DNA of 64,000 nucleotides from Escherichia coli (GTDB lineage: Bacteria > Pseudomonadota > Gammaproteobacteria > Enterobacterales > Enterobacteriaceae). The translations under genes and the position numbers were made by a program. Positions 1 through 64,000 of the stretch are shown here, one piece after another. How positions within the stretch are numbered: the stretch's first letter is position 1; each line of letters begins with the position of its first letter. The notes beneath the pieces are model-generated. The model was not told the origin of the DNA. It did not search any database and was given only the letters and a program-made list of their open reading frames with translations. The stretch lies in the NCBI RefSeq assembly GCF_002854065.1, contig NZ_CP024147.1; one strand, 5' to 3'.

Positions 1-304
1 CTTCACAGTCAGACCCTGTCTGGAACTGATAACGATCGCCGTATTCAGCGCGCAATGCCTGGTGATTGTAGATTTCACCGTTTACCGCCAGTACGTGGGT
101 TTTTTGTTGGTTGTAGAGAGGTTGCGCCCCCGCGTTAACGTCAACAATTGACAGACGTTCGTGGGCGAGAATGGCGTTATCACTGGCATAAATACCGGAC
201 CAGTCCGGGCCACGATGACGCATCAGGCGTGACAGCTCGAGTGCTTTCTTACGCAGCTCAACTGCGTCTGTTTTGATATCGAATACGCCAAAAATTGAAC
301 ACAT
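1..304 (-). CDS. asnB: asparagine synthetase B, N-terminal part (gene continues beyond window start)
   Basis: Reverse-strand translation from the ATG at 302-304 reads MCSIFGVFDIKTDAVELRKKALELSRLMRHRGPDWSG..., the glutamine-amidotransferase N-terminus of AsnB; frame stays open to position 1. Confidence 0.85.
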   Translation of the reverse strand, partial: MCSIFGVFDIKTDAVELRKKALELSRLMRHRGPDWSGIYASDNAILAHERLSIVDVNAGAQPLYNQQKTHVLAVNGEIYNHQALRAEYGDRYQFQTGSDCE

Positions 305-559
305 AACCTTCTCCGTTAACCTGGTATTTGTTGCTTGTTGTGTTTGCTTGTTTAAAAAAATGCCGCAAAGCAGCACTGTGCGCAAGCGATTTGGCGGTGA
401 AAAAATAAAAACGTAATGGTGATTGCTGATTTGTGAAAAAGGGGAGGGTGCGGTGATGTATTTATTGATGGATCGATAATTTTTGGCGAGTTTTATTGAA
501 TGGTATGATTTTAATGATGGGTAAAAATAAGAAACCACGTCCTGAGACGTGGTTGCTAT

Positions 560-1312
560 TCAGATAACGTCGATTTCAGCGACCGATGGGTAAATCCAGC
601 TGGGGCGGAACGGCATACTGTCGATATCGTCGAGCGATGAAACACCAGAAAGCACCAGAATCGTCTCCAGACCGGCCTGGAAGCCGGCCAGAATATCGGT
701 ACGCAGGTTATCGCCGACAATCACCGTTTCTTCCGAATGTGCCTGCATTTTGTTTAATGCCGCGCGGATAATCCACGGACTCGGCTTACCAACATAGAAC
801 GGTTTGCGCCCGGAGATTTTCTCAATCCCTGCACACAACGCGCCACAGGCCGGATAAAAACCGCGCCCGTGAGTATCCGGGTTGGTGGCGATAAAGCGTG
901 CACCGTTAGCGACGAAATAGGCCGCTTTATGCATCATGTCCCAGTTGTAGGAACGCGTTTCGCCAACAATCACGAAATCAGGGTTCACATCGGTAATAGT
1001 GAAACCGGCTTTGTACAGTTCATGAATCAGTGCGCCTTCGCCCACCACATACGCTTTCTTGCCTTCCTGGCGACGCAGGAAATCGGCGGTCGCCATCGCA
1101 GAGGTATAAAACACGCTGTCAGGTACATCGACACCGGCAGTGGCAAAGCGGTTCGCCAGATCTTGCCCGGTCTGCGAAGGATAGTTGGTCAGCAACACCA
1201 GCGGCAGGCCTTTATCCATAATCCCGTGCAAAAATTCCGCTGCACCCGGTACGGCGACGTTATCGTGCATCAGCACGCCGTCGATATCGCAAATTACATT
1301 TTTAATGGTCAT
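560..1312 (-). CDS. nagD: HAD-family ribonucleotide monophosphatase NagD (UmpH)
   Basis: 250-aa ORF beginning MTIKNVICDIDGVLMHDN (HAD DxDG motif); last gene of the nag operon by synteny. Confidence 0.93.
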   Translation of the reverse strand: MTIKNVICDIDGVLMHDNVAVPGAAEFLHGIMDKGLPLVLLTNYPSQTGQDLANRFATAGVDVPDSVFYTSAMATADFLRRQEGKKAYVVGEGALIHELYKAGFTITDVNPDFVIVGETRSYNWDMMHKAAYFVANGARFIATNPDTHGRGFYPACGALCAGIEKISGRKPFYVGKPSPWIIRAALNKMQAHSEETVIVGDNLRTDILAGFQAGLETILVLSGVSSLDDIDSMPFRPSWIYPSVAEIDVI

Positions 1313-1359
1313 GGACTACCCAGAATATTGACAACAATAAGCGCCACTATAAAAGCACA

Positions 1360-2580
1360 TTAATTTTCCAGCAAATGCTGGAGCAAAATACCGTTGAGCA
1401 TGGCGCGTTTTACCAGCGCAAAAGCGCCGATTGCCGAGCGGTGATCCAGCTCAGAACGTACCACCGGCAGATTAGTACGAAACGCCTTCAGCGCCTGAGT
1501 ATTAATGCAGCTTTCAATAGCAGGGAGCAGCACTTTATCGGCTTCCGTGATTTCTCCGGCAATAACAATTTTTTGCGGGTTAAACAGGTTGATGGCAATG
1601 GCGATGGTTTTGCCCAGATGACGACCGACATACTCAATCACTTCCGAGGCCAGGCTATCGCCTTTGTTCGCGGCTTTGCAGATAGTTTTGATGGTGCAGT
1701 CGTCCAGCGGCACGCGGCTCTGGTAGCCCTGCTTTAACAGATTCAACACCCGTTGTTCAATAGCGGCGTTGGCAGCGATAGTTTCCAGGCAGCCAAAGTT
1801 GCCGCAGTGGCAGCGTTCACCCAGCGGTTCGACCTGAATATGGCCAATTTCACCGACGTTACCGTTGCGGCCAATAAAAATGCGCCCGTTAGAGATAATC
1901 CCGGCCCCGGTTCCGCGATGGACACGCACCAGAATGGAGTCTTCGCAATCCTGACTTGCACCGAAGTAGTGCTCCGCCAGCGCCAGACTACGGATATCGT
2001 GACCAACGAAACAGGTCACTTTAAAACGCTCTTCCAGTGCTTCTACCAGCCCCCAGTTTTCTACCTGAATATGCGGCATGTAATGAATTTTGCCGCTGTC
2101 CGGGTCAACAAGCCCTGGCAGGATAACGGAAATGGCGATCAGCTCGCGCAGTTTGCGCTGGTAGCTATCAATAAACTGAGCAATGGCATTCAGCAGGGCA
2201 TGTTCCAGCGTCTGCTGGGTACGTTCCGGCAGCGGGTAATGTTCTTCTGCCAGCACTTTGCTGCTGAGATCAAACAGAGTGATGGTGGCGTCATGACGAC
2301 CAAGCCGTACGCCGATTGCGTGGAAATTGCGGGTTTCGGTGACGATGGAGATAGCGCGGCGGCCCCCGGTGGAGGCCTGCTGATCAACTTCTTTGATCAG
2401 CCCGCGTTCGATAAGCTGACGCGTAATTTTGGTTACACTGGCGGGGGCAAGCTGGCTTTGCTCGGCAATCTGAATCCGCGAGATTGGCCCGTACTGGTCA
2501 ATCAGGCGATAAACCGCCGCGCTGTTAAGCTGTTTTACGAGATCAACATTACCTATCTGAGCTTGTCCGCCTGGTGTCAT
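1360..2580 (-). CDS. nagC: N-acetylglucosamine repressor NagC (ROK family)
   Basis: 406-aa ORF with N-terminal HTH and ROK sugar-kinase-like body including a CHCGNFGCLE zinc motif; position between nagA and nagD. Confidence 0.93.
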   Translation of the reverse strand: MTPGGQAQIGNVDLVKQLNSAAVYRLIDQYGPISRIQIAEQSQLAPASVTKITRQLIERGLIKEVDQQASTGGRRAISIVTETRNFHAIGVRLGRHDATITLFDLSSKVLAEEHYPLPERTQQTLEHALLNAIAQFIDSYQRKLRELIAISVILPGLVDPDSGKIHYMPHIQVENWGLVEALEERFKVTCFVGHDIRSLALAEHYFGASQDCEDSILVRVHRGTGAGIISNGRIFIGRNGNVGEIGHIQVEPLGERCHCGNFGCLETIAANAAIEQRVLNLLKQGYQSRVPLDDCTIKTICKAANKGDSLASEVIEYVGRHLGKTIAIAINLFNPQKIVIAGEITEADKVLLPAIESCINTQALKAFRTNLPVVRSELDHRSAIGAFALVKRAMLNGILLQHLLEN

Positions 2581-2588
2581 ACTTTCTC

Positions 2589-4597
<2,009 letters not shown>

Positions 4598-4929
4598 TAT
4601 TCACCTCAATAAGTAAAATGTAAGCCGTTGGCGGATTAGGCATCTTTAAGCGTAACCTGGATTTGCGCAGACAGGCGTCAATCCGACCTGATTTTTTGAA
4701 TGATAAAATAAGTTTTCTGGTTTAGCCAGTAAAAGGGAGTGATGATAACGATATTTGGTGACAAAACTCACAAAAGACACGCGTTTAATTTGCGATACGA
4801 ATTAAATTTTCACACACTCTGTAGCAGATGATCTAACAATCTGATTACAGAACATCGGCAGTACAATTTGCAGCAAAATAAAAATACGGCTTTAAACGAG
4901 CCAAATAGGGTTCTCGTAGGGGGAATAAG
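4598..4929. promoter_or_regulatory. nagE-nagB divergent control region; CRP-like site GGTGAcaaaacTCACA at about 4756-4773
   Basis: 332 bp AT-rich intergenic region between divergent nagB and nagE; half-site pattern TGTGA-N6-TCACA seen by eye; NagC/CRP control here is established for E. coli. Confidence 0.5.
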
Positions 4930-6876
4930 ATGAATATTTTAGGTTTTTTCCAGCGACTCGGTAGGGCGTTACAGCTCCCTATCGCGGTGCTGCCGGTGGC
5001 GGCACTGTTGCTGCGATTCGGTCAGCCAGATTTACTTAACGTTGCGTTTATTGCCCAGGCGGGCGGTGCGATTTTTGATAACCTCGCATTAATCTTCGCC
5101 ATCGGTGTGGCATCCAGCTGGTCGAAAGACAGCGCAGGTGCGGCGGCGCTGGCGGGTGCGGTAGGTTACTTTGTGTTAACCAAAGCGATGGTGACCATCA
5201 ACCCAGAAATTAACATGGGTGTACTGGCGGGTATCATTACCGGTCTGGTTGGTGGCGCAGCCTATAACCGTTGGTCCGATATTAAACTGCCGGACTTCCT
5301 GAGCTTCTTCGGCGGCAAACGCTTTGTGCCGATCGCCACCGGCTTCTTCTGTCTGGTGCTGGCGGCCATTTTTGGTTACGTCTGGCCGCCGGTACAGCAC
5401 GCTATCCATGCAGGCGGCGAGTGGATCGTTTCTGCGGGCGCGCTGGGTTCCGGTATCTTTGGTTTCATCAACCGTCTGCTGATCCCAACCGGTCTGCATC
5501 AGGTGCTGAACACCATCGCCTGGTTCCAGATTGGTGAATTCACCAACGCGGCGGGTACGGTTTTCCACGGCGACATCAACCGTTTCTACGCTGGTGACGG
5601 CACCGCGGGGATGTTCATGTCCGGCTTCTTCCCGATCATGATGTTCGGTCTGCCGGGTGCGGCGCTGGCGATGTACTTCGCAGCACCGAAAGAGCGTCGT
5701 CCGATGGTTGGCGGGATGCTGCTTTCTGTTGCTGTTACTGCGTTCCTGACCGGTGTGACTGAGCCGCTGGAATTCCTGTTCATGTTCCTTGCTCCGCTGC
5801 TGTACCTCCTGCACGCACTGCTGACCGGTATCAGCCTGTTTGTGGCAACGCTGCTGGGTATCCATGCTGGCTTCTCTTTCTCTGCGGGGGCTATCGACTA
5901 CGCGTTGATGTATAACCTGCCGGCCGCCAGCCAGAACGTCTGGATGCTGCTGGTTATGGGGGTTGTCTTCTTCGCTATCTACTTCGTGGTGTTCAGTTTG
6001 GTTATCCGCATGTTCAACCTGAAAACGCCGGGTCGTGAAGATAAAGAAGACGAGATCGTTACTGAAGAAGCCAACAGCAACACTGAAGAAGGCCTCAATC
6101 AACTGGCGACCAACTATATTGCTGCGGTTGGCGGCACTGACAACCTGAAAGCAATTGACGCCTGTATCACCCGTCTGCGCCTTACAGTGGCTGACTCTGC
6201 CCGCGTTAACGATACGATGTGTAAACGTCTGGGTGCTTCTGGTGTAGTAAAACTGAACAAACAGACTATTCAGGTGATTGTTGGCGCGAAAGCAGAATCC
6301 ATCGGCGATGCGATGAAGAAAGTCGTTGCCCGTGGCCCGGTAGCAGCTGCCTCTGCTGAAGCAACTCCGGCAACTACCGCTCCTGTAGCAAAACCGCAGG
6401 CTGTACCAAACGCGGTATCTATCGCGGAGCTGGTATCGCCGATTACCGGTGATGTCGTGGCACTGGATCAGGTTCCTGACGAAGCATTCGCCAGCAAAGC
6501 GGTGGGTGACGGTGTGGCGGTGAAACCGACAGATAAAATCGTCGTATCACCAGCCGCAGGGACAATCGTGAAAATCTTCAACACCAACCACGCGTTCTGT
6601 CTGGAAACCGATAAAGGCGCGGAGATCGTCGTCCATATGGGTATCGACACCGTAGCGCTGGAAGGTAAAGGCTTTAAACGTCTGGTGGAAGAGGGCGCGC
6701 AGGTAAGCGCAGGACAACCGATTCTGGAAATGGATCTGGATTACCTGAACGCTAACGCCCGTTCGATGATTAGCCCGGTGGTTTGCAGCAATATCGACGA
6801 TTTCAGCGGCCTTATCATTAAAGCTCAGGGGCATGTTGTGGCGGGTCAAACGCCGCTGTATGAAATCAAAAAGTAA
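4930..6876 (+). CDS. nagE: PTS N-acetylglucosamine-specific EIICBA component
   Basis: 648-aa ORF with N-terminal polytopic membrane EIIC, then EIIB (NLKAIDACITRLR) and EIIA domains. Confidence 0.94.
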   Translation: MNILGFFQRLGRALQLPIAVLPVAALLLRFGQPDLLNVAFIAQAGGAIFDNLALIFAIGVASSWSKDSAGAAALAGAVGYFVLTKAMVTINPEINMGVLAGIITGLVGGAAYNRWSDIKLPDFLSFFGGKRFVPIATGFFCLVLAAIFGYVWPPVQHAIHAGGEWIVSAGALGSGIFGFINRLLIPTGLHQVLNTIAWFQIGEFTNAAGTVFHGDINRFYAGDGTAGMFMSGFFPIMMFGLPGAALAMYFAAPKERRPMVGGMLLSVAVTAFLTGVTEPLEFLFMFLAPLLYLLHALLTGISLFVATLLGIHAGFSFSAGAIDYALMYNLPAASQNVWMLLVMGVVFFAIYFVVFSLVIRMFNLKTPGREDKEDEIVTEEANSNTEEGLNQLATNYIAAVGGTDNLKAIDACITRLRLTVADSARVNDTMCKRLGASGVVKLNKQTIQVIVGAKAESIGDAMKKVVARGPVAAASAEATPATTAPVAKPQAVPNAVSIAELVSPITGDVVALDQVPDEAFASKAVGDGVAVKPTDKIVVSPAAGTIVKIFNTNHAFCLETDKGAEIVVHMGIDTVALEGKGFKRLVEEGAQVSAGQPILEMDLDYLNANARSMISPVVCSNIDDFSGLIIKAQGHVVAGQTPLYEIKK

Positions 6877-6886
6877 TCTGCTTTAT

Positions 6887-6967
6887 GCCTGATGCGACGC
6901 TTGACGCGTCTTATCAGGCCTACAAAAGCTCAGTCCAGGTTGGATAAGACGCTTAAGCGTCGCATCC
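6887..6967. repeat. REP (BIME) elements downstream of nagE
   Basis: Two copies of the GCCTGATGCGACGC...CTTATCAGGCCTAC palindromic unit read directly. Confidence 0.8.
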
Positions 6968-6987
6968 AACAATGACGCAGGACTGGC

Positions 6988-7023
6988 AAAAGCGGTGGAG
7001 ATCTTCTCTGCCGCTTTTTTTTT
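6988..7023 (+). terminator. putative intrinsic terminator after nagE
   Basis: GC stem (agcgg...ccgct) followed by a T9 run. Confidence 0.5.
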
Positions 7024-7143
7024 CATCAATCATCCCCATAATCCTTGTTAGATTATCAATTTTAAAAAACTAACAGTTGTCAGCCTGTCCCGCTTATAAG
7101 ATCATACGCCGTTATACGTTGTTTACGCTTTGAGGAATCCACG

Positions 7144-8808
7144 ATGAGTGAGGCAGAAGCCCGCCCGACTAACTTTATTCGTCAGATCATCGATGAAGAT
7201 CTGGCCAGTGGTAAGCACACCACAGTACACACCCGTTTTCCGCCGGAGCCGAATGGCTATCTGCATATCGGTCATGCGAAATCTATCTGCCTGAACTTCG
7301 GGATCGCCCAGGACTATAAAGGCCAGTGCAACCTGCGTTTCGACGACACTAACCCGGTAAAAGAAGATATCGAGTATGTCGATTCGATCAAAAACGACGT
7401 AGAGTGGTTAGGTTTTCACTGGTCTGGTAACGTCCGTTACTCCTCCGATTATTTTGATCAGCTCCACGCCTATGCGATCGAACTGATCAATAAAGGCCTG
7501 GCGTACGTTGATGAACTGACGCCGGAACAGATCCGCGAATACCGCGGCACCCTGACGCAGCCGGGTAAAAACAGCCCGTACCGCGACCGTAGCGTTGAAG
7601 AGAACCTGGCGCTGTTCGAGAAAATGCGTACCGGCGGTTTTGAAGAAGGTAAAGCCTGCCTGCGTGCGAAAATCGACATGGCTTCACCGTTTATCGTGAT
7701 GCGCGATCCGGTGCTGTACCGCATTAAATTTGCTGAACACCACCAGACTGGCAACAAGTGGTGCATCTACCCGATGTACGACTTCACCCACTGCATCAGC
7801 GATGCCCTGGAAGGTATTACGCACTCTCTGTGTACGCTTGAGTTCCAGGATAACCGTCGTCTGTACGACTGGGTACTGGACAACATCACCATTCCTGTTC
7901 ACCCGCGCCAATACGAATTCTCGCGCCTGAATCTGGAATACACTGTGATGTCCAAGCGTAAGCTGAACCTGCTGGTGACCGATAAGCACGTTGAAGGCTG
8001 GGATGACCCGCGTATGCCGACCATTTCCGGTCTGCGTCGTCGTGGTTACACTGCGGCTTCTATTCGTGAGTTCTGCAAACGCATCGGCGTGACCAAGCAG
8101 GACAACACCATTGAGATGGCGTCGCTGGAATCCTGCATCCGTGAAGATCTCAACGAAAACGCCCCGCGCGCAATGGCGGTTATCGATCCGGTGAAACTGG
8201 TTATCGAAAACTATCAGGGCGAAGGCGAAATGGTTACCATGCCGAACCATCCGAACAAACCGGAAATGGGGAGCCGTCAGGTGCCGTTTAGCGGTGAGAT
8301 TTGGATCGATCGCGCCGATTTCCGCGAAGAAGCTAACAAGCAGTACAAACGTCTGGTGCTCGGTAAAGAAGTGCGTCTGCGTAATGCTTATGTGATTAAG
8401 GCAGAACGCGTCGAGAAAGATGCCGAAGGTAATATCACCACCATCTTCTGTACTTATGACGCCGACACCTTAAGCAAAGATCCGGCAGATGGTCGTAAAG
8501 TCAAAGGTGTTATTCACTGGGTGAGCGCGGCACATGCGCTGCCGGTTGAAATCCGTTTGTATGATCGTCTGTTCAGCGTGCCTAACCCAGGTGCTGCGGA
8601 TGATTTCCTGTCGGTGATTAACCCGGAATCGCTGGTGATCAAACAGGGCTTTGCTGAACCGTCGCTGAAAGATGCGGTAGCGGGTAAAGCATTCCAGTTT
8701 GAGCGTGAAGGTTACTTCTGCCTCGACAGCCGCCATTCCACTGCCGAAAAACCGGTATTTAACCGCACCGTTGGGCTGCGTGATACCTGGGCGAAAGTTG
8801 GCGAGTAA
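7144..8808 (+). CDS. glnS: glutaminyl-tRNA synthetase
   Basis: 554-aa ORF with class-I aaRS HIGH motif ([14 protein letters not shown]) and VMSKR (KMSKS-like) motif. Confidence 0.95.
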
Positions 8809-8820
8809 TTTTAAGTTTTA

Positions 8821-8985
8821 CCTGGCCGGGTGAAGCGTTTACGTCGCATCCGGCAAGGAACAGACAAACAGTTTCAAACGCTAAATTGCCTGATGCGCTA
8901 CGCTTATCAGGCCTACATGATCTCTGCAATATATTGAGTTTGCGTGCTTTTGTAGGCCGGATAAGGCGTTCACGCCGCATCCGGC
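8821..8985. repeat. REP/BIME cluster downstream of glnS
   Basis: Three REP units (GCCGGATGCGACG..., GCCTGATGCGCTACGCTTATCAGGCCTAC, GTAGGCCGGATAAGGCG...). Confidence 0.8.
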
Positions 8986-9007
8986 AAGAAACATGCAAAC
9001 AATCCCA

Positions 9008-9032
9008 AACGCCGCGGTCTGCGGCGTTTTTT
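9008..9032 (+). terminator. intrinsic terminator
   Basis: aacgccgc-ggtct-gcggcgtt hairpin followed by TTTTTT. Confidence 0.7.
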
Positions 9033-9387
9033 CTGCTTTTCTTCGCGAATTAATTCCGCTTCGCAATTTATCCATAAAATAAATTTAAAATAACAAAACA
9101 TAATTAAATAAAATATAACCGCTTTCATCTTGCTGGAAATTCACGCTTTTATTCTTCTGCAAGCCTTTCAACCGCAAACTTAAGCCTTGTAACAAAAATC
9201 ATCAAAATATGTGCGGTTGCTCATGTTCTTACATTCTGGTTACAGAAAGAGATTGATAATTCGCGTCGCGAAAAATAGTCTGTTCCTGTAGTCAGCGAGA
9301 CTTTTCTCAACGCTACTTTTTTAATTTTTATTTTTTTTCGCTGTTCACCTTTGGTGCAGCAATTTATACGTCAAAGAGGATTAACCC

Positions 9388-10794
9388 ATGCGTACGTTTA
9401 GTGGCAAACGTAGTACGCTGGCGCTGGCTATCGCCGGTGTTACAGCAATGTCGGGCTTTATGGCAATGCCGGAGGCTCGCGCCGAAGGATTCATCGACGA
9501 TTCAACCTTAACCGGCGGTATATATTACTGGCAGCGTGAACGCGACCGTAAAGATGTTACCGACGGCGACAAATACAAAACCAACCTTTCTCACTCCACC
9601 TGGAATGCCAACCTCGATTTTCAGTCCGGTTATGCTGCTGATATGTTCGGCCTTGATATTGCTGCGTTTACGGCGATTGAAATGGCGGAAAACGGCGACA
9701 GCTCTCACCCGAACGAAATCGCGTTTTCAAAAAGTAATAAAGCCTATGACGAAGACTGGTCCGGCGACAAAAGCGGTATAAGCCTGTATAAAGCTGCGGC
9801 CAAATTTAAATACGGTCCGGTTTGGGCGAGGGCAGGTTATATTCAGCCAACCGGTCAGACGCTGTTAGCGCCTCACTGGAGCTTTATGCCGGGTACTTAT
9901 CAGGGTGCGGAAGCCGGAGCGAATTTTGATTACGGCGATGCTGGTGCGTTGAGTTTCTCCTACATGTGGACCAACGAATACAAAGCACCGTGGCATCTGG
10001 AAATGGATGAGTTTTATCAGAACGATAAAACCACCAAAGTTGATTATCTGCACTCCCTTGGGGCGAAATACGACTTCAAAAATAACTTCATACTGGAAGC
10101 GGCATTTGGTCAGGCGGAAGGGTATATCGATCAATATTTTGCCAAAGCCAGCTACAAATTTGATATCGCCGGTAGCCCGTTAACCACCAGCTACCAGTTC
10201 TACGGTACGCGCGATAAAGTTGACGATCGCAGCGTCAACGATCTTTATGACGGCACCGCCTGGCTGCAAGCGTTGACCTTTGGTTACCGGGCGGCTGACG
10301 TAGTGGATTTGCGCCTCGAAGGCACCTGGGTTAAGGCTGAAGGTCAGCAGGGATACTTCCTGCAACGTATGACTCCAACCTACGCTTCCTCCAACGGCCG
10401 CCTGGATATCTGGTGGGATAACCGTTCCGACTTCAACGCTAACGGCGAAAAAGCGGTCTTCTTCGGTGCGATGTATGACCTGAAAAACTGGAATCTTCCA
10501 GGCTTCGCCATCGGCGCTTCCTACGTTTACGCATGGGATGCAAAACCTGCGACCTGGCAGAGCAATCCGGATGCGTACTACGACAAGAACCGGACTATTG
10601 AAGAATCTGCATACAGCCTGGATGCGGTCTACACCATTCAGGATGGCCGCGCCAAGGGCACGATGTTCAAATTGCACTTCACCGAATACGACAACCACTC
10701 CGACATCCCAAGCTGGGGCGGTGGTTACGGCAACATCTTCCAGGATGAGCGTGACGTGAAATTTATGGTAATCGCACCATTCACCATCTTCTGA
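9388..10794 (+). CDS. chiP: chitoporin (OprD-family outer membrane porin)
   Basis: 468-aa ORF with signal peptide ([32 protein letters not shown]) and C-terminal aromatic residue typical of beta-barrel porins; followed by chiQ. Confidence 0.9.
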
Positions 10795-10843
10795 TGCCCG
10801 ACGCGGCAGGTTTTGTGCCTGCCGCACATTTGAGGAATTTGCT

Positions 10844-11170
10844 ATGAAAAAACTGATTCTCATCGCCATGATGGCATCGGGGCTGGTGGCTTGTGCGCAA
10901 TCAACCGCGCCACAGGAAGACAGCCGTCTGAAAGAGGCATACAGCGCCTGTATCAACACCGCACAAGGTTCGCCAGAAAAAATTGAAGCCTGCCAGAGCG
11001 TGTTAAACGTGCTGAAGAAAGAGAAACAACATCAGCAGTTTGCCGACCAGGAAAGTGTACGCGTACTGGATTATCAGCAGTGTCTGCGTGCAACGCAAAC
11101 CGGAAATGATCAGGCGGTGAAAGCCGATTGTGATAAGGTCTGGCAGGAAATTCGCAGTAATAACAAATAA
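10844..11170 (+). CDS. chiQ: lipoprotein ChiQ
   Basis: 108-aa ORF with lipobox (LVAC) signal; immediately downstream of chiP. Confidence 0.85.
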   Translation: MKKLILIAMMASGLVACAQSTAPQEDSRLKEAYSACINTAQGSPEKIEACQSVLNVLKKEKQHQQFADQESVRVLDYQQCLRATQTGNDQAVKADCDKVWQEIRSNNK

Positions 11171-11210
11171 GTGAGAGCTGTAACTCTCGCTTTTCTTATT
11201 TCCCTTGCAT

Positions 11211-11238
11211 AAAAAAGCCAACCTACAGGTTGGCTTTT
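11211..11238. terminator. bidirectional intrinsic terminator between chiQ and fur
   Basis: A6-gccaacct-ac-aggttggc-TTTT hairpin flanked by A and T runs. Confidence 0.7.
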
Positions 11239-11253
11239 CTCGTTCAGACTGGC

Positions 11254-11700
11254 TTATTTGCCTTCGTGCGCGTGCTCATCTTCGCGGCAATCGCCTTCGG
11301 CACAGTGACCGTAAAGATAGAGACTGTGGTTAGTCAGGCGAATGCCATGTTTTGCGGCAATTTCACGCTGACGCGCTTCGATGGAATCATCACTAAATTC
11401 GATAACCTTGCCGCAGTCGAGGCAGATCAGGTGATCGTGGTGATGTTGCTGTGTCAGTTCAAATACGGATTTACCGCCTTCAAAATTGTGGCGGGTGACG
11501 ATACCAGCGTCGTCAAACTGGTTCAGTACGCGATATACCGTAGCCAGACCAATTTCTTCACCCATATCGATCAGACGTTTGTATAAATCTTCCGCACTGA
11601 CGTGATGGTTGTCCGGCTCCTGAAGGACTTCCAGGATTTTTAAACGAGGAAGCGTTACTTTCAGGCCAGCTTTCTTTAGGGCGGTATTGTTATCAGTCAT
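11254..11700 (-). CDS. fur: ferric uptake regulator
   Basis: 148-aa ORF MTDNNTALKKAGLKVTLPRLKILEVL...; C-terminal His/Cys-rich metal site. Confidence 0.95.
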   Translation of the reverse strand: MTDNNTALKKAGLKVTLPRLKILEVLQEPDNHHVSAEDLYKRLIDMGEEIGLATVYRVLNQFDDAGIVTRHNFEGGKSVFELTQQHHHDHLICLDCGKVIEFSDDSIEARQREIAAKHGIRLTNHSLYLYGHCAEGDCREDEHAHEGK

Positions 11701-11779
11701 GCGGAATCTGTCCTGTTACTAAGCGGTTCACTTCATTAGAAGAAGTGACAGAATTTGCTCTTGAGATAATGCGTATCAT
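11693..11779 (-). CDS. uof: uof leader peptide (upstream of fur), translationally coupled to fur
   Basis: 28-codon ORF MIRIISRANSVTSSNEVNRLVTGQIPHD whose stop overlaps the fur start (ATGACTGA); matches the known uof arrangement. Confidence 0.75.
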   Translation of the reverse strand: MIRIISRANSVTSSNEVNRLVTGQIPHD

Positions 11780-11988
11780 TATAGAATTGCCACGCCTAAA
11801 TGAAAACCACAAGTCCCTGGCAAATATTGTTAATAAAAACGTGGCACAGCTTACATTTACAACGGCAAGGCCACTTGAACACCGGGACATTGTACAGGTA
11901 CAACAGCAAAAGTTACAAATTTGTAGCAATTATTTTGATTGGCATTATCTATTAATACGGCGTAGACATGAGTCTACGCCGCATCACA

Positions 11989-12519
11989 TCAGGCATTGAG
12001 AATTTCGTCGAGATGCAACTCTTCAGAAATCTGTTTAACCCATTTTTCTACACGTTCAGCGGTCAGTTCCGGCTGACGGTCTTCGTCGATAGCCAGACCG
12101 ACAAAGTGGTCGTCATCTGCCAGACCTTTTGATGCTTCGAAATGATAGCCCGCAGTTGGCCAGTGACCAACGATGGTTGCACCGCGCGGTTCAATGATGT
12201 CGCGGATGGTGCCCAATGCGTCGCAGAAATATTCGGCGTAATCTTCCTGGTCACCACAACCAAACAGCGCAACCAGTTTGCCATTGAAATCAATCTCTTC
12301 GAGAGTCGGGAAGAAGTCATCCCAGTCACACTGCGCTTCGCCGTAATACCAGGTTGGGATGCCCAGCAGCAGAATGTCATAAGCTTCCAGATCTTCTTTG
12401 CTGCTTTTTGCAATGTCATGGACATCGGCAACGTCTTTACCAAGCTGTTTTTGAATCATTTTTGCGATATTTTCGGTATTACCGGTGTCGCTGCCGAAAA
12501 AGATGCCAGTGATAGCCAT
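11989..12519 (-). CDS. fldA: flavodoxin 1
   Basis: 176-aa product starting [23 protein letters not shown] (flavodoxin FMN-binding loop); the upstream in-frame extension in the ORF track was not used. Confidence 0.92.
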
Positions 12520-12658
12520 GAGTGAAATAACCTCTTGAAACTTATTGAAATGGGGGTGGAAAATTGCCCACGGATAAAGGCAATCATAGCAGAACAGGCA
12601 GTCTTGCGGAATCAGCAAACGAGCAGGACTGCACACTGTGCTACATGAAAGTGGAAAT

Positions 12659-12952
12659 TTAAACGATGCCCTGACTACGCAGCGCCGCCAGTTGCTGCAT
12701 TAACATCTCTTCGATCAGTTCGCTACGGCTCATATTGCGCGATTCCGCCAGCTCGTTCAGCGCCTCGACAGCTTCCGCGTTCAGCTTCAGTTCGACACGC
12801 TTAAGGCCACGTACTTTGTCGCGTTTTAGTTGGTTGCGTTTATTAATACGCAGCTGTTCATCGCGCGAAAGCGGATTAGTTTTCGGTCGTCCCGGTCGAC
12901 GCTCGTGCGCGAACAGATCTAATGTCGTACGGTCCGTTTGTTCTTTGGCCAT
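12659..12952 (-). CDS. ybfE: small DNA-binding protein YbfE
   Basis: 97-aa product starting [14 protein letters not shown]; synteny between fldA and ybfF; start chosen at the internal ATG. Confidence 0.75.
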
Positions 12953-13091
12953 GATCTTGGTGACTTCGGGGGAAACAATCAGCCAGGCCTCTGCCCGGAT
13001 GGATAGCGCGCCATAATACATCAGCGCGATGAGTCACGCCAACGCCCACGCGCGGAAAGCGACGCGGACGCTGGGTTTTTAATCAGTTGCG

Positions 13092-13856
13092 TTAATCATT
13101 GAGATAGCGACGGATAGCGCGTAATACCGCATCCGGTTTTTCAGCATGGACCCAGTGACCCGCGCCTGCAATCACATGCGCCCGTGCCTGTGGAAATTGT
13201 GCCAGTAAATCATCACGGTACTGCTCGCTAACATACGGAGAATTACCACCAGGGATAAACAGGGCAGGGTGATCCCATGCCGGGATTTTCTCCCAACCCA
13301 CAATATGCGGATACTGATCCCACAATACCGGCACGTTAAAGCGCCACTCCCCGTCAACAAAAGATTTCAACAGAAACTGAATCACCCCTTCTTCATTAAG
13401 ATGCTGGCGCATTATTGCTGCTGCTTGCTGGCGAGTTTGTGCGTCCGATTCACTGACCGCGTTGATAGCCGCGAAAATCTCATCATGACGGCGTACGTGA
13501 TAGTCGACCGGTGCGATATCGATCGCCACCAGTTTATCGATGCGATCGGGGGCCAGTGCAGTAAGTGCCATTACCGCTTTACCGCCCATGGAGTGACCGA
13601 TAAATGTTGCTTTGTCGATCTGCAGTGCATCCAGGGTATCAACAAGATCCTGCGCCATCGTCGGGTAATTCATTACCGGATCTCTCGGTGAAAGACCGTG
13701 GTTACGCATATCAACCTGGATGATATTGTGATCGTTTACCAGATCGCGAGCCAGTACGCCAAGGTTGTCGAGGCTGCCAAACAGACCATGGACAAGAACG
13801 ATGGGAGAATTATTGTGCTGGTTTTGTGCAGTTTGCGCGCGGATATTCAATTTCAT
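13092..13856 (-). CDS. ybfF: alpha/beta-hydrolase esterase YbfF
   Basis: 254-aa ORF with GHSMGG nucleophile elbow. Confidence 0.9.
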   Translation of the reverse strand: MKLNIRAQTAQNQHNNSPIVLVHGLFGSLDNLGVLARDLVNDHNIIQVDMRNHGLSPRDPVMNYPTMAQDLVDTLDALQIDKATFIGHSMGGKAVMALTALAPDRIDKLVAIDIAPVDYHVRRHDEIFAAINAVSESDAQTRQQAAAIMRQHLNEEGVIQFLLKSFVDGEWRFNVPVLWDQYPHIVGWEKIPAWDHPALFIPGGNSPYVSEQYRDDLLAQFPQARAHVIAGAGHWVHAEKPDAVLRAIRRYLND

Positions 13857-14040
13857 GGCAAAGTTCTTTTTTTCGCGTTGTCGGGTTAGGGTATTATGTT
13901 GACCATTGTGCCACAGGGCTGCAACAAATAAGGTTTATTCCGAGTTTTTCTGCAAGCCAGGCTTGACGCTATCCGCTGCCGGGATTTATTCATATACTCC
14001 TGGCGACTTGTATTCAGCTAAGACACTGCACTGGATTAAG

Positions 14041-14586
14041 ATGAAAACGATTGAAGTTGATGATGAACTCTACAGCTATATTGCCAGCCACACTAAGCAT
14101 ATCGGCGAGAGCGCATCCGACATTTTACGGCGTATGTTGAAATTTTCCGCCGCATCACAGCCTGCTGCTCCGGTGACGAAAGAGGTTCGCGTTGCGTCAC
14201 CTGCTATCGTCGAAGCGAAGCCGGTCAAAACGATTAAAGACAAGGTTCGCGCAATGCGTGAACTTCTGCTTTCGGATGAATACGCAGAGCAAAAGCGAGC
14301 GGTCAATCGCTTTATGCTGCTGTTGTCTACACTATATTCTCTTGACGCCCAGGCGTTTGCCGAAGCAACGGAATCGTTGCACGGTCGTACGCGCGTTTAC
14401 TTTGCGGCAGATGAACAAACGCTGCTGAAAAATGGTAATCAGACCAAGCCGAAACATGTGCCAGGCACGCCGTATTGGGTGATCACCAACACCAACACCG
14501 GCCGTAAATGCAGCATGATCGAACACATCATGCAGTCGATGCAATTCCCGGCGGAATTGATTGAGAAGGTTTGCGGAACTATCTAA
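14041..14586 (+). CDS. seqA: replication initiation negative modulator SeqA
   Basis: 181-aa product [33 protein letters not shown]; start taken at the internal ATG of the longer ORF. Confidence 0.93.
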
Positions 14587-14611
14587 AACGTTGCAGACAA
14601 AGGACAAAGCA

Positions 14612-16252
14612 ATGGCAATCCACAATCGTGCAGGCCAACCTGCACAACAGAGTGATTTGATTAACGTCGCCCAACTGACGGCGCAATATTATGTACTGAA
14701 ACCAGAAGCAGGGAATGCGGAGCACGCGGTGAAATTCGGTACTTCCGGTCACCGTGGCAGTGCAGCGCGCCACAGCTTTAACGAGCCGCACATTCTGGCG
14801 ATCGCTCAGGCAATTGCTGAAGAACGTGCGAAAAACGGCATCACTGGCCCTTGCTATGTGGGTAAAGATACTCACGCCCTGTCCGAACCTGCATTTATTT
14901 CCGTTCTGGAAGTGCTGGCAGCGAACGGCGTAGATGTTATTGTGCAGGAAAACAATGGCTTCACTCCGACGCCTGCTGTTTCCAATGCCATCCTGGTTCA
15001 CAATAAAAAAGGTGGCCCGCTGGCAGACGGTATCGTGATTACACCGTCCCATAACCCGCCGGAAGATGGTGGAATCAAATACAATCCGCCAAATGGTGGC
15101 CCGGCAGATACCAACGTCACTAAAGTGGTGGAAGATCGTGCCAACGCACTGCTGGCCGATGGCCTGAAAGGCGTGAAGCGTATCTCCCTCGACGAAGCGA
15201 TGGCATCCGGTCATGTGAAAGAGCAGGATCTGGTGCAGCCGTTCGTGGAAGGGCTGGCCGATATCGTTGATATGGCGGCGATTCAGAAAGCGGGCCTGAC
15301 GCTTGGCGTTGATCCGCTGGGCGGTTCCGGTATCGAATACTGGAAGCGTATTGGCGAGTATTACAACCTCAACCTGACTATCGTTAACGATCAGGTCGAT
15401 CAAACCTTCCGCTTTATGCACCTTGATAAAGACGGCGCGATCCGTATGGACTGCTCCTCTGAGTGTGCGATGGCGGGCCTGCTGGCACTGCGTGATAAGT
15501 TCGATCTGGCGTTTGCTAACGACCCGGATTATGACCGTCACGGTATCGTCACTCCGGCAGGTTTGATGAATCCGAACCACTACCTGGCGGTAGCGATCAA
15601 TTACCTGTTCCAGCATCGTCCGCAGTGGGGCAAAGATGTTGCCGTTGGGAAAACGCTGGTTTCATCTGCGATGATCGACCGTGTGGTCAACGACTTGGGC
15701 CGTAAACTGGTAGAAGTCCCGGTAGGTTTCAAATGGTTTGTTGATGGTCTGTTCGACGGCAGCTTCGGCTTTGGCGGCGAAGAGAGCGCAGGGGCTTCCT
15801 TCCTGCGTTTCGACGGCACGCCGTGGTCCACCGACAAAGACGGCATCATCATGTGTCTGCTGGCGGCGGAAATCACCGCTGTCACCGGTAAGAACCCGCA
15901 GGAACACTACAACGAACTGGCAAAACGCTTTGGTGCGCCGAGCTACAACCGTTTGCAGGCAGCTGCGACTTCCGCACAAAAAGCGGCGCTGTCTAAGCTG
16001 TCTCCGGAAATGGTGAGCGCCAGCACCCTGGCAGGTGACCCTATCACCGCGCGCCTGACTGCTGCTCCGGGCAACGGTGCTTCTATTGGCGGTCTGAAAG
16101 TGATGACTGACAACGGCTGGTTCGCCGCGCGTCCGTCAGGCACGGAAGACGCATATAAGATCTACTGCGAAAGCTTCCTCGGTGAAGAACATCGCAAGCA
16201 GATTGAGAAAGAAGCGGTTGAGATTGTTAGCGAAGTTCTGAAAAACGCGTAA
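14612..16252 (+). CDS. pgm: phosphoglucomutase
   Basis: 546-aa product [16 protein letters not shown]... with phosphoserine loop (TPSHNP); seqA-pgm operon synteny. Confidence 0.94.
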
Positions 16253-16263
16253 ACACATTAAAT

Positions 16264-16296
16264 AAAAAAAGGGCGGTCGCAAGATCGCCCTTTTTT
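16264..16296. terminator. bidirectional terminator between pgm and potE
   Basis: A7-gggcggtcgcaagatcgccc-T6 hairpin. Confidence 0.75.
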
Positions 16297-16307
16297 ACTT
16301 TGCTTTT

Positions 16308-17627
16308 TTAACCGTGTTTATTTTTCAGTTCAAAGCGTGGTGATACCAGACCATACAGTGTCCAACCAAGGAAGGTCACGATGGAACCGTACAGCATGGC
16401 TTCTTCCCCGGATGAGTACAGCGCATAAAAGCTGTACATCGCGCCAACAAAAGCAACAAAGTTTGCAACTTTCGCTTTTGAGGGGGGCACATTAGCGACC
16501 TTCTGAATAATGACTAATGCCGCCATTGACAGAATATACGGAATGATATTGGTCACCACGGCCAGGTTAACCAGCACGTTGAACTGACTGTTTAGCGACG
16601 GGCTAATCGTCATCAGCGCCAACCCGCTCTGGATAATCACAATGGTCAACATTCCCTGCACCGGTGCATCCACTTTGGTTACACGGGAGAAAATTTTAGG
16701 GAAGTAGCCTTCATCAGATGAAGATTTAAACACCTGGGCAATGGTGAACTGCCAGCCAAGCAGCGAACCGCAGCAGGACATCACCATCAGCGCCATAATG
16801 ACTTTACCCACTTCCGGCGTGAACATCTGCGCGAAGGCCAGACCAAATGGTGCCGTTGAATTTGCCAGCTCCATATTTGGCACAATCCCGGCAATCACGT
16901 TGGTGGAGACGATATAAATCACCGCCGCACCTAACGTACCGCCGAGTACCGCGATTGGCACATTACGTTCCGGGTTTTCCACTACATCAGTATTTGCACA
17001 CGCAGACTCCAGACCAAGAAAAGCCCACAGCGTCATAGCGATGGAAGAACCTACCGCACTGAAGAACGGTGCATGATGCGGATTCCAGGAATCAACGTAC
17101 AGCGTCGGGCTAAACCAGAACCAGCCAATAATGCACAGACCGACGACCGGAATAATGACTCCCCACACAGTAATGCTACTGATTTGCCCGGTAATGCGCG
17201 CACCACCAAAGTTAGCCACGGTACAAATCCACAGCACCCCGATGGTCGCAAGACCAATCTGCACTGGCGACAAACTCGCGCCGAGCAGTTCGGTGCCGTA
17301 ACCAACCGCCGAAATAGCAATCGCGACGTTAGCAATCAGCAGTGAGACGCCGTAGGTATAGTTCGCCATAAAGTTACCGGATTTACCGAAAGCATACTCG
17401 GCATAACCGCCCATACCTCCTGATTTACGGCTGAACATACCGCATTTTGCGAATGCCCATGCCAGTGCCATTGAGCCTACGGCTGTCACCAGCCAGGAGA
17501 TAATTGAGATTGTCCCAACTTCGGCAAGCTTTGTCGGCAGCATGATGATACCGGAGCCCATCATGTTGACCATCGTCAGTATGGTTAACTGAACGACGCC
17601 CATTTTGTTCGATTTAGCCTGACTCAT
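16308..17627 (-). CDS. potE: putrescine:ornithine antiporter
   Basis: 439-aa APC-family membrane protein; overlaps the speF stop by 4 nt (operon). Confidence 0.93.
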   Translation of the reverse strand: MSQAKSNKMGVVQLTILTMVNMMGSGIIMLPTKLAEVGTISIISWLVTAVGSMALAWAFAKCGMFSRKSGGMGGYAEYAFGKSGNFMANYTYGVSLLIANVAIAISAVGYGTELLGASLSPVQIGLATIGVLWICTVANFGGARITGQISSITVWGVIIPVVGLCIIGWFWFSPTLYVDSWNPHHAPFFSAVGSSIAMTLWAFLGLESACANTDVVENPERNVPIAVLGGTLGAAVIYIVSTNVIAGIVPNMELANSTAPFGLAFAQMFTPEVGKVIMALMVMSCCGSLLGWQFTIAQVFKSSSDEGYFPKIFSRVTKVDAPVQGMLTIVIIQSGLALMTISPSLNSQFNVLVNLAVVTNIIPYILSMAALVIIQKVANVPPSKAKVANFVAFVGAMYSFYALYSSGEEAMLYGSIVTFLGWTLYGLVSPRFELKNKHG

Positions 17628-19831
17628 AATTTTTCCCCTTTCAGCAGGGTGCTTTGCGCATCACGAGGCTTGATGACATAGCACCAAACTTGCTTACGAC
17701 CATCATGTTCTTCGATATAGACACCCTGCAGCTCCGGTGCAAAACCTGGCAGCAGGTTGATCCCTTCTTCCAGAGCGCTGAAGTAACGCAGAACAGCACC
17801 ACCCCAGATTTCACCCGGAACAACACACAGCACACCCGGAGGATAAGGAAGCGCACCTTCGGCAGCGATACGGCCTTCAGCATCCGGCAGACGAACCAGT
17901 TCCACTTCACCGCGTAAATAGGCGTAGTTGGCTTCTTGCGGATTCATGCTGACGCGTGGGAAGTGCTCCTTACGGAACATCTCTTTTTGCAGTTGTTTCA
18001 CGTTGTGGCGGGCATACAAATCATGCATTTCCTGACACAACTGACGCAGGGTATAACCGGCGTAGCGCTCTTCATGCTGTTTGTAGATGGAAGGTAGCAC
18101 TTCTGCTAATGGCGCGTCGGACTCAAGCAGTTTTTCGAAGCGTACCAGCAGGGCAACAAGTTGCTGAAGTTTGGCCATATCTTCTGCCGGAGTCAGCAGG
18201 AAGAGGATGGAGTTAAGATCGCATTTTTCCGGCACTACGCCATTTTCGCGCAGGAAGTTAGCAAGAATCGTCGCGGGTACACCGAACGCTTCATATTCGC
18301 CGTTACGTGCATCAATACCTGGGGTTGTCAGCAACAGTTTGCATGGATCGACAAAGTATTGATTCTCTGCATAGCCTTCAAAAGAATGCCAGTGTTCCCC
18401 TGGTACAAACTGGAAGAAGCGCAGATCAACCGCAATTTGCGCTGTTTCATACGACTGCCAGGGTTTACCATCCACCAGTTCAGGTATGAACGGACGAATA
18501 TGCTGACAGTTATCGAGGATCAGTTTGCGGGCATTAATGCCATTTACCACACAATCCATCCACATATTACGACCGCTGACACCTTCATGCATTTTGGCGT
18601 TGATATCCAGTGCGGCAAACAGCGGATAGAACGGGCTGGTGGAGGCATGCATCATAAAGGCGTTGTTCATGCGTTTGTGCGGTACATAACGCTGTTGCCC
18701 TTTGATGTGGCTGTCTTTTTTATGGATTTGTGAAGTTTGAGAAAAACCAGCCTGCTGTTTATGTACGGATTGCGTAACCAGAATACCCGGATCGTTCTCA
18801 TTAAGATCCAGCAACAGCGGCGAACAGTCAGCCATCATCGGAATAAACTGTTCATAGCCGACCCATGCGGAATCAAACAGGATGTAGTCACACAGATGAC
18901 CAATTTTATCCACCACCTGGCGGGCGTTATAAATCGTACCGTCGTAGGTGCCTAGCTGAATCACAGCGAGGCGGAACGGACGCGCCTCTTTTGCCCGTTG
19001 CGGTGCAACTTCTGTAATCAGTTCACGCAGATAACTTTCTTCGAAGCAGTGCGCATCAATACCACCGATAAAACCATACGGGTTACGTGCTGTTTCCAGA
19101 TAAACCGGTGTTGCACCAGCCTGTAGCAAGGCCCCGTGGTGGTTAGACTTATGGTTATTGCGGTCAAATAGCACCAGATCACCCGGTGTCAGCAGGGCGT
19201 TTAAAACCACTTTGTTAGAAGATGAAGTACCATTTAAAACGAAGTAGGTTTTATCGGCATTAAACACTTTTGCTGCATGTTGCTGTGCAATGCATGGCGC
19301 GCCTTCGTGAATCAGCAGATCGCCCATCGCGACGTCGGCGTTGCACAAGTCGGCACGGAACAGCGCCTCACCAAAGTATTCCACAAACTGATTCCCCGCC
19401 GGATGGCGACGGAAAAATTCGCCGCCCTGATGACCGGGGCAGTCAAATGCGCTGTTGCCCTGATTGACATAATCGACCAGTGCGCGAAAGAAAGGTGGGC
19501 GCAGTTGAGTTTCATAATGGCTGGCAGCGGTTTCTAACTGACGACCATAAAATTCTTTGCGTGCTTCTCCATGTTCGAAGACACCAGAAATACGTGAAAG
19601 ATATTCTGCTGGTATACGTTCTTCATTTTCCGTTGCAATAAAAACAGGAATGTCATAGCCAGTAGCGTCTATTTCATCGAGTTTTCCACGTTCAACATCA
19701 CTGACTGATAAAATAATGGCGGCAACGTCAATATAATTACTTTCGTCTATATTCACGCATGCACGATGAGTGGAAAAACAATCCGGGCAAGAACGACTAA
19801 CGGCAATTTTTAATTCTGACATTTTGTTCAT
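17624..19831 (-). CDS. speF: inducible ornithine decarboxylase
   Basis: 735-aa ORF of the PLP-dependent Orn/Lys/Arg decarboxylase family; upstream speFL leader present; exact start (MNKMSELK or MSELK) not resolved. Confidence 0.9.
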   Translation of the reverse strand: MNKMSELKIAVSRSCPDCFSTHRACVNIDESNYIDVAAIILSVSDVERGKLDEIDATGYDIPVFIATENEERIPAEYLSRISGVFEHGEARKEFYGRQLETAASHYETQLRPPFFRALVDYVNQGNSAFDCPGHQGGEFFRRHPAGNQFVEYFGEALFRADLCNADVAMGDLLIHEGAPCIAQQHAAKVFNADKTYFVLNGTSSSNKVVLNALLTPGDLVLFDRNNHKSNHHGALLQAGATPVYLETARNPYGFIGGIDAHCFEESYLRELITEVAPQRAKEARPFRLAVIQLGTYDGTIYNARQVVDKIGHLCDYILFDSAWVGYEQFIPMMADCSPLLLDLNENDPGILVTQSVHKQQAGFSQTSQIHKKDSHIKGQQRYVPHKRMNNAFMMHASTSPFYPLFAALDINAKMHEGVSGRNMWMDCVVNGINARKLILDNCQHIRPFIPELVDGKPWQSYETAQIAVDLRFFQFVPGEHWHSFEGYAENQYFVDPCKLLLTTPGIDARNGEYEAFGVPATILANFLRENGVVPEKCDLNSILFLLTPAEDMAKLQQLVALLVRFEKLLESDAPLAEVLPSIYKQHEERYAGYTLRQLCQEMHDLYARHNVKQLQKEMFRKEHFPRVSMNPQEANYAYLRGEVELVRLPDAEGRIAAEGALPYPPGVLCVVPGEIWGGAVLRYFSALEEGINLLPGFAPELQGVYIEEHDGRKQVWCYVIKPRDAQSTLLKGEKL

Positions 19832-19976
19832 CTCTTTATTTCAGGTAATAGCAGGTCCTCAATTTCTCAAAGGAGAAATCGATCACGCCGGAAAAAAGCA
19901 AAGCTCCACCGCTGATAAATAAATCAGTAGTTTGCTTTTTGCAGATGCAATAACCCAGACCAGCCCGGTAACTGGC

Positions 19977-20151
19977 TATACTCGTCATACTTCAAGTTGC
20001 ATGTGCTGCGTCTGCGTTCGCTCACCCCAGTCACTTACTCATGTAAGCTCCTGGGGATTCACTCGCTTGTCGCCTTCCTGCAACTCGAATTATTTAGAGT
20101 ATATACTCGTCATACTTCAAGTTGCATATGCTGCGACTCGAATTATGTAGA
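19977..20151. repeat. ERIC (enterobacterial repetitive intergenic consensus) element with a partial tandem second copy
   Basis: Contains the ERIC core GTAAGCTCCTGGGGATTCAC and terminal repeats TATACTCGTCATACTTCAAGTTGCAT(G/A)TGCTGCG. Confidence 0.75.
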
Positions 20152-20246
20152 GTTTAAAAGGGTTAGCAGTATATGAGCACCGAGGGATACAGGTATTAAC
20201 CTGTAATGCTTAAAGTCAGGGAGACCTGTACGCTGGGGTGCCCTTT

Positions 20247-20351
20247 AGTCAGAAGACTAGCGGGCATTAAAGAAATGAAAGTCAAAACTATTACGATGGG
20301 CAAACTTCATGATATGGGTTGTCCGCCTTATATGAGGCATTAAGCGGTTAT
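20247..20351 (-). CDS. speFL: speF leader peptide (ornithine-sensing arrest peptide)
   Basis: 34-codon reverse-strand ORF MENNNRLMPHIRRTTHIMKFAHRNSFDFHFFNAR upstream of speF; the HIRRxxH and C-terminal FDFHFFNAR stretches match the described SpeFL. Confidence 0.8.
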
Positions 20352-20556
20352 TATTTTCCATTTACCTTTACCTCTTGCTGTGTCAGTTGAAGGTAGAGTT
20401 ATTCTATCCATGAAATGGCTATAATCTGTGAAGAAGATCAACAAAAAACGATCATACCCCAGATAATAAATCATTAATTATGAATAGCGCCATACTAGAT
20501 GCTGTTTTGTTACTTAAATGTTGTAATTTCGTGTTTTATATTTGCGTTAAGAAATT

Positions 20557-20590
20557 AAACCTGCCAAATAATAATATTTGGCGCAGGTTT
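20557..20590 (-). terminator. putative terminator downstream of kdpE
   Basis: Imperfect hairpin aaacctgccaaata...tatttggcgcaggttt in an AT-rich region just 3' of the kdpE stop. Confidence 0.4.
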
Positions 20591-20635
20591 AATAATAAAT
20601 TAATCACTATTTAGGCGAATTTATTGAATAAAAAT

Positions 20636-21313
20636 TCAAAGCATAAACCGATAACCAATCCCAGTTTCAGTAATAAAATGGCGAGGCCGGGCCGGGTCTT
20701 GCTCCAGTTTTTGTCGCAGATGCCCCATATAAATACGCAAATAATGACTGTGTTCGACCGCGTTTGGCCCCCACACCTGGTTAAGGAGTTGGCGCTGGGT
20801 GAGCACTTTCCCGGCATTATTCAGCAGCACCGCCAGCAGGCGGAATTCAATCGGCGTGAGATGCACCTCTTCCTCACCCCGGTGAATCACGCGGGCGGCT
20901 AAATCGACGGTAACATCGGAGAATTTCACCAGCGGATCGGGCGCGGTGGTGACAGAGTGGCGGCGTAATGCGACGCGCAGACGGGCCTGCAATTCGCCAA
21001 TGCCAAACGGCTTACTCAGATAATCATCCGCTCCGGCATCCAGCGCGGCGATTTTGTCGCTCTCTTCGCTGCGTGCGGAAAGCACAATCACCGGCACCGC
21101 GCTCCACTGGCGCAGGTCGCGGATAAACTCAATCCCATCACCATCGGGCAGGCCGAGATCGAGAATAATCAAATCTGGCTTACGGGTTGCCGCTTCCAGC
21201 AAGCCGCGTTGCAGCGTTTCGGCCTCAAAGACGCGCATCCCGTCGCCCTCCAGCGCCGTGCGCAGAAAGCGACGAATAGCCTGTTCATCTTCAACAATCA
21301 GAACGTTTGTCAC
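20636..21313 (-). CDS. kdpE: response regulator KdpE (OmpR family)
   Basis: 225-aa ORF with receiver domain (LIVEDEQAIRRFL...D) and winged-helix C-terminus. Confidence 0.94.
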   Translation of the reverse strand: MTNVLIVEDEQAIRRFLRTALEGDGMRVFEAETLQRGLLEAATRKPDLIILDLGLPDGDGIEFIRDLRQWSAVPVIVLSARSEESDKIAALDAGADDYLSKPFGIGELQARLRVALRRHSVTTAPDPLVKFSDVTVDLAARVIHRGEEEVHLTPIEFRLLAVLLNNAGKVLTQRQLLNQVWGPNAVEHSHYLRIYMGHLRQKLEQDPARPRHFITETGIGYRFML

Positions 21314-23994
21314 ATATCCTCATGAAATTCTTCAAGTTCAGGAGCGGTTTGCTGGGGAAGTGTAACACGAAAACAGGCACCACCTTCCGGTCGGTTGAAC
21401 GCGGTAATGGTGCCGCCGTGTACATCCACAATCGCCCGACAAATTGCCAGTCCAAGCCCTACCCCCGGTACTGCCGACTCTTTATTCCCGCGAGCAAACT
21501 TATCAAATATCGTCTGCTCCTGGCCTGGCGGAAGACCGGGGCCGTTATCCCAGACATCCAGTTGTAGATTTTCGCCCTCAACGTGGGCATCGATACCAAT
21601 TTCGGCCTGCGCACCCGCATATTTCACTGCGTTCTCCAGCAAATTAATCAGCACCCGTTCAAAGAGTGGCCCGTCAACGTGGATTAAGGTCAGCGGTTCT
21701 GGCAGAGAAAGATTGATGGGCGACGATAAACCCGGTTCCAGCATTTGCAGCGCGCTGCCGACTACTTCTTCCAGCGTTAACCACTCTTTCTTCAAATTAA
21801 AGCCGCCGGACTGAATTCGCGCCATATCCAGTAGATTATTCACCAGTCGGGTAGTGTTCAGCACATGCTGACGAATCTCGCTGGCCTGGCGGGCGTGGGG
21901 TGATCCTTCGCTTGCCAGATCGAGCGTTAAGATTTCTGCCTGACCAAACAGCACCGTAAGCGGAGTGCGTAAATCATGCGAAAGCGCCGCCAGCAGGGCG
22001 TTGCGGATCTGTTCACGTTCGCTTGCCATCCGCGCCTGTTCTTCGCTGGCGGTCAGCGTCAGCCGCTCAAGCGCATTGGCGACTAACAGCGTAAACGTCT
22101 CCAGCAGGCGCTGCTGTTCCGGGATCATCAACTGACGCAGATTCCCCGGTTCCACCACCACCAGCCCGTAGGTTTTCTCACCGCTTTTTAACGGCAAAAT
22201 CTGGTACGGCACGCCGGGTAACGTGTCGGTGCCCGCACCCGCAGGCAGGCCTTTATCAAAACTCCACTGCGCGATGGCATCGTCCCACGGCGTCATTCCT
22301 TGCGGATGTGTTAACGGCTGCAATTTACCGTTGTCATCGGGCAACAACACCTGACTGCGGGCATGAAACGTGGAGGCAATAAATTGTTCGCTGGTGGCGG
22401 CGATGTCCTGCGGACTGCGGCCCACAGCCAGAGCTTTCGACATTTCATATAAGTGCCGTGTGCGTTGTTCGCGGTAACGGGCTACCCGCGCCTGATAACG
22501 CACGCCAGCAGTAAGGTTCCCGATCACCAGCCCGACGGTTAACATCACCGCGAAGGTCAGCAGATATTGCACATCAGAGACGGCGAGCGTGCCGCGTGGG
22601 GCGATAAAAAAGAGATCGAAACTCACCACATTAATGACGGTAGCAACCACCGAAGGCCAGCGTCCATAAAATAGCGCCACCACCACCACGCCAAGTAGAT
22701 ACAGCATCACCAGGTTGGCGGCATCAAACGCCATCAGCCACTGCATGGCAATTAAGGTGATAACGGCGCATAACGCGGCGGCAACCACGCATCCCTGAAT
22801 CTGTACCCGCCACTTGTCTTTAAAAGAGCGGCTATCCGGCGCGTTGTTAATCGTGCGGGCGGGTGGTTCATCAAGCGCGACCAGCACCTGATCGAGATCG
22901 GGGGCGATGCGCGCCAGTCGGTCAGCAAACGTTTCCCGACGCCACCAGCGGCGCGAGGCTGGGCGACCGAGAATAATCTTGCCGAGATTATGTTCACGGG
23001 CATAACGCACTACCGCTTTCTCTTCCGCTGGATCAGAAAGTGTTGCCGTCTCCGCGCCCAGCTCCTGCGCCAGACGTAAGGCGCTGAGAATTGCCCGACG
23101 TTTTTTCTCCGGTAAGCGATGCAGGGCAGGGGTTTCAACATACACCGCGTGCCAGACGCTACCCAGCCGCGCCGCCAGCCGCGCCGCCGCGCGGACCAGT
23201 TTCTCACTGCCGGTGTTATGCCCGATGCATAAAAGGATCGCGTCGCGCGTGTGCCAGACTTTCTCTTCGCCAGGATGCCCCCGCCAGGCGCGCATTTGCT
23301 CATCAACGCGATCGGCAGTACGGCGCAGTGCCAGTTCGCGCAGGGCGATCAGATTGCCTTTGCGGAAAAAATGTTCAATGGCGCGCTCCGCCTGCCCGGC
23401 AATATAGACTTTGCCTTCTTTCAGCCGCTGGCGCAGATCGTCCGGGGGCAAGTCCACCAGCACCACGTCGTCGGCGGCATCGAAAAAAGGATCGGGCACG
23501 GTTTCCCGTACCTGAATTCCGGTGACGCCGCTGACCACATCATTCAGACTTTCCAGATGCTGAACGTTGACGGTTGTGAAAACATCAATGCCAGCTTCTA
23601 GCAGTTCTTCGATATCCTGCCAGCGTTTAGGATGACGAGAACCTGGCGCATTACTGTGCGCCAGTTCGTCCATTAAGATCAGCGCCGGACGGCGGGCGAG
23701 GGCGGCATCGAGATCAAACTCGCTGATGTGCCGCCCACGGTACGCCAGGCGTTTTGGCGGCAGAACAGCCAGCCCTTCCAGCATGGCGGCGGTATCTTTC
23801 CGCCCGTGGGTTTCTACCACGCCAACCACAATATCCAGCCCTTGCGCCCGCAGTCGCTGGGCTTCTGCCAGCATCGCCCAGGTCTTCCCGACGCCTGCGC
23901 AGGCACCGAAGAAAACTTTCAGCTTCCCCCGATGCGGCGCGGCAGTTTGTTCCAGCAGACGATCGGGGTCGGGACGTAAGGGTTCGTTATTCAT
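21310..23994 (-). CDS. kdpD: sensor histidine kinase KdpD
   Basis: 894-aa product from [13 protein letters not shown]; Walker-A-containing KdpD N-domain, four TM helices, HisKA/HATPase; overlaps the kdpC stop. Confidence 0.93.
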
Positions 23995-24559
23995 CAAGTT
24001 TATCCAGCGCCAGATTGAGTTCGACAATGTTGACGACCGGCTGGCCGATATATTTCACCAGTGGTTGTTGGCTGTATTTTGCGATCAGTTGCGTGAGCTG
24101 TTCAACGCTGAGATTACGCGCTTTCGCTACGCGTGGGATCTGCCAGGCAGCCGCTTGCGGGGTGATGTTATTGTCCAGCCCGCTTGCCGACGCCGTCACC
24201 AGTTCAACCGGAACGTTCGCGCTGGCATCCGGGTTAGTGGCCCGTAATGCAGCAACGCGTGCGGCTATTAGTTTATCCAGCTCAGGGTTACTGACCGCCA
24301 GGTTGCTCCCGCCAGAAGCCTGTGGATTATAGGGCATTTCTGCCGTTGCCGACGGGCGACCATGAAAATAGCCGTTGCCGGTAAAATTCTGCCCGATTAA
24401 TGCCGAACCGCGCACCGTATCACCTTCACGAATCAACGAACCATTGGCCTGCCAGGGAAACCACCATTGCCCCAGCACGGTGGTCAGCAGCGGGTAAACG
24501 CCGCCAGTAATCAATAACAGAAAGATAAATGTCGATAATGCCGGACGTAATCCACTCAT
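23987..24559 (-). CDS. kdpC: K+-transporting ATPase subunit C
   Basis: 190-aa product starting [16 protein letters not shown]. Confidence 0.92.
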
Positions 24560-24567
24560 GGTAAACC

Positions 24568-26616
24568 TCACACCAGACCGCAAACGGTCAGCAGTAAATC
24601 AATGACTTTGATACCAATAAACGGCACCAGCAGCCCACCCAGACCGTAAATCCATAAGTTACGGCGCAACATGGCAGAAGCGGTAAGCGGTTTATAACTC
24701 ACACCTTTTAACGCCAGAGGAATCAAAAAGACGATAATCAAGGCGTTGAAAATGACCGCACTGAGAATGGCGGAGTCGGGCGAATGAAGGCGCATGATGT
24801 TCAGCGCATTTAACTGCGGATACGTTGCCGCGAACGCCGCCGGAATAATGGCGAAGTATTTCGCCACATCGTTGGCAATGCTGAAGGTGGTCAGCGAGCC
24901 ACGGGTCATCAGCATCTGTTTGCCAATGTGCACCACCTCGATCAACTTGGTCGGGTTAGAGTCGAGATCGACCATATTGCCCGCCTCTTTCGCCGCCTGG
25001 GTGCCAGAGTTCATCGCCACCGCGACATCTGCCTGCGCCAGCGCCGGAGCATCGTTGGTGCCGTCGCCGGTCATCGCTACCAAACGACCTTCCGCCTGAT
25101 ACTGACGAATCAATGCCAGCTTGGCCTCCGGTGTCGCTTCGGCGAGGAAATCATCGACGCCCGCTTCTGCAGCTATCGCAGCGGCAGTCAGACGGTTATC
25201 GCCGGTAATCATCACCGTTTTAATGCCCATTTGGCGCAGTTGCGCGAAGCGTTCTTTAATGCCGCCTTTAATGATATCTTTCAGCGCAATAACGCCCAGC
25301 ACACGAGAACCTTCCACCACCACCAGCGGCGTGGCTCCCTGACGCGCAACCTGATCGACTTTTTGATCAACATCGGCAGGGAAGTGACCACCGTTAGCCT
25401 CAACATGGCGGCGAATGGCATCGACAGAACCTTTACGGATCATGCGGTTGTCGATGTTGATCCCGCTCATCCGGCTTTGCGCAGTAAACGGTACAAAGGT
25501 GGCATGGAGCGACTGCACATCGCGTTCGCGCAGGTTAAAACGTTGCTTGGCGAGGATCACAATACTGCGGCCTTCCGGCGTTTCATCAGCCAGCGAAGCC
25601 AGTTGTGCGGCGTCAGCCAGCATTTTTTCATCCACGCCCTGCGCAGGGATAAACTCCGATGCCTGACGGTTACCGAGTGTGATGGTGCCGGTTTTATCCA
25701 GCAGCAGAACGTCAACGTCACCTGCCGCTTCAACTGCACGTCCGCTGGTGGCAATCACATTCGCGCCCAGCATCCGACTCATCCCGGCGACGCCGATCGC
25801 TGACAACAGGCCGCCAATAGTGGTTGGGATCAGACAGACCAGCAGCGCCACCAGTACCGTTACACTGACTGCATTACCACCCCACGCAGAAAACGGCCAC
25901 AGCGTGGCGGTTGCCAGTAAAAAGACGATAGTCAGGGCAATCAGCAGGATGGTCAGGGCAATCTCGTTCGGCGTTTTACGTCGCTGTGCGCCTTCCACCA
26001 TCGCGATCATCCGATCCAGAAATGTCTCGCCGGGGTTAACGCTACACTCAATCACCAGCCAGTCAGAAAGAATACGCGTGCCGCCGGTGACGGAGGCAAA
26101 ATCGCCGCCGGATTCACGGATAACCGGTGCCGATTCCCCGGTGATGGCGCTTTCATCGACCGATGCACCCCCTTCAATAACTTCACCATCGCAGGGGATA
26201 ATATCGCCAGCTTCTACTAGCACGATGTCACCTTTGCGCAGTTGATCGGCGGGAACTTTGTCCGCCGCAGCGCCATATTTCGGTTCGCGCAGCTTGCGGG
26301 CAAAGGCAGTTTTTTTCACCCCTTTCAGACTGTTGGCCTGCGCTTTACTGCGGCCTTCTGCCAGCGCCTCGGCGAAATTAGCGAACAGTACGGTGATCCA
26401 CAGCCAACCGCTAATGGCTGCGCTAAACAGCGCAATGCCGGGCATCGCACCGCTTGCCATCGCGATGCTAATACAGGTGGTCAGCAGACTGCCGATCCAG
26501 ACGATAAACATCACCGGATTGCGCCATTGCGCCTGCGGGTTTAATTTTTTCACCGCTTCTTTCAGCGCCTGAACGACAAGTGTTGGTTCGAATAGCGCCA
26601 GTTGTTTACGACTCAT
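24568..26616 (-). CDS. kdpB: K+-transporting P-type ATPase subunit B
   Basis: 682-aa ORF with P-type ATPase DKTGTIT phosphorylation motif. Confidence 0.95.
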
Positions 26617-26638
26617 ATTCAGTGCTCACTCAATATCA

Positions 26639-28312
26639 TCAGGAGAGATATTCCGCCACCGGACCAAGCGCCAGGGCAGGGATAAAGGTCAGTGCGCCAA
26701 CCAGCAACACGGTGCCGATTAACAGGCCAACAAACAGCGGGCCGTGCGTTGGCAGCGTGCCGGAGCTGGCGGGTTGGCTCTTTTTACTCACCAGCGAACC
26801 GGCAATTGCCATCACCGGGATAATCACCCCGAAGCGACCGACAAACATGCAGAACGCCAGTAAACAGTTCCAGAACGGAGAGTTGGCGCTTAATCCGGCA
26901 AAGGCGCTGCCGTTGTTGTTAGCGGCGGATGACACGGCGTACAGCACTTCGCTAAAACCATGCGGGCCAGGGTTGAGCATGGCGCTACGTCCGGCGTCGG
27001 TCATCATTGCCAGCGCCGCGCCCATCAGCACCAGCGTCGGGGTGACCAGAATCGCCAGTGCAGTCAGTTTCATCTCACGTACGTCGATTTTTTTACCCAG
27101 ATATTCCGGTGTACGACCAATCATCAGCCCGGCAATAAACACCGCCAGCAGGACAAACAGCATCATGCCGTAAAGACCAGAACCGACACCGCCGAATACC
27201 ACTTCACCAATTTGCATCAGCCACATCGGCACCATGCCACCGAGAGCGGTAAACGAATCATGCATCGCAATCACCGCGCCACAGGACGCCGCCGTAGTCA
27301 CGACCGCAAACAGGCTACTGACCAGCACGCCGAAACGGCTCTCTTTACCTTCCATATTGATGCTGCTGTCCGCACCCAGCGCCAGCAGATGAGGATTACC
27401 CTGAACTTCTGCCCACATCACCACGCCTACGCAGATGACAAAAATCACTGACATCGCCCACAGCAACATGCGCCCCTGGCGGCGATCGCCCGTCACTTCA
27501 CCAAAGGCAAAGCACAGCGCTGTTGGGATCAAGAAGATCGCCAGCATCTGCACGAAGTTGGTCAGTGCGGTTGGGTTTTCAAACGGATGCGACGAGTTGG
27601 CATTAAAGAAACCACCGCCGTTAGTGCCGAGCATCTTGATCGCTTCCTGAGAAGCCACCGGACCCATTGGTAACAGCTGTTGCGCTCCTTCAACGGTATT
27701 CACCGCCTGATAAGGCTGAAAGTTTTGCAGTGCACCTTGTTGAATAAAAAACAGTGCGATCAACAACGCCACAGGGACTAGCACCCATAACGTGATGCGT
27801 AGCAGATCGACCCAGGCATTCCCGAGTGTGCTCATGCTCTGGCGGGTAAATGCACGGATGAAGGCAAAAATCACCGCAATCCCGCTGGCGGCAGAAAGAA
27901 AGTTTTGCACCGTTAAGCCCGCCATCTGGCTGAAATAGCTCAACGTGGTTTCACCGCTATAAGATTGCCAGTTGGTATTCGTGACAAAGCTGACGGCGGT
28001 ATTCAGCGCCAGATCCCACGACAGCCCCGGCAACTGCTGTGGATTAAGCGGCAGATAGTGCTGACCGAGCAACATAAAAAACAGCACCGCAAGCCCCAGC
28101 ATGTTCAGGCCGAGAATGGCTGAGAGATACTGCTTCCAGTTCATCTCATGGTTAGAGACGCCAGGTAAACGAAAGAGTATACGTTCAACGCCCGCTGTAC
28201 CGGGAAGAGGAATATCATTAATCAACCGTGCCAGCCCGCTACCTAAGGGACGCGCCAGCACCATCAGCACCAGTAAAAACGTGGCGATCAATAAGAACCC
28301 TTGCGCAGCCAT
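26639..28312 (-). CDS. kdpA: K+-transporting ATPase subunit A
   Basis: 557-aa product from [18 protein letters not shown]; start codon overlaps the kdpF stop (ATGA). Confidence 0.93.
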
Positions 28313-28401
28313 CAGAACGCCTCCGCATTGATCAGGGCATAAACCAGATAACCCAGTAATAAAAACACCAGCAACACGCCGGCTATCACGCCTGCACTCA
28401 C
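28312..28401 (-). CDS. kdpF: K+-transporting ATPase small subunit F
   Basis: 29-codon hydrophobic peptide (V/M)[28 protein letters not shown] from a GTG start preceded by GGAGG. Confidence 0.8.
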
Positions 28402-28480
28402 AGTGCACCTCCAGTGGCCTAAAAGTGATACCGGAAGGGTAGAATTTTGGCTGCAAAGATTTCGCAAAAATCTGCGGACG

Positions 28481-28504
28481 GGGTGTAAAAAAAGTATAAA
28501 AATG
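28481..28504 (-). promoter_or_regulatory. KdpE-binding site of the kdpFABC promoter
   Basis: Reverse complement reads CATTTTTATACTTTTTTTACACCC, matching my recollection of the published KdpE operator, about 80 bp upstream of kdpF. Confidence 0.65.
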
Positions 28505-28713
28505 GCAAAAGCCATGATTTAACTAATGTTTAGTATTAATTTAACTTTTGTGTAACTTAATTACAGGGTCAATGTAAATAAACCATCAATAAGCAAAAAT
28601 AAGTGGTCGGATGAGTAGTAAAATTACACAAAAGGCGGTACTATTTTCATCAGATAAACAAATTCATTTTTCCGGTGCTATTCACCGGGTAGATACAAAA
28701 GGGGGAGAAAAGT

Positions 28714-28920
28714 ATGGAACTCTACAGAGAATATCCTGCATGGCTTATCTTTTTACGCCGTACTTATGCGGTTGCAGCGGGCGTTCTGACGCTGCCTTTC
28801 ATGCTTTTCTGGAAAGACCGCGCCCGCTTTTACAGCTACCTGCACCGCGTCTGGTCGAAAACCAGCGACAAACCGGTGTGGATGGATCAGGCCGAAAAGG
28901 CAACCGGTGATTTTTACTGA
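28714..28920 (+). CDS. ybfA: small inner-membrane protein YbfA (DUF2517)
   Basis: 68-aa [45 protein letters not shown]... Confidence 0.85.
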
Positions 28921-28935
28921 TTGCCTGCGCGCTTA

Positions 28936-28964
28936 AGCCAGCCTCGTATCAGGGGGCTGGTTTA
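28936..28964 (+). terminator. putative ybfA terminator
   Basis: ccagcc...ggctgg hairpin followed by TTT...TTTT. Confidence 0.4.
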
Positions 28965-28977
28965 TGTGTTTTACATC

Positions 28978-29011
28978 AACGTCTTCCATGATAATTAACA
29001 TGGAAGACGTT
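28978..29011. repeat. perfect 13-bp inverted repeat with 8-nt spacer, flanked by direct repeats TTACATC
   Basis: aacgtcttccatg-ataattaa-catggaagacgtt read directly; ttacatc on both sides. Confidence 0.6.
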
Positions 29012-29704
29012 TACATCGTGTTATTCATTTCATCACTGTTTTAGCATCAAGTTTCGATAGTATCCTTTTAAAGGGCGGCTCAGGATGCGGTCGCCTCCAT
29101 TGTTGCTCTAAGCAACTATGTCGTCAGAAATCTTCAGTTAGGTTGCATACTCCATTACACACTTTCCTGAAACCTCAGGGGAAGGTGAGAAAGCCCCTGT
29201 CACTTTTGCTCATTCCAGCATCTAAATAAATTCCGAATTTTGCTATTAACATCGCTACCGCAAGAAAAGCAGATAGTAAAGAGAGTAATATATACTTTAT
29301 TGATATATTAAGAATAATTAATTGTTAACATATCTAATGCAATAAGATGTGTTGTTGTTAATAAAAAGCTTATAGATTTATAGTTAATAATTAAAACGCA
29401 TCCGATATTTCAGCTTTTTCTATGCAAGATACAATTTTATAAGGTGTCCATTTTTATATGGAGGCGGTAGCGTGTCTGTTACTAGTGGTTTTATTTGCAT
29501 GGTGAATATATTGGGATTGTTAAATGCATAACGATGTATCCGTTCTGGTCGTTGTAAACATTGCTAATTGCTTAATATTATTAGTGATTATGGCTGGAAA
29601 GATAAAATGTGTGATAAACGGTGATGGATATCACCTTCATGACTAAAAAATAAATAAAAACCCATCAATAAATAATTCATTTATTAAAAAGGACTCATAC
29701 CAGT

Positions 29705-30157
29705 ATGACGGAGTATTATCTCAATGAAACTGTTGTAACTTTTCCCGGGAATATTATTCAGGACAGTACGATTAATATGCTGCGCCTCAGCGATCCCGAC
29801 GCTGCACTCATTATCAGTCGGGGCCAGATGCAGGAAGGAGACGAATTAGCCTCCCAGATTGAACAGCAAATGAAAAAACTGGAGAAACAGGTAAAGGATC
29901 TTCACTACACGCCAGTTCAGGTAACACGGGTAGGGATTAATGACGGTGAACAAGGGCTGGAAATACAGAGCCAGTTTCTCCGGGGTAACGAGCAGGTGTA
30001 CCAGTGTCAGGTGGCATTTGTATTGCCGGGTGAGCGGGTCATGATGGCCTTCACCTACGCCAGAACCACACCGCTGACCCCGGCAGATATGACGCGCTGG
30101 GCTGAAATTAAAAAGAATCTGCGCTTCAGGATGCGGCAGGAAGCCAGGACGAATTAA
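29705..30157 (+). CDS. Eag-family (DUF1795) chaperone for a prePAAR effector, EagR-like
   Basis: 150-aa ORF MTEYYLNETVVTFPGNIIQDSTINML... immediately upstream (18-bp gap) of an Rhs gene that carries a prePAAR motif and TM regions; size, position and N-terminal pattern fit Eag chaperones. Confidence 0.6.
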   Translation: MTEYYLNETVVTFPGNIIQDSTINMLRLSDPDAALIISRGQMQEGDELASQIEQQMKKLEKQVKDLHYTPVQVTRVGINDGEQGLEIQSQFLRGNEQVYQCQVAFVLPGERVMMAFTYARTTPLTPADMTRWAEIKKNLRFRMRQEARTN

Positions 30158-30175
30158 TCATACAGGGAACGGGAC

Positions 30176-33100
30176 ATGGAAGAGGCATTCTGGGCGGCAA
30201 GACAGGGTGATGCCCTGCTGCATACGTCGTTTATGGCAGATGTGCTGGGGGCGGTGCTGGAGGTGGCCGCAAATGTCGTTATTGATGCTCTCATTGTCGG
30301 CACAACCTCGTTACTGGCGGCGTCAGTGGGGTTCACGATGGGGTGCACGGCCGTCGTGCTGACCGGTTTTGTGGCGGGTGTGGCGATGGTGTACACCGGC
30401 GTGACAGAAAAGGTCAGCGAAGCCTGTTCAGCCCTCGCAGATATGCTTTTCCCGCCTCAGATTGAAGGTTACATCCTCACCGGCTCTGGTGACACATGGA
30501 TCAACAGCAAACCTGCCGCGCGGGCAGCGGCGACTGCGGCATCGCGGCAGGACATTGAGGCGCAGGAGGCGCAGTCGAAGGCGGAACAGGAAGAAGCGCA
30601 GCGTCAGGAGGATGCCAGAACGTTCCGGGATGTGGCCGGGGAATATCTGGAAATGGCGGGGGCCATAGCCCTGGCGGTTAACCCGGTGACAGGGCCTGTG
30701 CTGATGTCCCGGGCGCTGCACGACCAGCTCAGTACGGAAGAAGGGCGTTCTGAAATGGTGGATGGCGTGACACATTTTGTGTCGGAACTATGGCAGCCCA
30801 CTGTGGCCAGTGCGGCCCCGGGCTCCACCCCGACCCCTGACGATAAAATCGACTGCCATAAACATCCTTCCTCACTGACGCAGTTTCTCGCACAAAAAAA
30901 AGCTGCCTTTCTGGATGACCCCCTGGGAACGGCCCTTAACCTGCTGAGTCCGGACGGTATGCTGGAAACCGCCTTTCAGGGAGTGAATGCGGTTATTGGC
31001 AGCATCAGTAATCTGTTCAAAGGCGATGACGAGCCGCCCGCAGCGGAATATATCGCGGAAGGCGCGCGGGATGTGCGTATCAACAGCCAGCCGGCGGCAC
31101 GCAGCGGGGCACGCTGTACCTGCGAGGCCAGGGTGGTGAATGAGCCGGGGAACGGGGCGTTTGTGTCACCGGATGTGCGCATTGGCGGTCCGTTACTGGT
31201 GGTCAGGGATATCAGAAGCGGCAGGTCGCAGATAACCCTGGTGGCAACTGTGGCGCTGATGTTTCTTCGCCCGGGCAAAATGCTTTCTAAAATCGCCTGT
31301 TTTGCTGCCAGTGTCGGGATGAGCATGCTGGCGCAGAAGGCCACCAGAGCCCTTCCGCATCCGGTCAATGCCGCCACCGGGGCCAAATACCTTGCCGATG
31401 ACGATGACTTCGATTTCAGTCTGCCGGGCCACTTTCCGCTGGACTGGCAGCGCGTGTACAGCAGTCGTGACGAACGCACGGAAGGAATGTTTGGTCAGGG
31501 CTGGAGTGTGATGTATGAAGTCAGCCTGGTGCGCACACCGGGTAACGCGGACGAAAACTGCATGACCTTTGTGTCGGGCATGGGGCGACGCCTGGATATG
31601 GAAGCCGTGCTGCCGGGGAGCGGGTTTTACAGCCCCGGCGAAGGACTGGCAGTCCGGCGTGGTGAGCAGGGGCACTGGCTTATCAGCAGCGATGATGGAC
31701 AGTTTTTTCTGTTTGAAGCCGACCCGCACAACCCGCAGCGCCAGCGGCTGAAAATGCTGGGCGACCGTAACAGCAACTGTCTGAATCTGTACTACGACGA
31801 CCGGGGACGTATCACTGAAATCAGCGGCGAACAGCAGCGTCCGTGCATCCGTCTGTATTACGAACTGGCGGCGCATCCCCGGCGGATGACACAGATTTAT
31901 CAGCATTTCCCTGAGACTGCACCTTTACTGCTGCGTCGTTACAGCTATGACGAGGCCGGCCACCTGAACGGCGTGTACGACAGCACGGGGCACCTGCTGC
32001 GTGAGTTTGCTTACGACGAAAACCACTGCATGACGCTGCACCGCCAGCCGGGCGGCGAAGGGTATTATTACCAGTGGGGCTGGTATGACGGTCCGGATGA
32101 TGCGGCGTGGCGGGTAACGGGGCACCACACGGACAGCGGTGAACAGTACCGGCTGGCGTGGGACCTGGCGCAGCGCAGGCTGTGCGTGACGGACGGACTG
32201 GGGCGCACGCGTTATCACCAGTGGGATGCGCAGAATCAGGTGACGGCGTACCAGGACGAAGCCGGACAGGTGACGACATTCCGCTGGAGCGACGAAGAAC
32301 GACTGTTGCTGGGGATGACCGACCCTCAGGGCGGCAAATGGCGCTATGTGTATGACCGGCAGGGGCATATCACGGAGACGCACGACCCGCTGGGGCGGGT
32401 GGCGCAGGCGCAGTGGCACCCGGTGTGGCACCAGCCGGAAACGGAGGTGGACGCGGCGGGAAACAGCTGGCGCTGTGTGTACGATGAACGCGGCAACCTT
32501 CTTGCCGTGACCGACCCGCTGCAGCAGAACACCCGGTATCAGTATGACCACCACGGCCAGGTGGTGCAGATAACGGATGTCCGTGGGGGGAATAAATACC
32601 TTCAGTGGAACGAAGACGGGCAGCTCATGCGGCATACGGACTGTTCCGGCTCGCAGACGGCCTGGTTCTACGACGAACGCACGCGGCTGATACGGATGAC
32701 AGACGCGCAGAGCCACAGCACGCGCTACGGGTATGACGACAGCGGTCATCTGACGGAGGTGATACTGGCGGACGGCCGCACGGTGAATTACCAGTCAGAC
32801 GCGGCGGGCAGGCTGGTGAAGTACACCAGCCCGATGGGGAGGATAACGCGCTGGCAGCGGGACGGGCAGGGCCGGGTGCGCAGCCGGACGGACGCGATGG
32901 GGCGCAGGACGGCGTTCGGGTACGACGCTTACGGGCGTCTGGTCACGCTCACGAACGAGAACGGAGAACGCTACCGGTTCCGCCATGATGTGCTGGACCG
33001 TCTGGCGGAGCAGATAAACCCGGACGGCTGCCGCCAGTCGTACCGCTACAACGCGCTGAACGCGGTCACGGAAGTGGTGTTCACCGGGGACCGGGGCGGT

Positions 33101-34810
33101 GAAATCCGCCACCGGCTGGCGCGTGATGCGGCGGGCCGGCTCACGGCAAAGGAGACAGCCGATGGCCGTACGGAATACGTCCATGATGCGGCTGACCGGC
33201 TACTGGAAATCCGCCGCCGGCGGTCGGATGCCGGGGAAACGGACGCCCCGGAGATTATCCGCTTCAGCTACGACAGACTGGGGCGGATGCTGAGCGAGGA
33301 GACGGCGCAGGGCATCCTGACCCACCAGTACGATGAACTGGGCAACCGGACTGCCACCACCTTTCCGGACGGCAGAACGCAGCGCCATCTGTACTACGGC
33401 AGCGGCCATCTCCAGCAGATAAATCTGGACCGGGAAGTCATCAGCGAGTTCACGCGCGACCACCTGCACCGTGAAGTGCTCAGAAGCCAGGGGCGACTGA
33501 GCACGCGGCAGCTTTACGACCCCGGCGGGCGGCTGAAGCGCAGGGAGACATACAGCGGGATGCGCGGGGTGGTACCGGAGACGTTCACGGACCGGCAGTA
33601 CAGCTACAGTGGCGAGGATGAACTGCTGAAGACGCGGCACAGCCGGCGGGGGGAAACGGATTACTTCTACGACCCCACGGGGCGCATCACGGCGTGTCGT
33701 TCGGAGGATGAGGGGTATCTGGCGAGCTGGCAGTACGACGCGGCGGGAAACCTGCTGGGGAGGCGCGCGGGGGAAAGGGCCACGGCAGAAAACAGCGTGG
33801 TGCCGTTCAACCGGCTGATGTCTTACCGTGGTGTGCACTACCGTTATGACGAATTTGGCCGTGCGGTGGAAAAGGAGGGCCGGAGCGGAACGCAGAGTTA
33901 CCGTTATGATGCGGAACACCGGATGGTGGAAGTGACGACAGCGCGGGGGACATACCGGTATGTGTACGATGCGCTGGGGAGGCGGACGGAAAAACAGCAC
34001 ATCAGCCCTGACGGAAAACCGTACAACCGGACAAAATTTTTATGGGACGGGATGCGGCTGGCGCAGGAGAGCAGGCCGGAGGGGACAGGCAGCCTGTATA
34101 TCTACAGGGACCAGGGGAGTTATGAACCGCTGGCGCGGGTGGATAAGGCGGGGAAAGAGGGACCGAACCGGATACTGTATTTTCACACGGATGTGAACGG
34201 CGCGCCGGAAGAGATGACGGACAGTGACGGGAAAATCGTGTGGGAGACGGGGTATCAGGTCTGGGGTAACACGATACAGGAGAAGGACCACGGCAGGGTG
34301 GAGCAGAACCTGCGCTACCAGGGACAGTACCTCGACAGGGAAACGGGGCTGCACTACAATCTGCACAGGTACTATGATCCGGATGTCGGGCGGTTCATGG
34401 TAACGGATCCGATAGGGCTGCTTGGTGGATTAAACTTATACCAATATGCACCGAATCCGTTGGGGTGGATCGACCCGTTAGGTTTAAAGTGTGGGCAACC
34501 TGAATGGACAAATCATGGATACAAACATTTTCCTCCAAAAAACAAATCATGGAAGGATATAATTAAATCAACAAAATCAGGCCCGGCAAAATATTCTCCC
34601 GATATTGATATTAAAACGCTGGAATACGATGTTTTTAATACAGGCACACCTGTTACCAACGGTAAACCATGGAAAGTAAAAGATATGGGGAAAGTTATTG
34701 GGGCCAGTGAGGGTAAAGAATCTCAATGGGTTCGAGTTGAACTTAGCGGTGGGACAATACATGGACATCCCATATCACTTGATGAATTCCGAAGGCTAAC
34801 AACACCATGA
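30176..34810 (+). CDS. Rhs-family polymorphic toxin, class II prePAAR type VI secretion effector architecture
   Basis: 1544-aa ORF: prePAAR motif AARQGDALLH (aa 7-16), hydrophobic TM region 1 (aa ~20-76), split PAAR-like segments (INSKPAAR, INSQPAARSGARCTC), TM region 2 (aa ~349-390), long YD/RHS repeat core (YDxxGRL repeats), C-terminal PxxxxDPIGLxGGxNxYxYxxNPLGWIDPLGL boundary, then a short variable tip. Confidence 0.9.
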   Translation: MEEAFWAARQGDALLHTSFMADVLGAVLEVAANVVIDALIVGTTSLLAASVGFTMGCTAVVLTGFVAGVAMVYTGVTEKVSEACSALADMLFPPQIEGYILTGSGDTWINSKPAARAAATAASRQDIEAQEAQSKAEQEEAQRQEDARTFRDVAGEYLEMAGAIALAVNPVTGPVLMSRALHDQLSTEEGRSEMVDGVTHFVSELWQPTVASAAPGSTPTPDDKIDCHKHPSSLTQFLAQKKAAFLDDPLGTALNLLSPDGMLETAFQGVNAVIGSISNLFKGDDEPPAAEYIAEGARDVRINSQPAARSGARCTCEARVVNEPGNGAFVSPDVRIGGPLLVVRDIRSGRSQITLVATVALMFLRPGKMLSKIACFAASVGMSMLAQKATRALPHPVNAATGAKYLADDDDFDFSLPGHFPLDWQRVYSSRDERTEGMFGQGWSVMYEVSLVRTPGNADENCMTFVSGMGRRLDMEAVLPGSGFYSPGEGLAVRRGEQGHWLISSDDGQFFLFEADPHNPQRQRLKMLGDRNSNCLNLYYDDRGRITEISGEQQRPCIRLYYELAAHPRRMTQIYQHFPETAPLLLRRYSYDEAGHLNGVYDSTGHLLREFAYDENHCMTLHRQPGGEGYYYQWGWYDGPDDAAWRVTGHHTDSGEQYRLAWDLAQRRLCVTDGLGRTRYHQWDAQNQVTAYQDEAGQVTTFRWSDEERLLLGMTDPQGGKWRYVYDRQGHITETHDPLGRVAQAQWHPVWHQPETEVDAAGNSWRCVYDERGNLLAVTDPLQQNTRYQYDHHGQVVQITDVRGGNKYLQWNEDGQLMRHTDCSGSQTAWFYDERTRLIRMTDAQSHSTRYGYDDSGHLTEVILADGRTVNYQSDAAGRLVKYTSPMGRITRWQRDGQGRVRSRTDAMGRRTAFGYDAYGRLVTLTNENGERYRFRHDVLDRLAEQINPDGCRQSYRYNALNAVTEVVFTGDRGGEIRHRLARDAAGRLTAKETADGRTEYVHDAADRLLEIRRRRSDAGETDAPEIIRFSYDRLGRMLSEETAQGILTHQYDELGNRTATTFPDGRTQRHLYYGSGHLQQINLDREVISEFTRDHLHREVLRSQGRLSTRQLYDPGGRLKRRETYSGMRGVVPETFTDRQYSYSGEDELLKTRHSRRGETDYFYDPTGRITACRSEDEGYLASWQYDAAGNLLGRRAGERATAENSVVPFNRLMSYRGVHYRYDEFGRAVEKEGRSGTQSYRYDAEHRMVEVTTARGTYRYVYDALGRRTEKQHISPDGKPYNRTKFLWDGMRLAQESRPEGTGSLYIYRDQGSYEPLARVDKAGKEGPNRILYFHTDVNGAPEEMTDSDGKIVWETGYQVWGNTIQEKDHGRVEQNLRYQGQYLDRETGLHYNLHRYYDPDVGRFMVTDPIGLLGGLNLYQYAPNPLGWIDPLGLKCGQPEWTNHGYKHFPPKNKSWKDIIKSTKSGPAKYSPDIDIKTLEYDVFNTGTPVTNGKPWKVKDMGKVIGASEGKESQWVRVELSGGTIHGHPISLDEFRRLTTP
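30194..30223 (+). other. prePAAR motif (AARxxDxxxH)
   Basis: Codons 7-16 encode AARQGDALLH. Confidence 0.7.
34487..34810 (+). other. Rhs C-terminal polymorphic toxin domain (family not recognised)
   Basis: 107 codons after DPLGL: KCGQPEWTNHGYKHFPPKNKSWKDIIKSTKSGPAKYSPDIDIKTLEYDVFNTGTPVTNGKPWKVKDMGKVIGASEGKESQWVRVELSGGTIHGHPISLDEFRRLTTP; abrupt drop in GC relative to the Rhs core. Confidence 0.7.
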
Positions 34811-35100
34811 ACATTGATTTCTTAGGAAAAAAAGGGAATGTAATTTTTAATGACTTCTCCCTGAAACAAAGCATCCCTCTTAATGAACAGCGAGATGAAC
34901 TTAAGGAAGATATGCTCCAGGTTGAATATCCTGGTGGGTATCTTTTGGATGTTGGGTGGCGACCATCTTTTAATTTAAATGGGAATTTTTATATTTGTTT
35001 AATAAAGGATTTTGATTGGGATACTCCCATTTATAATGGTTCTGCGAAAGATATTGTCTCATTATTATTTGAAATTAACCAAGCTATAAATAAACTTTAA
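34807..35100 (+). CDS. putative cognate immunity protein of the Rhs toxin tip
   Basis: 97-aa AT-rich ORF whose ATG overlaps the rhs stop (ATGA); the usual toxin-immunity arrangement in Rhs loci; no family recognised. Confidence 0.65.
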   Translation: MNIDFLGKKGNVIFNDFSLKQSIPLNEQRDELKEDMLQVEYPGGYLLDVGWRPSFNLNGNFYICLIKDFDWDTPIYNGSAKDIVSLLFEINQAINKL

Positions 35101-35138
35101 AAAAGCCGGGAAGAAAATAACATCTTCCCGGCTTTTTT
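35099..35138. terminator. bidirectional intrinsic terminator shared by the immunity gene and the convergent SymE-like gene
   Basis: A6-gccgggaag-(loop)-cttcccggc-T6. Confidence 0.8.
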
Positions 35139-35143
35139 ATTAT

Positions 35144-35473
35144 TTAACTCTCGTCCAGCACACTAAACATCCCGTTCCGCATCCCCTTAACCACCTGTTT
35201 AACCTGATAAAGTTCCTCCCGCAGCTCCTGCACCTCGTCACTGTCAGCGATAATGGTCAGGCACCCCTCCGAAATCTTCACCGTGACACCCCGCCCGGTA
35301 TCAAATCCGGCCTCTTTCAGCCAGTCGCCCTTAAGGTTCAGGCAGGGGTGTCGTGAGTAGTACGTGGTCATGTAGGTTTTGCTGTTTATGTGGCGGGCTC
35401 TGACATAGCCGACTTTATAGCGGCGCTGTGTTTTGGAAATGGTGACTTCTGGCGTAATATCGTGTTCAGCCAT
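35144..35473 (-). CDS. SymE-like toxin (AbrB/SpoVT-fold, type I toxin-antitoxin family)
   Basis: 109-aa ORF; segment YYSRHPCLNLKGDWLKEAGFDTGRGVTVKISEGCLTI resembles the SymE signature as I recall it (xLKGxWLxxAGFxTG...EGC). Confidence 0.6.
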   Translation of the reverse strand: MAEHDITPEVTISKTQRRYKVGYVRARHINSKTYMTTYYSRHPCLNLKGDWLKEAGFDTGRGVTVKISEGCLTIIADSDEVQELREELYQVKQVVKGMRNGMFSVLDES

Positions 35474-35601
35474 GATTAACTACCTTGATGAGTTGCTTGC
35501 GGGGAGCGCGCTTTCGTAATCTTGCCCTGCTAGCGGATTAACTTCACAAAAATCATTTCCCAACGTCTACACTTACTCCTGTTAATATCTCAGGAGCAGT
35601 A

Positions 35602-36111
35602 ATGAATCAGCAACGATTTGATGACAGCACCCTAATCCGTATCTTCGCCCTTCATGAGTTACATCGACTGAAAGAACATGGCTTAACGCGCGGGGCGCTT
35701 CTCGATTATCACAGCCGCTATAAACTCGTCTTTCTGGCTCATTCCCAGCCGGAATACCGCAAACTTGGCCCGTTCGTGGCTGATATTCACCAGTGGCAAA
35801 ATCTGGATGACTATTACAACCAGTACCGCCAACGCGTAGTTGTTTTGCTTTCTCACCCCGCCAACCGACGTGACCACACCAACGTTTTGATGCACGTTCA
35901 GGGTTATTTTCGCCCGCATATTGATTCCACAGAACGCCAGCAGCTGGCTGCGCTTATCGACAGTTATCGCCGTGGCGAGCAACCACTTCTTGCGCCGCTG
36001 ATGCGTATCAAACACTATATGGCGCTTTATCCTGACGCCTGGCTTTCAGGGCAGCGTTATTTCGAACTTTGGCCGCGTGTGATTAACTTGCGCCATTCAG
36101 GAGTTTTATGA
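35602..36111 (+). CDS. ybgA: DUF1722-family protein YbgA
   Basis: 169-aa ORF; overlaps the phr start by 4 nt (ybgA-phr operon). Confidence 0.88.
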   Translation: MNQQRFDDSTLIRIFALHELHRLKEHGLTRGALLDYHSRYKLVFLAHSQPEYRKLGPFVADIHQWQNLDDYYNQYRQRVVVLLSHPANRRDHTNVLMHVQGYFRPHIDSTERQQLAALIDSYRRGEQPLLAPLMRIKHYMALYPDAWLSGQRYFELWPRVINLRHSGVL

Positions 36112-37526
36112 CTACCCATCTGGTCTGGTTTCGCCAGGATTTACGTCTGCATGATAATCTCGCGCTGGCTGCCGCCTGCCGCAATTCGTCTGCACGCGTG
36201 CTGGCGTTGTATATCGCTACACCACGCCAGTGGGCGGCGCATAATATGTCGCCGCGTCAGGCTGAACTTATCAATGCTCAACTGAACGGGCTACAAATCG
36301 CGCTGGCGGAAAAAGGCATTCCTTTATTGTTCCGTGAAGTGGATGACTTTGCCGCCAGCGTCGAAATAGTTAAACAGGTGTGCGCGGAAAACCGCGTTAC
36401 TCATCTTTTTTATAACTATCAGTATGAGGTGAATGAGCGGGCGCGGGATGTGGAAGTTGAAAGAGTGCTGCGTAACGTGGTGTGTGAAGGATTTGATGAC
36501 AGTGTGATCCTGCCGCCTGGCGCGGTGATGACTGGCAATCATGAGATGTACAAAGTCTTTACGCCTTTTAAGAATGCCTGGCTGAAACGGCTGCGGGAAG
36601 GGATGCCGGAGTGCGTCGCTGCACCAAAAGTTCGTAGTAGCGGATCGATAAAGCCCGCGCCATCCATTACGCTGAATTATCCTCGTCAGTCTTTCGATAC
36701 TGCGCATTTCCCGGTGGAAGAAAAAGCGGCGATTGCGCAATTACGCCAGTTTTGCCAGAACGGTGCCGGAGAATATGAGCAACAACGAGATTTTCCGGCA
36801 GTGGAAGGCACCAGTCGTTTGTCCGCCAGCCTGGCAACGGGCGGGTTATCGCCTCGCCAGTGTTTGCATCGCCTGTTGGCGGAACAGCCGCAGGCGGTGG
36901 ACGGTGGGGCCGGTAGTGTCTGGCTTAATGAGCTGATCTGGCGCGAGTTTTACCGTCACCTGATAACGTATCACCCCTCGTTGTGTAAACATTGTCCGTT
37001 TATTGCCTGGACGGATCGTGTGCAGTGGCAGAGCAATCCCGCACATTTACAGGCCTGGCAGGAAGGCAAAACGGGATACCCGATTGTCGATGCTGCCATG
37101 CGTCAGCTTAATAGCACTGGCTGGATGCATAACCGGCTGCGGATGATTACAGCCAGTTTTCTGGTGAAAGATTTATTGATCGACTGGCGCGAAGGCGAGC
37201 GGTATTTCATGTCGCAGCTGATTGATGGTGATTTGGCAGCCAATAACGGTGGCTGGCAGTGGGCGGCTTCTACGGGTACTGATGCAGCGCCGTATTTTCG
37301 TATTTTCAACCCGACAACCCAGGGCGAGAAATTTGACCGCGAAGGCGAGTTTATCCGCCAGTGGCTACCGGAACTGCGCGATGTACCGGGGAAATCGGTG
37401 CATGAGCCGTGGAAGTGGGCTGAGAAAGCAGGTGTGAAGCTGGATTATCCGCAACCGATAGTCGAGCACAAAGAGGCGAGAGTACAAACGTTGGCAGCGT
37501 ATGAGGCGGCGCGGAAGGGGAAATAA
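36108..37526 (+). CDS. phrB: deoxyribodipyrimidine photolyase
   Basis: 472-aa ORF with photolyase N-terminal and FAD-binding C-terminal motifs (WREFY, GWMHNRLRM). Confidence 0.94.
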   Translation: MTTHLVWFRQDLRLHDNLALAAACRNSSARVLALYIATPRQWAAHNMSPRQAELINAQLNGLQIALAEKGIPLLFREVDDFAASVEIVKQVCAENRVTHLFYNYQYEVNERARDVEVERVLRNVVCEGFDDSVILPPGAVMTGNHEMYKVFTPFKNAWLKRLREGMPECVAAPKVRSSGSIKPAPSITLNYPRQSFDTAHFPVEEKAAIAQLRQFCQNGAGEYEQQRDFPAVEGTSRLSASLATGGLSPRQCLHRLLAEQPQAVDGGAGSVWLNELIWREFYRHLITYHPSLCKHCPFIAWTDRVQWQSNPAHLQAWQEGKTGYPIVDAAMRQLNSTGWMHNRLRMITASFLVKDLLIDWREGERYFMSQLIDGDLAANNGGWQWAASTGTDAAPYFRIFNPTTQGEKFDREGEFIRQWLPELRDVPGKSVHEPWKWAEKAGVKLDYPQPIVEHKEARVQTLAAYEAARKGK

Positions 37527-37554
37527 CAGACGCGTCAGGCAATCGAGCCCAGAT

Positions 37555-37660
37555 GCCGGATGCGGCGTGAACGCCTTATCCAGCCTACAAATTTGTGCAA
37601 ATTCAATAAATTGCAGGAAATACGTAGGCCTGATAAGACGCGTCAAGCGTCGCATCAGGC
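37555..37660. repeat. REP elements between phr and dtpD
   Basis: GCCGGATGCGGCGTGAACGCCTTATCCAGCCTAC and GTAGGCCTGATAAGACGCGTCAAGCGTCGCATCAGGC. Confidence 0.8.
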
Positions 37661-37675
37661 ATCGGTGCTGGCCTA

Positions 37676-39340
<1,665 letters not shown>

Positions 39341-39427
39341 TTAATATGTCAAAAGATTGGCTATCGACGAACAGGCGAGGTAACGCTATGTTAACGGTGT
39401 AGCTATCAGAATACGGAAGGCGCGAAG

Positions 39428-40171
39428 ATGAAAAACACCGAACTGGAACAACTGATTAACGAAAAACTGAACAGCGCGGCGATTAGTGATTACGCGCCGA
39501 ATGGTTTGCAGGTGGAAGGCAAAGAGACGGTGCAAAAAATTGTTACCGGTGTCACTGCCAGCCAGGCTTTGCTCGATGAGGCAGTGCGTCTGGGCGCGGA
39601 TGCGGTCATTGTGCATCATGGCTACTTCTGGAAAGGCGAATCTCCGGTCATTCGCGGCATGAAGCGTAACCGTTTAAAAACGTTGCTGGCGAATGATATC
39701 AACCTGTATGGCTGGCATTTGCCGCTTGACGCACATCCTGAGCTGGGCAATAACGCACAGCTGGCGGCGTTACTGGGGATCACGGTCATGGGCGAAATTG
39801 AGCCGTTGGTGCCGTGGGGCGAACTGACCATGCCTGTGCCGGGACTGGAGCTGGCTTCCTGGATTGAAGCGCGTCTGGGACGTAAGCCGTTATGGTGTGG
39901 CGATACCGGACCTGAGGTGGTCCAGCGCGTCGCCTGGTGCACGGGCGGCGGGCAAAGTTTTATCGATAGCGCCGCGCGTTTTGGCGTGGATGCTTTTATT
40001 ACTGGCGAAGTTTCTGAACAGACCATTCATTCAGCCCGCGAGCAGGGATTGCATTTTTATGCTGCAGGTCACCATGCCACTGAACGTGGTGGTATTCGCG
40101 CATTGAGCGAGTGGCTGAATGAAAATACCGATCTTGATGTGACCTTTATTGATATTCCTAATCCTGCATAA
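39428..40171 (+). CDS. ybgI: NIF3-family metal-binding protein YbgI
   Basis: 247-aa ORF; precedes pxpBCA. Confidence 0.88.
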   Translation: MKNTELEQLINEKLNSAAISDYAPNGLQVEGKETVQKIVTGVTASQALLDEAVRLGADAVIVHHGYFWKGESPVIRGMKRNRLKTLLANDINLYGWHLPLDAHPELGNNAQLAALLGITVMGEIEPLVPWGELTMPVPGLELASWIEARLGRKPLWCGDTGPEVVQRVAWCTGGGQSFIDSAARFGVDAFITGEVSEQTIHSAREQGLHFYAAGHHATERGGIRALSEWLNENTDLDVTFIDIPNPA

Positions 40172-40193
40172 CGAATAATCAGAGGGATCGAAA

Positions 40194-40850
40194 GTGCAAC
40201 GAGCGCGTTGTTATCTGATAGGTGAAACGGCGGTAGTGCTGGAACTGGAACCGCCGGTGACGCTGGCTAGCCAGAAACGGATCTGGCGACTGGCGCAGCG
40301 TCTGGTGGATATGCCGAATGTGGTTGAAGCCATTCCCGGCATGAACAATATCACGGTGATTTTGCGTAATCCTGAGTCGCTGGCGCTGGATGCCATAGAG
40401 CGTTTGCAACGCTGGTGGGAGGAGAGCGAGGCCCTGGAACCTGAGTCTCGCTTTATTGAAATTCCGGTGGTTTACGGTGGTGCAGGCGGACCGGATTTGG
40501 CGGTGGTCGCGGCGCATTGCGGGTTGAGCGAAAAACAGGTTGTTGAATTGCACTCCTCCGTGGAATACGTGGTCTGGTTTTTAGGTTTTCAACCGGGCTT
40601 CCCGTATCTCGGGAGTTTGCCGGAACAACTACACACGCCACGGCGCGCTGAACCGCGCTTGCTCGTTCCGGCAGGTTCTGTCGGGATCGGCGGGCCGCAG
40701 ACTGGTGTTTATCCGCTGGCAACGCCGGGTGGCTGGCAGTTGATTGGTCATACCTCACTCAGCCTGTTTGATCCGGCGCGTGACGAACCCATCTTATTAC
40801 GTCCGGGAGACAGCGTGCGCTTTGTACCGCAAAAGGAGGGAGTATGCTGA
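40194..40850 (+). CDS. pxpB: 5-oxoprolinase subunit B
   Basis: 218-aa ORF; ybgJ position in ybgIJKL. Confidence 0.85.
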
Positions 40851-41776
40851 AGATTATTCGTGCGGGCATGTATACCACTGTGCAAGATGGCGGTCGTCAC
40901 GGTTTTCGCCAGTCGGGTATCAGCCACTGCGGCGCACTGGATATGCCTGCGTTACGCATTGCTAACCTGCTGGTGGGTAATGACGCCAATGCCCCCGCGC
41001 TGGAGATCACGCTCGGTCAGTTAACGGTTGAGTTCGAAACTGATGGGTGGTTTGCTCTGACGGGTGCCGGTTGCGAAGCGCGGCTGGATGATAATGCCGT
41101 CTGGACCGGCTGGCGATTGCCGATGAAAGCAGGCCAGCGTTTAACGCTTAAACGCCCGCAGCACGGGATGCGCAGTTATCTGGCGGTCGCGGGTGGTATT
41201 GATGTTCCGCCGGTAATGGGGTCATGCAGCACCGATCTCAAAGTGGGGATTGGCGGGCTGGAAGGCCGTTTACTGAGGGATGGTGACCGGCTCCCGATTG
41301 GCAAAGCGAAGCGTGATTTTATGGAAGCGCAGGGCGTTAAACAGCTGCTGTGGGGCAACCGCATTCGCGCCTTGCCGGGGCCGGAATATCATGAGTTCGA
41401 TCGCGCCTCGCAGGATGCATTCTGGCGTTCGCCCTGGCAGCTTAGCTCGCAAAGTAACCGAATGGGTTATCGCTTACAGGGGCAAATTTTAAAACGCACC
41501 ACCGATCGCGAACTGTTATCTCACGGTTTGTTACCGGGTGTGGTGCAGGTGCCGCATAACGGGCAGCCCATTGTGTTGATGAACGACGCACAGACCACCG
41601 GTGGTTACCCGCGTATTGCCTGTATCATTGAGGCTGATATGTACCATCTGGCGCAAATTCCGCTCGGTCAGCCGATTCATTTTGTCCAGTGTTCACTGGA
41701 AGAGGCACTGAAAGCGCGGCAAGATCAGCAACGTTATTTCGAACAATTAGCGTGGCGGCTGCACAATGAAAATTGA
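40844..41776 (+). CDS. pxpC: 5-oxoprolinase subunit C
   Basis: 310-aa ORF; ybgK position; overlaps neighbours. Confidence 0.85.
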
Positions 41777-42500
41777 CCTGAACGCCGATCTGGGCGAAGG
41801 CTGCACCAGCGACGCAGAGCTATTAACGCTGGTTTCCTCTGCCAATATTGCCTGTGGATTTCATGCAGGCGATGCGCAAACCATACAGGCTTGCGTGCGT
41901 GAAGCAATAAAAAATGGTGTCGCGATTGGCGCTCATCCGAGTTTTCCCGACAGGGAAAATTTTGGTCGCAGCGCTATGCAGCTGCCGCCAGAAACCGTTT
42001 ACGCCCAGACGCTGTATCAAATTGGCGCGCTGGCAACGATTACCCGTGCGCAAGGCGGTGTAATGCGTCATGTCAAACCGCACGGCATGTTATACAACCA
42101 GGCGGCGAAAGAGGCACAACTGGCAGACGCCATCGCCAGAGCGGTATACGCTTGCGATCCAGCATTGGTTCTCGTTGGGCTGGCAGGAAGCGAGCTGATT
42201 CGTGCAGGCAAGCAATATGGCCTGACAACGCGCGAGGAAGTGTTTGCCGATCGCGGTTATCAGGCTGACGGCTCGCTGGTGCCGCGAAGCCAGTCAGGCG
42301 CGCTGATTGAAGACGAAGAACAGGCGCTTGCGCAAACGTTGGAGATGGTGCAACACGGCAGAGTCAAAAGTATCACCGGCGAATGGGCAACGGTCACGGC
42401 GCAAACGGTCTGCCTGCATGGCGACGGCGAGCACGCACTGGCGTTCGCCCGCCGACTACGCTCTACCTTTGCCGAAAAGGGGATTGTTGTCGCAGCATAA
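41766..42500 (+). CDS. pxpA: 5-oxoprolinase subunit A (LamB/YcsF family)
   Basis: 244-aa [15 protein letters not shown]... Confidence 0.88.
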
Positions 42501-42535
42501 CCCCGATTAATAAAGAATGAAAAAAGGATATCACC

Positions 42536-43327
42536 ATGCCTGAAGGCCCGGAGATCCGCCGTGCAGCGGATAACCTGGAGGCGGCGATCAAAGGCAAACC
42601 ACTAACTGATGTCTGGTTTGCCTTCCCGCAGTTAAAAACTTATCAATCACAACTTATCGGTCAACACGTTACCCATGTGGAAACGCGTGGTAAGGCGTTG
42701 TTAACTCATTTTTCCAACGACTTAACGCTCTACAGCCATAATCAGCTTTATGGCGTCTGGCGCGTGGTTGATACCGGCGAAGAGTCGCAGACCACGCGAG
42801 TATTGCGGGTAAAACTGCAAACGGCTGACAAAACCATTCTGCTTTATAGTGCCTCGGATATTGAGATGTTGACCCCGGAACAACTGACCACGCATCCGTT
42901 TTTACAACGCGTTGGTCCCGATGTGCTGGATCCGAATCTGACGCCGGAGGTGGTAAAGGAACGATTATTGTCGCCGCGCTTTCGTAACCGTCAGTTTGCT
43001 GGATTACTGCTCGATCAGGCGTTTCTGGCAGGACTTGGCAATTATTTGCGGGTGGAGATCCTCTGGCAGGTTGGGTTGACTGGAAATCATAAAGCGAAAG
43101 ACCTCAATGCGGCGCAACTGGATGCACTCGCACACGCGTTACTGGATATTCCTCGGTTTTCTTACGCTACGCGGGGGCAGGTGGATGAGAATAAGCATCA
43201 TGGGGCGCTGTTTCGCTTTAAGGTTTTTCATCGTGATGGCGAACTGTGCGAACGCTGTGGCGGCATCATTGAGAAAACCACGCTGTCATCTCGCCCGTTT
43301 TACTGGTGTCCGGGCTGCCAGCACTAG
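42536..43327 (+). CDS. nei: endonuclease VIII
   Basis: 263-aa ORF starting MPEGPEIRR (Fpg/Nei N-terminal catalytic Pro) with C-terminal zinc finger CxxC...CPGC. Confidence 0.94.
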
Positions 43328-44370
43328 GCCGTACGTTTCGGCGCATAGGTTGAAATAAACCGCGCAATGGCAGGCCCTGTCAGCAAAATACTGAACAGGC
43401 GCAGGGTTTGCATCGCCATAATGAGCGCCATATTGGCATTGCTCCCTGCGGCGATGACCGCCACGGTATCAAGCCCGCCGGGGCTGGTGGCGAGGTAGGC
43501 AGTCATAAAATCAATGTGCATAAACCGGGTCAGTCCCCACGCCATACCCGCACAAATAGCCAGCAGAGCAAAAATCGACAGCAGGATTTGTGGTAGCGGG
43601 CGTAGTGCCCGCAGTAAGATTTGTTTATCGAAACCAAGACCAATCCGCCAGCCAATTGCCATATACGCCATCGCCAGCAGCCATTCCGGTAGTTCGATGG
43701 TGATGAGCTGACCAGACTGGAGCACTGCGCCCGCCAGCATCGGGATGAGCATCGTGCCGGAAGGAAGACGCAGCAAGCATCCCACTGTACCGGCAACGAC
43801 CGCGAGCAAAATAGTAAGCAGGAGATTAATGCTCACTGGCGGGAACCAGACGATATGCTGGTTAACCGCTTCAGCGTTATCGCCCAGCATCATTCGCGTG
43901 ACCAGAACTGCGGCCCCCGCGACAAACAGCACTCGCAGATACTGCATAAACGCCACCAGGCGGATATCTGCGCCGTAATCCTGCGCCATCGCGACCATTG
44001 CCGCCGCCCCGCCAGGCGAGGAGCCCCAGGCACCAGTATTTCCGGGCAGTGAGCTATAGCGCACCAGTAGCCATCCCACGATAGCGCTGGAAAGCAACGT
44101 CACCAGTAAAATAGCTAACACAATCGGCCAGTTAACCGCCAGCGTGGTCAGGATCGAGCCGGTCAAATTTTGCGCAATCATGCAGCCAAGAATGGCCTGC
44201 GCGGCGAGAAAAGCGGAGCGGGGGAGTTGCAGGGTAACCCCGCGCATACTGAAGATGATCCCGGCGATCATCGGCCCAAGTAATAATGCCGCCGGGAGAT
44301 GTACCGCGAGGAAACCAATAGAAAGGAGAAGTGATAGCACACATAACATTCCCCACTGCAAAACTGGCAT
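43324..44370 (-). CDS. abrB: AbrB-family membrane protein (putative regulator/transporter)
   Basis: ~348-aa polytopic membrane ORF; position between nei and ybgO; start uncertain by a few codons. Confidence 0.8.
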
Positions 44371-44518
44371 CCTTTGCTCCCTCATTATTTACTCTTTGGT
44401 GTATCGATACAGCATAAAGAATGCCGGGCATGGAAAAAATAACGGTAATCAATAAAAGCCGGAAAATTGGCAATTAACCGAAGAAGCCCTCTCCGGCTGG
44501 AAAGGGCAATAGGCTAAA

Positions 44519-45580
44519 TCAGTTGTAGTTAATTTTGAAAAGTACCACTGTATCAAAGGGACCAACGTCGATGGGCGTACCCGGCGTGGATGACAATTCT
44601 GCCGTGTAGGTTTTTTCATACACTAACAGGTCGCTGGTAAAATCGGCATACTCACTGTATTTGTTGAAAGTATAGGGTGAGGCATTTTCATCCAACAATC
44701 GAAGCTTCAGGCCATTGCCAATGAGCAGTGATTTATCTTCGTCGATAAGGGTTTCATCGGTATAAAACGAAGAGCTGACTTTAAAACCGTCGGTACACTG
44801 GTCGTTTTGTGATTTGGTTGTAGTTATTTTAAATTGCTGCGACATCGTATGGCGACGAATATCCAGCACGTTAAATCGGCCAAAATCAACGACCTGGGTT
44901 TCAGGTGAGATAGCAAAGTTGACGCTGCAATCCAGCACGCGGATATTTTCCAGACCGGTAATGTGATATTTCAGATTCTTCGCGGTAGGGTCTTCGTTCA
45001 CGCTGCCTGCGCCATCAAACTGTACGACGATGTAATCGCTGAGTTTGCTCTGATAACCATGGGGCGGCATGGCGCGAACTTTAACGTAAAGCCGCATACG
45101 CGCCACAAACGTCCGCGATTTGTGCATAACGGTTGGATCGCCGGAGCAAAGTTTATTTTGCCAGCCCATCGCAATGATCTGCTCCGGGGTGTAAATATCA
45201 ATATTCTTACTGTCGATGCACTGATTCGTGTCGATGCGGCTTTTCCCAAGGCTTGCGTCATAGTCCACGCCTTCATAGGTTACGCCCAATTGATAATAGG
45301 GATCCTGAATACCGGGGTAAGGGTTTACCCAGGCGTAGACGTGCTCGCTTTCAAAATTACCGTTTGTGTTGTTGTCACAGTAGACCGGAATTTTTATATC
45401 GTCAGATTCCCAGATTTTATCGCCGGGTTTGGAATTGGCCGGAACGGCGAAGGGCATAATAGCTTCTGATTTTTCTACAGCGCCGTTTGCGGTACCAAAA
45501 TAGCAGTTCAGCGCCAGCGCCGCTTTTAGCGGCAAAAAAATCAGACAGATGGCGAGCAACACGCCTTTGGCGAATCTCAT
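44519..45580 (-). CDS. ybgO: fimbrial adhesin-like protein YbgO
   Basis: 353-aa ORF with signal peptide; last gene of the chaperone-usher operon ybgDQPO. Confidence 0.8.
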
Positions 45581-46308
45581 TTTTTATTCTCCACCGGCTG
45601 CAGGCGGCATTGCCGCTGGCAGGAGAGCGTGTTCATACGCAATGCGCCGTAGTCGTCCATGTAGCCAAGATAAAACTGCTTGCCGCTATAGCTGCCCGTG
45701 CTGGTGGTGACCGAACTGAACGGTGCGACCATCGTGCTTTTAAAGCCAGGCAGCACGCCTTTCTCATCCCGCCCAAGATAGGCAATAGTCAGATAGTATC
45801 CGGTCGGGTTTTTCAGGGTAAGCTGGTTATTCTGCTGGCTAACCTGTAGCTGTTGCTCAACATGATCGCCCATTTTTTTGCGTAATGCGGCGGGTCGCCA
45901 GAATAGCTTAATGCGACTTTGGACGGCGACTTGCAGGATCGCATGGCCCTCGCTGCCTTCCGGGACAGGCGGAATTTCACGCAGGTTATAGTAAAAGAGA
46001 GATTCGCGATCGGTGGGTAATTTCGCGGTGGCGGCTTGTTTCATGATCCGAACCTGCGAAGCCGCTTTTGGCTCCAGTCGCTGGATAGGCGGCAGGGCGA
46101 CGAGAAATTCATCGCTTTTCTCTCCCTTTTCATTTTCTATCCATGAATAGGCGAGGTAGGGGAGTTTATCGCTGCGGTTTTCCACGCGCAGGCTGGTTGC
46201 TTTATCTTTGCTATTAAAGATGATGCGCGTGCGGTCAGGCTGCACTGCGCCGTGGCTGCACATACTGGCAACCAGAAGAATCAAAGGGAATCCTTTAACA
46301 AATGTCAT
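45577..46308 (-). CDS. ybgP: periplasmic pilus chaperone YbgP
   Basis: 243-aa PapD-like chaperone ORF. Confidence 0.85.
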
Positions 46309-46322
46309 CGTCTTTTCCTTAA

Positions 46323-48782
46323 TTAATGACAGGGTAAAATCAGGCGCTTAGTCACATCTTCCAGATGTTCCGGCAGATGAATGGCACACGTTTTCTGGTC
46401 GCCCCAGTGCACGGTAAATTGTTGATTTTCATCGACCCCACTCAGCCATGCGTGACCGTTTTCGCCAACCATCCCGACGCTGACACCGCCTTCAGCCTGG
46501 CGAACATCGGCACCGAGCGGCGGGAAATGCCCGTTAGCATCGCTGATAATGACGTTGAGATCTTTCCCGGCGCGGGACGCCAGCGATTTAAAGCCGATGG
46601 CGCCTTCGGTCCAGGTTTCTTTCACCACGTTTTCGGAAACGGTAACGCCGTCAGGCAAGTCGTTCATATTGACCGCCACCGTCGTAGGCTGGTAGCTGGA
46701 AACAAACGGTACCACGGCAATACCAAAGCGGTTGGTGTAGTCAATATTGCCCTGAATCGGAATATCGCCCACGCCGTCGGTGCTGACCATCAGGCGTGGT
46801 TCATTGGTGGAACTGCGGCGATGGAATGCCGCGCCATGTTGAGTCGCGGTAAACGAGCCGCTCCAACTGGCACTGGCGGAAGTGTAATCATTGGCGGCAT
46901 AGGTTCCGGTCAAATCCCATTCCCCCGCCGAACTGAGGTGTTGGTAATTGCCGCTGACCTGCGCACCGTTATCCGGGCGATCGGATTGTATTCCAGCCGA
47001 CATTCCCCAACTGTTTCGTTCATCCAGGGTATCGTTCCACGACATGCGGTGGGTGGTAGTATTACTGTTGTTCTGCATGTCATAACCCAGTCGACCACTT
47101 TCCCCAATCGGTAAGGAGATCGAAAAGTAAATCTGGTTGTCGCGATCTTTATCTTCATAATGGGTGGTGTTGAACGAGGTCGAGACAGAAATATCTTTCC
47201 AGTCGCCAATGTCGACGTTAAAACCGGCGGTAATGTTGGCCGTGGTGGAGGTATCCGCATTCCACCAGCTCTGATGCAGGATGTTGGCGTAGAGATTAAG
47301 ATTCAGCGGAGTAATAGGCTGACCGAAGGAGAGGCTGATGGTTTGCTTTTCATCCTGCGCGTCGGCGTCATTGTATTTGTGATCAATGTAGTTAGCGTAG
47401 CTGTGAAAATGGCGATCGGAGAAGCGATAGGCTGCCAATGAGATGGTGCTGTTGGTCGCATCAACCTGTTTGCTGTAGTTAAAGCGGTAGCTGTAACCCT
47501 GCTCATCCTGTTGAGTATCAAAATGGCTGTCGGCCCAGGTCACGTCAAACGACAGCGCCCCCAGCCAGAGCATATTTTGCCCAATACCCAGCGCGCCGGA
47601 ACGATAGTCATCGCCTGCGAGAAGCATGCCGCCATATAGTGAAGTGTTGGAGAGCATCCCCCAGGAGACTTCATGGCTAATGAAGGTTTCATCCTCGGTG
47701 TGGTGCGACATAGAGGAACGCGGGCGACCGGCAGCCAGTTTATAGCGCACCTGGCCCTGACGCGTCAGGAACGGGGTAGAGGCCGCTGAAACCTGGAAGT
47801 TATTCACCCGTCCATCTTCTTCGCTCACTTTGACATCCAGTGTACCTTGCACTGACTGATTCAGGTCATCAATAATAAATGGGCCTGGCGGAACTTTTTT
47901 CTGGTAAATCACGCGACCAGAATGGCTTATCGTGACCGTGGCGTTAGTCTGTGCGATGCCGCTGATTTGCGGCGCGTAGCCGCGTAACTCCCAGGGGAGC
48001 ATTCGATCGTCGCTGGCTAACGCCGCACCGGTATAGGAGAAACCATCAAAAATGTTAGAGCTAAAATCGGTTTCGCCCAGGGTTAATCGGGAACCTATTT
48101 GCGGTAACGGGCGGAACAGGTAGGTCCGTGAAATCGCCCCGGATTGTTCACGGTTGTCGCCGCTATCGGACTGGCTAAGCTGATAATCGCTGCGCAGACG
48201 CCATGCCCCGGCGTTGAGGCCCGTGGTGCCATAGGCGTTCAGGTTGTTGCTGCTGCTGCCGCTTTGTGGGCGATAAGTGCTGGCAAACAGGTTGTAATCC
48301 ATCAGGAAGCCAGGAATACCGTTATTCCACGTTGAGGGTGGCGTCCAGTTTTCTGAATGCCACGCCAGCCATGCCTGCGGGATTGTAATATTGAGCTGTT
48401 GATTTGCCTGATCGAAAGTAAAGATGATTTCAGGGAAGACACTAAAATCGACACATTCTTTTATTGCAGGTAATTTTTTACGAAAGTCAGATTTAAGTCC
48501 GAAGAGTTCGATCAGCGATTCATTGATACAAGGAATAATTTTATCGCCAGATTTTTGCCAGCGAATTTGTTGCCCATTACTGATTTTATTATTATTAACC
48601 GTAACACTAACAAAGTAATCGCCGGGAGCTACGACGCCTTTTTGATTGAGCAACGAAATATCAACGCTATCCCGAATCGACTTATCGAGAACGTTAAGGT
48701 TAAATTCAGCTGTCAGCGCAGGAGGGGTTACCATTGCCAGACAGGAAAGAACAGAGAGTCGATAAATATTCACGGCATCCAT
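46323..48782 (-). CDS. ybgQ: fimbrial outer-membrane usher YbgQ
   Basis: 819-aa usher-family ORF. Confidence 0.85.
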   Translation of the reverse strand: MDAVNIYRLSVLSCLAMVTPPALTAEFNLNVLDKSIRDSVDISLLNQKGVVAPGDYFVSVTVNNNKISNGQQIRWQKSGDKIIPCINESLIELFGLKSDFRKKLPAIKECVDFSVFPEIIFTFDQANQQLNITIPQAWLAWHSENWTPPSTWNNGIPGFLMDYNLFASTYRPQSGSSSNNLNAYGTTGLNAGAWRLRSDYQLSQSDSGDNREQSGAISRTYLFRPLPQIGSRLTLGETDFSSNIFDGFSYTGAALASDDRMLPWELRGYAPQISGIAQTNATVTISHSGRVIYQKKVPPGPFIIDDLNQSVQGTLDVKVSEEDGRVNNFQVSAASTPFLTRQGQVRYKLAAGRPRSSMSHHTEDETFISHEVSWGMLSNTSLYGGMLLAGDDYRSGALGIGQNMLWLGALSFDVTWADSHFDTQQDEQGYSYRFNYSKQVDATNSTISLAAYRFSDRHFHSYANYIDHKYNDADAQDEKQTISLSFGQPITPLNLNLYANILHQSWWNADTSTTANITAGFNVDIGDWKDISVSTSFNTTHYEDKDRDNQIYFSISLPIGESGRLGYDMQNNSNTTTHRMSWNDTLDERNSWGMSAGIQSDRPDNGAQVSGNYQHLSSAGEWDLTGTYAANDYTSASASWSGSFTATQHGAAFHRRSSTNEPRLMVSTDGVGDIPIQGNIDYTNRFGIAVVPFVSSYQPTTVAVNMNDLPDGVTVSENVVKETWTEGAIGFKSLASRAGKDLNVIISDANGHFPPLGADVRQAEGGVSVGMVGENGHAWLSGVDENQQFTVHWGDQKTCAIHLPEHLEDVTKRLILPCH

Positions 48783-48831
48783 ACCTGAACAATATTCGCA
48801 AAAGGCGGCTAATCAGCCGCCTTAAAAAGGA

Positions 48832-49398
48832 TTATTGGTAATCCAGAACGTAAGTTGCGTTAGCAGTAACGGCCCCCGCGGTAACCGAAACTGCGTTATC
48901 CATCTGTTCCATCCAGGCAAAGAAGTTTAACGTTTGTTCTGTTGAACTTGCCAATAAGTCAATTGTTGGCGCTTCTGTTCCCAATACAACAAATGATTCA
49001 TCTTTGTTCATGAGACGTACGCCAACGCCGGTAGCCTCGCCAGCACTGATGTTACTAAGGAGCGGCGTTGCACCTGTCGTTTTAGCTGTGCTGTCGAAGG
49101 TCACGCCTACCTTTGAGACCACGCCACCGTTGCCATCATCCCAGCCTGCAATATCACAGTTGATTAAGCGAATATTGACAGGTTTTTTCTCGCTATGATG
49201 TTCTCGATTTATGTGGGATGTGGTTACTTCACCCAGGTCAATGTTCATATCAAGGTCATCAGGGTGAATTTCACAAGGTGCTTCAATAACTTCACCTTTA
49301 AAGTGGATTTCACCAGATCCTTCATCTGCAGCAAAAACAGGTGAAGCGAATAGTAGAGATATGGCCAGGGCGGCCAGTGTTTTTTGTCCTTTAAACAT
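48832..49398 (-). CDS. ybgD: fimbrial major subunit YbgD
   Basis: 188-aa product MFKGQKTLAALAISLLFASPVFA... (signal peptide, fimbrillin C-terminus). Confidence 0.85.
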   Translation of the reverse strand: MFKGQKTLAALAISLLFASPVFAADEGSGEIHFKGEVIEAPCEIHPDDLDMNIDLGEVTTSHINREHHSEKKPVNIRLINCDIAGWDDGNGGVVSKVGVTFDSTAKTTGATPLLSNISAGEATGVGVRLMNKDESFVVLGTEAPTIDLLASSTEQTLNFFAWMEQMDNAVSVTAGAVTANATYVLDYQ

Positions 49399-49725
49399 AC
49401 ATGAATCCTTCATGGGCTATGATAAAGTATACTAATTATTCCGACAGAATAGTGGTTTTTTGTTCATGTAATAATATTAATGTTGCTACATTATGTTTGA
49501 GAGTTTCTCAAAGCTCTCGAATCATAAATAAAGTGAATTAATCCTATTACGAGTTTATTTAATTGTGGGTGCTACCCAATGTATTCTACATCGATTGGCG
49601 GGATAACGGTGGTGGTGAATGAAAAATTAGGATTTTATTTAGTTATCGGATATGTATTCTTGTAACGTGTAATTATGTATTTGTGTCCGATTACGTTTTT
49701 TTGTCGATAGACATAACTAACGAAC

Positions 49726-49757
49726 AAAAAAAAGCCCGCCAGATATTCAGGCGGGCT
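49726..49757 (-). terminator. gltA intrinsic terminator
   Basis: Reverse strand: agcccgcc-loop-ggcgggct followed by T8. Confidence 0.8.
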
Positions 49758-49784
49758 AAACGATATATGGTTCAAATCAGATAA

Positions 49785-51068
49785 TTAATGTTTAACATCT
49801 GATTTAAAGTCTCGTTTTTCATAGCCGGTGTACAACTGGCGCGGACGGGCGATCTTCATGCCGTCACTGTGCATTTCGCTCCAGTGAGCGATCCAGCCAA
49901 CGGTACGGGCCATAGCGAAGATGACGGTGAACATGGAAGACGGAATACCCATCGCTTTCAGGATGATACCAGAGTAGAAATCGACGTTCGGGTACAGTTT
50001 CTTCTCGATAAAGTACGGGTCGTTCAGCGCGATGTTTTCCAGCTCCATAGCCACTTCCAGCAGGTCATCTTTGGTGCCCAGCTCTTTCAGAACTTCATGG
50101 CAGGTTTCACGCATTACGGTGGCGCGCGGGTCGTAATTTTTGTACACGCGGTGACCGAAGCCCATCAGGCGGAAAGAATCATTTTTATCTTTCGCACGAC
50201 GAACAAATTCCGGAATGTGTTTAACGGAGCTAATTTCTTCCAGCATTTTCAGCGCCGCTTCGTTAGCACCACCGTGCGCAGGTCCCCACAGTGAAGCAAT
50301 ACCTGCTGCGATACAGGCAAACGGGTTCGCACCCGAAGAGCCAGCGGTACGCACGGTGGAGGTAGAGGCGTTCTGTTCATGGTCAGCGTGCAGGATCAGA
50401 ATACGGTCCATAGCACGTTCCAGAATCGGATTAACTTCATACGGTTCGCACGGCGTGGAGAACATCATATTCAGGAAGTTACCGGCATAGGAGAGATCGT
50501 TGCGCGGATAAACAAATGGCTGACCAATGGAATACTTGTAACACATCGCTGCCATGGTCGGCATTTTCGACAGCAGGCGGAACGCGGCAATTTCACGATG
50601 ACGAGGATTGTTAACATCCAGCGAGTCGTGATAGAACGCCGCCAGCGCGCCGGTAATACCACACATGACTGCCATTGGATGTGAGTCGCGACGGAAAGCG
50701 TGGAACAGACGGGTAATCTGCTCGTGGATCATGGTATGACGGGTCACCGTAGTTTTAAATTCGTCATACTGTTCCTGAGTCGGTTTTTCACCATTCAGCA
50801 GGATGTAACAAACTTCCAGGTAGTTAGAATCGGTCGCCAGCTGATCGATCGGGAAACCGCGGTGCAGCAAAATACCTTCATCACCATCAATAAAAGTAAT
50901 TTTAGATTCGCAGGATGCGGTTGAAGTGAAGCCAGGGTCAAAGGTGAACACACCTTTTGAACCGAGAGTACGGATATCAATAACATCTTGACCCAGCGTG
51001 CCTTTCAGCACATCCAGTTCAACAGCTGTGTCCCCGTTGAGGGTGAGTTTTGCTTTTGTATCAGCCAT
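49785..51068 (-). CDS. gltA: citrate synthase
   Basis: 427-aa [36 protein letters not shown]... Confidence 0.96.
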
Positions 51069-51776
51069 TTAAGGTCTCCTTAGCGCCTTATTGCGTAAGA
51101 CTGCCGGAACTTAAATTTGCCTTCGCACATCAACCTGGCTTTACCCGTTTGTTATTTGGCTCGCCGCTCTGTGAAAGAGGGGAAAACCTGGGTACAGAGC
51201 TCTGGGCGCTTGCAGGTAAAGGATCCATTGATGACGAATAAATGGCGAATCAAGTACTTAGCAATCCGAATTATTAAACTTGTCTACCACTAATAACTGT
51301 CCCGAATGAATTGGTCAATACTTCCACACTGTTACATAAGTTAATCTTAGGTGAAATACCGACTTCATAACTTTTACGCATTATATGCTTTTCCTGGTAA
51401 TGTTTGTAACAACTTTGTTGAATGATTGTCAAATTAGATGATTAAAAATTAAATAAATGTTGTTATCGTGACCTGGATCACTGTTCAGGATAAAACCCGA
51501 CAAACTATATGTAGGTTAATTGTAATGATTTTGTGAACAGCCTATACTGCCGCCAGGTCTCCGGAACACCCTGCAATCCCGAGCCACCCAGCGTTGTAAC
51601 GTGTCGTTTTCGCATCTGGAAGCAGTGTTTTGCATGACGCGCAGTTATAGAAAGGACGCTGTCTGACCCGCAAGCAGACCGGAGGAAGGAAATCCCGACG
51701 TCTCCAGGTAACAGAAAGTTAACCTCTGTGCCCGTAGTCCCCAGGGAATAATAAGAACAGCATGTGGGCGTTATTC
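51069..51776. promoter_or_regulatory. gltA-sdhC divergent promoter/control region
   Basis: 708-bp AT-rich intergenic region between divergent gltA and sdhC; established as an ArcA/CRP/Fnr-controlled region; individual sites not mapped here. Confidence 0.5.
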
Positions 51777-52166
51777 ATGATAAGAAATGTGAAAAAACAA
51801 AGACCTGTTAATCTGGACCTACAGACCATCCGGTTCCCCATCACGGCGATAGCGTCCATTCTCCATCGCGTTTCCGGTGTGATCACCTTTGTTGCAGTGG
51901 GTATCCTGCTGTGGCTTCTGGGTACCAGCCTCTCTTCCCCTGAAGGTTTCGAGCAAGCTTCCGCGATTATGGGCAGCTTCTTCGTCAAATTTATCATGTG
52001 GGGCATCCTTACCGCTCTGGCGTATCACGTCGTCGTAGGTATTCGCCACATGATGATGGATTTTGGCTATCTGGAAGAAACATTCGAAGCGGGTAAACGC
52101 TCCGCCAAAATCTCCTTTGTTATTACTGTCGTGCTTTCACTTCTCGCAGGAGTCCTCGTATGGTAA
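51777..52166 (+). CDS. sdhC: succinate dehydrogenase cytochrome b556 subunit
   Basis: 129-aa product [21 protein letters not shown]... Confidence 0.93.
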
Positions 52167-52507
52167 GCAACGCCTCCGCATTAGGACGCAATGGCGTACA
52201 TGATTTCATCCTCGTTCGCGCTACCGCTATCGTCCTGACGCTCTACATCATTTATATGGTCGGTTTTTTCGCCACCAGTGGCGAGCTGACATATGAAGTC
52301 TGGATCGGTTTCTTCGCCTCTGCGTTCACCAAAGTGTTCACCCTGCTGGCGCTGTTTTCTATCTTGATCCATGCCTGGATCGGCATGTGGCAGGTGTTGA
52401 CCGACTACGTTAAACCGCTGGCTTTGCGCCTGATGCTGCAACTGGTGATTGTCGTTGCACTGGTGGTTTACGTGATTTATGGATTCGTTGTGGTGTGGGG
52501 TGTGTGA
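52160..52507 (+). CDS. sdhD: succinate dehydrogenase membrane anchor subunit
   Basis: 115-aa hydrophobic ORF. Confidence 0.93.
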
Positions 52508-54273
52508 TGAAATTGCCAGTCAGAGAATTTGATGCAGTTGTGATTGGTGCCGGCGGCGCAGGTATGCGCGCGGCGCTGCAAATTTCCCAGAGCGGCCAGA
52601 CCTGTGCGCTGCTCTCTAAAGTCTTCCCGACCCGTTCCCATACCGTTTCTGCGCAAGGCGGCATTACCGTTGCGCTGGGTAATACCCATGAAGATAACTG
52701 GGAATGGCATATGTACGACACCGTGAAAGGGTCGGACTATATCGGTGACCAGGACGCGATTGAATATATGTGTAAAACCGGGCCGGAAGCGATTCTGGAA
52801 CTCGAACACATGGGCCTGCCGTTCTCGCGTCTCGATGATGGTCGTATCTATCAACGTCCGTTTGGCGGTCAGTCGAAAAACTTCGGCGGCGAGCAGGCGG
52901 CACGCACTGCGGCAGCGGCTGACCGTACCGGTCACGCACTGTTGCACACGCTTTATCAGCAGAACCTGAAAAACCACACCACCATTTTCTCCGAGTGGTA
53001 TGCGCTGGATCTGGTGAAAAACCAGGATGGCGCGGTGGTGGGTTGTACCGCACTGTGCATCGAAACCGGTGAAGTGGTTTATTTTAAAGCCCGCGCTACC
53101 GTGCTGGCGACTGGCGGAGCAGGGCGTATTTATCAGTCTACCACTAACGCCCACATTAACACCGGCGACGGCGTCGGCATGGCTATCCGCGCAGGCGTAC
53201 CGGTGCAGGATATGGAAATGTGGCAATTCCACCCGACCGGCATTGCCGGTGCGGGCGTACTGGTCACCGAAGGTTGCCGTGGTGAAGGCGGTTATCTGCT
53301 GAACAAACATGGCGAACGCTTTATGGAGCGTTATGCGCCGAACGCCAAAGACCTGGCGGGCCGTGATGTGGTGGCGCGTTCAATCATGATTGAAATCCGT
53401 GAAGGTCGCGGCTGTGATGGTCCGTGGGGGCCACACGCGAAACTGAAACTCGATCACCTGGGTAAAGAAGTTCTCGAATCCCGTCTGCCGGGTATCCTGG
53501 AGCTTTCCCGTACCTTCGCTCACGTTGATCCGGTGAAAGAGCCGATTCCGGTTATCCCAACCTGTCACTACATGATGGGCGGTATTCCGACCAAAGTTAC
53601 CGGTCAGGCGCTGACTGTGAATGAGAAAGGCGAAGATGTGGTTGTTCCGGGGCTGTTCGCGGTAGGTGAAATCGCCTGCGTATCGGTACACGGTGCTAAC
53701 CGTCTGGGCGGCAACTCGCTGCTGGACCTGGTGGTCTTTGGTCGCGCAGCGGGTCTGCATCTGCAAGAGTCTATCGCCGAGCAGGGCGCATTGCGCGATG
53801 CCAGCGAGTCTGATGTTGAAGCATCTCTGGATCGTCTGAACCGCTGGAACAATAATCGTAACGGTGAAGATCCGGTGGCGATTCGTAAAGCGCTGCAAGA
53901 ATGTATGCAGCATAACTTCTCGGTCTTCCGTGAAGGTGATGCGATGGCGAAAGGGCTTGAGCAGTTGAAAGTTATCCGCGAGCGTCTGAAAAATGCCCGT
54001 CTGGATGACACTTCCAGCGAGTTCAACACCCAGCGCGTTGAGTGCCTGGAACTGGATAACCTGATGGAAACGGCGTATGCAACGGCTGTTTCTGCCAACT
54101 TCCGTACCGAAAGCCGTGGCGCACATAGCCGCTTCGACTTCCCGGATCGCGATGATGAAAACTGGCTGTGCCACTCCCTGTATCTGCCAGAGTCGGAATC
54201 CATGACGCGCCGAAGCGTCAACATGGAACCGAAACTGCGCCCGGCATTCCCGCCGAAGATTCGTACTTACTAA
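52507..54273 (+). CDS. sdhA: succinate dehydrogenase flavoprotein subunit
   Basis: 588-aa product [23 protein letters not shown] (FAD Rossmann motif); ATG overlaps the sdhD stop. Confidence 0.96.
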
Positions 54274-54288
54274 TGCGGAGACAGGAAA

Positions 54289-55005
54289 ATGAGACTCGAG
54301 TTTTCAATTTATCGTTATAACCCGGATGTTGATGATGCTCCGCGTATGCAGGATTACACCCTGGAAGCGGATGAAGGTCGCGACATGATGCTGCTGGATG
54401 CGCTTATCCAGCTGAAAGAGAAAGATCCCAGCCTGTCGTTCCGTCGCTCCTGTCGTGAAGGTGTGTGCGGTTCCGACGGTCTGAACATGAACGGCAAGAA
54501 TGGTCTGGCCTGTATTACCCCGATTTCGGCACTCAACCAGCCGGGCAAGAAGATTGTGATTCGCCCTCTGCCAGGTTTACCGGTGATCCGCGATTTGGTG
54601 GTAGACATGGGACAATTCTATGCGCAATATGAGAAAATTAAGCCTTACCTGTTGAATAATGAACAAAATCCGCCAGCTCGCGAGCATTTACAGATGCCAG
54701 AGCAGCGCGAAAAACTCGACGGGCTGTATGAATGTATTCTCTGCGCATGTTGTTCAACCTCTTGTCCGTCTTTCTGGTGGAATCCCGATAAGTTTATCGG
54801 CCCGGCAGGCTTGTTAGCGGCATATCGTTTCCTGATCGATAGCCGTGATACCGAGACTGACAGCCGCCTCGACGGTTTGAGCGATGCATTCAGTGTATTC
54901 CGCTGTCACAGCATCATGAACTGCGTCAGTGTATGTCCGAAGGGGCTGAACCCGACGCGCGCCATCGGTCATATCAAGTCGATGTTGTTGCAACGTAATG
55001 CGTAA
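54289..55005 (+). CDS. sdhB: succinate dehydrogenase iron-sulfur subunit
   Basis: 238-aa ORF with 2Fe-2S and 4Fe-4S cysteine clusters (CxxxxCGSDG, CILCACCSTSCP). Confidence 0.96.
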   Translation: MRLEFSIYRYNPDVDDAPRMQDYTLEADEGRDMMLLDALIQLKEKDPSLSFRRSCREGVCGSDGLNMNGKNGLACITPISALNQPGKKIVIRPLPGLPVIRDLVVDMGQFYAQYEKIKPYLLNNEQNPPAREHLQMPEQREKLDGLYECILCACCSTSCPSFWWNPDKFIGPAGLLAAYRFLIDSRDTETDSRLDGLSDAFSVFRCHSIMNCVSVCPKGLNPTRAIGHIKSMLLQRNA

Positions 55006-55008
55006 ACC

Positions 55009-55126
55009 GTAGGCCTGATAAGACGCGCAAGCGTCGCATCAGGCAACCAGTGCCGGATGCGGCGTGAACGCCTTATCCGGCCTACAAGTCATTACCCGTA
55101 GGCCTGATAAGCGCAGCGCATCAGGC
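55009..55126. repeat. REP/BIME cluster between sdhB and sucA
   Basis: Three REP units read directly. Confidence 0.8.
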
Positions 55127-55305
55127 GTAACAAAGAAATGCAGGAAATCTTTAAAAACTGCCCCTGACACTAAGACAGTTTTTAAAGGTTCCTTCGCGAG
55201 CCACTACGTAGACAAGAGCTCGCAAGTGAACCCCGGCACGCACATCACTGTGCGTGGTAGTATCCACGGCGAAGTAAGCATAAAAAAGATGCTTAAGGGA
55301 TCACG

Positions 55306-58107
55306 ATGCAGAACAGCGCTTTGAAAGCCTGGTTGGACTCTTCTTACCTCTCTGGCGCAAACCAGAGCTGGATAGAACAGCTCTATGAAGACTTCTTAAC
55401 CGATCCTGACTCGGTTGACGCTAACTGGCGTTCGACGTTCCAGCAGTTACCTGGTACGGGAGTCAAACCGGATCAATTCCACTCTCAAACGCGTGAATAT
55501 TTCCGCCGCCTGGCGAAAGACGCTTCACGTTACTCTTCAACGATCTCCGACCCTGACACCAATGTGAAGCAGGTTAAAGTCCTGCAGCTCATTAACGCAT
55601 ACCGCTTCCGTGGTCACCAGCATGCGAATCTCGATCCGCTGGGACTGTGGCAGCAAGATAAAGTGGCCGATCTGGATCCGTCTTTCCACGATCTGACCGA
55701 AGCAGACTTCCAGGAGACCTTCAACGTCGGTTCATTTGCCAGCGGCAAAGAAACCATGAAACTCGGCGAACTGCTGGAAGCCCTCAAGCAAACCTACTGC
55801 GGCCCGATTGGTGCCGAGTATATGCACATTACCAGCACCGAAGAAAAACGCTGGATCCAACAGCGTATCGAGTCTGGTCGCGCGACTTTCAATAGCGAAG
55901 AGAAAAAACGCTTCTTAAGCGAACTGACCGCCGCTGAAGGTCTTGAACGTTACCTCGGCGCAAAATTCCCTGGCGCGAAACGCTTCTCGCTGGAAGGCGG
56001 TGACGCGTTAATCCCGATGCTTAAAGAGATGATCCGCCATGCCGGCAACAGCGGCACCCGGGAAGTGGTTCTCGGGATGGCGCACCGTGGTCGTCTGAAC
56101 GTGCTGGTGAACGTGCTGGGTAAAAAACCGCAAGACTTGTTCGACGAGTTTGCCGGTAAACATAAAGAACACCTCGGCACGGGTGACGTGAAATACCACA
56201 TGGGCTTCTCGTCTGACTTCCAGACCGATGGCGGCCTGGTGCACCTGGCGCTGGCGTTTAACCCGTCTCACCTTGAGATTGTAAGCCCGGTAGTTATCGG
56301 CTCTGTTCGTGCCCGTCTGGACAGACTTGATGAGCCGAGCAGCAACAAAGTGCTGCCAATCACCATCCACGGTGACGCCGCAGTGACCGGGCAGGGCGTG
56401 GTTCAGGAAACCCTGAACATGTCGAAAGCGCGTGGTTATGAAGTTGGCGGTACGGTACGTATCGTTATCAACAACCAGGTTGGTTTCACCACCTCTAATC
56501 CGCTGGATGCCCGTTCTACACCGTACTGTACTGATATCGGTAAGATGGTTCAGGCACCGATTTTCCACGTTAACGCGGATGATCCGGAAGCCGTTGCCTT
56601 TGTGACCCGTCTGGCGCTCGATTTCCGTAACACCTTTAAACGTGATGTCTTCATCGACCTGGTGTGCTACCGCCGTCACGGCCACAACGAAGCCGACGAG
56701 CCGAGCGCAACCCAGCCGCTGATGTATCAGAAAATCAAAAAACATCCGACGCCGCGCAAAATCTATGCTGACAAGCTGGAGCAGGAAAAAGTGGCGACGC
56801 TGGAAGATGCCACCGAGATGGTTAACCTGTACCGCGATGCGCTGGATGCTGGCGATTGCGTAGTGGCAGAGTGGCGTCCGATGAACATGCACTCTTTCAC
56901 CTGGTCGCCGTACCTCAACCACGAATGGGACGAAGAGTACCCGAATAAAGTTGAGATGAAGCGCCTGCAGGAGCTGGCGAAACGCATCAGCACGGTGCCG
57001 GAAGCGGTTGAAATGCAGTCTCGCGTTGCCAAAATTTATGGCGATCGCCAGGCGATGGCTGCCGGTGAGAAACTGTTCGACTGGGGCGGCGCGGAAAACC
57101 TCGCTTACGCCACGCTGGTTGACGAAGGCATTCCGGTTCGCCTGTCGGGTGAAGACTCCGGTCGCGGTACCTTCTTCCACCGCCACGCGGTGATCCACAA
57201 CCAGTCTAACGGTTCCACTTACACGCCGCTGCAACACATCCATAACGGGCAGGGCGCGTTCCGCGTCTGGGACTCCGTACTGTCTGAAGAAGCCGTGCTG
57301 GCGTTTGAATACGGTTATGCCACCGCAGAACCACGCACTCTGACCATCTGGGAAGCGCAGTTCGGTGACTTCGCCAACGGTGCGCAGGTGGTTATCGACC
57401 AGTTCATCTCCTCTGGCGAACAGAAATGGGGCCGGATGTGTGGTCTGGTGATGTTGCTGCCGCACGGTTACGAAGGGCAGGGGCCGGAGCACTCCTCCGC
57501 GCGTCTGGAACGTTATCTGCAACTTTGTGCTGAGCAAAACATGCAGGTGTGCGTACCGTCTACCCCGGCACAGGTTTACCACATGCTGCGTCGTCAGGCG
57601 CTGCGCGGGATGCGTCGTCCGCTGGTCGTGATGTCGCCGAAATCCCTGCTGCGTCATCCGCTGGCGGTTTCCAGCCTCGAAGAACTGGCGAACGGCACCT
57701 TCCTGCCAGCCATCGGTGAAATCGACGAGCTTGATCCGAAGGGCGTGAAGCGCGTAGTGATGTGTTCTGGTAAGGTTTATTACGACCTGCTGGAACAACG
57801 TCGTAAGAACAATCAACACGATGTCGCCATTGTGCGTATCGAGCAACTCTACCCGTTCCCGCATAAAGCGATGCAGGAAGTGTTGCAGCAGTTTGCTCAC
57901 GTCAAGGATTTTGTCTGGTGCCAGGAAGAGCCGCTCAACCAGGGCGCATGGTACTGCAGCCAGCATCATTTCCGTGAAGTGATTCCGTTTGGGGCTTCTC
58001 TGCGTTATGCAGGCCGCCCGGCCTCCGCCTCTCCGGCGGTAGGGTATATGTCCGTTCACCAGAAACAGCAACAAGATCTGGTTAATGACGCGCTGAACGT
58101 CGAATAA
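55306..58107 (+). CDS. sucA: 2-oxoglutarate dehydrogenase E1 component
   Basis: 933-aa [33 protein letters not shown]... Confidence 0.96.
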
Positions 58108-58121
58108 ATAAAGGATACACA

Positions 58122-59339
58122 ATGAGTAGCGTAGATATTCTGGTCCCTGACCTGCCTGAATCCGTAGCCGATGCCACCGTCGCAACCTGGCATAAAAAAC
58201 CCGGCGACGCAGTCGTACGTGATGAAGTGCTGGTAGAAATCGAAACTGACAAAGTGGTACTGGAAGTACCGGCATCAGCAGACGGCATTCTGGATGCGGT
58301 TCTGGAAGATGAAGGTACAACGGTAACGTCTCGTCAGATCCTTGGTCGCCTGCGTGAAGGCAACAGCGCCGGTAAAGAAACCAGCGCCAAATCTGAAGAG
58401 AAAGCGTCCACTCCGGCGCAACGCCAGCAGGCGTCTCTGGAAGAGCAAAACAACGATGCGTTAAGCCCGGCGATCCGTCGCCTGCTGGCTGAACACAACC
58501 TCGACGCCAGCGCCATTAAAGGCACCGGTGTGGGTGGTCGTCTGACTCGTGAAGATGTGGAAAAACATCTGGCGAAAGCCCCGGCGAAAGAGTCTGCTCC
58601 GGCAGCGACTGCTTCGGCAGCGCAACCGGCTCTGGCTGCACGTAGTGAAAAACGTGTCCCGATGACTCGCCTGCGTAAGCGTGTGGCAGAGCGTCTGCTG
58701 GAAGCGAAAAACTCCACCGCCATGCTGACCACGTTCAACGAAGTCAACATGAAGCCGATTATGGATCTGCGTAAGCAGTACGGTGAAGCGTTTGAAAAAC
58801 GCCACGGCATCCGTCTGGGCTTTATGTCCTTCTACGTGAAAGCGGTGGTTGAAGCCCTGAAACGTTACCCGGAAGTGAATGCTTCTATCGACGGCGATGA
58901 CGTGGTTTACCACAACTATTTCGACGTCAGCATGGCGGTTTCTACGCCGCGCGGCCTGGTGACGCCGGTTCTGCGTGATGTCGATACCCTCGGCATGGCA
59001 GACATCGAGAAGAAAATCAAAGAGCTGGCAGTCAAAGGCCGTGATGGCAAGCTGACGGTTGAAGATCTGACCGGTGGTAACTTCACCATCACCAACGGTG
59101 GTGTGTTCGGTTCCCTGATGTCTACGCCGATCATCAACCCGCCGCAGAGCGCAATTCTGGGTATGCACGCTATCAAAGATCGTCCGATGGCGGTGAATGG
59201 TCAGGTTGAGATCCTGCCGATGATGTACCTGGCGCTGTCCTACGATCACCGTCTGATCGATGGTCGCGAATCCGTGGGCTTCCTGGTAACGATCAAAGAG
59301 TTGCTGGAAGATCCGACGCGTCTGCTGCTGGACGTGTAG
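58122..59339 (+). CDS. sucB: dihydrolipoyllysine succinyltransferase (E2)
   Basis: 405-aa ORF with lipoyl domain ([11 protein letters not shown]) and catalytic DHRLIDG motif. Confidence 0.96.
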
Positions 59340-59360
59340 TAGTTTAAGTTTCACCTGCAC

Positions 59361-59529
59361 TGTAGACCGGATAAGACATTATCGCCTTCTCCGGCAATTG
59401 AAGCCTGATGCGACGCTGAACGCGTCTTATCAGGCCTACGGGAAGCACCGATGTAGGTCGGATAAGGCGCTCGCGCCGCATCCGACAAGCGATGCCAGAT
59501 GCGACGCTTGCGCGTCTTATCAGGCCTAC
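59361..59529. repeat. REP/BIME cluster between sucB and sucC
   Basis: Three to four REP units read directly. Confidence 0.8.
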
Positions 59530-59614
59530 GGGTGACCGACAATACCCGGGAGCGATACGAAATATTCGGTCTACGGTTTAAAAGATAACGATTACTGAAG
59601 GATGGACAGAACAC

Positions 59615-60781
59615 ATGAACTTACATGAATATCAGGCAAAACAACTTTTTGCCCGCTATGGCTTACCAGCACCGGTGGGTTATGCCTGTACTACTCCGCG
59701 CGAAGCAGAAGAAGCCGCTTCAAAAATCGGTGCCGGTCCGTGGGTAGTGAAATGTCAGGTTCACGCTGGTGGCCGCGGTAAAGCGGGCGGTGTGAAAGTT
59801 GTAAACAGTAAAGAAGACATCCGTGCTTTTGCAGAAAACTGGCTGGGCAAGCGTCTGGTAACGTATCAAACAGATGCCAATGGCCAACCGGTTAACCAGA
59901 TTCTGGTTGAAGCGGCGACCGATATCGCTAAAGAGCTGTATCTCGGTGCCGTTGTTGACCGTAGTTCACGTCGCGTGGTCTTTATGGCCTCCACCGAAGG
60001 CGGCGTGGAAATCGAAAAAGTGGCGGAAGAAACTCCGCACCTGATCCATAAAGTTGCGCTTGATCCGCTGACTGGCCCGATGCCGTATCAAGGACGCGAG
60101 CTGGCGTTCAAACTGGGTCTGGAAGGTAAACTGGTTCAGCAGTTCACCAAAATCTTCATGGGCCTGGCGACCATTTTCCTGGAGCGCGACCTGGCGCTGA
60201 TCGAAATCAACCCGCTGGTTATTACCAAACAGGGCGATCTGGTCTGCCTCGACGGCAAACTGGGCGCTGATGGCAACGCACTGTTCCGCCAGCCTGATCT
60301 GCGCGAAATGCGCGACCAGTCGCAGGAAGATCCGCGTGAAGCACAGGCTGCACAGTGGGAACTGAACTACGTTGCGCTGGACGGTAACATCGGTTGTATG
60401 GTTAACGGCGCAGGTCTGGCGATGGGTACGATGGACATCGTTAAACTGCACGGCGGAGAACCGGCTAACTTCCTGGACGTTGGCGGCGGCGCAACCAAAG
60501 AACGTGTAACCGAAGCGTTCAAAATCATCCTCTCTGACGACAAAGTGAAAGCCGTTCTGGTTAACATCTTCGGCGGTATCGTTCGTTGCGATCTGATCGC
60601 TGACGGTATCATCGGCGCGGTAGCGGAAGTGGGTGTTAACGTACCGGTCGTGGTACGTCTGGAAGGTAACAACGCCGAACTCGGCGCGAAGAAACTGGCT
60701 GACAGCGGCCTGAATATTATTGCAGCAAAAGGTCTGACGGATGCAGCTCAGCAGGTTGTTGCCGCAGTGGAGGGGAAATAA
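59615..60781 (+). CDS. sucC: succinyl-CoA synthetase beta subunit
   Basis: 388-aa [23 protein letters not shown]... Confidence 0.96.
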
Positions 60782-61650
60782 TGTCCATTTTAATTGATAA
60801 AAACACCAAGGTTATCTGCCAGGGCTTTACCGGTAGCCAGGGGACTTTCCACTCTGAACAGGCCATTGCATACGGCACCAAAATGGTTGGTGGCGTAACT
60901 CCAGGTAAAGGCGGTACTACCCACCTCGGCCTGCCGGTGTTCAACACCGTGCGTGAAGCTGTTGCTGCTACTGGCGCTACCGCTTCTGTTATCTACGTAC
61001 CAGCACCGTTCTGCAAAGACTCCATTCTGGAAGCCATCGACGCAGGCATCAAACTGATTATCACCATCACTGAAGGCATCCCGACGCTGGATATGCTGAC
61101 CGTGAAAGTGAAGCTGGATGAAGCAGGCGTTCGTATGATCGGCCCGAACTGCCCAGGCGTTATCACTCCGGGTGAATGCAAAATCGGTATCCAGCCTGGT
61201 CACATTCACAAACCGGGTAAAGTGGGTATCGTTTCCCGTTCCGGTACACTGACCTATGAAGCGGTTAAACAGACCACGGATTACGGTTTCGGTCAGTCGA
61301 CCTGTGTCGGTATCGGCGGTGACCCGATCCCTGGCTCTAACTTTATCGACATTCTCGAAATGTTCGAAAAAGATCCGCAGACCGAAGCGATCGTGATGAT
61401 CGGTGAGATCGGCGGTAGCGCTGAAGAAGAAGCAGCTGCGTACATCAAAGAGCACGTTACCAAGCCAGTTGTGGGTTACATCGCTGGTGTGACTGCGCCG
61501 AAAGGCAAACGTATGGGCCACGCGGGTGCCATCATTGCCGGTGGGAAAGGGACTGCGGATGAGAAATTCGCTGCTCTGGAAGCCGCAGGCGTGAAAACCG
61601 TTCGCAGCCTGGCGGATATCGGTGAAGCACTGAAAACTGTTCTGAAATAA
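60781..61650 (+). CDS. sucD: succinyl-CoA synthetase alpha subunit
   Basis: 289-aa [27 protein letters not shown]...; start overlaps the sucC stop. Confidence 0.96.
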
Positions 61651-61749
61651 ATATCTGTAATAAGAAATAGCCCTCGCCGCTTCCCTCTACAGGAATGGCG
61701 AAGGGCTGTCGGTTTCGACATGGTTGGCCATCGTATGATGGCCTTTTTT
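61651..61749 (+). ncRNA. sdhX: SdhX (RybD) small RNA derived from the sucD 3'UTR
   Basis: About 100 nt immediately after the sucD stop, with a GC stem (agccctcgcc...ggcgaagggct) and a terminal hairpin ggccatc-gtat-gatggcc plus T6; placement matches the known 3'UTR-derived sRNA; 5' end not determinable here. Confidence 0.6.
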
Positions 61750-62316
61750 ATGCCTTAAACGGTTAACCACGGTCGAAATCTGACTGCAGGCTTGACTGCA
61801 TGACCACAGCCACTGTGGATTGCCGCAACCGACCGCAAGCCACGAATAAGAACGACGGCGAATTTCGAATCGTTACCTGATGCACTGGCTTCCCAGCGTT
61901 TGACCGTAGCGTTAAGTAAATCAACAAAAGCGATGTTCACCGCTTTTCGTCAAGTCGTGCCATTTGTCAGCCAGGATCGGGTCTTTACCCCGGATATTGC
62001 AGCATCGCAAAAATTCTTAGAGGGATATGCTATAAATCAAAAATAAAATCTTTGTTGATTGTTTATCATAATATCCACAGATATGATAAATGATATCAAT
62101 TTAATAATTTTCACTTAATGTGATTCCGGATAATTCGAAAGGCGCTGTGCTTTTCGGATTATTATTATCTGATTAAGATATTTGTCACGCCAGGCTTACT
62201 GGTTTATAAATGTCAATCATGATTCTTATAAATTATTTATTGCTGCTTTGGTTACCATTACTTCGTAATAAGTAATGTATTTTTGATTGTTTAAACTATT
62301 TTTAAGGGACGGCATT

Positions 62317-62416
62317 ATGCGAGGGAAAATACCTAAAACGGAACTGCTGGTGACTTTTGAGGTCGTCGCACGTCATGAAAGTTATACCAGAGCGGCAGAG
62401 GAGTTAGCGTTAACCC
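62317..62416 (+). pseudogene. 5' fragment (33 codons) of a LysR-type transcriptional regulator, truncated by IS1
   Basis: ATG preceded by AAGGGA; MRGKIPKTELLVTFEVVARHESYTRAAEELALT is a LysR-family HTH start; reading frame runs straight into the IS1 terminal repeat at 62417. Confidence 0.7.
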
Positions 62417-62431
62417 GGTAATGACTCCAAC

Positions 62432-62935
62432 TTATTGATAGTGTTTTATGTTCAGATAATGCCCGATGACTTTGTCATGCAGCTCCACCGATTTTGAGAA
62501 CGACAGCGACTTCCGTCCCAGCCGTGCCAGGTGCTGCCTCAGATTCAGGTTATGCCGCTCAATTCGCTGCGTATATCGCTTGCTGATTACGTGCAGCTTT
62601 CCCTTCAGGCGGGATTCATACAGCGGCCAGCCATCCGTCATCCATATCACCACGTCAAAGGGTGACAGCAGGCTCATAAGACGCCCCAGCGTCGCCATAG
62701 TGCGTTCACCGAATACGTGCGCAACAACCGTCTTCCGGAGCCTGTCATACGCGTAAAACAGCCAGCGCTGGCGCGATTTAGCCCCGACGTATCCCCACTG
62801 TTCGTCCATTTCCGCGCAGACGATGACGTCACTGCCCGGCTGTATGCGCGAGGTTACCGACTGCGGCCTGAGTTTTTTAAATGGCGGAAAATCGTGTTGA
62901 GGCCAACGCCCATAATGCGGGCGGTTGCCCGGCAT
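62432..62935 (-). CDS. insB: IS1 InsB (expressed as the InsAB' transposase by -1 frameshift)
   Basis: 167-aa ORF; slippery TTTAAAAAAC on the coding strand (T-run 62873-62878 on plus). Confidence 0.93.
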
Positions 62936-63129
62936 CCAACGCCATTCATGGCCATATCAATGATTTTCTGGTGCGTACCGGGTTGAGAAGCGGTGTAAGT
63001 GAACTGCAGTTGCCATGTTTTACGGCAGTGAGAGCAGAGATAGCGCTGATGTCCGGCAGTGCTTTTGCCGTTACGCACCACCCCGTCAGTAGCTGAACAG
63101 GAGGGACAGCTGATAGAAACAGAAGCCAC
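62854..63129 (-). CDS. insA: IS1 InsA
   Basis: 91-aa [46 protein letters not shown]... Confidence 0.95.
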
Positions 63130-63184
63130 TGGAGCACCTCAAAAACACCATCATACACTAAATCAGTAAGTTGGCAGCATCACC

Positions 63185-63655
63185 CACCACGATTTGCAAA
63201 ATTTCATTGTGCGCCATGGCATCGACAATGCTGGTGGGGAAAGCATGCGAAATAAATACTTTTAGCGTAAAGGGTTCTGCCGCGACCACTCCGGTGGTTT
63301 CGGCACCGTGTGCAACAAAATTAATTCCTGTACCTGGCATGAAGAAATTTACCGTTATCAAGCCTAAGGCAATTGACAGCAATGAGGCGCAAATAAATAA
63401 AAAGAGTGTTTTAGAAAAAATACGACCAAGGGCTTTGGCATCGCCCATTTTAGCAATACCTACCACCAGGGTAGAGACCACTAACGGAGCGATAATCATT
63501 TTTATCAGTCGTAAGAAAATCGTCGTGAATATCGATATTTCTTGCGCATAGAGTTTTGCGGTTTCCGGTGAAGCAGTGTTATTGAGCACTACGCCGATAA
63601 TCATTCCAAGTACCAGCGCCAAAAGAATCATCGTGGTTAAACTTATTTTCTTCAT
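63185..63655 (-). pseudogene. 5' part (~157 codons) of a sodium:dicarboxylate symporter (DAACS) family transporter gene, 3' end replaced by IS1
   Basis: MKKISLTTMILLALVLGMIIGVVLNN...IFLRLIKMIIAPLVVSTLVVGIAKMGD resembles the conserved N-terminus of GltP/GltT/DctA-type carriers; GGAGG RBS; frame runs into the IS1 end. Confidence 0.7.
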
Positions 63656-63700
63656 TTTTTCCTCCATCAGGTGCACGGCGATAAATCAGAATCAGGAGAA

Positions 63701-63732
63701 GTAGATGCCTGAATAGAGATTCAGGCATCTAC
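63701..63732. repeat. perfect 14-bp inverted repeat with 4-nt loop
   Basis: gtagatgcctgaat-agag-attcaggcatctac read directly; lies in the leader upstream of the truncated transporter gene. Confidence 0.6.
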
Positions 63733-63815
63733 CTGCTATTACAACCTTACAAATAGCTGAAGTGTTGAACTGCAATAAGTGACGGGATGTCAGTTGGCTA
63801 AAAGTATTCGGATTT

Positions 63816-64000
63816 TTACAAATCGAAACTCATATTTAATAAAGGTGCATGTTGCTGTGCACCATAGACATCATTGTCACCTACATTCCCGGAGATAATA
63901 TCTCGTGGCATGACGATTTTTACTGCGTTAGAAGGATCAAACCAGACAATACGATGAATAAAGTCAGGTTCAACATGATATAAGCGCGCAATCAGTTCTG
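63816..64000 (-). CDS. 3' end of an unidentified ORF that starts beyond the window end
   Basis: Open reverse-strand frame to the window edge ending ...ELIARLYHVEPDFIHRIVWFDPSNAVKIVMPRDIISGNVGDNDVYGAQQHAPLLNMSFDL; same strand as and upstream of the transporter gene; family not recognised. Confidence 0.4.
   Translation of the reverse strand, partial: ELIARLYHVEPDFIHRIVWFDPSNAVKIVMPRDIISGNVGDNDVYGAQQHAPLLNMSFDL

Follow-up and report, generated by a model that had tools for sequence, protein, structure and literature searches.

A copy of the small RNA SdhX (RybD) identical to that of K-12 follows sucD at the edge of a variable, IS1-truncated island in Escherichia coli

The closest described counterparts of the element analysed here are the SdhX RNAs of Salmonella and E. 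coli K-12. Salmonella SdhX, known as an 87-nt SdhX1 and a 38-nt SdhX2, shares with our element the locus, the seed UUCGACAUGGU, a terminator-based architecture and the founding target ackA (Miyakoshi et al. 2019, PMC6393394), whereas its 5′ variable part is a different one, a U stands where E. coli and our sequence have G62, the katG-pairing stretch is absent, and the targets are fumB and yfbV rather than fdoG and katG (PMC6393394). The 38-nt SdhX2 is functional, and a U-to-G change distinguishes its processing site in E. coli (PMC6393394). The E. coli RNA uses G62 to repress fdoG and a non-conserved upstream stretch to repress katG, as studied with a C34G mutant and a 14-bp duplex, and trans regulation of ackA, fdoG and katG was demonstrated for the K-12 RNA by compensatory mutations (PMC6393394). 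A looser likeness, of kind and not of membership, exists to CpxQ, SroC, NarS and MalH, in which an operon terminator likewise forms the Hfq module, the seed lies just upstream of it and RNase E releases the RNA (PMC9438474), although the loci, seeds and targets are all different.

We analysed a stretch of 64,000 nt from E. coli (NZ_CP024147.1, assembly GCF_002854065.1), hereafter the window, in which the operon upstream of the element is complete, with sdhC at 51762, followed by sdhD, sdhA, sdhB, sucA (55306), sucB (58122), sucC (59615) and sucD (60781). The final gene of this sdhCDAB-sucABCD operon, sucD, encodes the succinyl-CoA synthetase alpha subunit and was placed at 60781-61650 (+) by the open reading frame list and by the sucD annotation in matching E. 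coli genomes; its TAA stop codon occupies 61648-61650. The element begins at 61651, directly 3′ of this stop codon and on the same strand, and its full 99 nt (61651-61749, +) read AUAUCUGUAAUAAGAAAUAGCCCUCGCCGCUUCCCUCUACAGGAAUGGCGAAGGGCUGUCGGUUUCGACAUGGUUGGCCAUCGUAUGAUGGCCUUUUUU. In a pairwise alignment, all 99 positions were equal to nt 1-99 of K-12 MG1655 sdhX (b4764, NC_000913.3 765050-765148), which is annotated in that genome as an ncRNA of 101 nt (765050-765150) directly after sucD, with the convergent mngR 2 nt further on. The K-12 annotation reaches 2 nt past our element, to the equivalent of 61751, and the first mismatch falls on 61750, the base after the U-tract, which is A in the window and G in K-12 (nt 100 of the 101-nt annotation); beyond it, the two sequences are unrelated. 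The original prediction that SdhX (RybD) follows sucD is borne out by this identity, by the same position and by the published seed and E. coli-specific determinants, which are intact, and the alignment against K-12 sdhX that it had proposed as a check showed no divergence in the seed. We are highly confident that the element is SdhX (RybD) in its long form of ~101 nt, that is, the 3′ UTR of the sdhCDAB-sucABCD mRNA released as an Hfq-dependent sRNA. The earlier label of a known element also fits an exact copy of a characterised K-12 gene: the sRNA is already known, the window carries its K-12 allele, and nothing in the element itself is new.

Folding of 61651-61749 gave a minimum free energy of −40.8 kcal/mol (z = −4.39); among 200 dinucleotide shuffles, none folded as well. 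The RNA fold agreed with the hairpins and Rho-independent terminator that had been expected in the roughly 100 nt after sucD. Hairpin 1 (61669-61707, +), which makes up the variable 5′ part of SdhX, has an imperfect 15-bp stem and a 7-nt loop; it is followed by a weak 4-bp hairpin (61708-61719, +) and then by the terminator (61726-61749, +), with a 7-bp GC-rich stem GGCCAUC/GAUGGCC (61726-61732/61737-61743), the loop GUAU and six uridines (U6) at 61744-61749. This terminator was also called by a consensus scan, which reported 4 sites in the region against 2.7 ± 1.4 expected and is therefore not above chance by itself; the decisive evidence for the element is the alignment with K-12 sdhX and not the terminator scan. 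The A that replaces G after the U-tract is unlikely to alter termination efficiency. A minus-strand open reading frame of 81 aa (61476-61721), antisense to sucD and sdhX, was unsupported and was taken as spurious.

The SdhX seed UUCGACAUGGU, as given in PMC6393394, lies just upstream of the terminator at 61714-61724 (+), with its core CGACAU at 61716-61721. With numbering from the first base after sucD, both E. coli-specific determinants were also recovered, G62 for fdoG at 61712 and C34 at 61684. G62 sits at the SdhX2 processing site, where the surrounding GG/UUUCG is the same as in K-12, and the minimal 38-nt SdhX2 equivalent, consisting of seed and terminator, would occupy 61712-61749 (+), its 5′ end being set by that length back from the 3′ end. 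C34 is part of the E. coli/Shigella-specific katG-pairing stretch GCUUCCCUCUACAG (SdhX nt 29-42, 61679-61692, +), as defined by the duplex with K-12 katG. The three target genes lie outside the window, and all duplexes were computed with K-12 target sequences. For ackA, SdhX nt 64-73 are predicted to pair with −2 to +8 (CCAUGUCGAG) over 10 bp (ΔG −15.3 kcal/mol), covering the start codon and the second (UCG) codon; of 1000 shuffled seeds, 13 gave a duplex as good. The predicted fdoG duplex joins SdhX nt 62-71 to −22 to −13, also over 10 bp, and sets G62 opposite C−13, which is the published compensatory pair, while SdhX nt 29-42 would pair with the Shine-Dalgarno region of K-12 katG (CUGUAGAGGGGAGC) over 14 bp, including one G-U. 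Unrestricted duplexes of full-length SdhX yielded long, unrealistic pairings and were set aside because they ignore intramolecular structure, and seed-restricted duplexes were used instead. In 5422 of 5424 E. coli genomes, the ackA initiation region (−60 to +60) shows at least 99% identity; given a region so nearly invariant in the species, the ackA target is almost certainly present in the window's own genome.

What is known of expression, processing and Hfq binding was carried over to this strain from experiments in K-12 and Salmonella. The sdhCDAB-sucABCD transcript of ~10 kb would end at the SdhX terminator, and RNase E would cut it twice, close to the sucD stop codon and close to 61712, to yield species of ~101 nt and ~38 nt (PMC6393394, PMC9438474). 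Hfq would bind the internal and terminal uridines, with the terminator and its U-tail as the binding module (PMC6393394). The seed would then cover the ackA start codon and lower acetate kinase synthesis while pta would not be repressed, and, following the literature, this repression of ackA would couple acetate and acetyl-phosphate metabolism to expression of the TCA-cycle operon. Despite the replaced and IS1-deleted DNA next door, the link that SdhX provides from this operon to acetate kinase, catalase and formate dehydrogenase is expected to persist.

Across the species, 5425 of the 5426 complete E. coli genomes contain the sdhX 99-mer, 4069 records with at least 99% identity and 1350 with 95-99%. 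An alignment of eight sdhX alleles from four downstream contexts located all differences at nt 35-37 (the loop of hairpin 1), nt 45-46 (its 3′ arm) and nt 83 (the first base of the terminator loop), and the seed, the terminator stem and the U-tract were constant in all eight. Since the variable loop nt 35-37 fall inside the katG-pairing stretch, regulation of katG by SdhX might differ between E. coli lineages. In window coordinates, the variable sites are 61685-61687, 61695-61696 and 61733, by comparison with the loci L003, L004 and L010-L013. In one further genome, E. coli FDAARGOS_944 (NZ_CP065613.1), an IS1 is inserted within the sdhX seed (L005 4064-4850) with a 9-bp target duplication (TCGACATGG) and parts the seed and terminator from the sucD 3′ UTR; FDAARGOS_944 may be a naturally occurring mutant of sdhX, or else its seed and terminator may be expressed by read-through from IS1.

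Immediately downstream of sdhX, the core genome gives way to a variable island. The boundary was placed at 61750-61757, from the first K-12 mismatch to the point where BLAST extension to K-12-type genomes halts (61753-61757), and in multiple alignments the mngR, LysR-island, rtcB and TPR types were alignable through U6 and diverged 0-5 nt later. The view that conservation stops at the terminator thus holds for all sampled downstream types. Conservation ends there because sdhX is the last core element before the variable segment, which in K-12 reaches cydA. After sdhX, at least five alternative contents were encountered. The K-12 order is mngR, mngA, mngB, cydA, whereas the order typified by O157:H7 PV15-279 is a LysR-family regulator, cobO, a class I fumarate hydratase, a dicarboxylate/amino-acid:cation symporter, a DUF4387 gene and an AtuA-family gene, and sequence of this island was found downstream in about 835-994 of 5426 E. 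coli genomes (about 15-18%). WL297 has an rtcB-family gene between sdhX and the LysR-type island, strain 20 has a hut operon beside the island (this locus stops short of sucD, so that its adjacency to sdhX is presumed), and strain 5132 has a TPR pseudogene alone before cydA. In the window, mngR is replaced as the neighbour by rtcB-like and hutH-like relics, with an IS1-cut LysR-type island beyond them. The earlier description of the downstream locus as rearranged is correct insofar as it differs from mngR-mngA-mngB of K-12; it is better described as an alternative accessory island with an IS1-mediated deletion of 4,021 bp. The position of sdhX beside a variable region is genuine but not surprising, and has little import beyond annotation.

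The best matches to the window among E. coli genomes were CUWW06 and 100416, both at 100.0% identity over 24.9 kb, which for CUWW06 includes the operon; CUWW06 carries IS1 elsewhere and has the island intact. PV15-279 has no IS1 at the locus and differs from the window at 3 of 1,417 positions, and an initial assignment of the window to O157:H7 was given up. By comparison with the PV15-279 locus (L001), window 61000-62416 corresponds to L001 5400-6816 and 63185-64000 to L001 10838-11653, and the intervening 4,021 bp of the island are replaced by an IS1 of 768 bp (62417-63184, −), which was recognised from the sequence, its insA/insB reading frames and the IS1 annotations under its matches. The flanks CGTTAACCC and CACCACGAT differ, so that no target-site duplication is found at this IS1, and, judging from the junctions, an IS1 standing in place of 4,021 bp without such a duplication is the product of an IS1-mediated deletion. 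With this segment, cobO and the fumarase gene were lost, as were most of the LysR gene and the symporter gene's 3′ part. On the left side, the first 100 nt of the LysR-family regulator gene remain (62317-62416, +; reading frame MRGKIPKTELLVTFEVVARHESYTRAAEELALT), up to the end of collinearity at 62416, and the gene is intact, at 906 nt, in the equivalent place in PV15-279 and CUWW06. On the right side, the open reading frame list and collinearity with PV15-279 place the 5′ part of the dicarboxylate/amino acid:cation (DAACS) symporter gene at 63185-63655 (−), its 3′ part having been lost in the IS1 event. None of the 5,426 complete E. coli genomes has the exact junction between LysR and IS1, and two records reached a coverage of at least 80% only by the joining of two pieces with a different spacing.

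Between sdhX and the LysR remnant, the spacer contains two gene relics. Next to sdhX, blastn against WL297, where the gene is intact, identified an rtcB-family 3′ end (61748-61849, −), convergent, frameshifted and internally deleted, which is no part of sdhX but abuts or overlaps its U-tract: 61640-61792 matched L003 4040-4191 (96%) and 61793-61849 matched L003 4365-4421 (91%). The WL297 RtcB-family coding sequence ends at L003 4148, within the U-tract, with the C-terminus PAVRFRPWLTFKA before the stop codon, compared with PAVRFRPWLTV in the window. The second relic (61853-62046, +) is the 3′ end of a HAL/PAL/TAL (hutH-like) ammonia-lyase gene, identified by blastn against E. coli strain 20, where the gene is intact and where 61853-61913 matched L006 4597-4657 (87%) and 61909-62416 matched L006 5001-5508 (89%); the hutH-like coding sequence of strain 20 ends at L006 5138, equivalent to window 62046. 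The presence of both relics in the spacer suggests that the island was once larger and has since decayed. The damage to the island by IS1 does not touch sdhX.

Two other accounts of the segment itself were weighed. It might serve the operon here as 3′ UTR and terminator alone, guarding the end of the sucD mRNA and blocking read-through with no role in trans. The terminator is indeed genuine by both RNA fold and consensus scan, and removing the entire 3′ UTR reduces SucD, so there is a cis role (PMC6393394); cis and trans roles can coexist, however, and the sequence is that of the K-12 RNA with its proven trans regulation of three targets. The constancy of the seed from allele to allele, next to loop positions that do vary, and the species-wide conservation of the ackA site also speak against a purely local function, which we regard as extremely improbable. 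It is equally hard to credit that SdhX is transcribed from a promoter of its own inside sucD rather than processed from the operon mRNA. A weak sigma-70-like match (9/12) does lie within sucD at 61205-61232, but it is ~420 nt upstream of sdhX, and the scan returned 5 promoter-like sites against 5.2 by chance; moreover, neither a transcription start site nor a conserved promoter was reported before SdhX, and its biogenesis is RNase E-dependent (PMC6393394).

The left edge of the island is most simply explained by sdhX being the last core element on which purifying selection acts. A different explanation would be that the hairpin at 61726-61743 is a bidirectional terminator shared with convergent genes, such that every island variant abuts it. 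The stop codon of K-12 mngR lies 4 nt past U6, that of the WL297 rtcB-family gene overlaps the final two T of the U-tract, and the minus strand has an A-tract before the hairpin, all of which would suit such a role. The minus strand after the hairpin reads AACCAUGUCGAAACC, however, and without a U-tract there the hairpin does not qualify as a canonical intrinsic terminator on that strand; it was also not called in the minus-strand scan, and the window's convergent gene is merely a relic. We consider bidirectional termination unlikely. More doubtful still, and given only a slight chance, is the idea that the terminator hairpin, or the need for an intact SdhX, sets or promotes the recombination breakpoint at the fixed left edge of this hotspot; against it stands the reading in which the breakpoint is just the last base under purifying selection.

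The element is easily overlooked: sdhX is near-universal in E. coli, yet it is left unannotated by the NCBI pipeline in nearly all RefSeq genomes of the species and has no Rfam model. RefSeq annotation under the listed sdhX matches was 'none', and K-12 was the only fetched record in which sdhX is annotated. With Rfam 15, no SdhX/RybD family was found in the whole window at the gathering score or in 61400-62500 at E ≤ 10, where the only matches were at chance level (isrD at 17.3 bits, covering the terminator only, tmRNA and mir-889). The exact K-12 sequence was equally unmatched, and the miss most likely reflects the lack of an SdhX model; it was not counted against the assignment. Elsewhere in the window, Rfam returned isrA at 35274-35402 (+, 112.9 bits) and ES036/CssrF at 37589-37631 (+, 75.1 bits), both unrelated to sdhX, and, within the operon, two intergenic matches to the REP-element-derived naRNA4, one between sdhB and sucA (55012-55082, −, 88.4 bits) and one between sucB and sucC (59456-59526, +, 72.6 bits).

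Follow-up and report, generated by a model that had tools for sequence, protein, structure and literature searches.

sucD, sdhX and the end of K-12 homology

The stretch of Escherichia coli DNA analysed here (64 kb, referred to throughout as the window) contains sucA, sucB, sucC and sucD, the last of which (60781-61650, plus strand) is a 289-aa open reading frame that is annotated as sucD in all matching records and forms the last core gene before the sequence departs from that of K-12. The 3' UTR of sucD holds the small RNA sdhX (61651-61751, plus strand), which is intact, as the initial annotation had stated: 100 of its 101 bases are the same as in the annotated sdhX of K-12 (b4764), the single change (61750, A/G) lies in the 3' tail, and a terminator-like hairpin (61726-61743) with its T-run is present. 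We judged sdhX by its identity to the K-12 annotation because an Rfam scan of 61400-62450 matched no SdhX family at threshold; the sole match of that scan, to RsaOG within the AT-rich block described below, was at chance level (E 0.7).

Aligned to K-12 MG1655 (NC_000913.3, 764000-772500), the window is 99.7% identical over 61000-61753, and blastn detected no homology beyond this point. Position 61753 corresponds to K-12 765152; in K-12, sdhX as annotated ends 2 nt earlier, and the stop codon of mngR begins with the next base. The junction (61753/61754) therefore leaves the small RNA and its terminator untouched. The initial annotation had described a locus unlike that of K-12, with mngR missing after sdhX, and the alignment bears this out: blastn searches with K-12 mngRAB across the whole 64 kb returned REP-like matches only and no mngR, mngA or mngB DNA, and tblastn over the same 64 kb found no MngR-like coding sequence (best E=1.3).

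A methylaspartate-pathway island in place of mngRAB

From 61754 on, the sequence is that of the left end of a ~14-kb island of the methylaspartate pathway (99.8-100% identity), so that the DNA suspected earlier of horizontal acquisition is indeed an accessory segment. Strain XJ34, which carries the island intact, is 100% identical to the window over both 61000-62416 and 63185-64000 and provides the complete gene order: sucD is followed by a gene for a LysR-type regulator (301 aa, plus strand), then by a series of minus-strand genes for cobO, a class I fumarate hydratase, a dicarboxylate/amino-acid symporter, DUF4387, an AtuA-family protein, methylaspartate ammonia-lyase, methylaspartate (glutamate) mutase E, GlmL, GlmS and two hypothetical proteins, and finally by cydA. 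When K-12 and XJ34 are aligned, 13,970 bp of XJ34 (positions 14155-28124 of its locus, L002) stand in for the 5,932 bp of K-12 that comprise mngR-mngA-mngB (positions 1154-7085 of its locus, L003); the gap between sucD and cydA is the site of both the island and the K-12 mngRAB segment. The K-12 arrangement, sucD-sdhX-mngR-mngA-mngB-cydA, is thus the same as that of the window through sdhX to 61753, after which K-12 has mngRAB and the window has the island. That mngR has been replaced holds true, but the replacement involves all of mngRAB and a ~14-kb island, not a local promoter block.

At least 80% of 61600-62421 is covered in 835 of 5,426 complete E. coli genomes (~15%), at 99.8-100% identity and with many O157:H7 and O145 strains among them, and in these genomes, as in the match to XJ34, the island sits directly downstream of sucD/sdhX with the regulator gene first. 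The initial annotation had allowed that this sequence might be the normal reference arrangement; it is not the layout of K-12, yet with these 835 genomes, O157:H7 included, it is a common alternative, and one that has already been published. A cluster with GltP, FumD, CobA and a LysR-type regulator was described by Kronen and Berg (2015; PLoS One, PMC4682846), who put its frequency at 26.5% among E. coli strains and at 90.6% among O157:H7 strains. No condition was found in that study under which O157:H7 expresses the genes of the cluster (PMC4682846), and any role of the intact regulator is therefore putative.

The O157:H7 cluster occupies the same site as the island in the window, directly after sucD/sdhX, and the two share the left junction, the relic and AT-rich block described below, the start of the regulator gene (all at 99.8-100% identity), the symporter and DUF4387. 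The GltP-like symporter and DUF4387 genes occur in island order in the window, although both are incomplete, the former owing to an IS1 element and the latter to the end of the window. Unlike the O157:H7-type cluster, the window has this IS1 together with a deletion of 4,021 bp, through which most of the regulator gene, cobO, fumD and 63% of the symporter gene have been lost: the part of XJ34 that includes cobO (adenosyltransferase) and fumD (mesaconase/class I fumarase), 14818-18838, has no counterpart here. Genes that encode glutamate mutase and the lyase would, by comparison with the O157:H7-type cluster, fall beyond position 64000. The genome paper on EDL933 reportedly mentions this cluster as one of the O-islands; its O-island number was not found in the literature searched.

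A lyase-gene relic next to the junction

The DNA directly beyond the junction (61754-61902) is probably decayed island DNA and holds most of a GTG-initiated open reading frame of 61 codons (61755-61940, minus strand). According to the initial annotation, the first ~230 bp after sdhX were mixed sequence with this reading frame as their only feature. The reading frame does exist in the list of open reading frames, but the region is not otherwise empty, as the stretch that follows (61903-62046, plus strand) is the relic of a gene of the histidine ammonia-lyase (aromatic amino-acid lyase) family, reduced to its C-terminal end of ~46-48 codons. Its plus-strand translation runs ...ALSKSTKAMFTAFRQVVPFVSQDRVFTPDIAASQKFLEGYAINQK and ends in a stop codon (62044-62046). 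In strain EC2641, the same 48-aa reading frame is called 'histidine ammonia-lyase' by PGAP; it aligns to positions 456-498 of the 505 in NCBIfam hutH models (E 2.8e-4) and to the C-terminal ends of another five aromatic-lyase or aminomutase models, and weak matches to the structures of ergothionase and AdmH likewise fall at their C-termini. Pfam gave no lyase match for this stretch because its model ends before the C-terminal tail.

A full-length PF00221 enzyme of ~500 residues, with the catalytic (MIO-forming) region, is not encoded here, and the frame contains stops upstream. The stretch 61903-62046 is thus the relic of a gene and not a member of the family. The same site in Escherichia whittamii, between sucD and the regulator gene, has a longer relic of 99 codons (PF00221, E 1.2e-12), whose tail is 87% identical to the relic in the window, and just upstream of it lies a fragment of a urocanase gene (PF01175, E 5.7e-7). 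Together, the lyase relic and the urocanase fragment of E. whittamii indicate that the left end of the island holds the remnants of a hutU/hutH-like pair. The edge of the E. whittamii island shares 61754-61791 with the window, and 61792-61908 is not shared. A possible urocanase relic at 61770-61830 of the window, suggested by a resemblance to the nucleotide-binding motif LTAGLGGMGGAQPL of urocanase, was rejected, its score of 23 being not significantly above that of shuffled sequences (20.4 +/- 2.9). Word-indexed protein searches with the relics of the window and of E. whittamii found no intact donor lyase gene, only other Escherichia relics.

The AT-rich block and its counterparts in other genera

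Between the stop codon of the relic and the ATG of the regulator gene lies an AT-rich, non-coding block (62047-62316, plus strand; 28% GC) that constitutes the upstream region of the regulator. The GC content drops from ~0.5 to 0.23-0.34 between about 61990 and 62316, in keeping with the very AT-rich DNA that had been described ahead of the LysR-type start. With a GC content of 0.28, the block ranks among the lowest segments of the 64 kb: just 0.2% of 270-bp intervals are as low, and the minimum of the whole window (0.26) is located here. TpA steps account for 11.5% of the block as against 4.5% window-wide, a composition that is compatible with H-NS-silenced DNA. The H-NS nucleation motif is TCGATAAATT, and no match to it within 2 mismatches occurs in the block. 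From 61909 to 62414, which takes in the end of the relic, the block and the start of the regulator gene, the window is 88% identical to E. whittamii.

A hairpin with a 15-bp stem (62129-62163, plus strand; MFE -20 kcal/mol, z -3.5, with 1 of 200 shuffles as stable) is kept in E. whittamii, where a T-to-C change turns a G-U pair into a G-C pair. This hairpin may be the leftover terminator of the lyase relic. Downstream of it, a candidate sigma-70 promoter (62182-62210, plus strand) can be read as TTGTCA at 62182 and TATAAA at 62205, with a spacing of 17 nt. A consensus promoter scan reported two minus-strand sites and no plus-strand site in the block, at a level not above that of shuffles; the candidate was missed because the scan requires a T at position 6 of the -10 hexamer. 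The block also has perfect dyads at 62063-62089 and 62256-62277. By analogy, the block most likely serves the GcvA-like LysR-type regulator as its promoter and operator region.

The region upstream of this regulator is AT-rich in five genera (GC 0.30 in Salmonella, 0.32 in Citrobacter and 0.34 in Yersinia). Outside Escherichia, its alignment is patchy, with blastn matches that reach hardly further than about 40 bp upstream of the ATG, and for this reason no operator motif could be derived from the five genera aligned. The orthologs of the regulator in Yersinia enterocolitica and Citrobacter (63% and 86% identity, respectively) have fumD, cobO and the glm-mal genes nearby. The regulator gene is divergent from sumT in Citrobacter and from sumT-(GHMP kinase)-glmS-mutL-glmE-mal-AtuA in Y. 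enterocolitica, whereas in E. coli a lyase relic lies upstream on the same strand and the regulator gene is faced by the catabolic genes in convergent orientation. In the classical layout of LysR-type systems, the regulator is divergent from its target operon, with a shared control region between the two. The divergent arrangement in Yersinia suggests that the glm-mal operon is probably the target of this regulator, in which case the divergent partner would have been lost or rearranged in E. coli. The Yersinia layout, in which the regulator is divergent from the glm-mal operon, thus offers a testable hint as to what the regulator controls.

IS1 and a deletion of 4,021 bp interrupt the island

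The LysR-type start named in the initial annotation is present: the ATG at 62317 opens a LysR-type frame whose sequence is the same as that of XJ34 up to 62416. At 62416/62417, however, the gene is cut by an IS1 element, inside the region for the helix-turn-helix, and it is dead in this genome. What is left is a stump (62317-62421, plus strand) that consists of 33 native codons, a junction codon and a stop codon inside IS1. The 34-aa product has a partial match to HTH_1 (model positions 2-26 of 60) at 26.0 bits, short of the cut-off of 26.6, and a domain search of these 34 residues found no effector domain. It therefore lacks what defines a LysR-type protein, that is, a full HTH_1 along with LysR_substrate, both of which are present in the GcvA-like intact ortholog of XJ34 (301 codons). 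The AT-rich block had been credited with driving a LysR-type gene; with only 33 native codons left ahead of IS1, ending inside the helix-turn-helix, it cannot do so in this genome.

The element itself (62417-63184; 768 bp) has 99.9% identity with the IS1B annotated in EC2641 and 99.2% with the one in CUWW06. It starts with GGTAATGACTCC... and ends with ...GGCAGCATCACC, and its two open reading frames on the minus strand, of 91 and 167 aa, have the sizes of InsA and InsB. Length (~768 bp), terminal inverted repeats, insA/insB and near-identity to annotated copies all identify it as IS1, and it is the sole copy within the 64-kb window. No target-site duplication of 8-9 bp was found, as the 9-bp flanks, CGTTAACCC and CACCACGAT, are unlike each other. 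The absence of a duplication is what a deletion linked to IS1 would leave, be it an adjacent deletion made by intramolecular transposition or the outcome of recombination between two copies of the element.

Comparison with XJ34 reveals this deletion: 4,021 bp (L002 14818-18838) are gone, with IS1 in their place, and with them regulator codons 34-301, cobO, fumD and symporter codons 158-426. On the far side of IS1, the window (63185-64000) resumes as XJ34 L002 18839-19654, at 100% identity. This segment begins with the N-terminal 157 codons of the GltP-like dicarboxylate/amino-acid:cation symporter (63185-63655, minus strand; PF00375 positions 1-140 of 387, E 2.8e-28), an intact gene of which has 426 codons, so that the C-terminal 269 codons (63%) have been deleted. 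The 3' part of the DUF4387 gene (63816-64000, minus strand; coordinates transferred from XJ34 L002 19470-19787) follows and is cut by the end of the window.

A search of the 5,426 complete genomes found neither of the two IS1 junctions, two apparent full-coverage matches having turned out to be separate pieces that had been joined, and the event is therefore specific to this strain. A similar lesion exists in EC2641 (NZ_JALDNN010000001.1), where, as in the window, cobO and fumD are lost and the truncated genes for the regulator and the symporter are linked by a single IS1. The breakpoints differ (XJ34 15127-19036 in EC2641 and 14818-18838 in the window), and the two deletions are independent events.

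Interpretation of the locus

Cumulatively, we consider it very probable that the DNA from 61754 to 64000 belongs to the glutamate-fermentation (methylaspartate-pathway) island of Enterobacteriaceae and forms its left end, the island having replaced mngRAB and been broken by IS1. The ~14-kb island occupies the sucD-cydA gap as a substitute for the ~5.9-kb mngR-mngA-mngB segment. Its first ~290 bp after the junction are probably decayed coding DNA, the last ~145 bp of which are the tail of a histidine ammonia-lyase-family gene on the plus strand, together with its stop codon. The 270-bp AT-rich non-coding region comes next, with a hairpin that is probably the terminator of the relic, and it is here that the regulator most likely has its promoter and operator. 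The insertion of IS1 after codon 33 and the neighbouring deletion of 4,021 bp have destroyed the regulator, and the AT-rich block now drives, at most, a non-functional peptide of 34 residues. What can be seen of the island is a remnant in decay.

Two other readings would make more of the DNA between sdhX and the regulator gene. Either of the small reading frames, the GTG-initiated one of 61 codons (61755-61940, minus strand) or one of 48 codons with a TTG start (61900-62046, plus strand), could be a real gene: both frames are open, and the latter has been annotated as a coding sequence by PGAP in one genome or more and has entries among protein records. We give this next to no credence. The 61-codon frame is most simply spurious, since it has no family match in Pfam, is unannotated in the five related records inspected and overlaps the relic; the 48-codon frame, quite apart from its TTG start, matches only the last ~45 positions of lyase models of ~505 residues, with the catalytic part absent, and in E. 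whittamii the frame extends upstream into more lyase sequence, which is the signature of a truncated relic. The other reading, close to that of the initial annotation, holds that the AT-rich block was acquired, is bound by H-NS and acts as the promoter of a functional LysR-type regulator in place of mngR. The block is indeed island DNA, its GC content is the lowest of the window, its TpA content is raised, and the LysR-type start codon stands directly after it. Moreover, the island genes have been reported as unexpressed under the conditions tried (PMC4682846), which is compatible with silencing, though no demonstration of it. As a whole, this reading is very improbable: a functional gene is refuted by the truncation after 33 codons, inside the helix-turn-helix and with no effector domain remaining, the swap is that of a 14-kb island for mngRAB and not for mngR alone, the block holds no near match to the nucleation motif, and no H-NS data on the methylaspartate cluster were found in the literature searched.

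The lesion itself might be suspected of being an assembly artefact, in which two copies of IS1, located in the genes for the regulator and the symporter respectively, were collapsed into one and the 4 kb between them dropped. IS1 is multicopy in E. coli and Shigella, such a collapse would equally leave no target duplication, and neither junction occurs among the 5,426 complete genomes. That the complete-level chromosome of EC2641 has an analogous single-IS1 deletion with other breakpoints argues against an artefact, as it indicates that such deletions do occur here, and deletions adjacent to IS1 are a classical activity of this element. We regard a collapse as decidedly improbable, and both genes would be interrupted by IS1 even if it had taken place. 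Given a genuine deletion, it could have arisen by homologous recombination between two directly oriented, independently inserted copies of IS1 instead of by intramolecular adjacent deletion. Simple IS1 insertions are frequent in other strains (in the AT-rich block, around regulator codon 83, in fumD and in DUF4387), which makes two-hit intermediates plausible, and either route leaves one IS1 without a target duplication. No genome has IS1 at either of the junctions of the window, however, and hence no intermediate has been seen; we hold recombination between two elements to be a serious possibility that falls somewhat short of being the favoured route. The end product alone fits both routes alike.

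The arrangement at this locus is ordinary and already described, and it bears a strain-specific IS1 lesion. Its importance extends little beyond correct annotation, since variation at the sucD-cydA gap is known and the methylaspartate island has been described as an accessory cluster. With the regulator, the adenosyltransferase, the mesaconase and the transporter gone, no capacity for glutamate fermentation should be read from the island genes of this strain. Since the DNA from sdhX to the regulator gene includes the relic of a lyase gene, the small open reading frames in it do not merit annotation as genes.

Recurrent IS1 insertions at the left end of the island

IS1 has hit the left end of the island repeatedly: in the few complete genomes that we inspected, seven independent IS1 events were mapped within about 5.2 kb of the island, and the IS1 deletion of EC2641 is among these recurrent events. 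Four of the seven have a breakpoint within the ~500 bp made up of the AT-rich block plus the regulator's first ~85 codons. Simple insertions, each flanked by a duplication of 8-9 bp, were located in CUWW06 (equivalent to 62072-62080 of the window), in MEW (equivalent to 62300-62308, 9 bp before the ATG), in 2018-05-2CC (around codon 83 of the regulator gene), in E200086 (in fumD) and in ETEC4077 (in DUF4387). From their similar match rows, XJ5.2 probably has IS1 in fumD as in E200086, and ETEC4079 probably has it in DUF4387 as in ETEC4077. The regulator gene of the O157:H7 strain TR01 has an internal stop (a nonsense mutation).

Recurrent hits of this kind could mean that loss of the regulator or of the pathway has been selected for, for instance if expression of the B12-dependent glutamate mutase pathway without an outlet for citramalate were costly, but we think this rather unlikely. 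IS1 prefers AT-rich DNA, and this preference is the ordinary alternative and our default explanation for the recurrence of IS1 at the left end of the island.

Left ends of the island vary among genera

In Salmonella enterica LR134141.1 (L007 7022-8000), the methylaspartate-pathway island likewise lies immediately 3' of sucD, but the ~840 bp running from the sdhX-like sequence to the ATG of the LysR-type regulator are unrelated to the histidine ammonia-lyase-family relic and AT-rich block that occupy this position in E. coli, such that the left ends of the island vary among genera. (Several suc genes look split in this Salmonella record, probably because of assembly indels.) Two gene fragments remain in the corresponding sucD-regulator gap of Escherichia whittamii (L006 7663-8300), one from a urocanase (PF01175, E 5.7e-7) and the other, 99 codons long, from a lyase (PF00221, E 1.2e-12), and these domain matches suggest that a hutU/hutH-like pair was formerly present on the island. 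In addition, the symporter gene is missing from the island copy of this species, in which cobO is shortened.

In E. coli E200086 (L011 1-1965), homology to the island starts only ~38 bp 5' of the regulator ATG, at a position equivalent to ~62279 in the window and inside the AT-rich block, and the gene upstream of the regulator is of the RtcB family, in place of sucD. Together, these features indicate a further rearrangement or insertion breakpoint within the AT-rich block.

IS1 events at the island left end

Inspection of a few genomes (the window and loci L001, L004, L005, L010, L011 and L012 from related genomes) placed seven independent IS1 events within ~5.2 kb of the island. The breakpoints of four of the seven (strains CUWW06, MEW and 2018-05-2CC, and the window itself) fall within ~500 bp, window 62072-62570, comprising the AT-rich block and regulator codons 1 to ~85. 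This pattern could be due either to an IS1 target preference or to recurrent inactivation. Separately, the regulator of O157:H7 TR01 contains an internal stop.

Regulator neighbors in Yersinia and Citrobacter

The orthologous regulator of Yersinia enterocolitica (L009 4759-8921) is divergent from sumT-GHMP kinase-glmS-mutL-glmE-mal, and in Citrobacter (L008 6807-8903), the regulator ortholog and sumT are divergently transcribed. These layouts offer a testable hint at the target of the regulator that is hidden by the arrangement in E. coli.

Repeat-like DNA elsewhere in the window

The sucB-sucC intergenic spacer measures 275 bp in the window (59340-59614), its length in other strains (L005, L001 and L002) is 93, 275 or 365 bp, and the short ORFs inside it contain repeated motifs typical of REP-type elements; the repeat content of this spacer thus appears to be variable. 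When the K-12 mngRAB segment was compared with the whole window, the only matches came from its mngB-cydA intergenic part (K-12 L003 5518-5633). These matches, at window 8876-8990 and 37553-37616 (81-87% identity), are probably dispersed REP-like repeats.

Follow-up and report, generated by a model that had tools for sequence, protein, structure and literature searches.

A recent 4,021-bp deletion at an IS1 element removes one end of the methylaspartate-pathway cluster in an Escherichia coli clone

A single complete IS1 element, at positions 62417-63184 of a 64,000-nucleotide stretch of E. coli DNA (the window), joins the 5' parts of two converging genes, one for a LysR-type regulator and the other for a GltP-like transporter, and the 4,021 bp that separate these two parts in intact relatives are missing. 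The loss is a recent, IS1-mediated deletion, and on balance it probably proceeded through one IS1 copy, by an insertion followed by an intramolecular replicative transposition.

The element is recognised by its terminal repeats, its open reading frames (ORFs) and the NCBIfam model transpos_IS1; it is 768 bp long and carries its transposase genes on the minus strand. Its left end reads GGTAATGACTCC... and its right end ...GGCAGCATCACC, and each of these end sequences occurs once in the window, so this is the sole IS1 there. The insB-distal end, IRR (62417-62439), adjoins the LysR fragment, and the insA-proximal end, IRL (63162-63184), adjoins the transporter fragment; both are 23 nt long, and they are imperfect repeats with 78% complementarity. 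The insA gene (62854-63129, minus strand) encodes 91 aa, the insB' frame (62432-62935, minus strand) is an ORF of 167 aa, and the -1 frameshift motif TTTAAAAAAC (A6C) at 62872-62881 is undamaged. Searched against NF033558 (transpos_IS1), insB' scores 143.8 bits and the insA part 90 bits, the cutoff being 100. Members of the IS1 family were taken to be elements of about 768 bp with imperfect terminal inverted repeats of about 23 bp that begin GGT(G/A)ATG, and with insA and insB' joined by a -1 frameshift at A6C, all of which are found at 62417-63184. In length, 23-nt repeats, insA and insB', and A6C site, the copy is the same as the IS1A/IS1B-type elements of E. coli and Shigella.

What the copy lacks is the direct target-site duplication (TSD) of 8-9 bp that marks IS1 insertions. 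The 9 bp that adjoin its left end, CGTTAACCC (T1, 62408-62416), and the 9 bp that adjoin its right end, CACCACGAT (T2, 63185-63193), agree at 2 of 9 positions, and a repeat search for a hidden or shifted TSD found no direct repeat of at least 8 bp abutting both IS1 ends. Other IS1 copies at the same locus in related genomes do have 9-bp TSDs. A missing TSD is expected of a deletion joint, and the window copy differs from a typical IS1 in this one respect because its flanks stem from two different target sites.

On the left, the LysR-family regulator gene is reduced to its first 100 nt (62317-62416, plus strand), that is, 33 codons and 1 nt. From the ATG at 62317 the frame borrows GG and a TAA stop (62419-62421) from IS1, which gives a predicted product of 34 aa; a product look-up for a 44-aa ORF with a TTG start returned no record. 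The fragment is 100% identical to that of strain XJ34, whose gene is 906 bp, and the intact protein matches LysR/GcvA-type NCBIfam models. On the right, the transporter gene (63185-63655, minus strand), which encodes a dicarboxylate/amino acid:cation symporter of the DAACS family (GltP/DctA-like), retains 471 nt or 157 codons of the 1,281 bp found in XJ34. Its frame starts at 63655, runs 8 codons into IS1 and ends at 63158, which predicts a product of 165 aa. The full-length proteins in related genomes have 301 aa (LysR) and 426 aa (transporter), and both short ORFs should be annotated as pseudogene fragments. The first-pass annotation of the window had placed IS1 at exactly 62417-63184 without an 8-9 bp direct repeat, and had recognised the first 33 codons of a LysR-type gene and the first ~157 codons of a DAACS transporter gene on the opposite strand, both reading into IS1; it was right on each of these points.

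The two flanks were queried separately against 5,426 complete E. coli genomes. In XJ34 both are 100% identical to the window, the alignment is unambiguous on both sides of the junction, and the junction positions lie exactly 4,021 bp apart. The same 4,021 bp are present in XJ34, in the wastewater strain CUWW06 (NZ_CP182139.1), in O157:H7 and in about 1,120 other complete E. coli genomes; the interval was found in 1,127 of the 5,426 genomes, in 1,122 of these at full length. From the LysR side, the deletion has taken the last 806 nt of the 906-bp regulator gene, then the whole of cobO (cob(I)yrinic acid a,c-diamide adenosyltransferase) and of fumD (class I fumarate hydratase, a fumarase/mesaconase), and finally the last 810 nt of the transporter gene. 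None of the 5,426 genomes has the window's junction, and its four best partial matches among them were set aside as different IS1 events.

This comparison with the intact loci of XJ34 and CUWW06 bears out the earlier proposal that both genes had lost their 3' parts, through an IS1-mediated deletion or a recombination between IS1 copies rather than a simple insertion. A simple insertion whose TSD has decayed, or an IS-independent illegitimate recombination beside a bystander IS1, would account for the bare absence of a TSD and for nothing more, and is hardly credible: flanks that lie 4,021 bp apart in intact genomes refute the simple insertion, and breakage at random is at odds with two breakpoints that coincide to the nucleotide with IS1 ends and with 9-bp targets that IS1 has used elsewhere. 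The locus thus has the marks of an IS-mediated deletion, namely flanks that are not adjacent in intact relatives, a missing interval, and breakpoints formed by IS ends and bona fide IS targets.

From the annotation of XJ34 and CUWW06 and from NCBIfam, the locus is the methylaspartate-pathway cluster for glutamate fermentation, an island between sucD and cydA that is present in some E. coli only. The genes are ordered glmS-glmL-glmE-mal-atuA-like-DUF4387-gltP-fumD-cobO, and a convergent LysR gene closes the far end. Of the cluster, the window contains only the 5' parts of the transporter and LysR genes and the 3' part of the DUF4387 gene (63816-64000, minus strand), the next island gene, which is cut by the window end. 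In relatives, the genes beyond DUF4387 (atuA-like, mal, glmE, glmL and glmS) are all intact, and in those relatives that share the window's right junction, glmS-glmL-glmE, mal and two downstream genes are intact. For the O157:H7 cluster, Kronen & Berg (2015, PMC4682846) give the order glmS-glmL-glmE-mal-DUF1446/AtuA-DUF4387-gltP-fumD-cobA, together with a LysR-type regulator. The gene set and order are the same here, and the interval is 99.3% identical to that of O157:H7 strains; unlike the O157:H7 cluster, that of the window has its four LysR-end genes deleted or truncated, and the mutase and ammonia-lyase half is left.

With the deletion, the strain loses the LysR-type regulator, the CobO adenosyltransferase, the FumD mesaconase and the GltP-like transporter of the cluster. 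A second adenosyltransferase exists in E. coli. FumD is a mesaconase/fumarase, and FumA and FumB have some mesaconase activity as well (Kronen & Berg, PMC4682846). On these two grounds, some residual function of the pathway is conceivable despite the loss.

The left border of the island is conserved. The sucD gene (60781-61650, plus strand), a 289-aa ORF that carries this name in XJ34 and CUWW06, is followed towards the regulator by an AT-rich intergenic or promoter region upstream of the LysR gene (62000-62316, GC 0.23-0.34). Between sucD and the LysR gene, a hutH remnant (histidine ammonia-lyase, 3' end) occupies positions 61853-62046 and includes a 48-aa ORF (61900-62046, plus strand). ST648-like E. 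coli (145 complete genomes) have a full hut operon at this place, which suggests that hut was lost by an older deletion in most island-bearing strains. Further upstream, the intergenic stretches between sdhB and sucA (55007-55114) and between sucB and sucC (59422-59531), of about 110 bp, are about 85% identical in inverted orientation and look like repeats of the REP/BIME type.

Window and XJ34 align collinearly at 99.6-99.9% identity, with two exceptions, this deletion and an Rhs polymorphism. The Rhs region, the sole other structural difference between the two, consists in the window of an intact gene for a 1,544-aa RHS-repeat core protein with a DcrB-related gene before it (29705-34810); it is matched in just 234 of the 5,426 complete E. 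coli genomes, and degraded fragments are all that is present in XJ34. CUWW06 is closer still: over ~63 kb it differs from the window by 5 SNPs and 1 homopolymer indel, and it keeps the full island, including the 4,021-bp interval. At least 40 IS1 matches were counted on its small chromosome (4.65 Mb), the median per E. coli genome being 11, and the IS1 population of this clone appears to be expanded and active.

One of these CUWW06 copies (1605420-1606187) is a simple insertion, independent of the window's, with the TSD TATCCACAG, which corresponds to window positions 62072-62080. It lies 336 bp upstream of the window's IS1 site in the same orientation, shows no difference from the window's element over 768 positions (768/768 identical), and is called IS1B-family with a programmed frameshift by RefSeq. 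In strain MEW, another independent simple insertion of IS1 has its TSD at 62300-62308, over the ribosome-binding site of the LysR gene. A derivation of the window's junction from the CUWW06 insertion was considered and rejected, as no left junction at 62416 results from an element at the 62080 site in either intramolecular polarity, and that target is present in the window once and uninterrupted.

The near-identity of CUWW06 to the window, its retained interval and its identical IS1 indicate that the deletion is recent, that it took place in an IS1-active E. coli clone, and that the donor IS1 would have been resident there. The first-pass annotation had likened this decay to that of Shigella-like genomes, and this can be kept in part. 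The nearest complete relative is indeed rich in IS1; the host is an E. coli, though, and the dense IS elements, numerous pseudogenes and broken synteny of Shigella and Shigella-like genomes are not seen in the window, which has one IS1 in 64 kb and is collinear and otherwise intact.

Both halves of the junction recur in other public assemblies. The left junction is found in four contigs, one of them from GCA_035821435.1 (L008; the others are L011, L013 and L014), and the right junction in five (L003-L007); over as much as 8.5 kb, these contigs match the window or CUWW06 at 100% identity, and those with the left junction may stem from other samples than those with the right. They bear on the idea of an assembly artefact, in which IS1 copies at T1 and at T2, with the 4-kb interval still between them, had been collapsed into one. 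A collapse is imaginable because IS1 is present in many copies (at least 40 matches in the nearest relative) and every IS1 interrupts the short-read assemblies of this lineage. It is nevertheless very improbable, since in the window unique DNA follows a complete IS1 on either side, contigs with the T1-IRR and IRL-T2 junctions occur in independent assemblies, and no record has the second junction that a T1 insertion would create; moreover, the complete genome of strain EC2641 has a parallel deletion that was assembled independently.

IS1 transposes replicatively within the chromosome and generates duplications of 8-9 bp (PMC12428005), and adjacent deletions as well as recombination between IS copies are standard causes of a missing TSD (PMC11708052). 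In the route favoured here, a resident IS1 would first have inserted at T2 in the gltP-like transporter gene, and the same IS1 would then have attacked T1, in the LysR gene, by intramolecular replicative transposition. With deletion polarity, such an event would leave on the chromosome one IS1 between T1 and T2, and the intervening DNA would depart on a non-replicating circle and be lost. The reverse order, T1 first and then T2, could equally apply as a mechanism, but T2 was probably the first to be used.

The same final sequence would arise in another way, and the window alone cannot separate the two. If two IS1 elements had inserted in direct orientation at T1 and at T2, RecA-dependent homologous recombination between them would have left one hybrid IS1 and exactly the end product seen. 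This two-copy route is a serious possibility, if a less probable one: both T1 and T2 have attracted IS1 in independent lineages, identical IS1 copies are numerous in the clone, which also has several insertions at this locus, and recombination between IS copies is listed among the common causes of a missing TSD (PMC11708052). It calls for three events rather than two, and its intermediates did not turn up, which speaks weakly against it. No contig on record has IS1 at both T1 and T2. Among the contigs shown with a 271-aa transporter remnant (10 of 13 places), none ends at T1; they pass it uninterrupted or stop elsewhere. An IS1 at T1 in the window's orientation with the interval intact was sought by two exact look-ups of guessed gene products, a search of low sensitivity, and neither predicted product was found. 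The one-copy route is favoured, though weakly, by its smaller number of events, by this failure to find the double insertion or the T1-only insertion, and by an insertion at T2 alone, in the right orientation, in a background nearly identical to the window.

The insertions at T2 were found by predicting both simple-insertion intermediates and looking up their exact products. Simple insertions of IS1 at exactly these 9 bp occur in three other lineages. In one group of contigs (L026, L030, L034 and L035), which are mutually identical and share a private SNP and hence represent one lineage, the IRL end is joined to the transporter 3' side of T2. For ERR10960881 and ERZ18534393 the partner junction is available too (transporter 5' part, T2, IRR end), and it reveals that T2 was duplicated (9 bp) by a plain insertion whose orientation is opposite to that of the window's IS1. 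An origin of this group as the inversion product of the same transposition was rejected on the grounds that its contigs continue through an intact LysR gene into sucD and that the partner junction from the same samples is a plain insertion with a TSD.

A junction like that of the proposed intermediate occurs in contig L033 (SRR23696841), which differs from CUWW06 by 1 SNP in 4,374 bp. Here the IRR end is joined to T2, as predicted for a simple T2 insertion oriented like the IS1 of the window, and the 3' part of the transporter gene is intact together with fumD, cobO and the LysR gene. The same T2 junction occurs in L031, from a lineage that is about 1.3% diverged. The 3' end of L033 stops at window position 62073, one base into the target of the CUWW06 IS1, with no IS1 sequence there, and this stop may reflect a mixed population or a branch in the assembly graph. 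Because the site is specific to CUWW06, L033 may belong to the CUWW06 sub-lineage and record a parallel event at T2 rather than the true ancestor.

T1 has also been used more than once. In ST648-like contigs (L009, L010 and L012), an IS1 variant, with the end GGTAATGGTGCC..., occupies the same position in the opposite orientation. In these contigs the hut operon still separates sucD from the LysR gene, and the DNA upstream shares about 88% identity with that of the window. Taken with the T2 insertions, this shows both endpoints of the deletion to be, on the evidence of independent junctions, genuine IS1 targets. At this locus, IS1 targets tend to be G+C-rich 9-mers between runs of A/T, and these fit the IS1 target preference that Zerbib et al. 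reportedly described in 1985. The independent reuse of both breakpoints implies that target preference can determine in advance where an IS1 deletion ends, and T1 and T2 offer two natural sequences for the study of IS1 target choice.

A second deletion resembles that of the window. In EC2641 (NZ_JALDNN010000001.1; L015 6100-7549), an IS1 in the same orientation and without a TSD joins the 5' part of the LysR gene to the 5' part of the transporter gene, and cobO and fumD are lost as in the window. EC2641 differs from the window in its endpoints: it has lost 3,910 bp, its LysR fragment is ~409 nt long and its transporter fragment 273 nt. Its background is about 1% diverged, and this is an independent, parallel event.

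The transporter gene is damaged in further ways. One assembly (GCA_000457475.1, KE699742.1; L023/L028) has a composite insertion in this gene, 23 bp from T2 (L028, about 7200-9980), with a 9-bp TSD (XJ34 L001 3498-3506); it consists of two IS1 copies, 97% identical, on either side of another IS that encodes a DDE_Tnp_1 transposase. A Q154* allele, three codons before T2, occurs in several unrelated assemblies (L021, L022, L025, L027, L029 and L032). A disrupted allele with two indels relative to XJ34, in which the transporter and fumarase genes are split, is present in L024. From these alleles, the transporter seems to have been inactivated repeatedly and by different means.

In all, the inactivating events tallied are three IS1 insertions at T2, the composite 23 bp away, Q154*, the frameshifted allele and two independent IS1 deletions. 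Repeated inactivation of the transporter and regulator end could be due to hot-spot targeting alone or, less probably, to selection for loss. The notion that the whole locus is a hot region for IS1 was dropped, as the median IS1 load predicts roughly what was counted among about 1,120 complete genomes with the island, namely five loci affected by IS1, from four independent events; the one exception to that expectation is the reuse of T1 and T2 to the very nucleotide. If T1 and T2 were true site-specific hot spots and this end of the cluster were under selection for loss, the deletion would be a convergent, IS1-channelled adaptive loss rather than neutral decay, but this combined reading is unlikely.

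The deletion is therefore of a known kind and due to a known element, an ordinary IS1 deletion that changes nothing in what is known of IS1 or of the methylaspartate pathway. IS1 deletions next to gal were reportedly described by Reif and Saedler in 1975, and replicative deletions by IS1 are said to have been described by Turlan and Chandler in 1995. Adjacent deletions mediated by other elements include examples from IS150 and IS903 (reviewed in PMC11708052). The window is like these cases in that the IS is kept at the novel joint without a TSD, the DNA directly adjoining it on one side is lost, and a nearly identical background has a simple insertion at one endpoint. It is unlike them in that the direct ancestor was not caught, the one-copy route being inferred, and in that the second endpoint, too, has been used independently by IS1.

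Follow-up and report, generated by a model that had tools for sequence, protein, structure and literature searches.

A conserved sense-strand RNA hairpin between the DUF4387 and transporter genes of the enterobacterial methylaspartate-pathway cluster, seen in an Escherichia coli copy broken by IS1

The stretch of Escherichia coli DNA analyzed here, 64,000 nucleotides long and called the window below, ends in a group of genes that is not part of the K-12 layout, as the sequence-only reading of this DNA had stated. In K-12, sdhX-mngR-mngA-mngB lie between sucD and cydA, and the homology of the window to K-12 stops near position 61757. The group comprises the first 100 nt of a gene for a LysR-family regulator on the plus strand (62317 to 62416; ORFs, RefSeq, and BLAST against the O157:H7 locus), which is truncated by an IS1 of 768 bp with insA/insB on the minus strand (62417 to 63184; ORFs, IS1B-family matches, and junction mapping against O157:H7). 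On the other side, the same IS1 cuts the minus-strand gene of a GltP-like dicarboxylate/amino acid:cation symporter, of which the first 471 nt, or 157 of 426 codons, remain (63185 to 63655; BLAST against the O157:H7 locus, RefSeq, and Pfam). A gap of 160 nt containing a hairpin separates this gene from the 3' part of a DUF4387 gene, also on the minus strand (63816 to 64000; frame, Pfam, and RefSeq), which runs on past the end of the window. Both genes thus lie on one strand, as had been proposed.

The identity of the two genes flanking the gap is clear at the family level. Translation of the minus strand from 63998 to 63816 gives 60 open codons, the last 60 of the gene, ending in ...NVGDNDVYGAQQHAPLLNMSFDL and followed by a TAA stop (63818 to 63816), the two remaining frames of 63816 to 64000 on this strand being full of stops. 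An ORF entering from beyond the window and ending at 63816 had been described from the letters alone, with the reservation that it could prove out of frame or non-coding; it holds, the frame being open in one phase only. The ORF had been left without a name, and here a correction is needed, because the 60-residue fragment matches PF14330 (DUF4387) with E = 6.4e-18 and 65.7 bits, above the cut-off of 27, and the full-length orthologue scores 134.3 bits. The identical sequence in RefSeq is WP_000813947.1, a DUF4387 domain-containing protein of 105 amino acids. A literature search on the function of DUF4387 and DUF1446 proteins found nothing relevant. For the transporter, the full-length orthologue of the gene cut in the window after codon 157 matches PF00375 (SDF; sodium:dicarboxylate symporter, DAACS) with E = 2.8e-102, in agreement with the truncated DAACS transporter recognized earlier.

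The 814 bp to the right of IS1 (63187 to 64000) show 99.9 to 100% identity to 1123 of the 5426 complete E. coli genomes, including O157:H7 (99.9% over the 814 bp) and O55:H7. In these 1123 genomes (about 21%), a cluster sits between sucD and cydA, replacing mngR-mngAB. Where it is intact, its order is glmS-glmL-glmE (glutamate mutase), methylaspartate ammonia-lyase (mal), AtuA/DUF1446, DUF4387, the gltP-like transporter, class I fumarate hydratase (fumD) and cobO, with the gene of the LysR regulator (lysR) convergent after cobO. The match of the window to intact clusters covers DUF4387, the gap, and the 5' part of gltP; fumD, cobO, and most of lysR are deleted, and the genes upstream of DUF4387 lie past the window end. 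A cluster for glutamate fermentation by the methylaspartate (mesaconate) pathway is described for E. coli O157:H7 and other Enterobacteriaceae by Kronen & Berg (2015, PLoS One, PMC4682846, Fig 5), where its fumarase is characterized as the mesaconase FumD and the DUF1446 protein is labelled "of unknown function" in the Fig 5 legend. There, the cluster has the order given above for intact copies (mal, DUF1446/AtuA, a small DUF gene, a GltP-type transporter, the FumD mesaconase, a cob(I)alamin adenosyltransferase, and a LysR regulator) and likewise lies between sucD and cydA. Unlike that cluster, the copy in the window is decayed, 4,021 bp including fumD and cobO having been removed by IS1. By its sequence, the fragment is the already described methylaspartate-pathway cluster of O157:H7-type strains, broken here by an IS1 deletion; its gene content being already known, the fragment itself contributes little. 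The intergenic hairpin is not mentioned in the relevant passages of Kronen & Berg (2015), and a literature search for transcription of the cluster genes by the locus tags ECs0757-0762 and Z0887-0892 returned nothing beyond that paper.

The fragment had also been called acquired-looking, which stands only in part. The cluster is accessory by its distribution, being present in about one-fifth of complete E. coli genomes, but acquisition is not shown by its composition. Its coding GC, 0.50 to 0.56, is like that of E. coli, and only the flank toward cydA is AT-rich. Given this coding GC, and the wide occurrence of the cluster in related genera, a loss elsewhere is no less possible than a gain here. 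In the window, IS1 lies between codon 157 of the transporter gene and nucleotide 100 of lysR, and the 4,021 bp absent relative to O157:H7 comprise the 3' part of gltP, fumD, cobO, and lysR except its first 100 nt, the junctions lying at 9816 and 13838 of the O157:H7 locus (L001) against which the window was BLASTed. None of the complete E. coli genomes of the collection has an identical pair of IS1 junctions. The closest relatives across the first 50 kb of the window are strains CUWW06, in which the cluster is intact and an IS1 lies in the sucD-lysR spacer, and 100416, in which an IS1 has replaced DUF4387 and reaches the 5' arm of the hairpin; moreover, strain EC2641 has an independent IS1 deletion with other end points. 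IS1-driven decay of the cluster is therefore recurrent, since these three strains carry IS1 elsewhere or with different end points. Such repeated, independent deletions suggest that the cluster is being lost in some E. coli lineages.

The hairpin in the gap, hereafter P3, occupies 63701 to 63732 on the minus strand, beginning 83 nt past the DUF4387 stop and ending 45 nt ahead of the transporter ATG (63655 to 63653). Its inverted repeat, GTAGATGCCTGAAT / ATTCAGGCATCTAC, has arms at 63701 to 63714 and 63719 to 63732 that are 100% complementary with 4 nt between them, which bears out the perfect 14-bp stem and 4-nt loop of the sequence-only reading. Its mRNA-strand sequence is G-GUAGAUGCCUGAAU-CUCU-AUUCAGGCAUCUAC-U, so that a terminal, closing G.U brings the stem to 15 pairs around the loop CUCU. 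The 36 nt fold with dG = -23.2 kcal/mol (14 to 15 pairs, 6 of them G-C), and the 181-nt intergenic RNA has z = -2.7 compared with shuffles. P3 is the longest of the 19 perfect short-loop inverted repeats in the 64-kb window. In addition to the fold, it is supported by covariation and by a covariance-model match, both described below.

The 45 nt between P3 and the transporter gene (63656 to 63700, minus strand) form, by direct reading, a U-rich tail and leader (UUCUCCUGAUUCUGAUUUAUCGCC...) with a Shine-Dalgarno GGAGG at 63661 to 63665, GAUGGAG being invariant in the alignment of the gap. The tail directly after the stem, UUCUCCUGAUUCUGAUUU (UUCUCCUG), is U-rich but interrupted, with 4 U in its first 8 nucleotides. 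The terminator scan requires at least 5 U in the 8 nucleotides directly after the stem; the tail is one U short, and the full hairpin is absent from the scan list on this account, although there is a stem-loop on the transcribed strand. P3 is thus not a typical intrinsic terminator, as previously proposed; the statement that it has no adjacent U-tract needs qualification, because the tract is poor by the scan threshold but does hold 4 U in 8. No sigma-70-like promoter is found on the coding strand of the E. coli gap, which makes it probable that upstream transcription reads through into the transporter block.

A genome-wide search with the DUF4387 protein finds 58 loci. About 170 nt separate DUF4387 from the transporter gene in Citrobacter, Klebsiella, Raoultella, Enterobacter, Lelliottia, Pluralibacter, Buttiauxella, and Salmonella enterica subsp. 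arizonae and diarizonae, and within them lies a hairpin of 15 to 17 bp whose position matches that in E. coli but whose stem sequence is for the most part different (GGCGUGCGYCUGAGC...GCUCAGGCGCACGCC). An alignment of 36 intergenic regions from about ten genera was analyzed with RNAalifold, which recovers P3 at columns 90-104 / 116-130. Changes on both sides are observed in 13 of its 15 pairs, and 93.6% of its cells are paired. For the whole structure, pairing reaches 94.7% and drops to 27 to 40% if the partner columns are slid by 1 to 3; none of 500 column shuffles, a test that is not phylogeny-aware, reaches the observed covariation score. For example, seven double compensatory substitutions separate the P3 stem of E. 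coli from that of Citrobacter braakii. Also, a covariance model built from 32 Citrobacter-type sequences only, with no E. coli among them, has its best hit in the 64-kb window at 63666 to 63762 on the minus strand, at full length and with 19.6 bits. Taken alone, its rough E-value of 0.08 would be marginal, but the position makes the hit convincing.

The changes that depart from Watson-Crick pairing indicate the strand. Among these cells of P3, 57 are G.U and 12 are A.C, and 14 positions show G.U against 6 that show A.C. A G.U pair of the coding strand reads as A.C on the opposite strand, and in DNA it would be a mismatch; the selected structure is therefore the RNA of the sense strand rather than a DNA operator or an antisense transcript. 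On this comparative evidence, P3 is shown to be an RNA structure in the sense mRNA that is homologous across genera and whose pairing is maintained by compensatory and wobble changes. The earlier suggestion that it may be a processing or regulatory structure finds support in both the covariation and the G.U asymmetry. As far as we found, the hairpin has no earlier description as a conserved sense-strand RNA structure.

Within E. coli, exact 40-mer counts over the cluster-bearing genomes give the perfect form in 610 genomes. The commonest variant, an A-to-G change in the 3' arm that turns U-A into U.G, is present in 316, and 31 others combine this change with two changes in the loop. A C-to-G change giving a G.G mismatch is carried by 11 genomes; that all 477 one-mismatch genomes carry it is ruled out by the same counts. 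About 155 other genomes remain, whose composition is known from two sampled ones, one with an A-to-G change in the 5' arm (A-U to G.U) and one with an A-to-T change (U.U). The DNA palindrome is thus imperfect in nearly half of the genomes, whereas the RNA stem is intact in every exactly counted variant except for the 11 C-to-G genomes. The constraint on the stem is not absolute, since pair-breaking alleles exist (G.G in 11 genomes, U.U in at least one).

P3 would be an intercistronic boundary between an enzyme block and a transporter block, acting as a decay barrier or as a leaky terminator, an interpretation to which we assign an even chance. DUF4387 closes the block glmS-glmL-glmE-mal-atuA-DUF4387, and gltP opens the block gltP-fumD-cobO, with the hairpin lying in between. 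Transcription would end in part at this strong stem, which an interrupted U-rich tail follows. In addition to this, or instead of it, the stem would block 3'-to-5' exonucleases and so protect the upstream 3' end after endonucleolytic cleavage in the AU-rich tail. In either case, the enzyme segment and the segment of the transporter, fumD, and cobO would be present at different levels. In the present genome, only the upstream role of the hairpin could still matter, because the IS1-associated 4-kb deletion has destroyed the downstream block.

Several observations at the same junction in other genomes are consistent with such a boundary. Yersinia alsatica has, in this gap and with the same strand orientation, a hairpin of consensus terminator type (CGGUGCAUUGUGCUGCCUGAUGCACCG-UUUUUUCUAU), and so has Morganella morganii (CGAUUUCAGAAACAGAAAUCG-UCAUUUUUCU). 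Escherichia whittamii and Escherichia sp. E1V33 are without the transporter gene and have a strong hairpin shortly past the DUF4387 stop, which aligns weakly to the model (15.5 bits). Moreover, the operon ends after cobO in a canonical terminator, there is no other strong structure inside the cluster, and the E. coli gap has no promoter-like site on the coding strand. Termination, however, cannot be the general function, because the tail of the Citrobacter-type sequences (ACCCUACAC) is not U-rich and that of E. coli has 4 U in 8; the U threshold of the scan is missed in Citrobacter braakii and Pseudescherichia as well. The sequence-only reading had placed the hairpin in the transporter leader. 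This is only one possibility, given that the transporter-less Escherichia lineages keep a hairpin and that other genera have terminators at this junction; the hairpin may just as well form part of the 3' end of the upstream block. P3 is a selected RNA structure in at least ten genera, neither a chance palindrome nor a REP copy, and would mark an internal boundary of the operon.

Outside E. coli, the hairpin is part of a larger structured element, conserved and without an entry in Rfam. In the 32 Citrobacter-type sequences, P3 is enclosed by a helix P2 (GGUUGG/CCARCC), paired in 96.6% of cells with G.U in 31 and A.C in none, and a further helix P1 lies 5' of it at columns 27-35 / 55-63, with double changes in 5 of 8 pairs and G.U in 55 cells against A.C in 7. 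In block A (AUUCAUGCGGUUGGUCACAACAGG), which is unpaired and lies just 5' of the hairpin, the major allele has a frequency of 0.91 and 54% of positions are invariant, compared with 0.76 and 11% for the third codon positions of the adjacent DUF4387 gene; by contrast, the hairpin loop (0.64) and the downstream spacer (0.57) vary freely. Conservation extends to a CCCUACA downstream of the hairpin and to UUUAUCCGAUGGAG at the ribosome-binding site. A plain decay barrier leaves unexplained why the unpaired blocks vary less than third codon positions do. A small ORF running through the hairpin from the block A ATG of Citrobacter-type sequences was considered and rejected, as the ATG is absent in E. 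coli and loop indels of 1 to 2 nt shift the frame between species.

Since covarying stems beside conserved unpaired nucleotides resemble a leader that binds a ligand or a protein, P3 could be the surviving core of an undescribed cis-regulatory leader RNA of about 110 to 150 nt, made of P1, of P2 enclosing P3, and of conserved internal-loop blocks, with ligand or protein binding; we regard this as a tentative and rather unlikely possibility. The leader might control the translation of, or the read-through into, transporter-fumD-cobO, the E. coli copy being a reduced version with P3 only, which we likewise hold to be somewhat improbable. The element appears specific to this context. No Rfam family covers it, and of 120 loci found with block A (TTYATGCGGTTGGTCAY) in a metagenome scan, 9 have the rest of the element, all 9 in the DUF4387-gltP context, and the others are chance 17-mer hits; it is therefore found solely before this transporter gene. 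On the other hand, P2 shows one-sided changes only, with no double compensations, and neither a ligand, an expression platform, nor an alternative pairing with covariation support has been demonstrated. In E. coli, P3 is kept, whereas P1 is absent, P2 is weak at best, and most blocks have diverged: in the 83-nt spacer between the DUF4387 stop and the hairpin (63733 to 63815, minus strand), the P1 helix and block A of the Citrobacter type are diverged by alignment, and the E. coli rows break P1 in the RNAalifold pair counts. A promoter, an operator, or another DNA signal might account for the conserved blocks equally well; hand inspection of the Citrobacter-type gap for -35/-10 promoters gave weak, unconvincing candidates only. 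The transporter-less lineages, which retain a hairpin after DUF4387, speak against such a leader as well. If this leader RNA exists, it would lie ahead of the block of the glutamate/C5-dicarboxylate transporter, mesaconase, and cobO in enterobacterial methylaspartate clusters and respond to a pathway metabolite or to a bound regulator, coupling the expression of the transporter and the mesaconase to glutamate fermentation, and a regulatory element of this type would offer a handle on when pathogenic and commensal enterobacteria turn on B12-dependent glutamate fermentation.

Palindromes can stay symmetrical through templated (quasi-palindrome) mutation, with no need for selection. P3 might accordingly be a palindrome without a selected function that corrects itself by intrastrand templated repair, with the covariation as a by-product, which we consider improbable. 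The short version of the hairpin in Escherichia sp. MOD1 fits this explanation, as it resembles a central deletion of the palindrome, and such a deletion automatically leaves a palindrome. So do the pair-breaking variants circulating in E. coli, the stem of Citrobacter amalonaticus S646, which is degraded and adjoins an inserted repeat, and the Pseudescherichia-type genomes, where a P2-like helix and the flanking blocks are kept and P3 is absent. The Pseudescherichia-type genomes and the pair-breaking variants speak against an intercistronic boundary as well. A process acting on DNA, however, predicts that A.C should be as frequent as G.U, which is not what the counts above show for either cells or positions. 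Moreover, the stem stays at a constant position through about ten genera while the loop and the neighboring spacer vary freely.

A DNA operator in the palindrome, bound by a dimeric regulator (the LysR-type protein of the cluster or an anaerobic regulator) and controlling an internal promoter of the transporter gene, is very improbable. The perfect 14+14 bp dyad symmetry at 45 bp upstream of the transporter start codon would suit such a site, as would the conserved flanking blocks of other genera and the presence of a LysR regulator gene in the cluster itself. Nonetheless, the outer stem changes from GUAGAU in E. coli to GCGUGC in Citrobacter with its complementarity kept, and an operator is not expected to evolve in this way. 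In the 316 and 31 E. coli genomes with the U.G variant, and in 17 of the 36 species at one pair, a G.T mismatch breaks the symmetry of the DNA and keeps the pairing of the RNA. Also, no promoter-like site lies nearby on the coding strand, and the even spacing of the palindrome is incompatible with the symmetric T-N11-A box of LysR-type sites, which is established knowledge.

Finally, membership of a family of dispersed repeats, such as REP/BIME or other extragenic palindromes of that type, which the extragenic position, the palindromic form, and the lack of a strong U-tract might suggest, is refuted by copy number and has next to no probability, since many dispersed copies are expected of such a family and the hairpin occupies a single locus per genome, is restricted to the 1123 cluster-bearing genomes, and has no second copy in the window. 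The sequence-only reading had asked whether the hairpin is a known REP-type repeat, and this check was made by searching the complete genomes with a 36-nt query centered on it, which matches only the cluster-bearing genomes, at one locus each. The two places reported per record most likely reflect the perfect palindrome matching both strands of one locus, because records that match imperfect variants exactly show one place. In the 64-kb window, the 14-mer with up to 2 mismatches is found in the two arms only, against 0.30 occurrences expected by chance, and no further copy at this level exists. Rfam 15 gives no match at E up to 1 in 61600 to 64000 of the window, nor in the same gap of five other genera. 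As in REP/BIME elements, an extragenic palindrome lies inside an operon; unlike them, it is found once per genome and is limited to cluster-bearing strains.

Returning to the intercistronic boundary between the enzyme and transporter blocks, P3 most likely represents a new example of a familiar kind, either an intercistronic stem-loop or a leaky terminator. Stem-loops that stabilize mRNA between cistrons are known from the malE-malF hairpins of E. coli and from the puf operon of Rhodobacter. Like them, P3 is a stable hairpin without a good U-tract between two cistrons, followed by an AU-rich stretch, and an unequal abundance of the two segments would be expected. The hairpin of the mal operon, however, is a REP repeat with hundreds of copies, whereas the one between DUF4387 and gltP is single-copy. 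With intrinsic terminators and leaky intra-operon attenuators it shares a stable sense-strand stem-loop followed by a U-rich tail, and Yersinia and Morganella have terminators of consensus grade in this gap. It differs from intrinsic terminators in its tail, with 4 U in E. coli instead of at least 5 in 8 and no U-richness in the Citrobacter type, and its stem of 14 to 17 bp is longer than is usual for terminators.

The glutamate-fermentation cluster has been struck by IS1 repeatedly and independently in E. coli, as seen in the window and in strains EC2641, 100416 and CUWW06. In the window, the segment 62317-63655 carries an IS1-associated deletion of 4,021 bp, and a search of complete E. coli genomes for its exact IS1 junctions found 0 genomes with the same pair. 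The deletion of EC2641 resembles that of the window with different end points, leaving 411 nt of lysR and 273 nt of the transporter gene. In 100416, DUF4387 is replaced by an IS1 whose end falls within the 5' arm of the main hairpin, the 14-bp stem between DUF4387 and the transporter gene, while in CUWW06 the IS1 is located in the sucD-lysR spacer and the cluster is intact.

The true terminator of the operon is likely a different structure, a canonical 11-bp GC-rich hairpin (CUGCGCCUGGC...GCCAGGCGCAG, then GUUUUAC) that lies in the spacer of the convergent pair cobO-lysR in the O157:H7 reference locus (L001, 12999-13031), being absent from the window owing to the deletion. This reference locus also lacks approximately 200 nt of the sucB-sucC spacer that are found in both the window (59369-59566) and K-12, a difference that constitutes an intergenic indel polymorphism. 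A further GC-rich (0.75) hairpin on the minus strand of the window (13039-13074) matches the hairpin portion of the covariance model built from Citrobacter-type sequences partially and without significance (15.3 bits, E ~0.9); it probably represents an unrelated structure, either a terminator or a REP-like stem.

Regarding lineages without the transporter gene, Escherichia sp. E1V33 and E. whittamii have fumD directly after DUF4387 (2816-3110 of each locus), and a strong hairpin is still present ~33-72 nt past the DUF4387 stop. Moreover, a contig labelled as a Collinsella sp. MAG (JAIJJM010000101.1) encodes a DUF4387 protein with 100% identity, and its intergenic region 3' of this gene, hairpin included, matches that of E. 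coli exactly. This contig thus probably represents E. coli sequence that was wrongly binned into a MAG of the Actinomycetota.

In Citrobacter-type genomes (L010-L041, L056 and L059, at ~2816-2990), two helices are found beyond the main hairpin, P1 and P2, the latter enclosing it (columns 27-63 and 76-156 of the 36-sequence alignment of this gap), and the unpaired sequence blocks are more conserved than third codon positions. Rfam has no entry for P1, P2 or these blocks. In Enterobacter sichuanensis WCHECL1597, an in-frame stop after ~33 codons (...NNMASADIAK*, at ~3080-3090) interrupts the transporter gene, suggesting a pseudogene, and the RNA element upstream is intact (102.7 bits). Finally, Citrobacter amalonaticus S646 (2940-3070) and Klebsiella oxytoca NBRC 105695 (2816-3010) carry structured inserts of ~115-200 nt within this same intergenic region, and the main hairpin adjoining the insert of S646 is degraded, scoring 24 bits against ~100 in intact copies. 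Both inserts resemble ERIC-type enterobacterial repeats.
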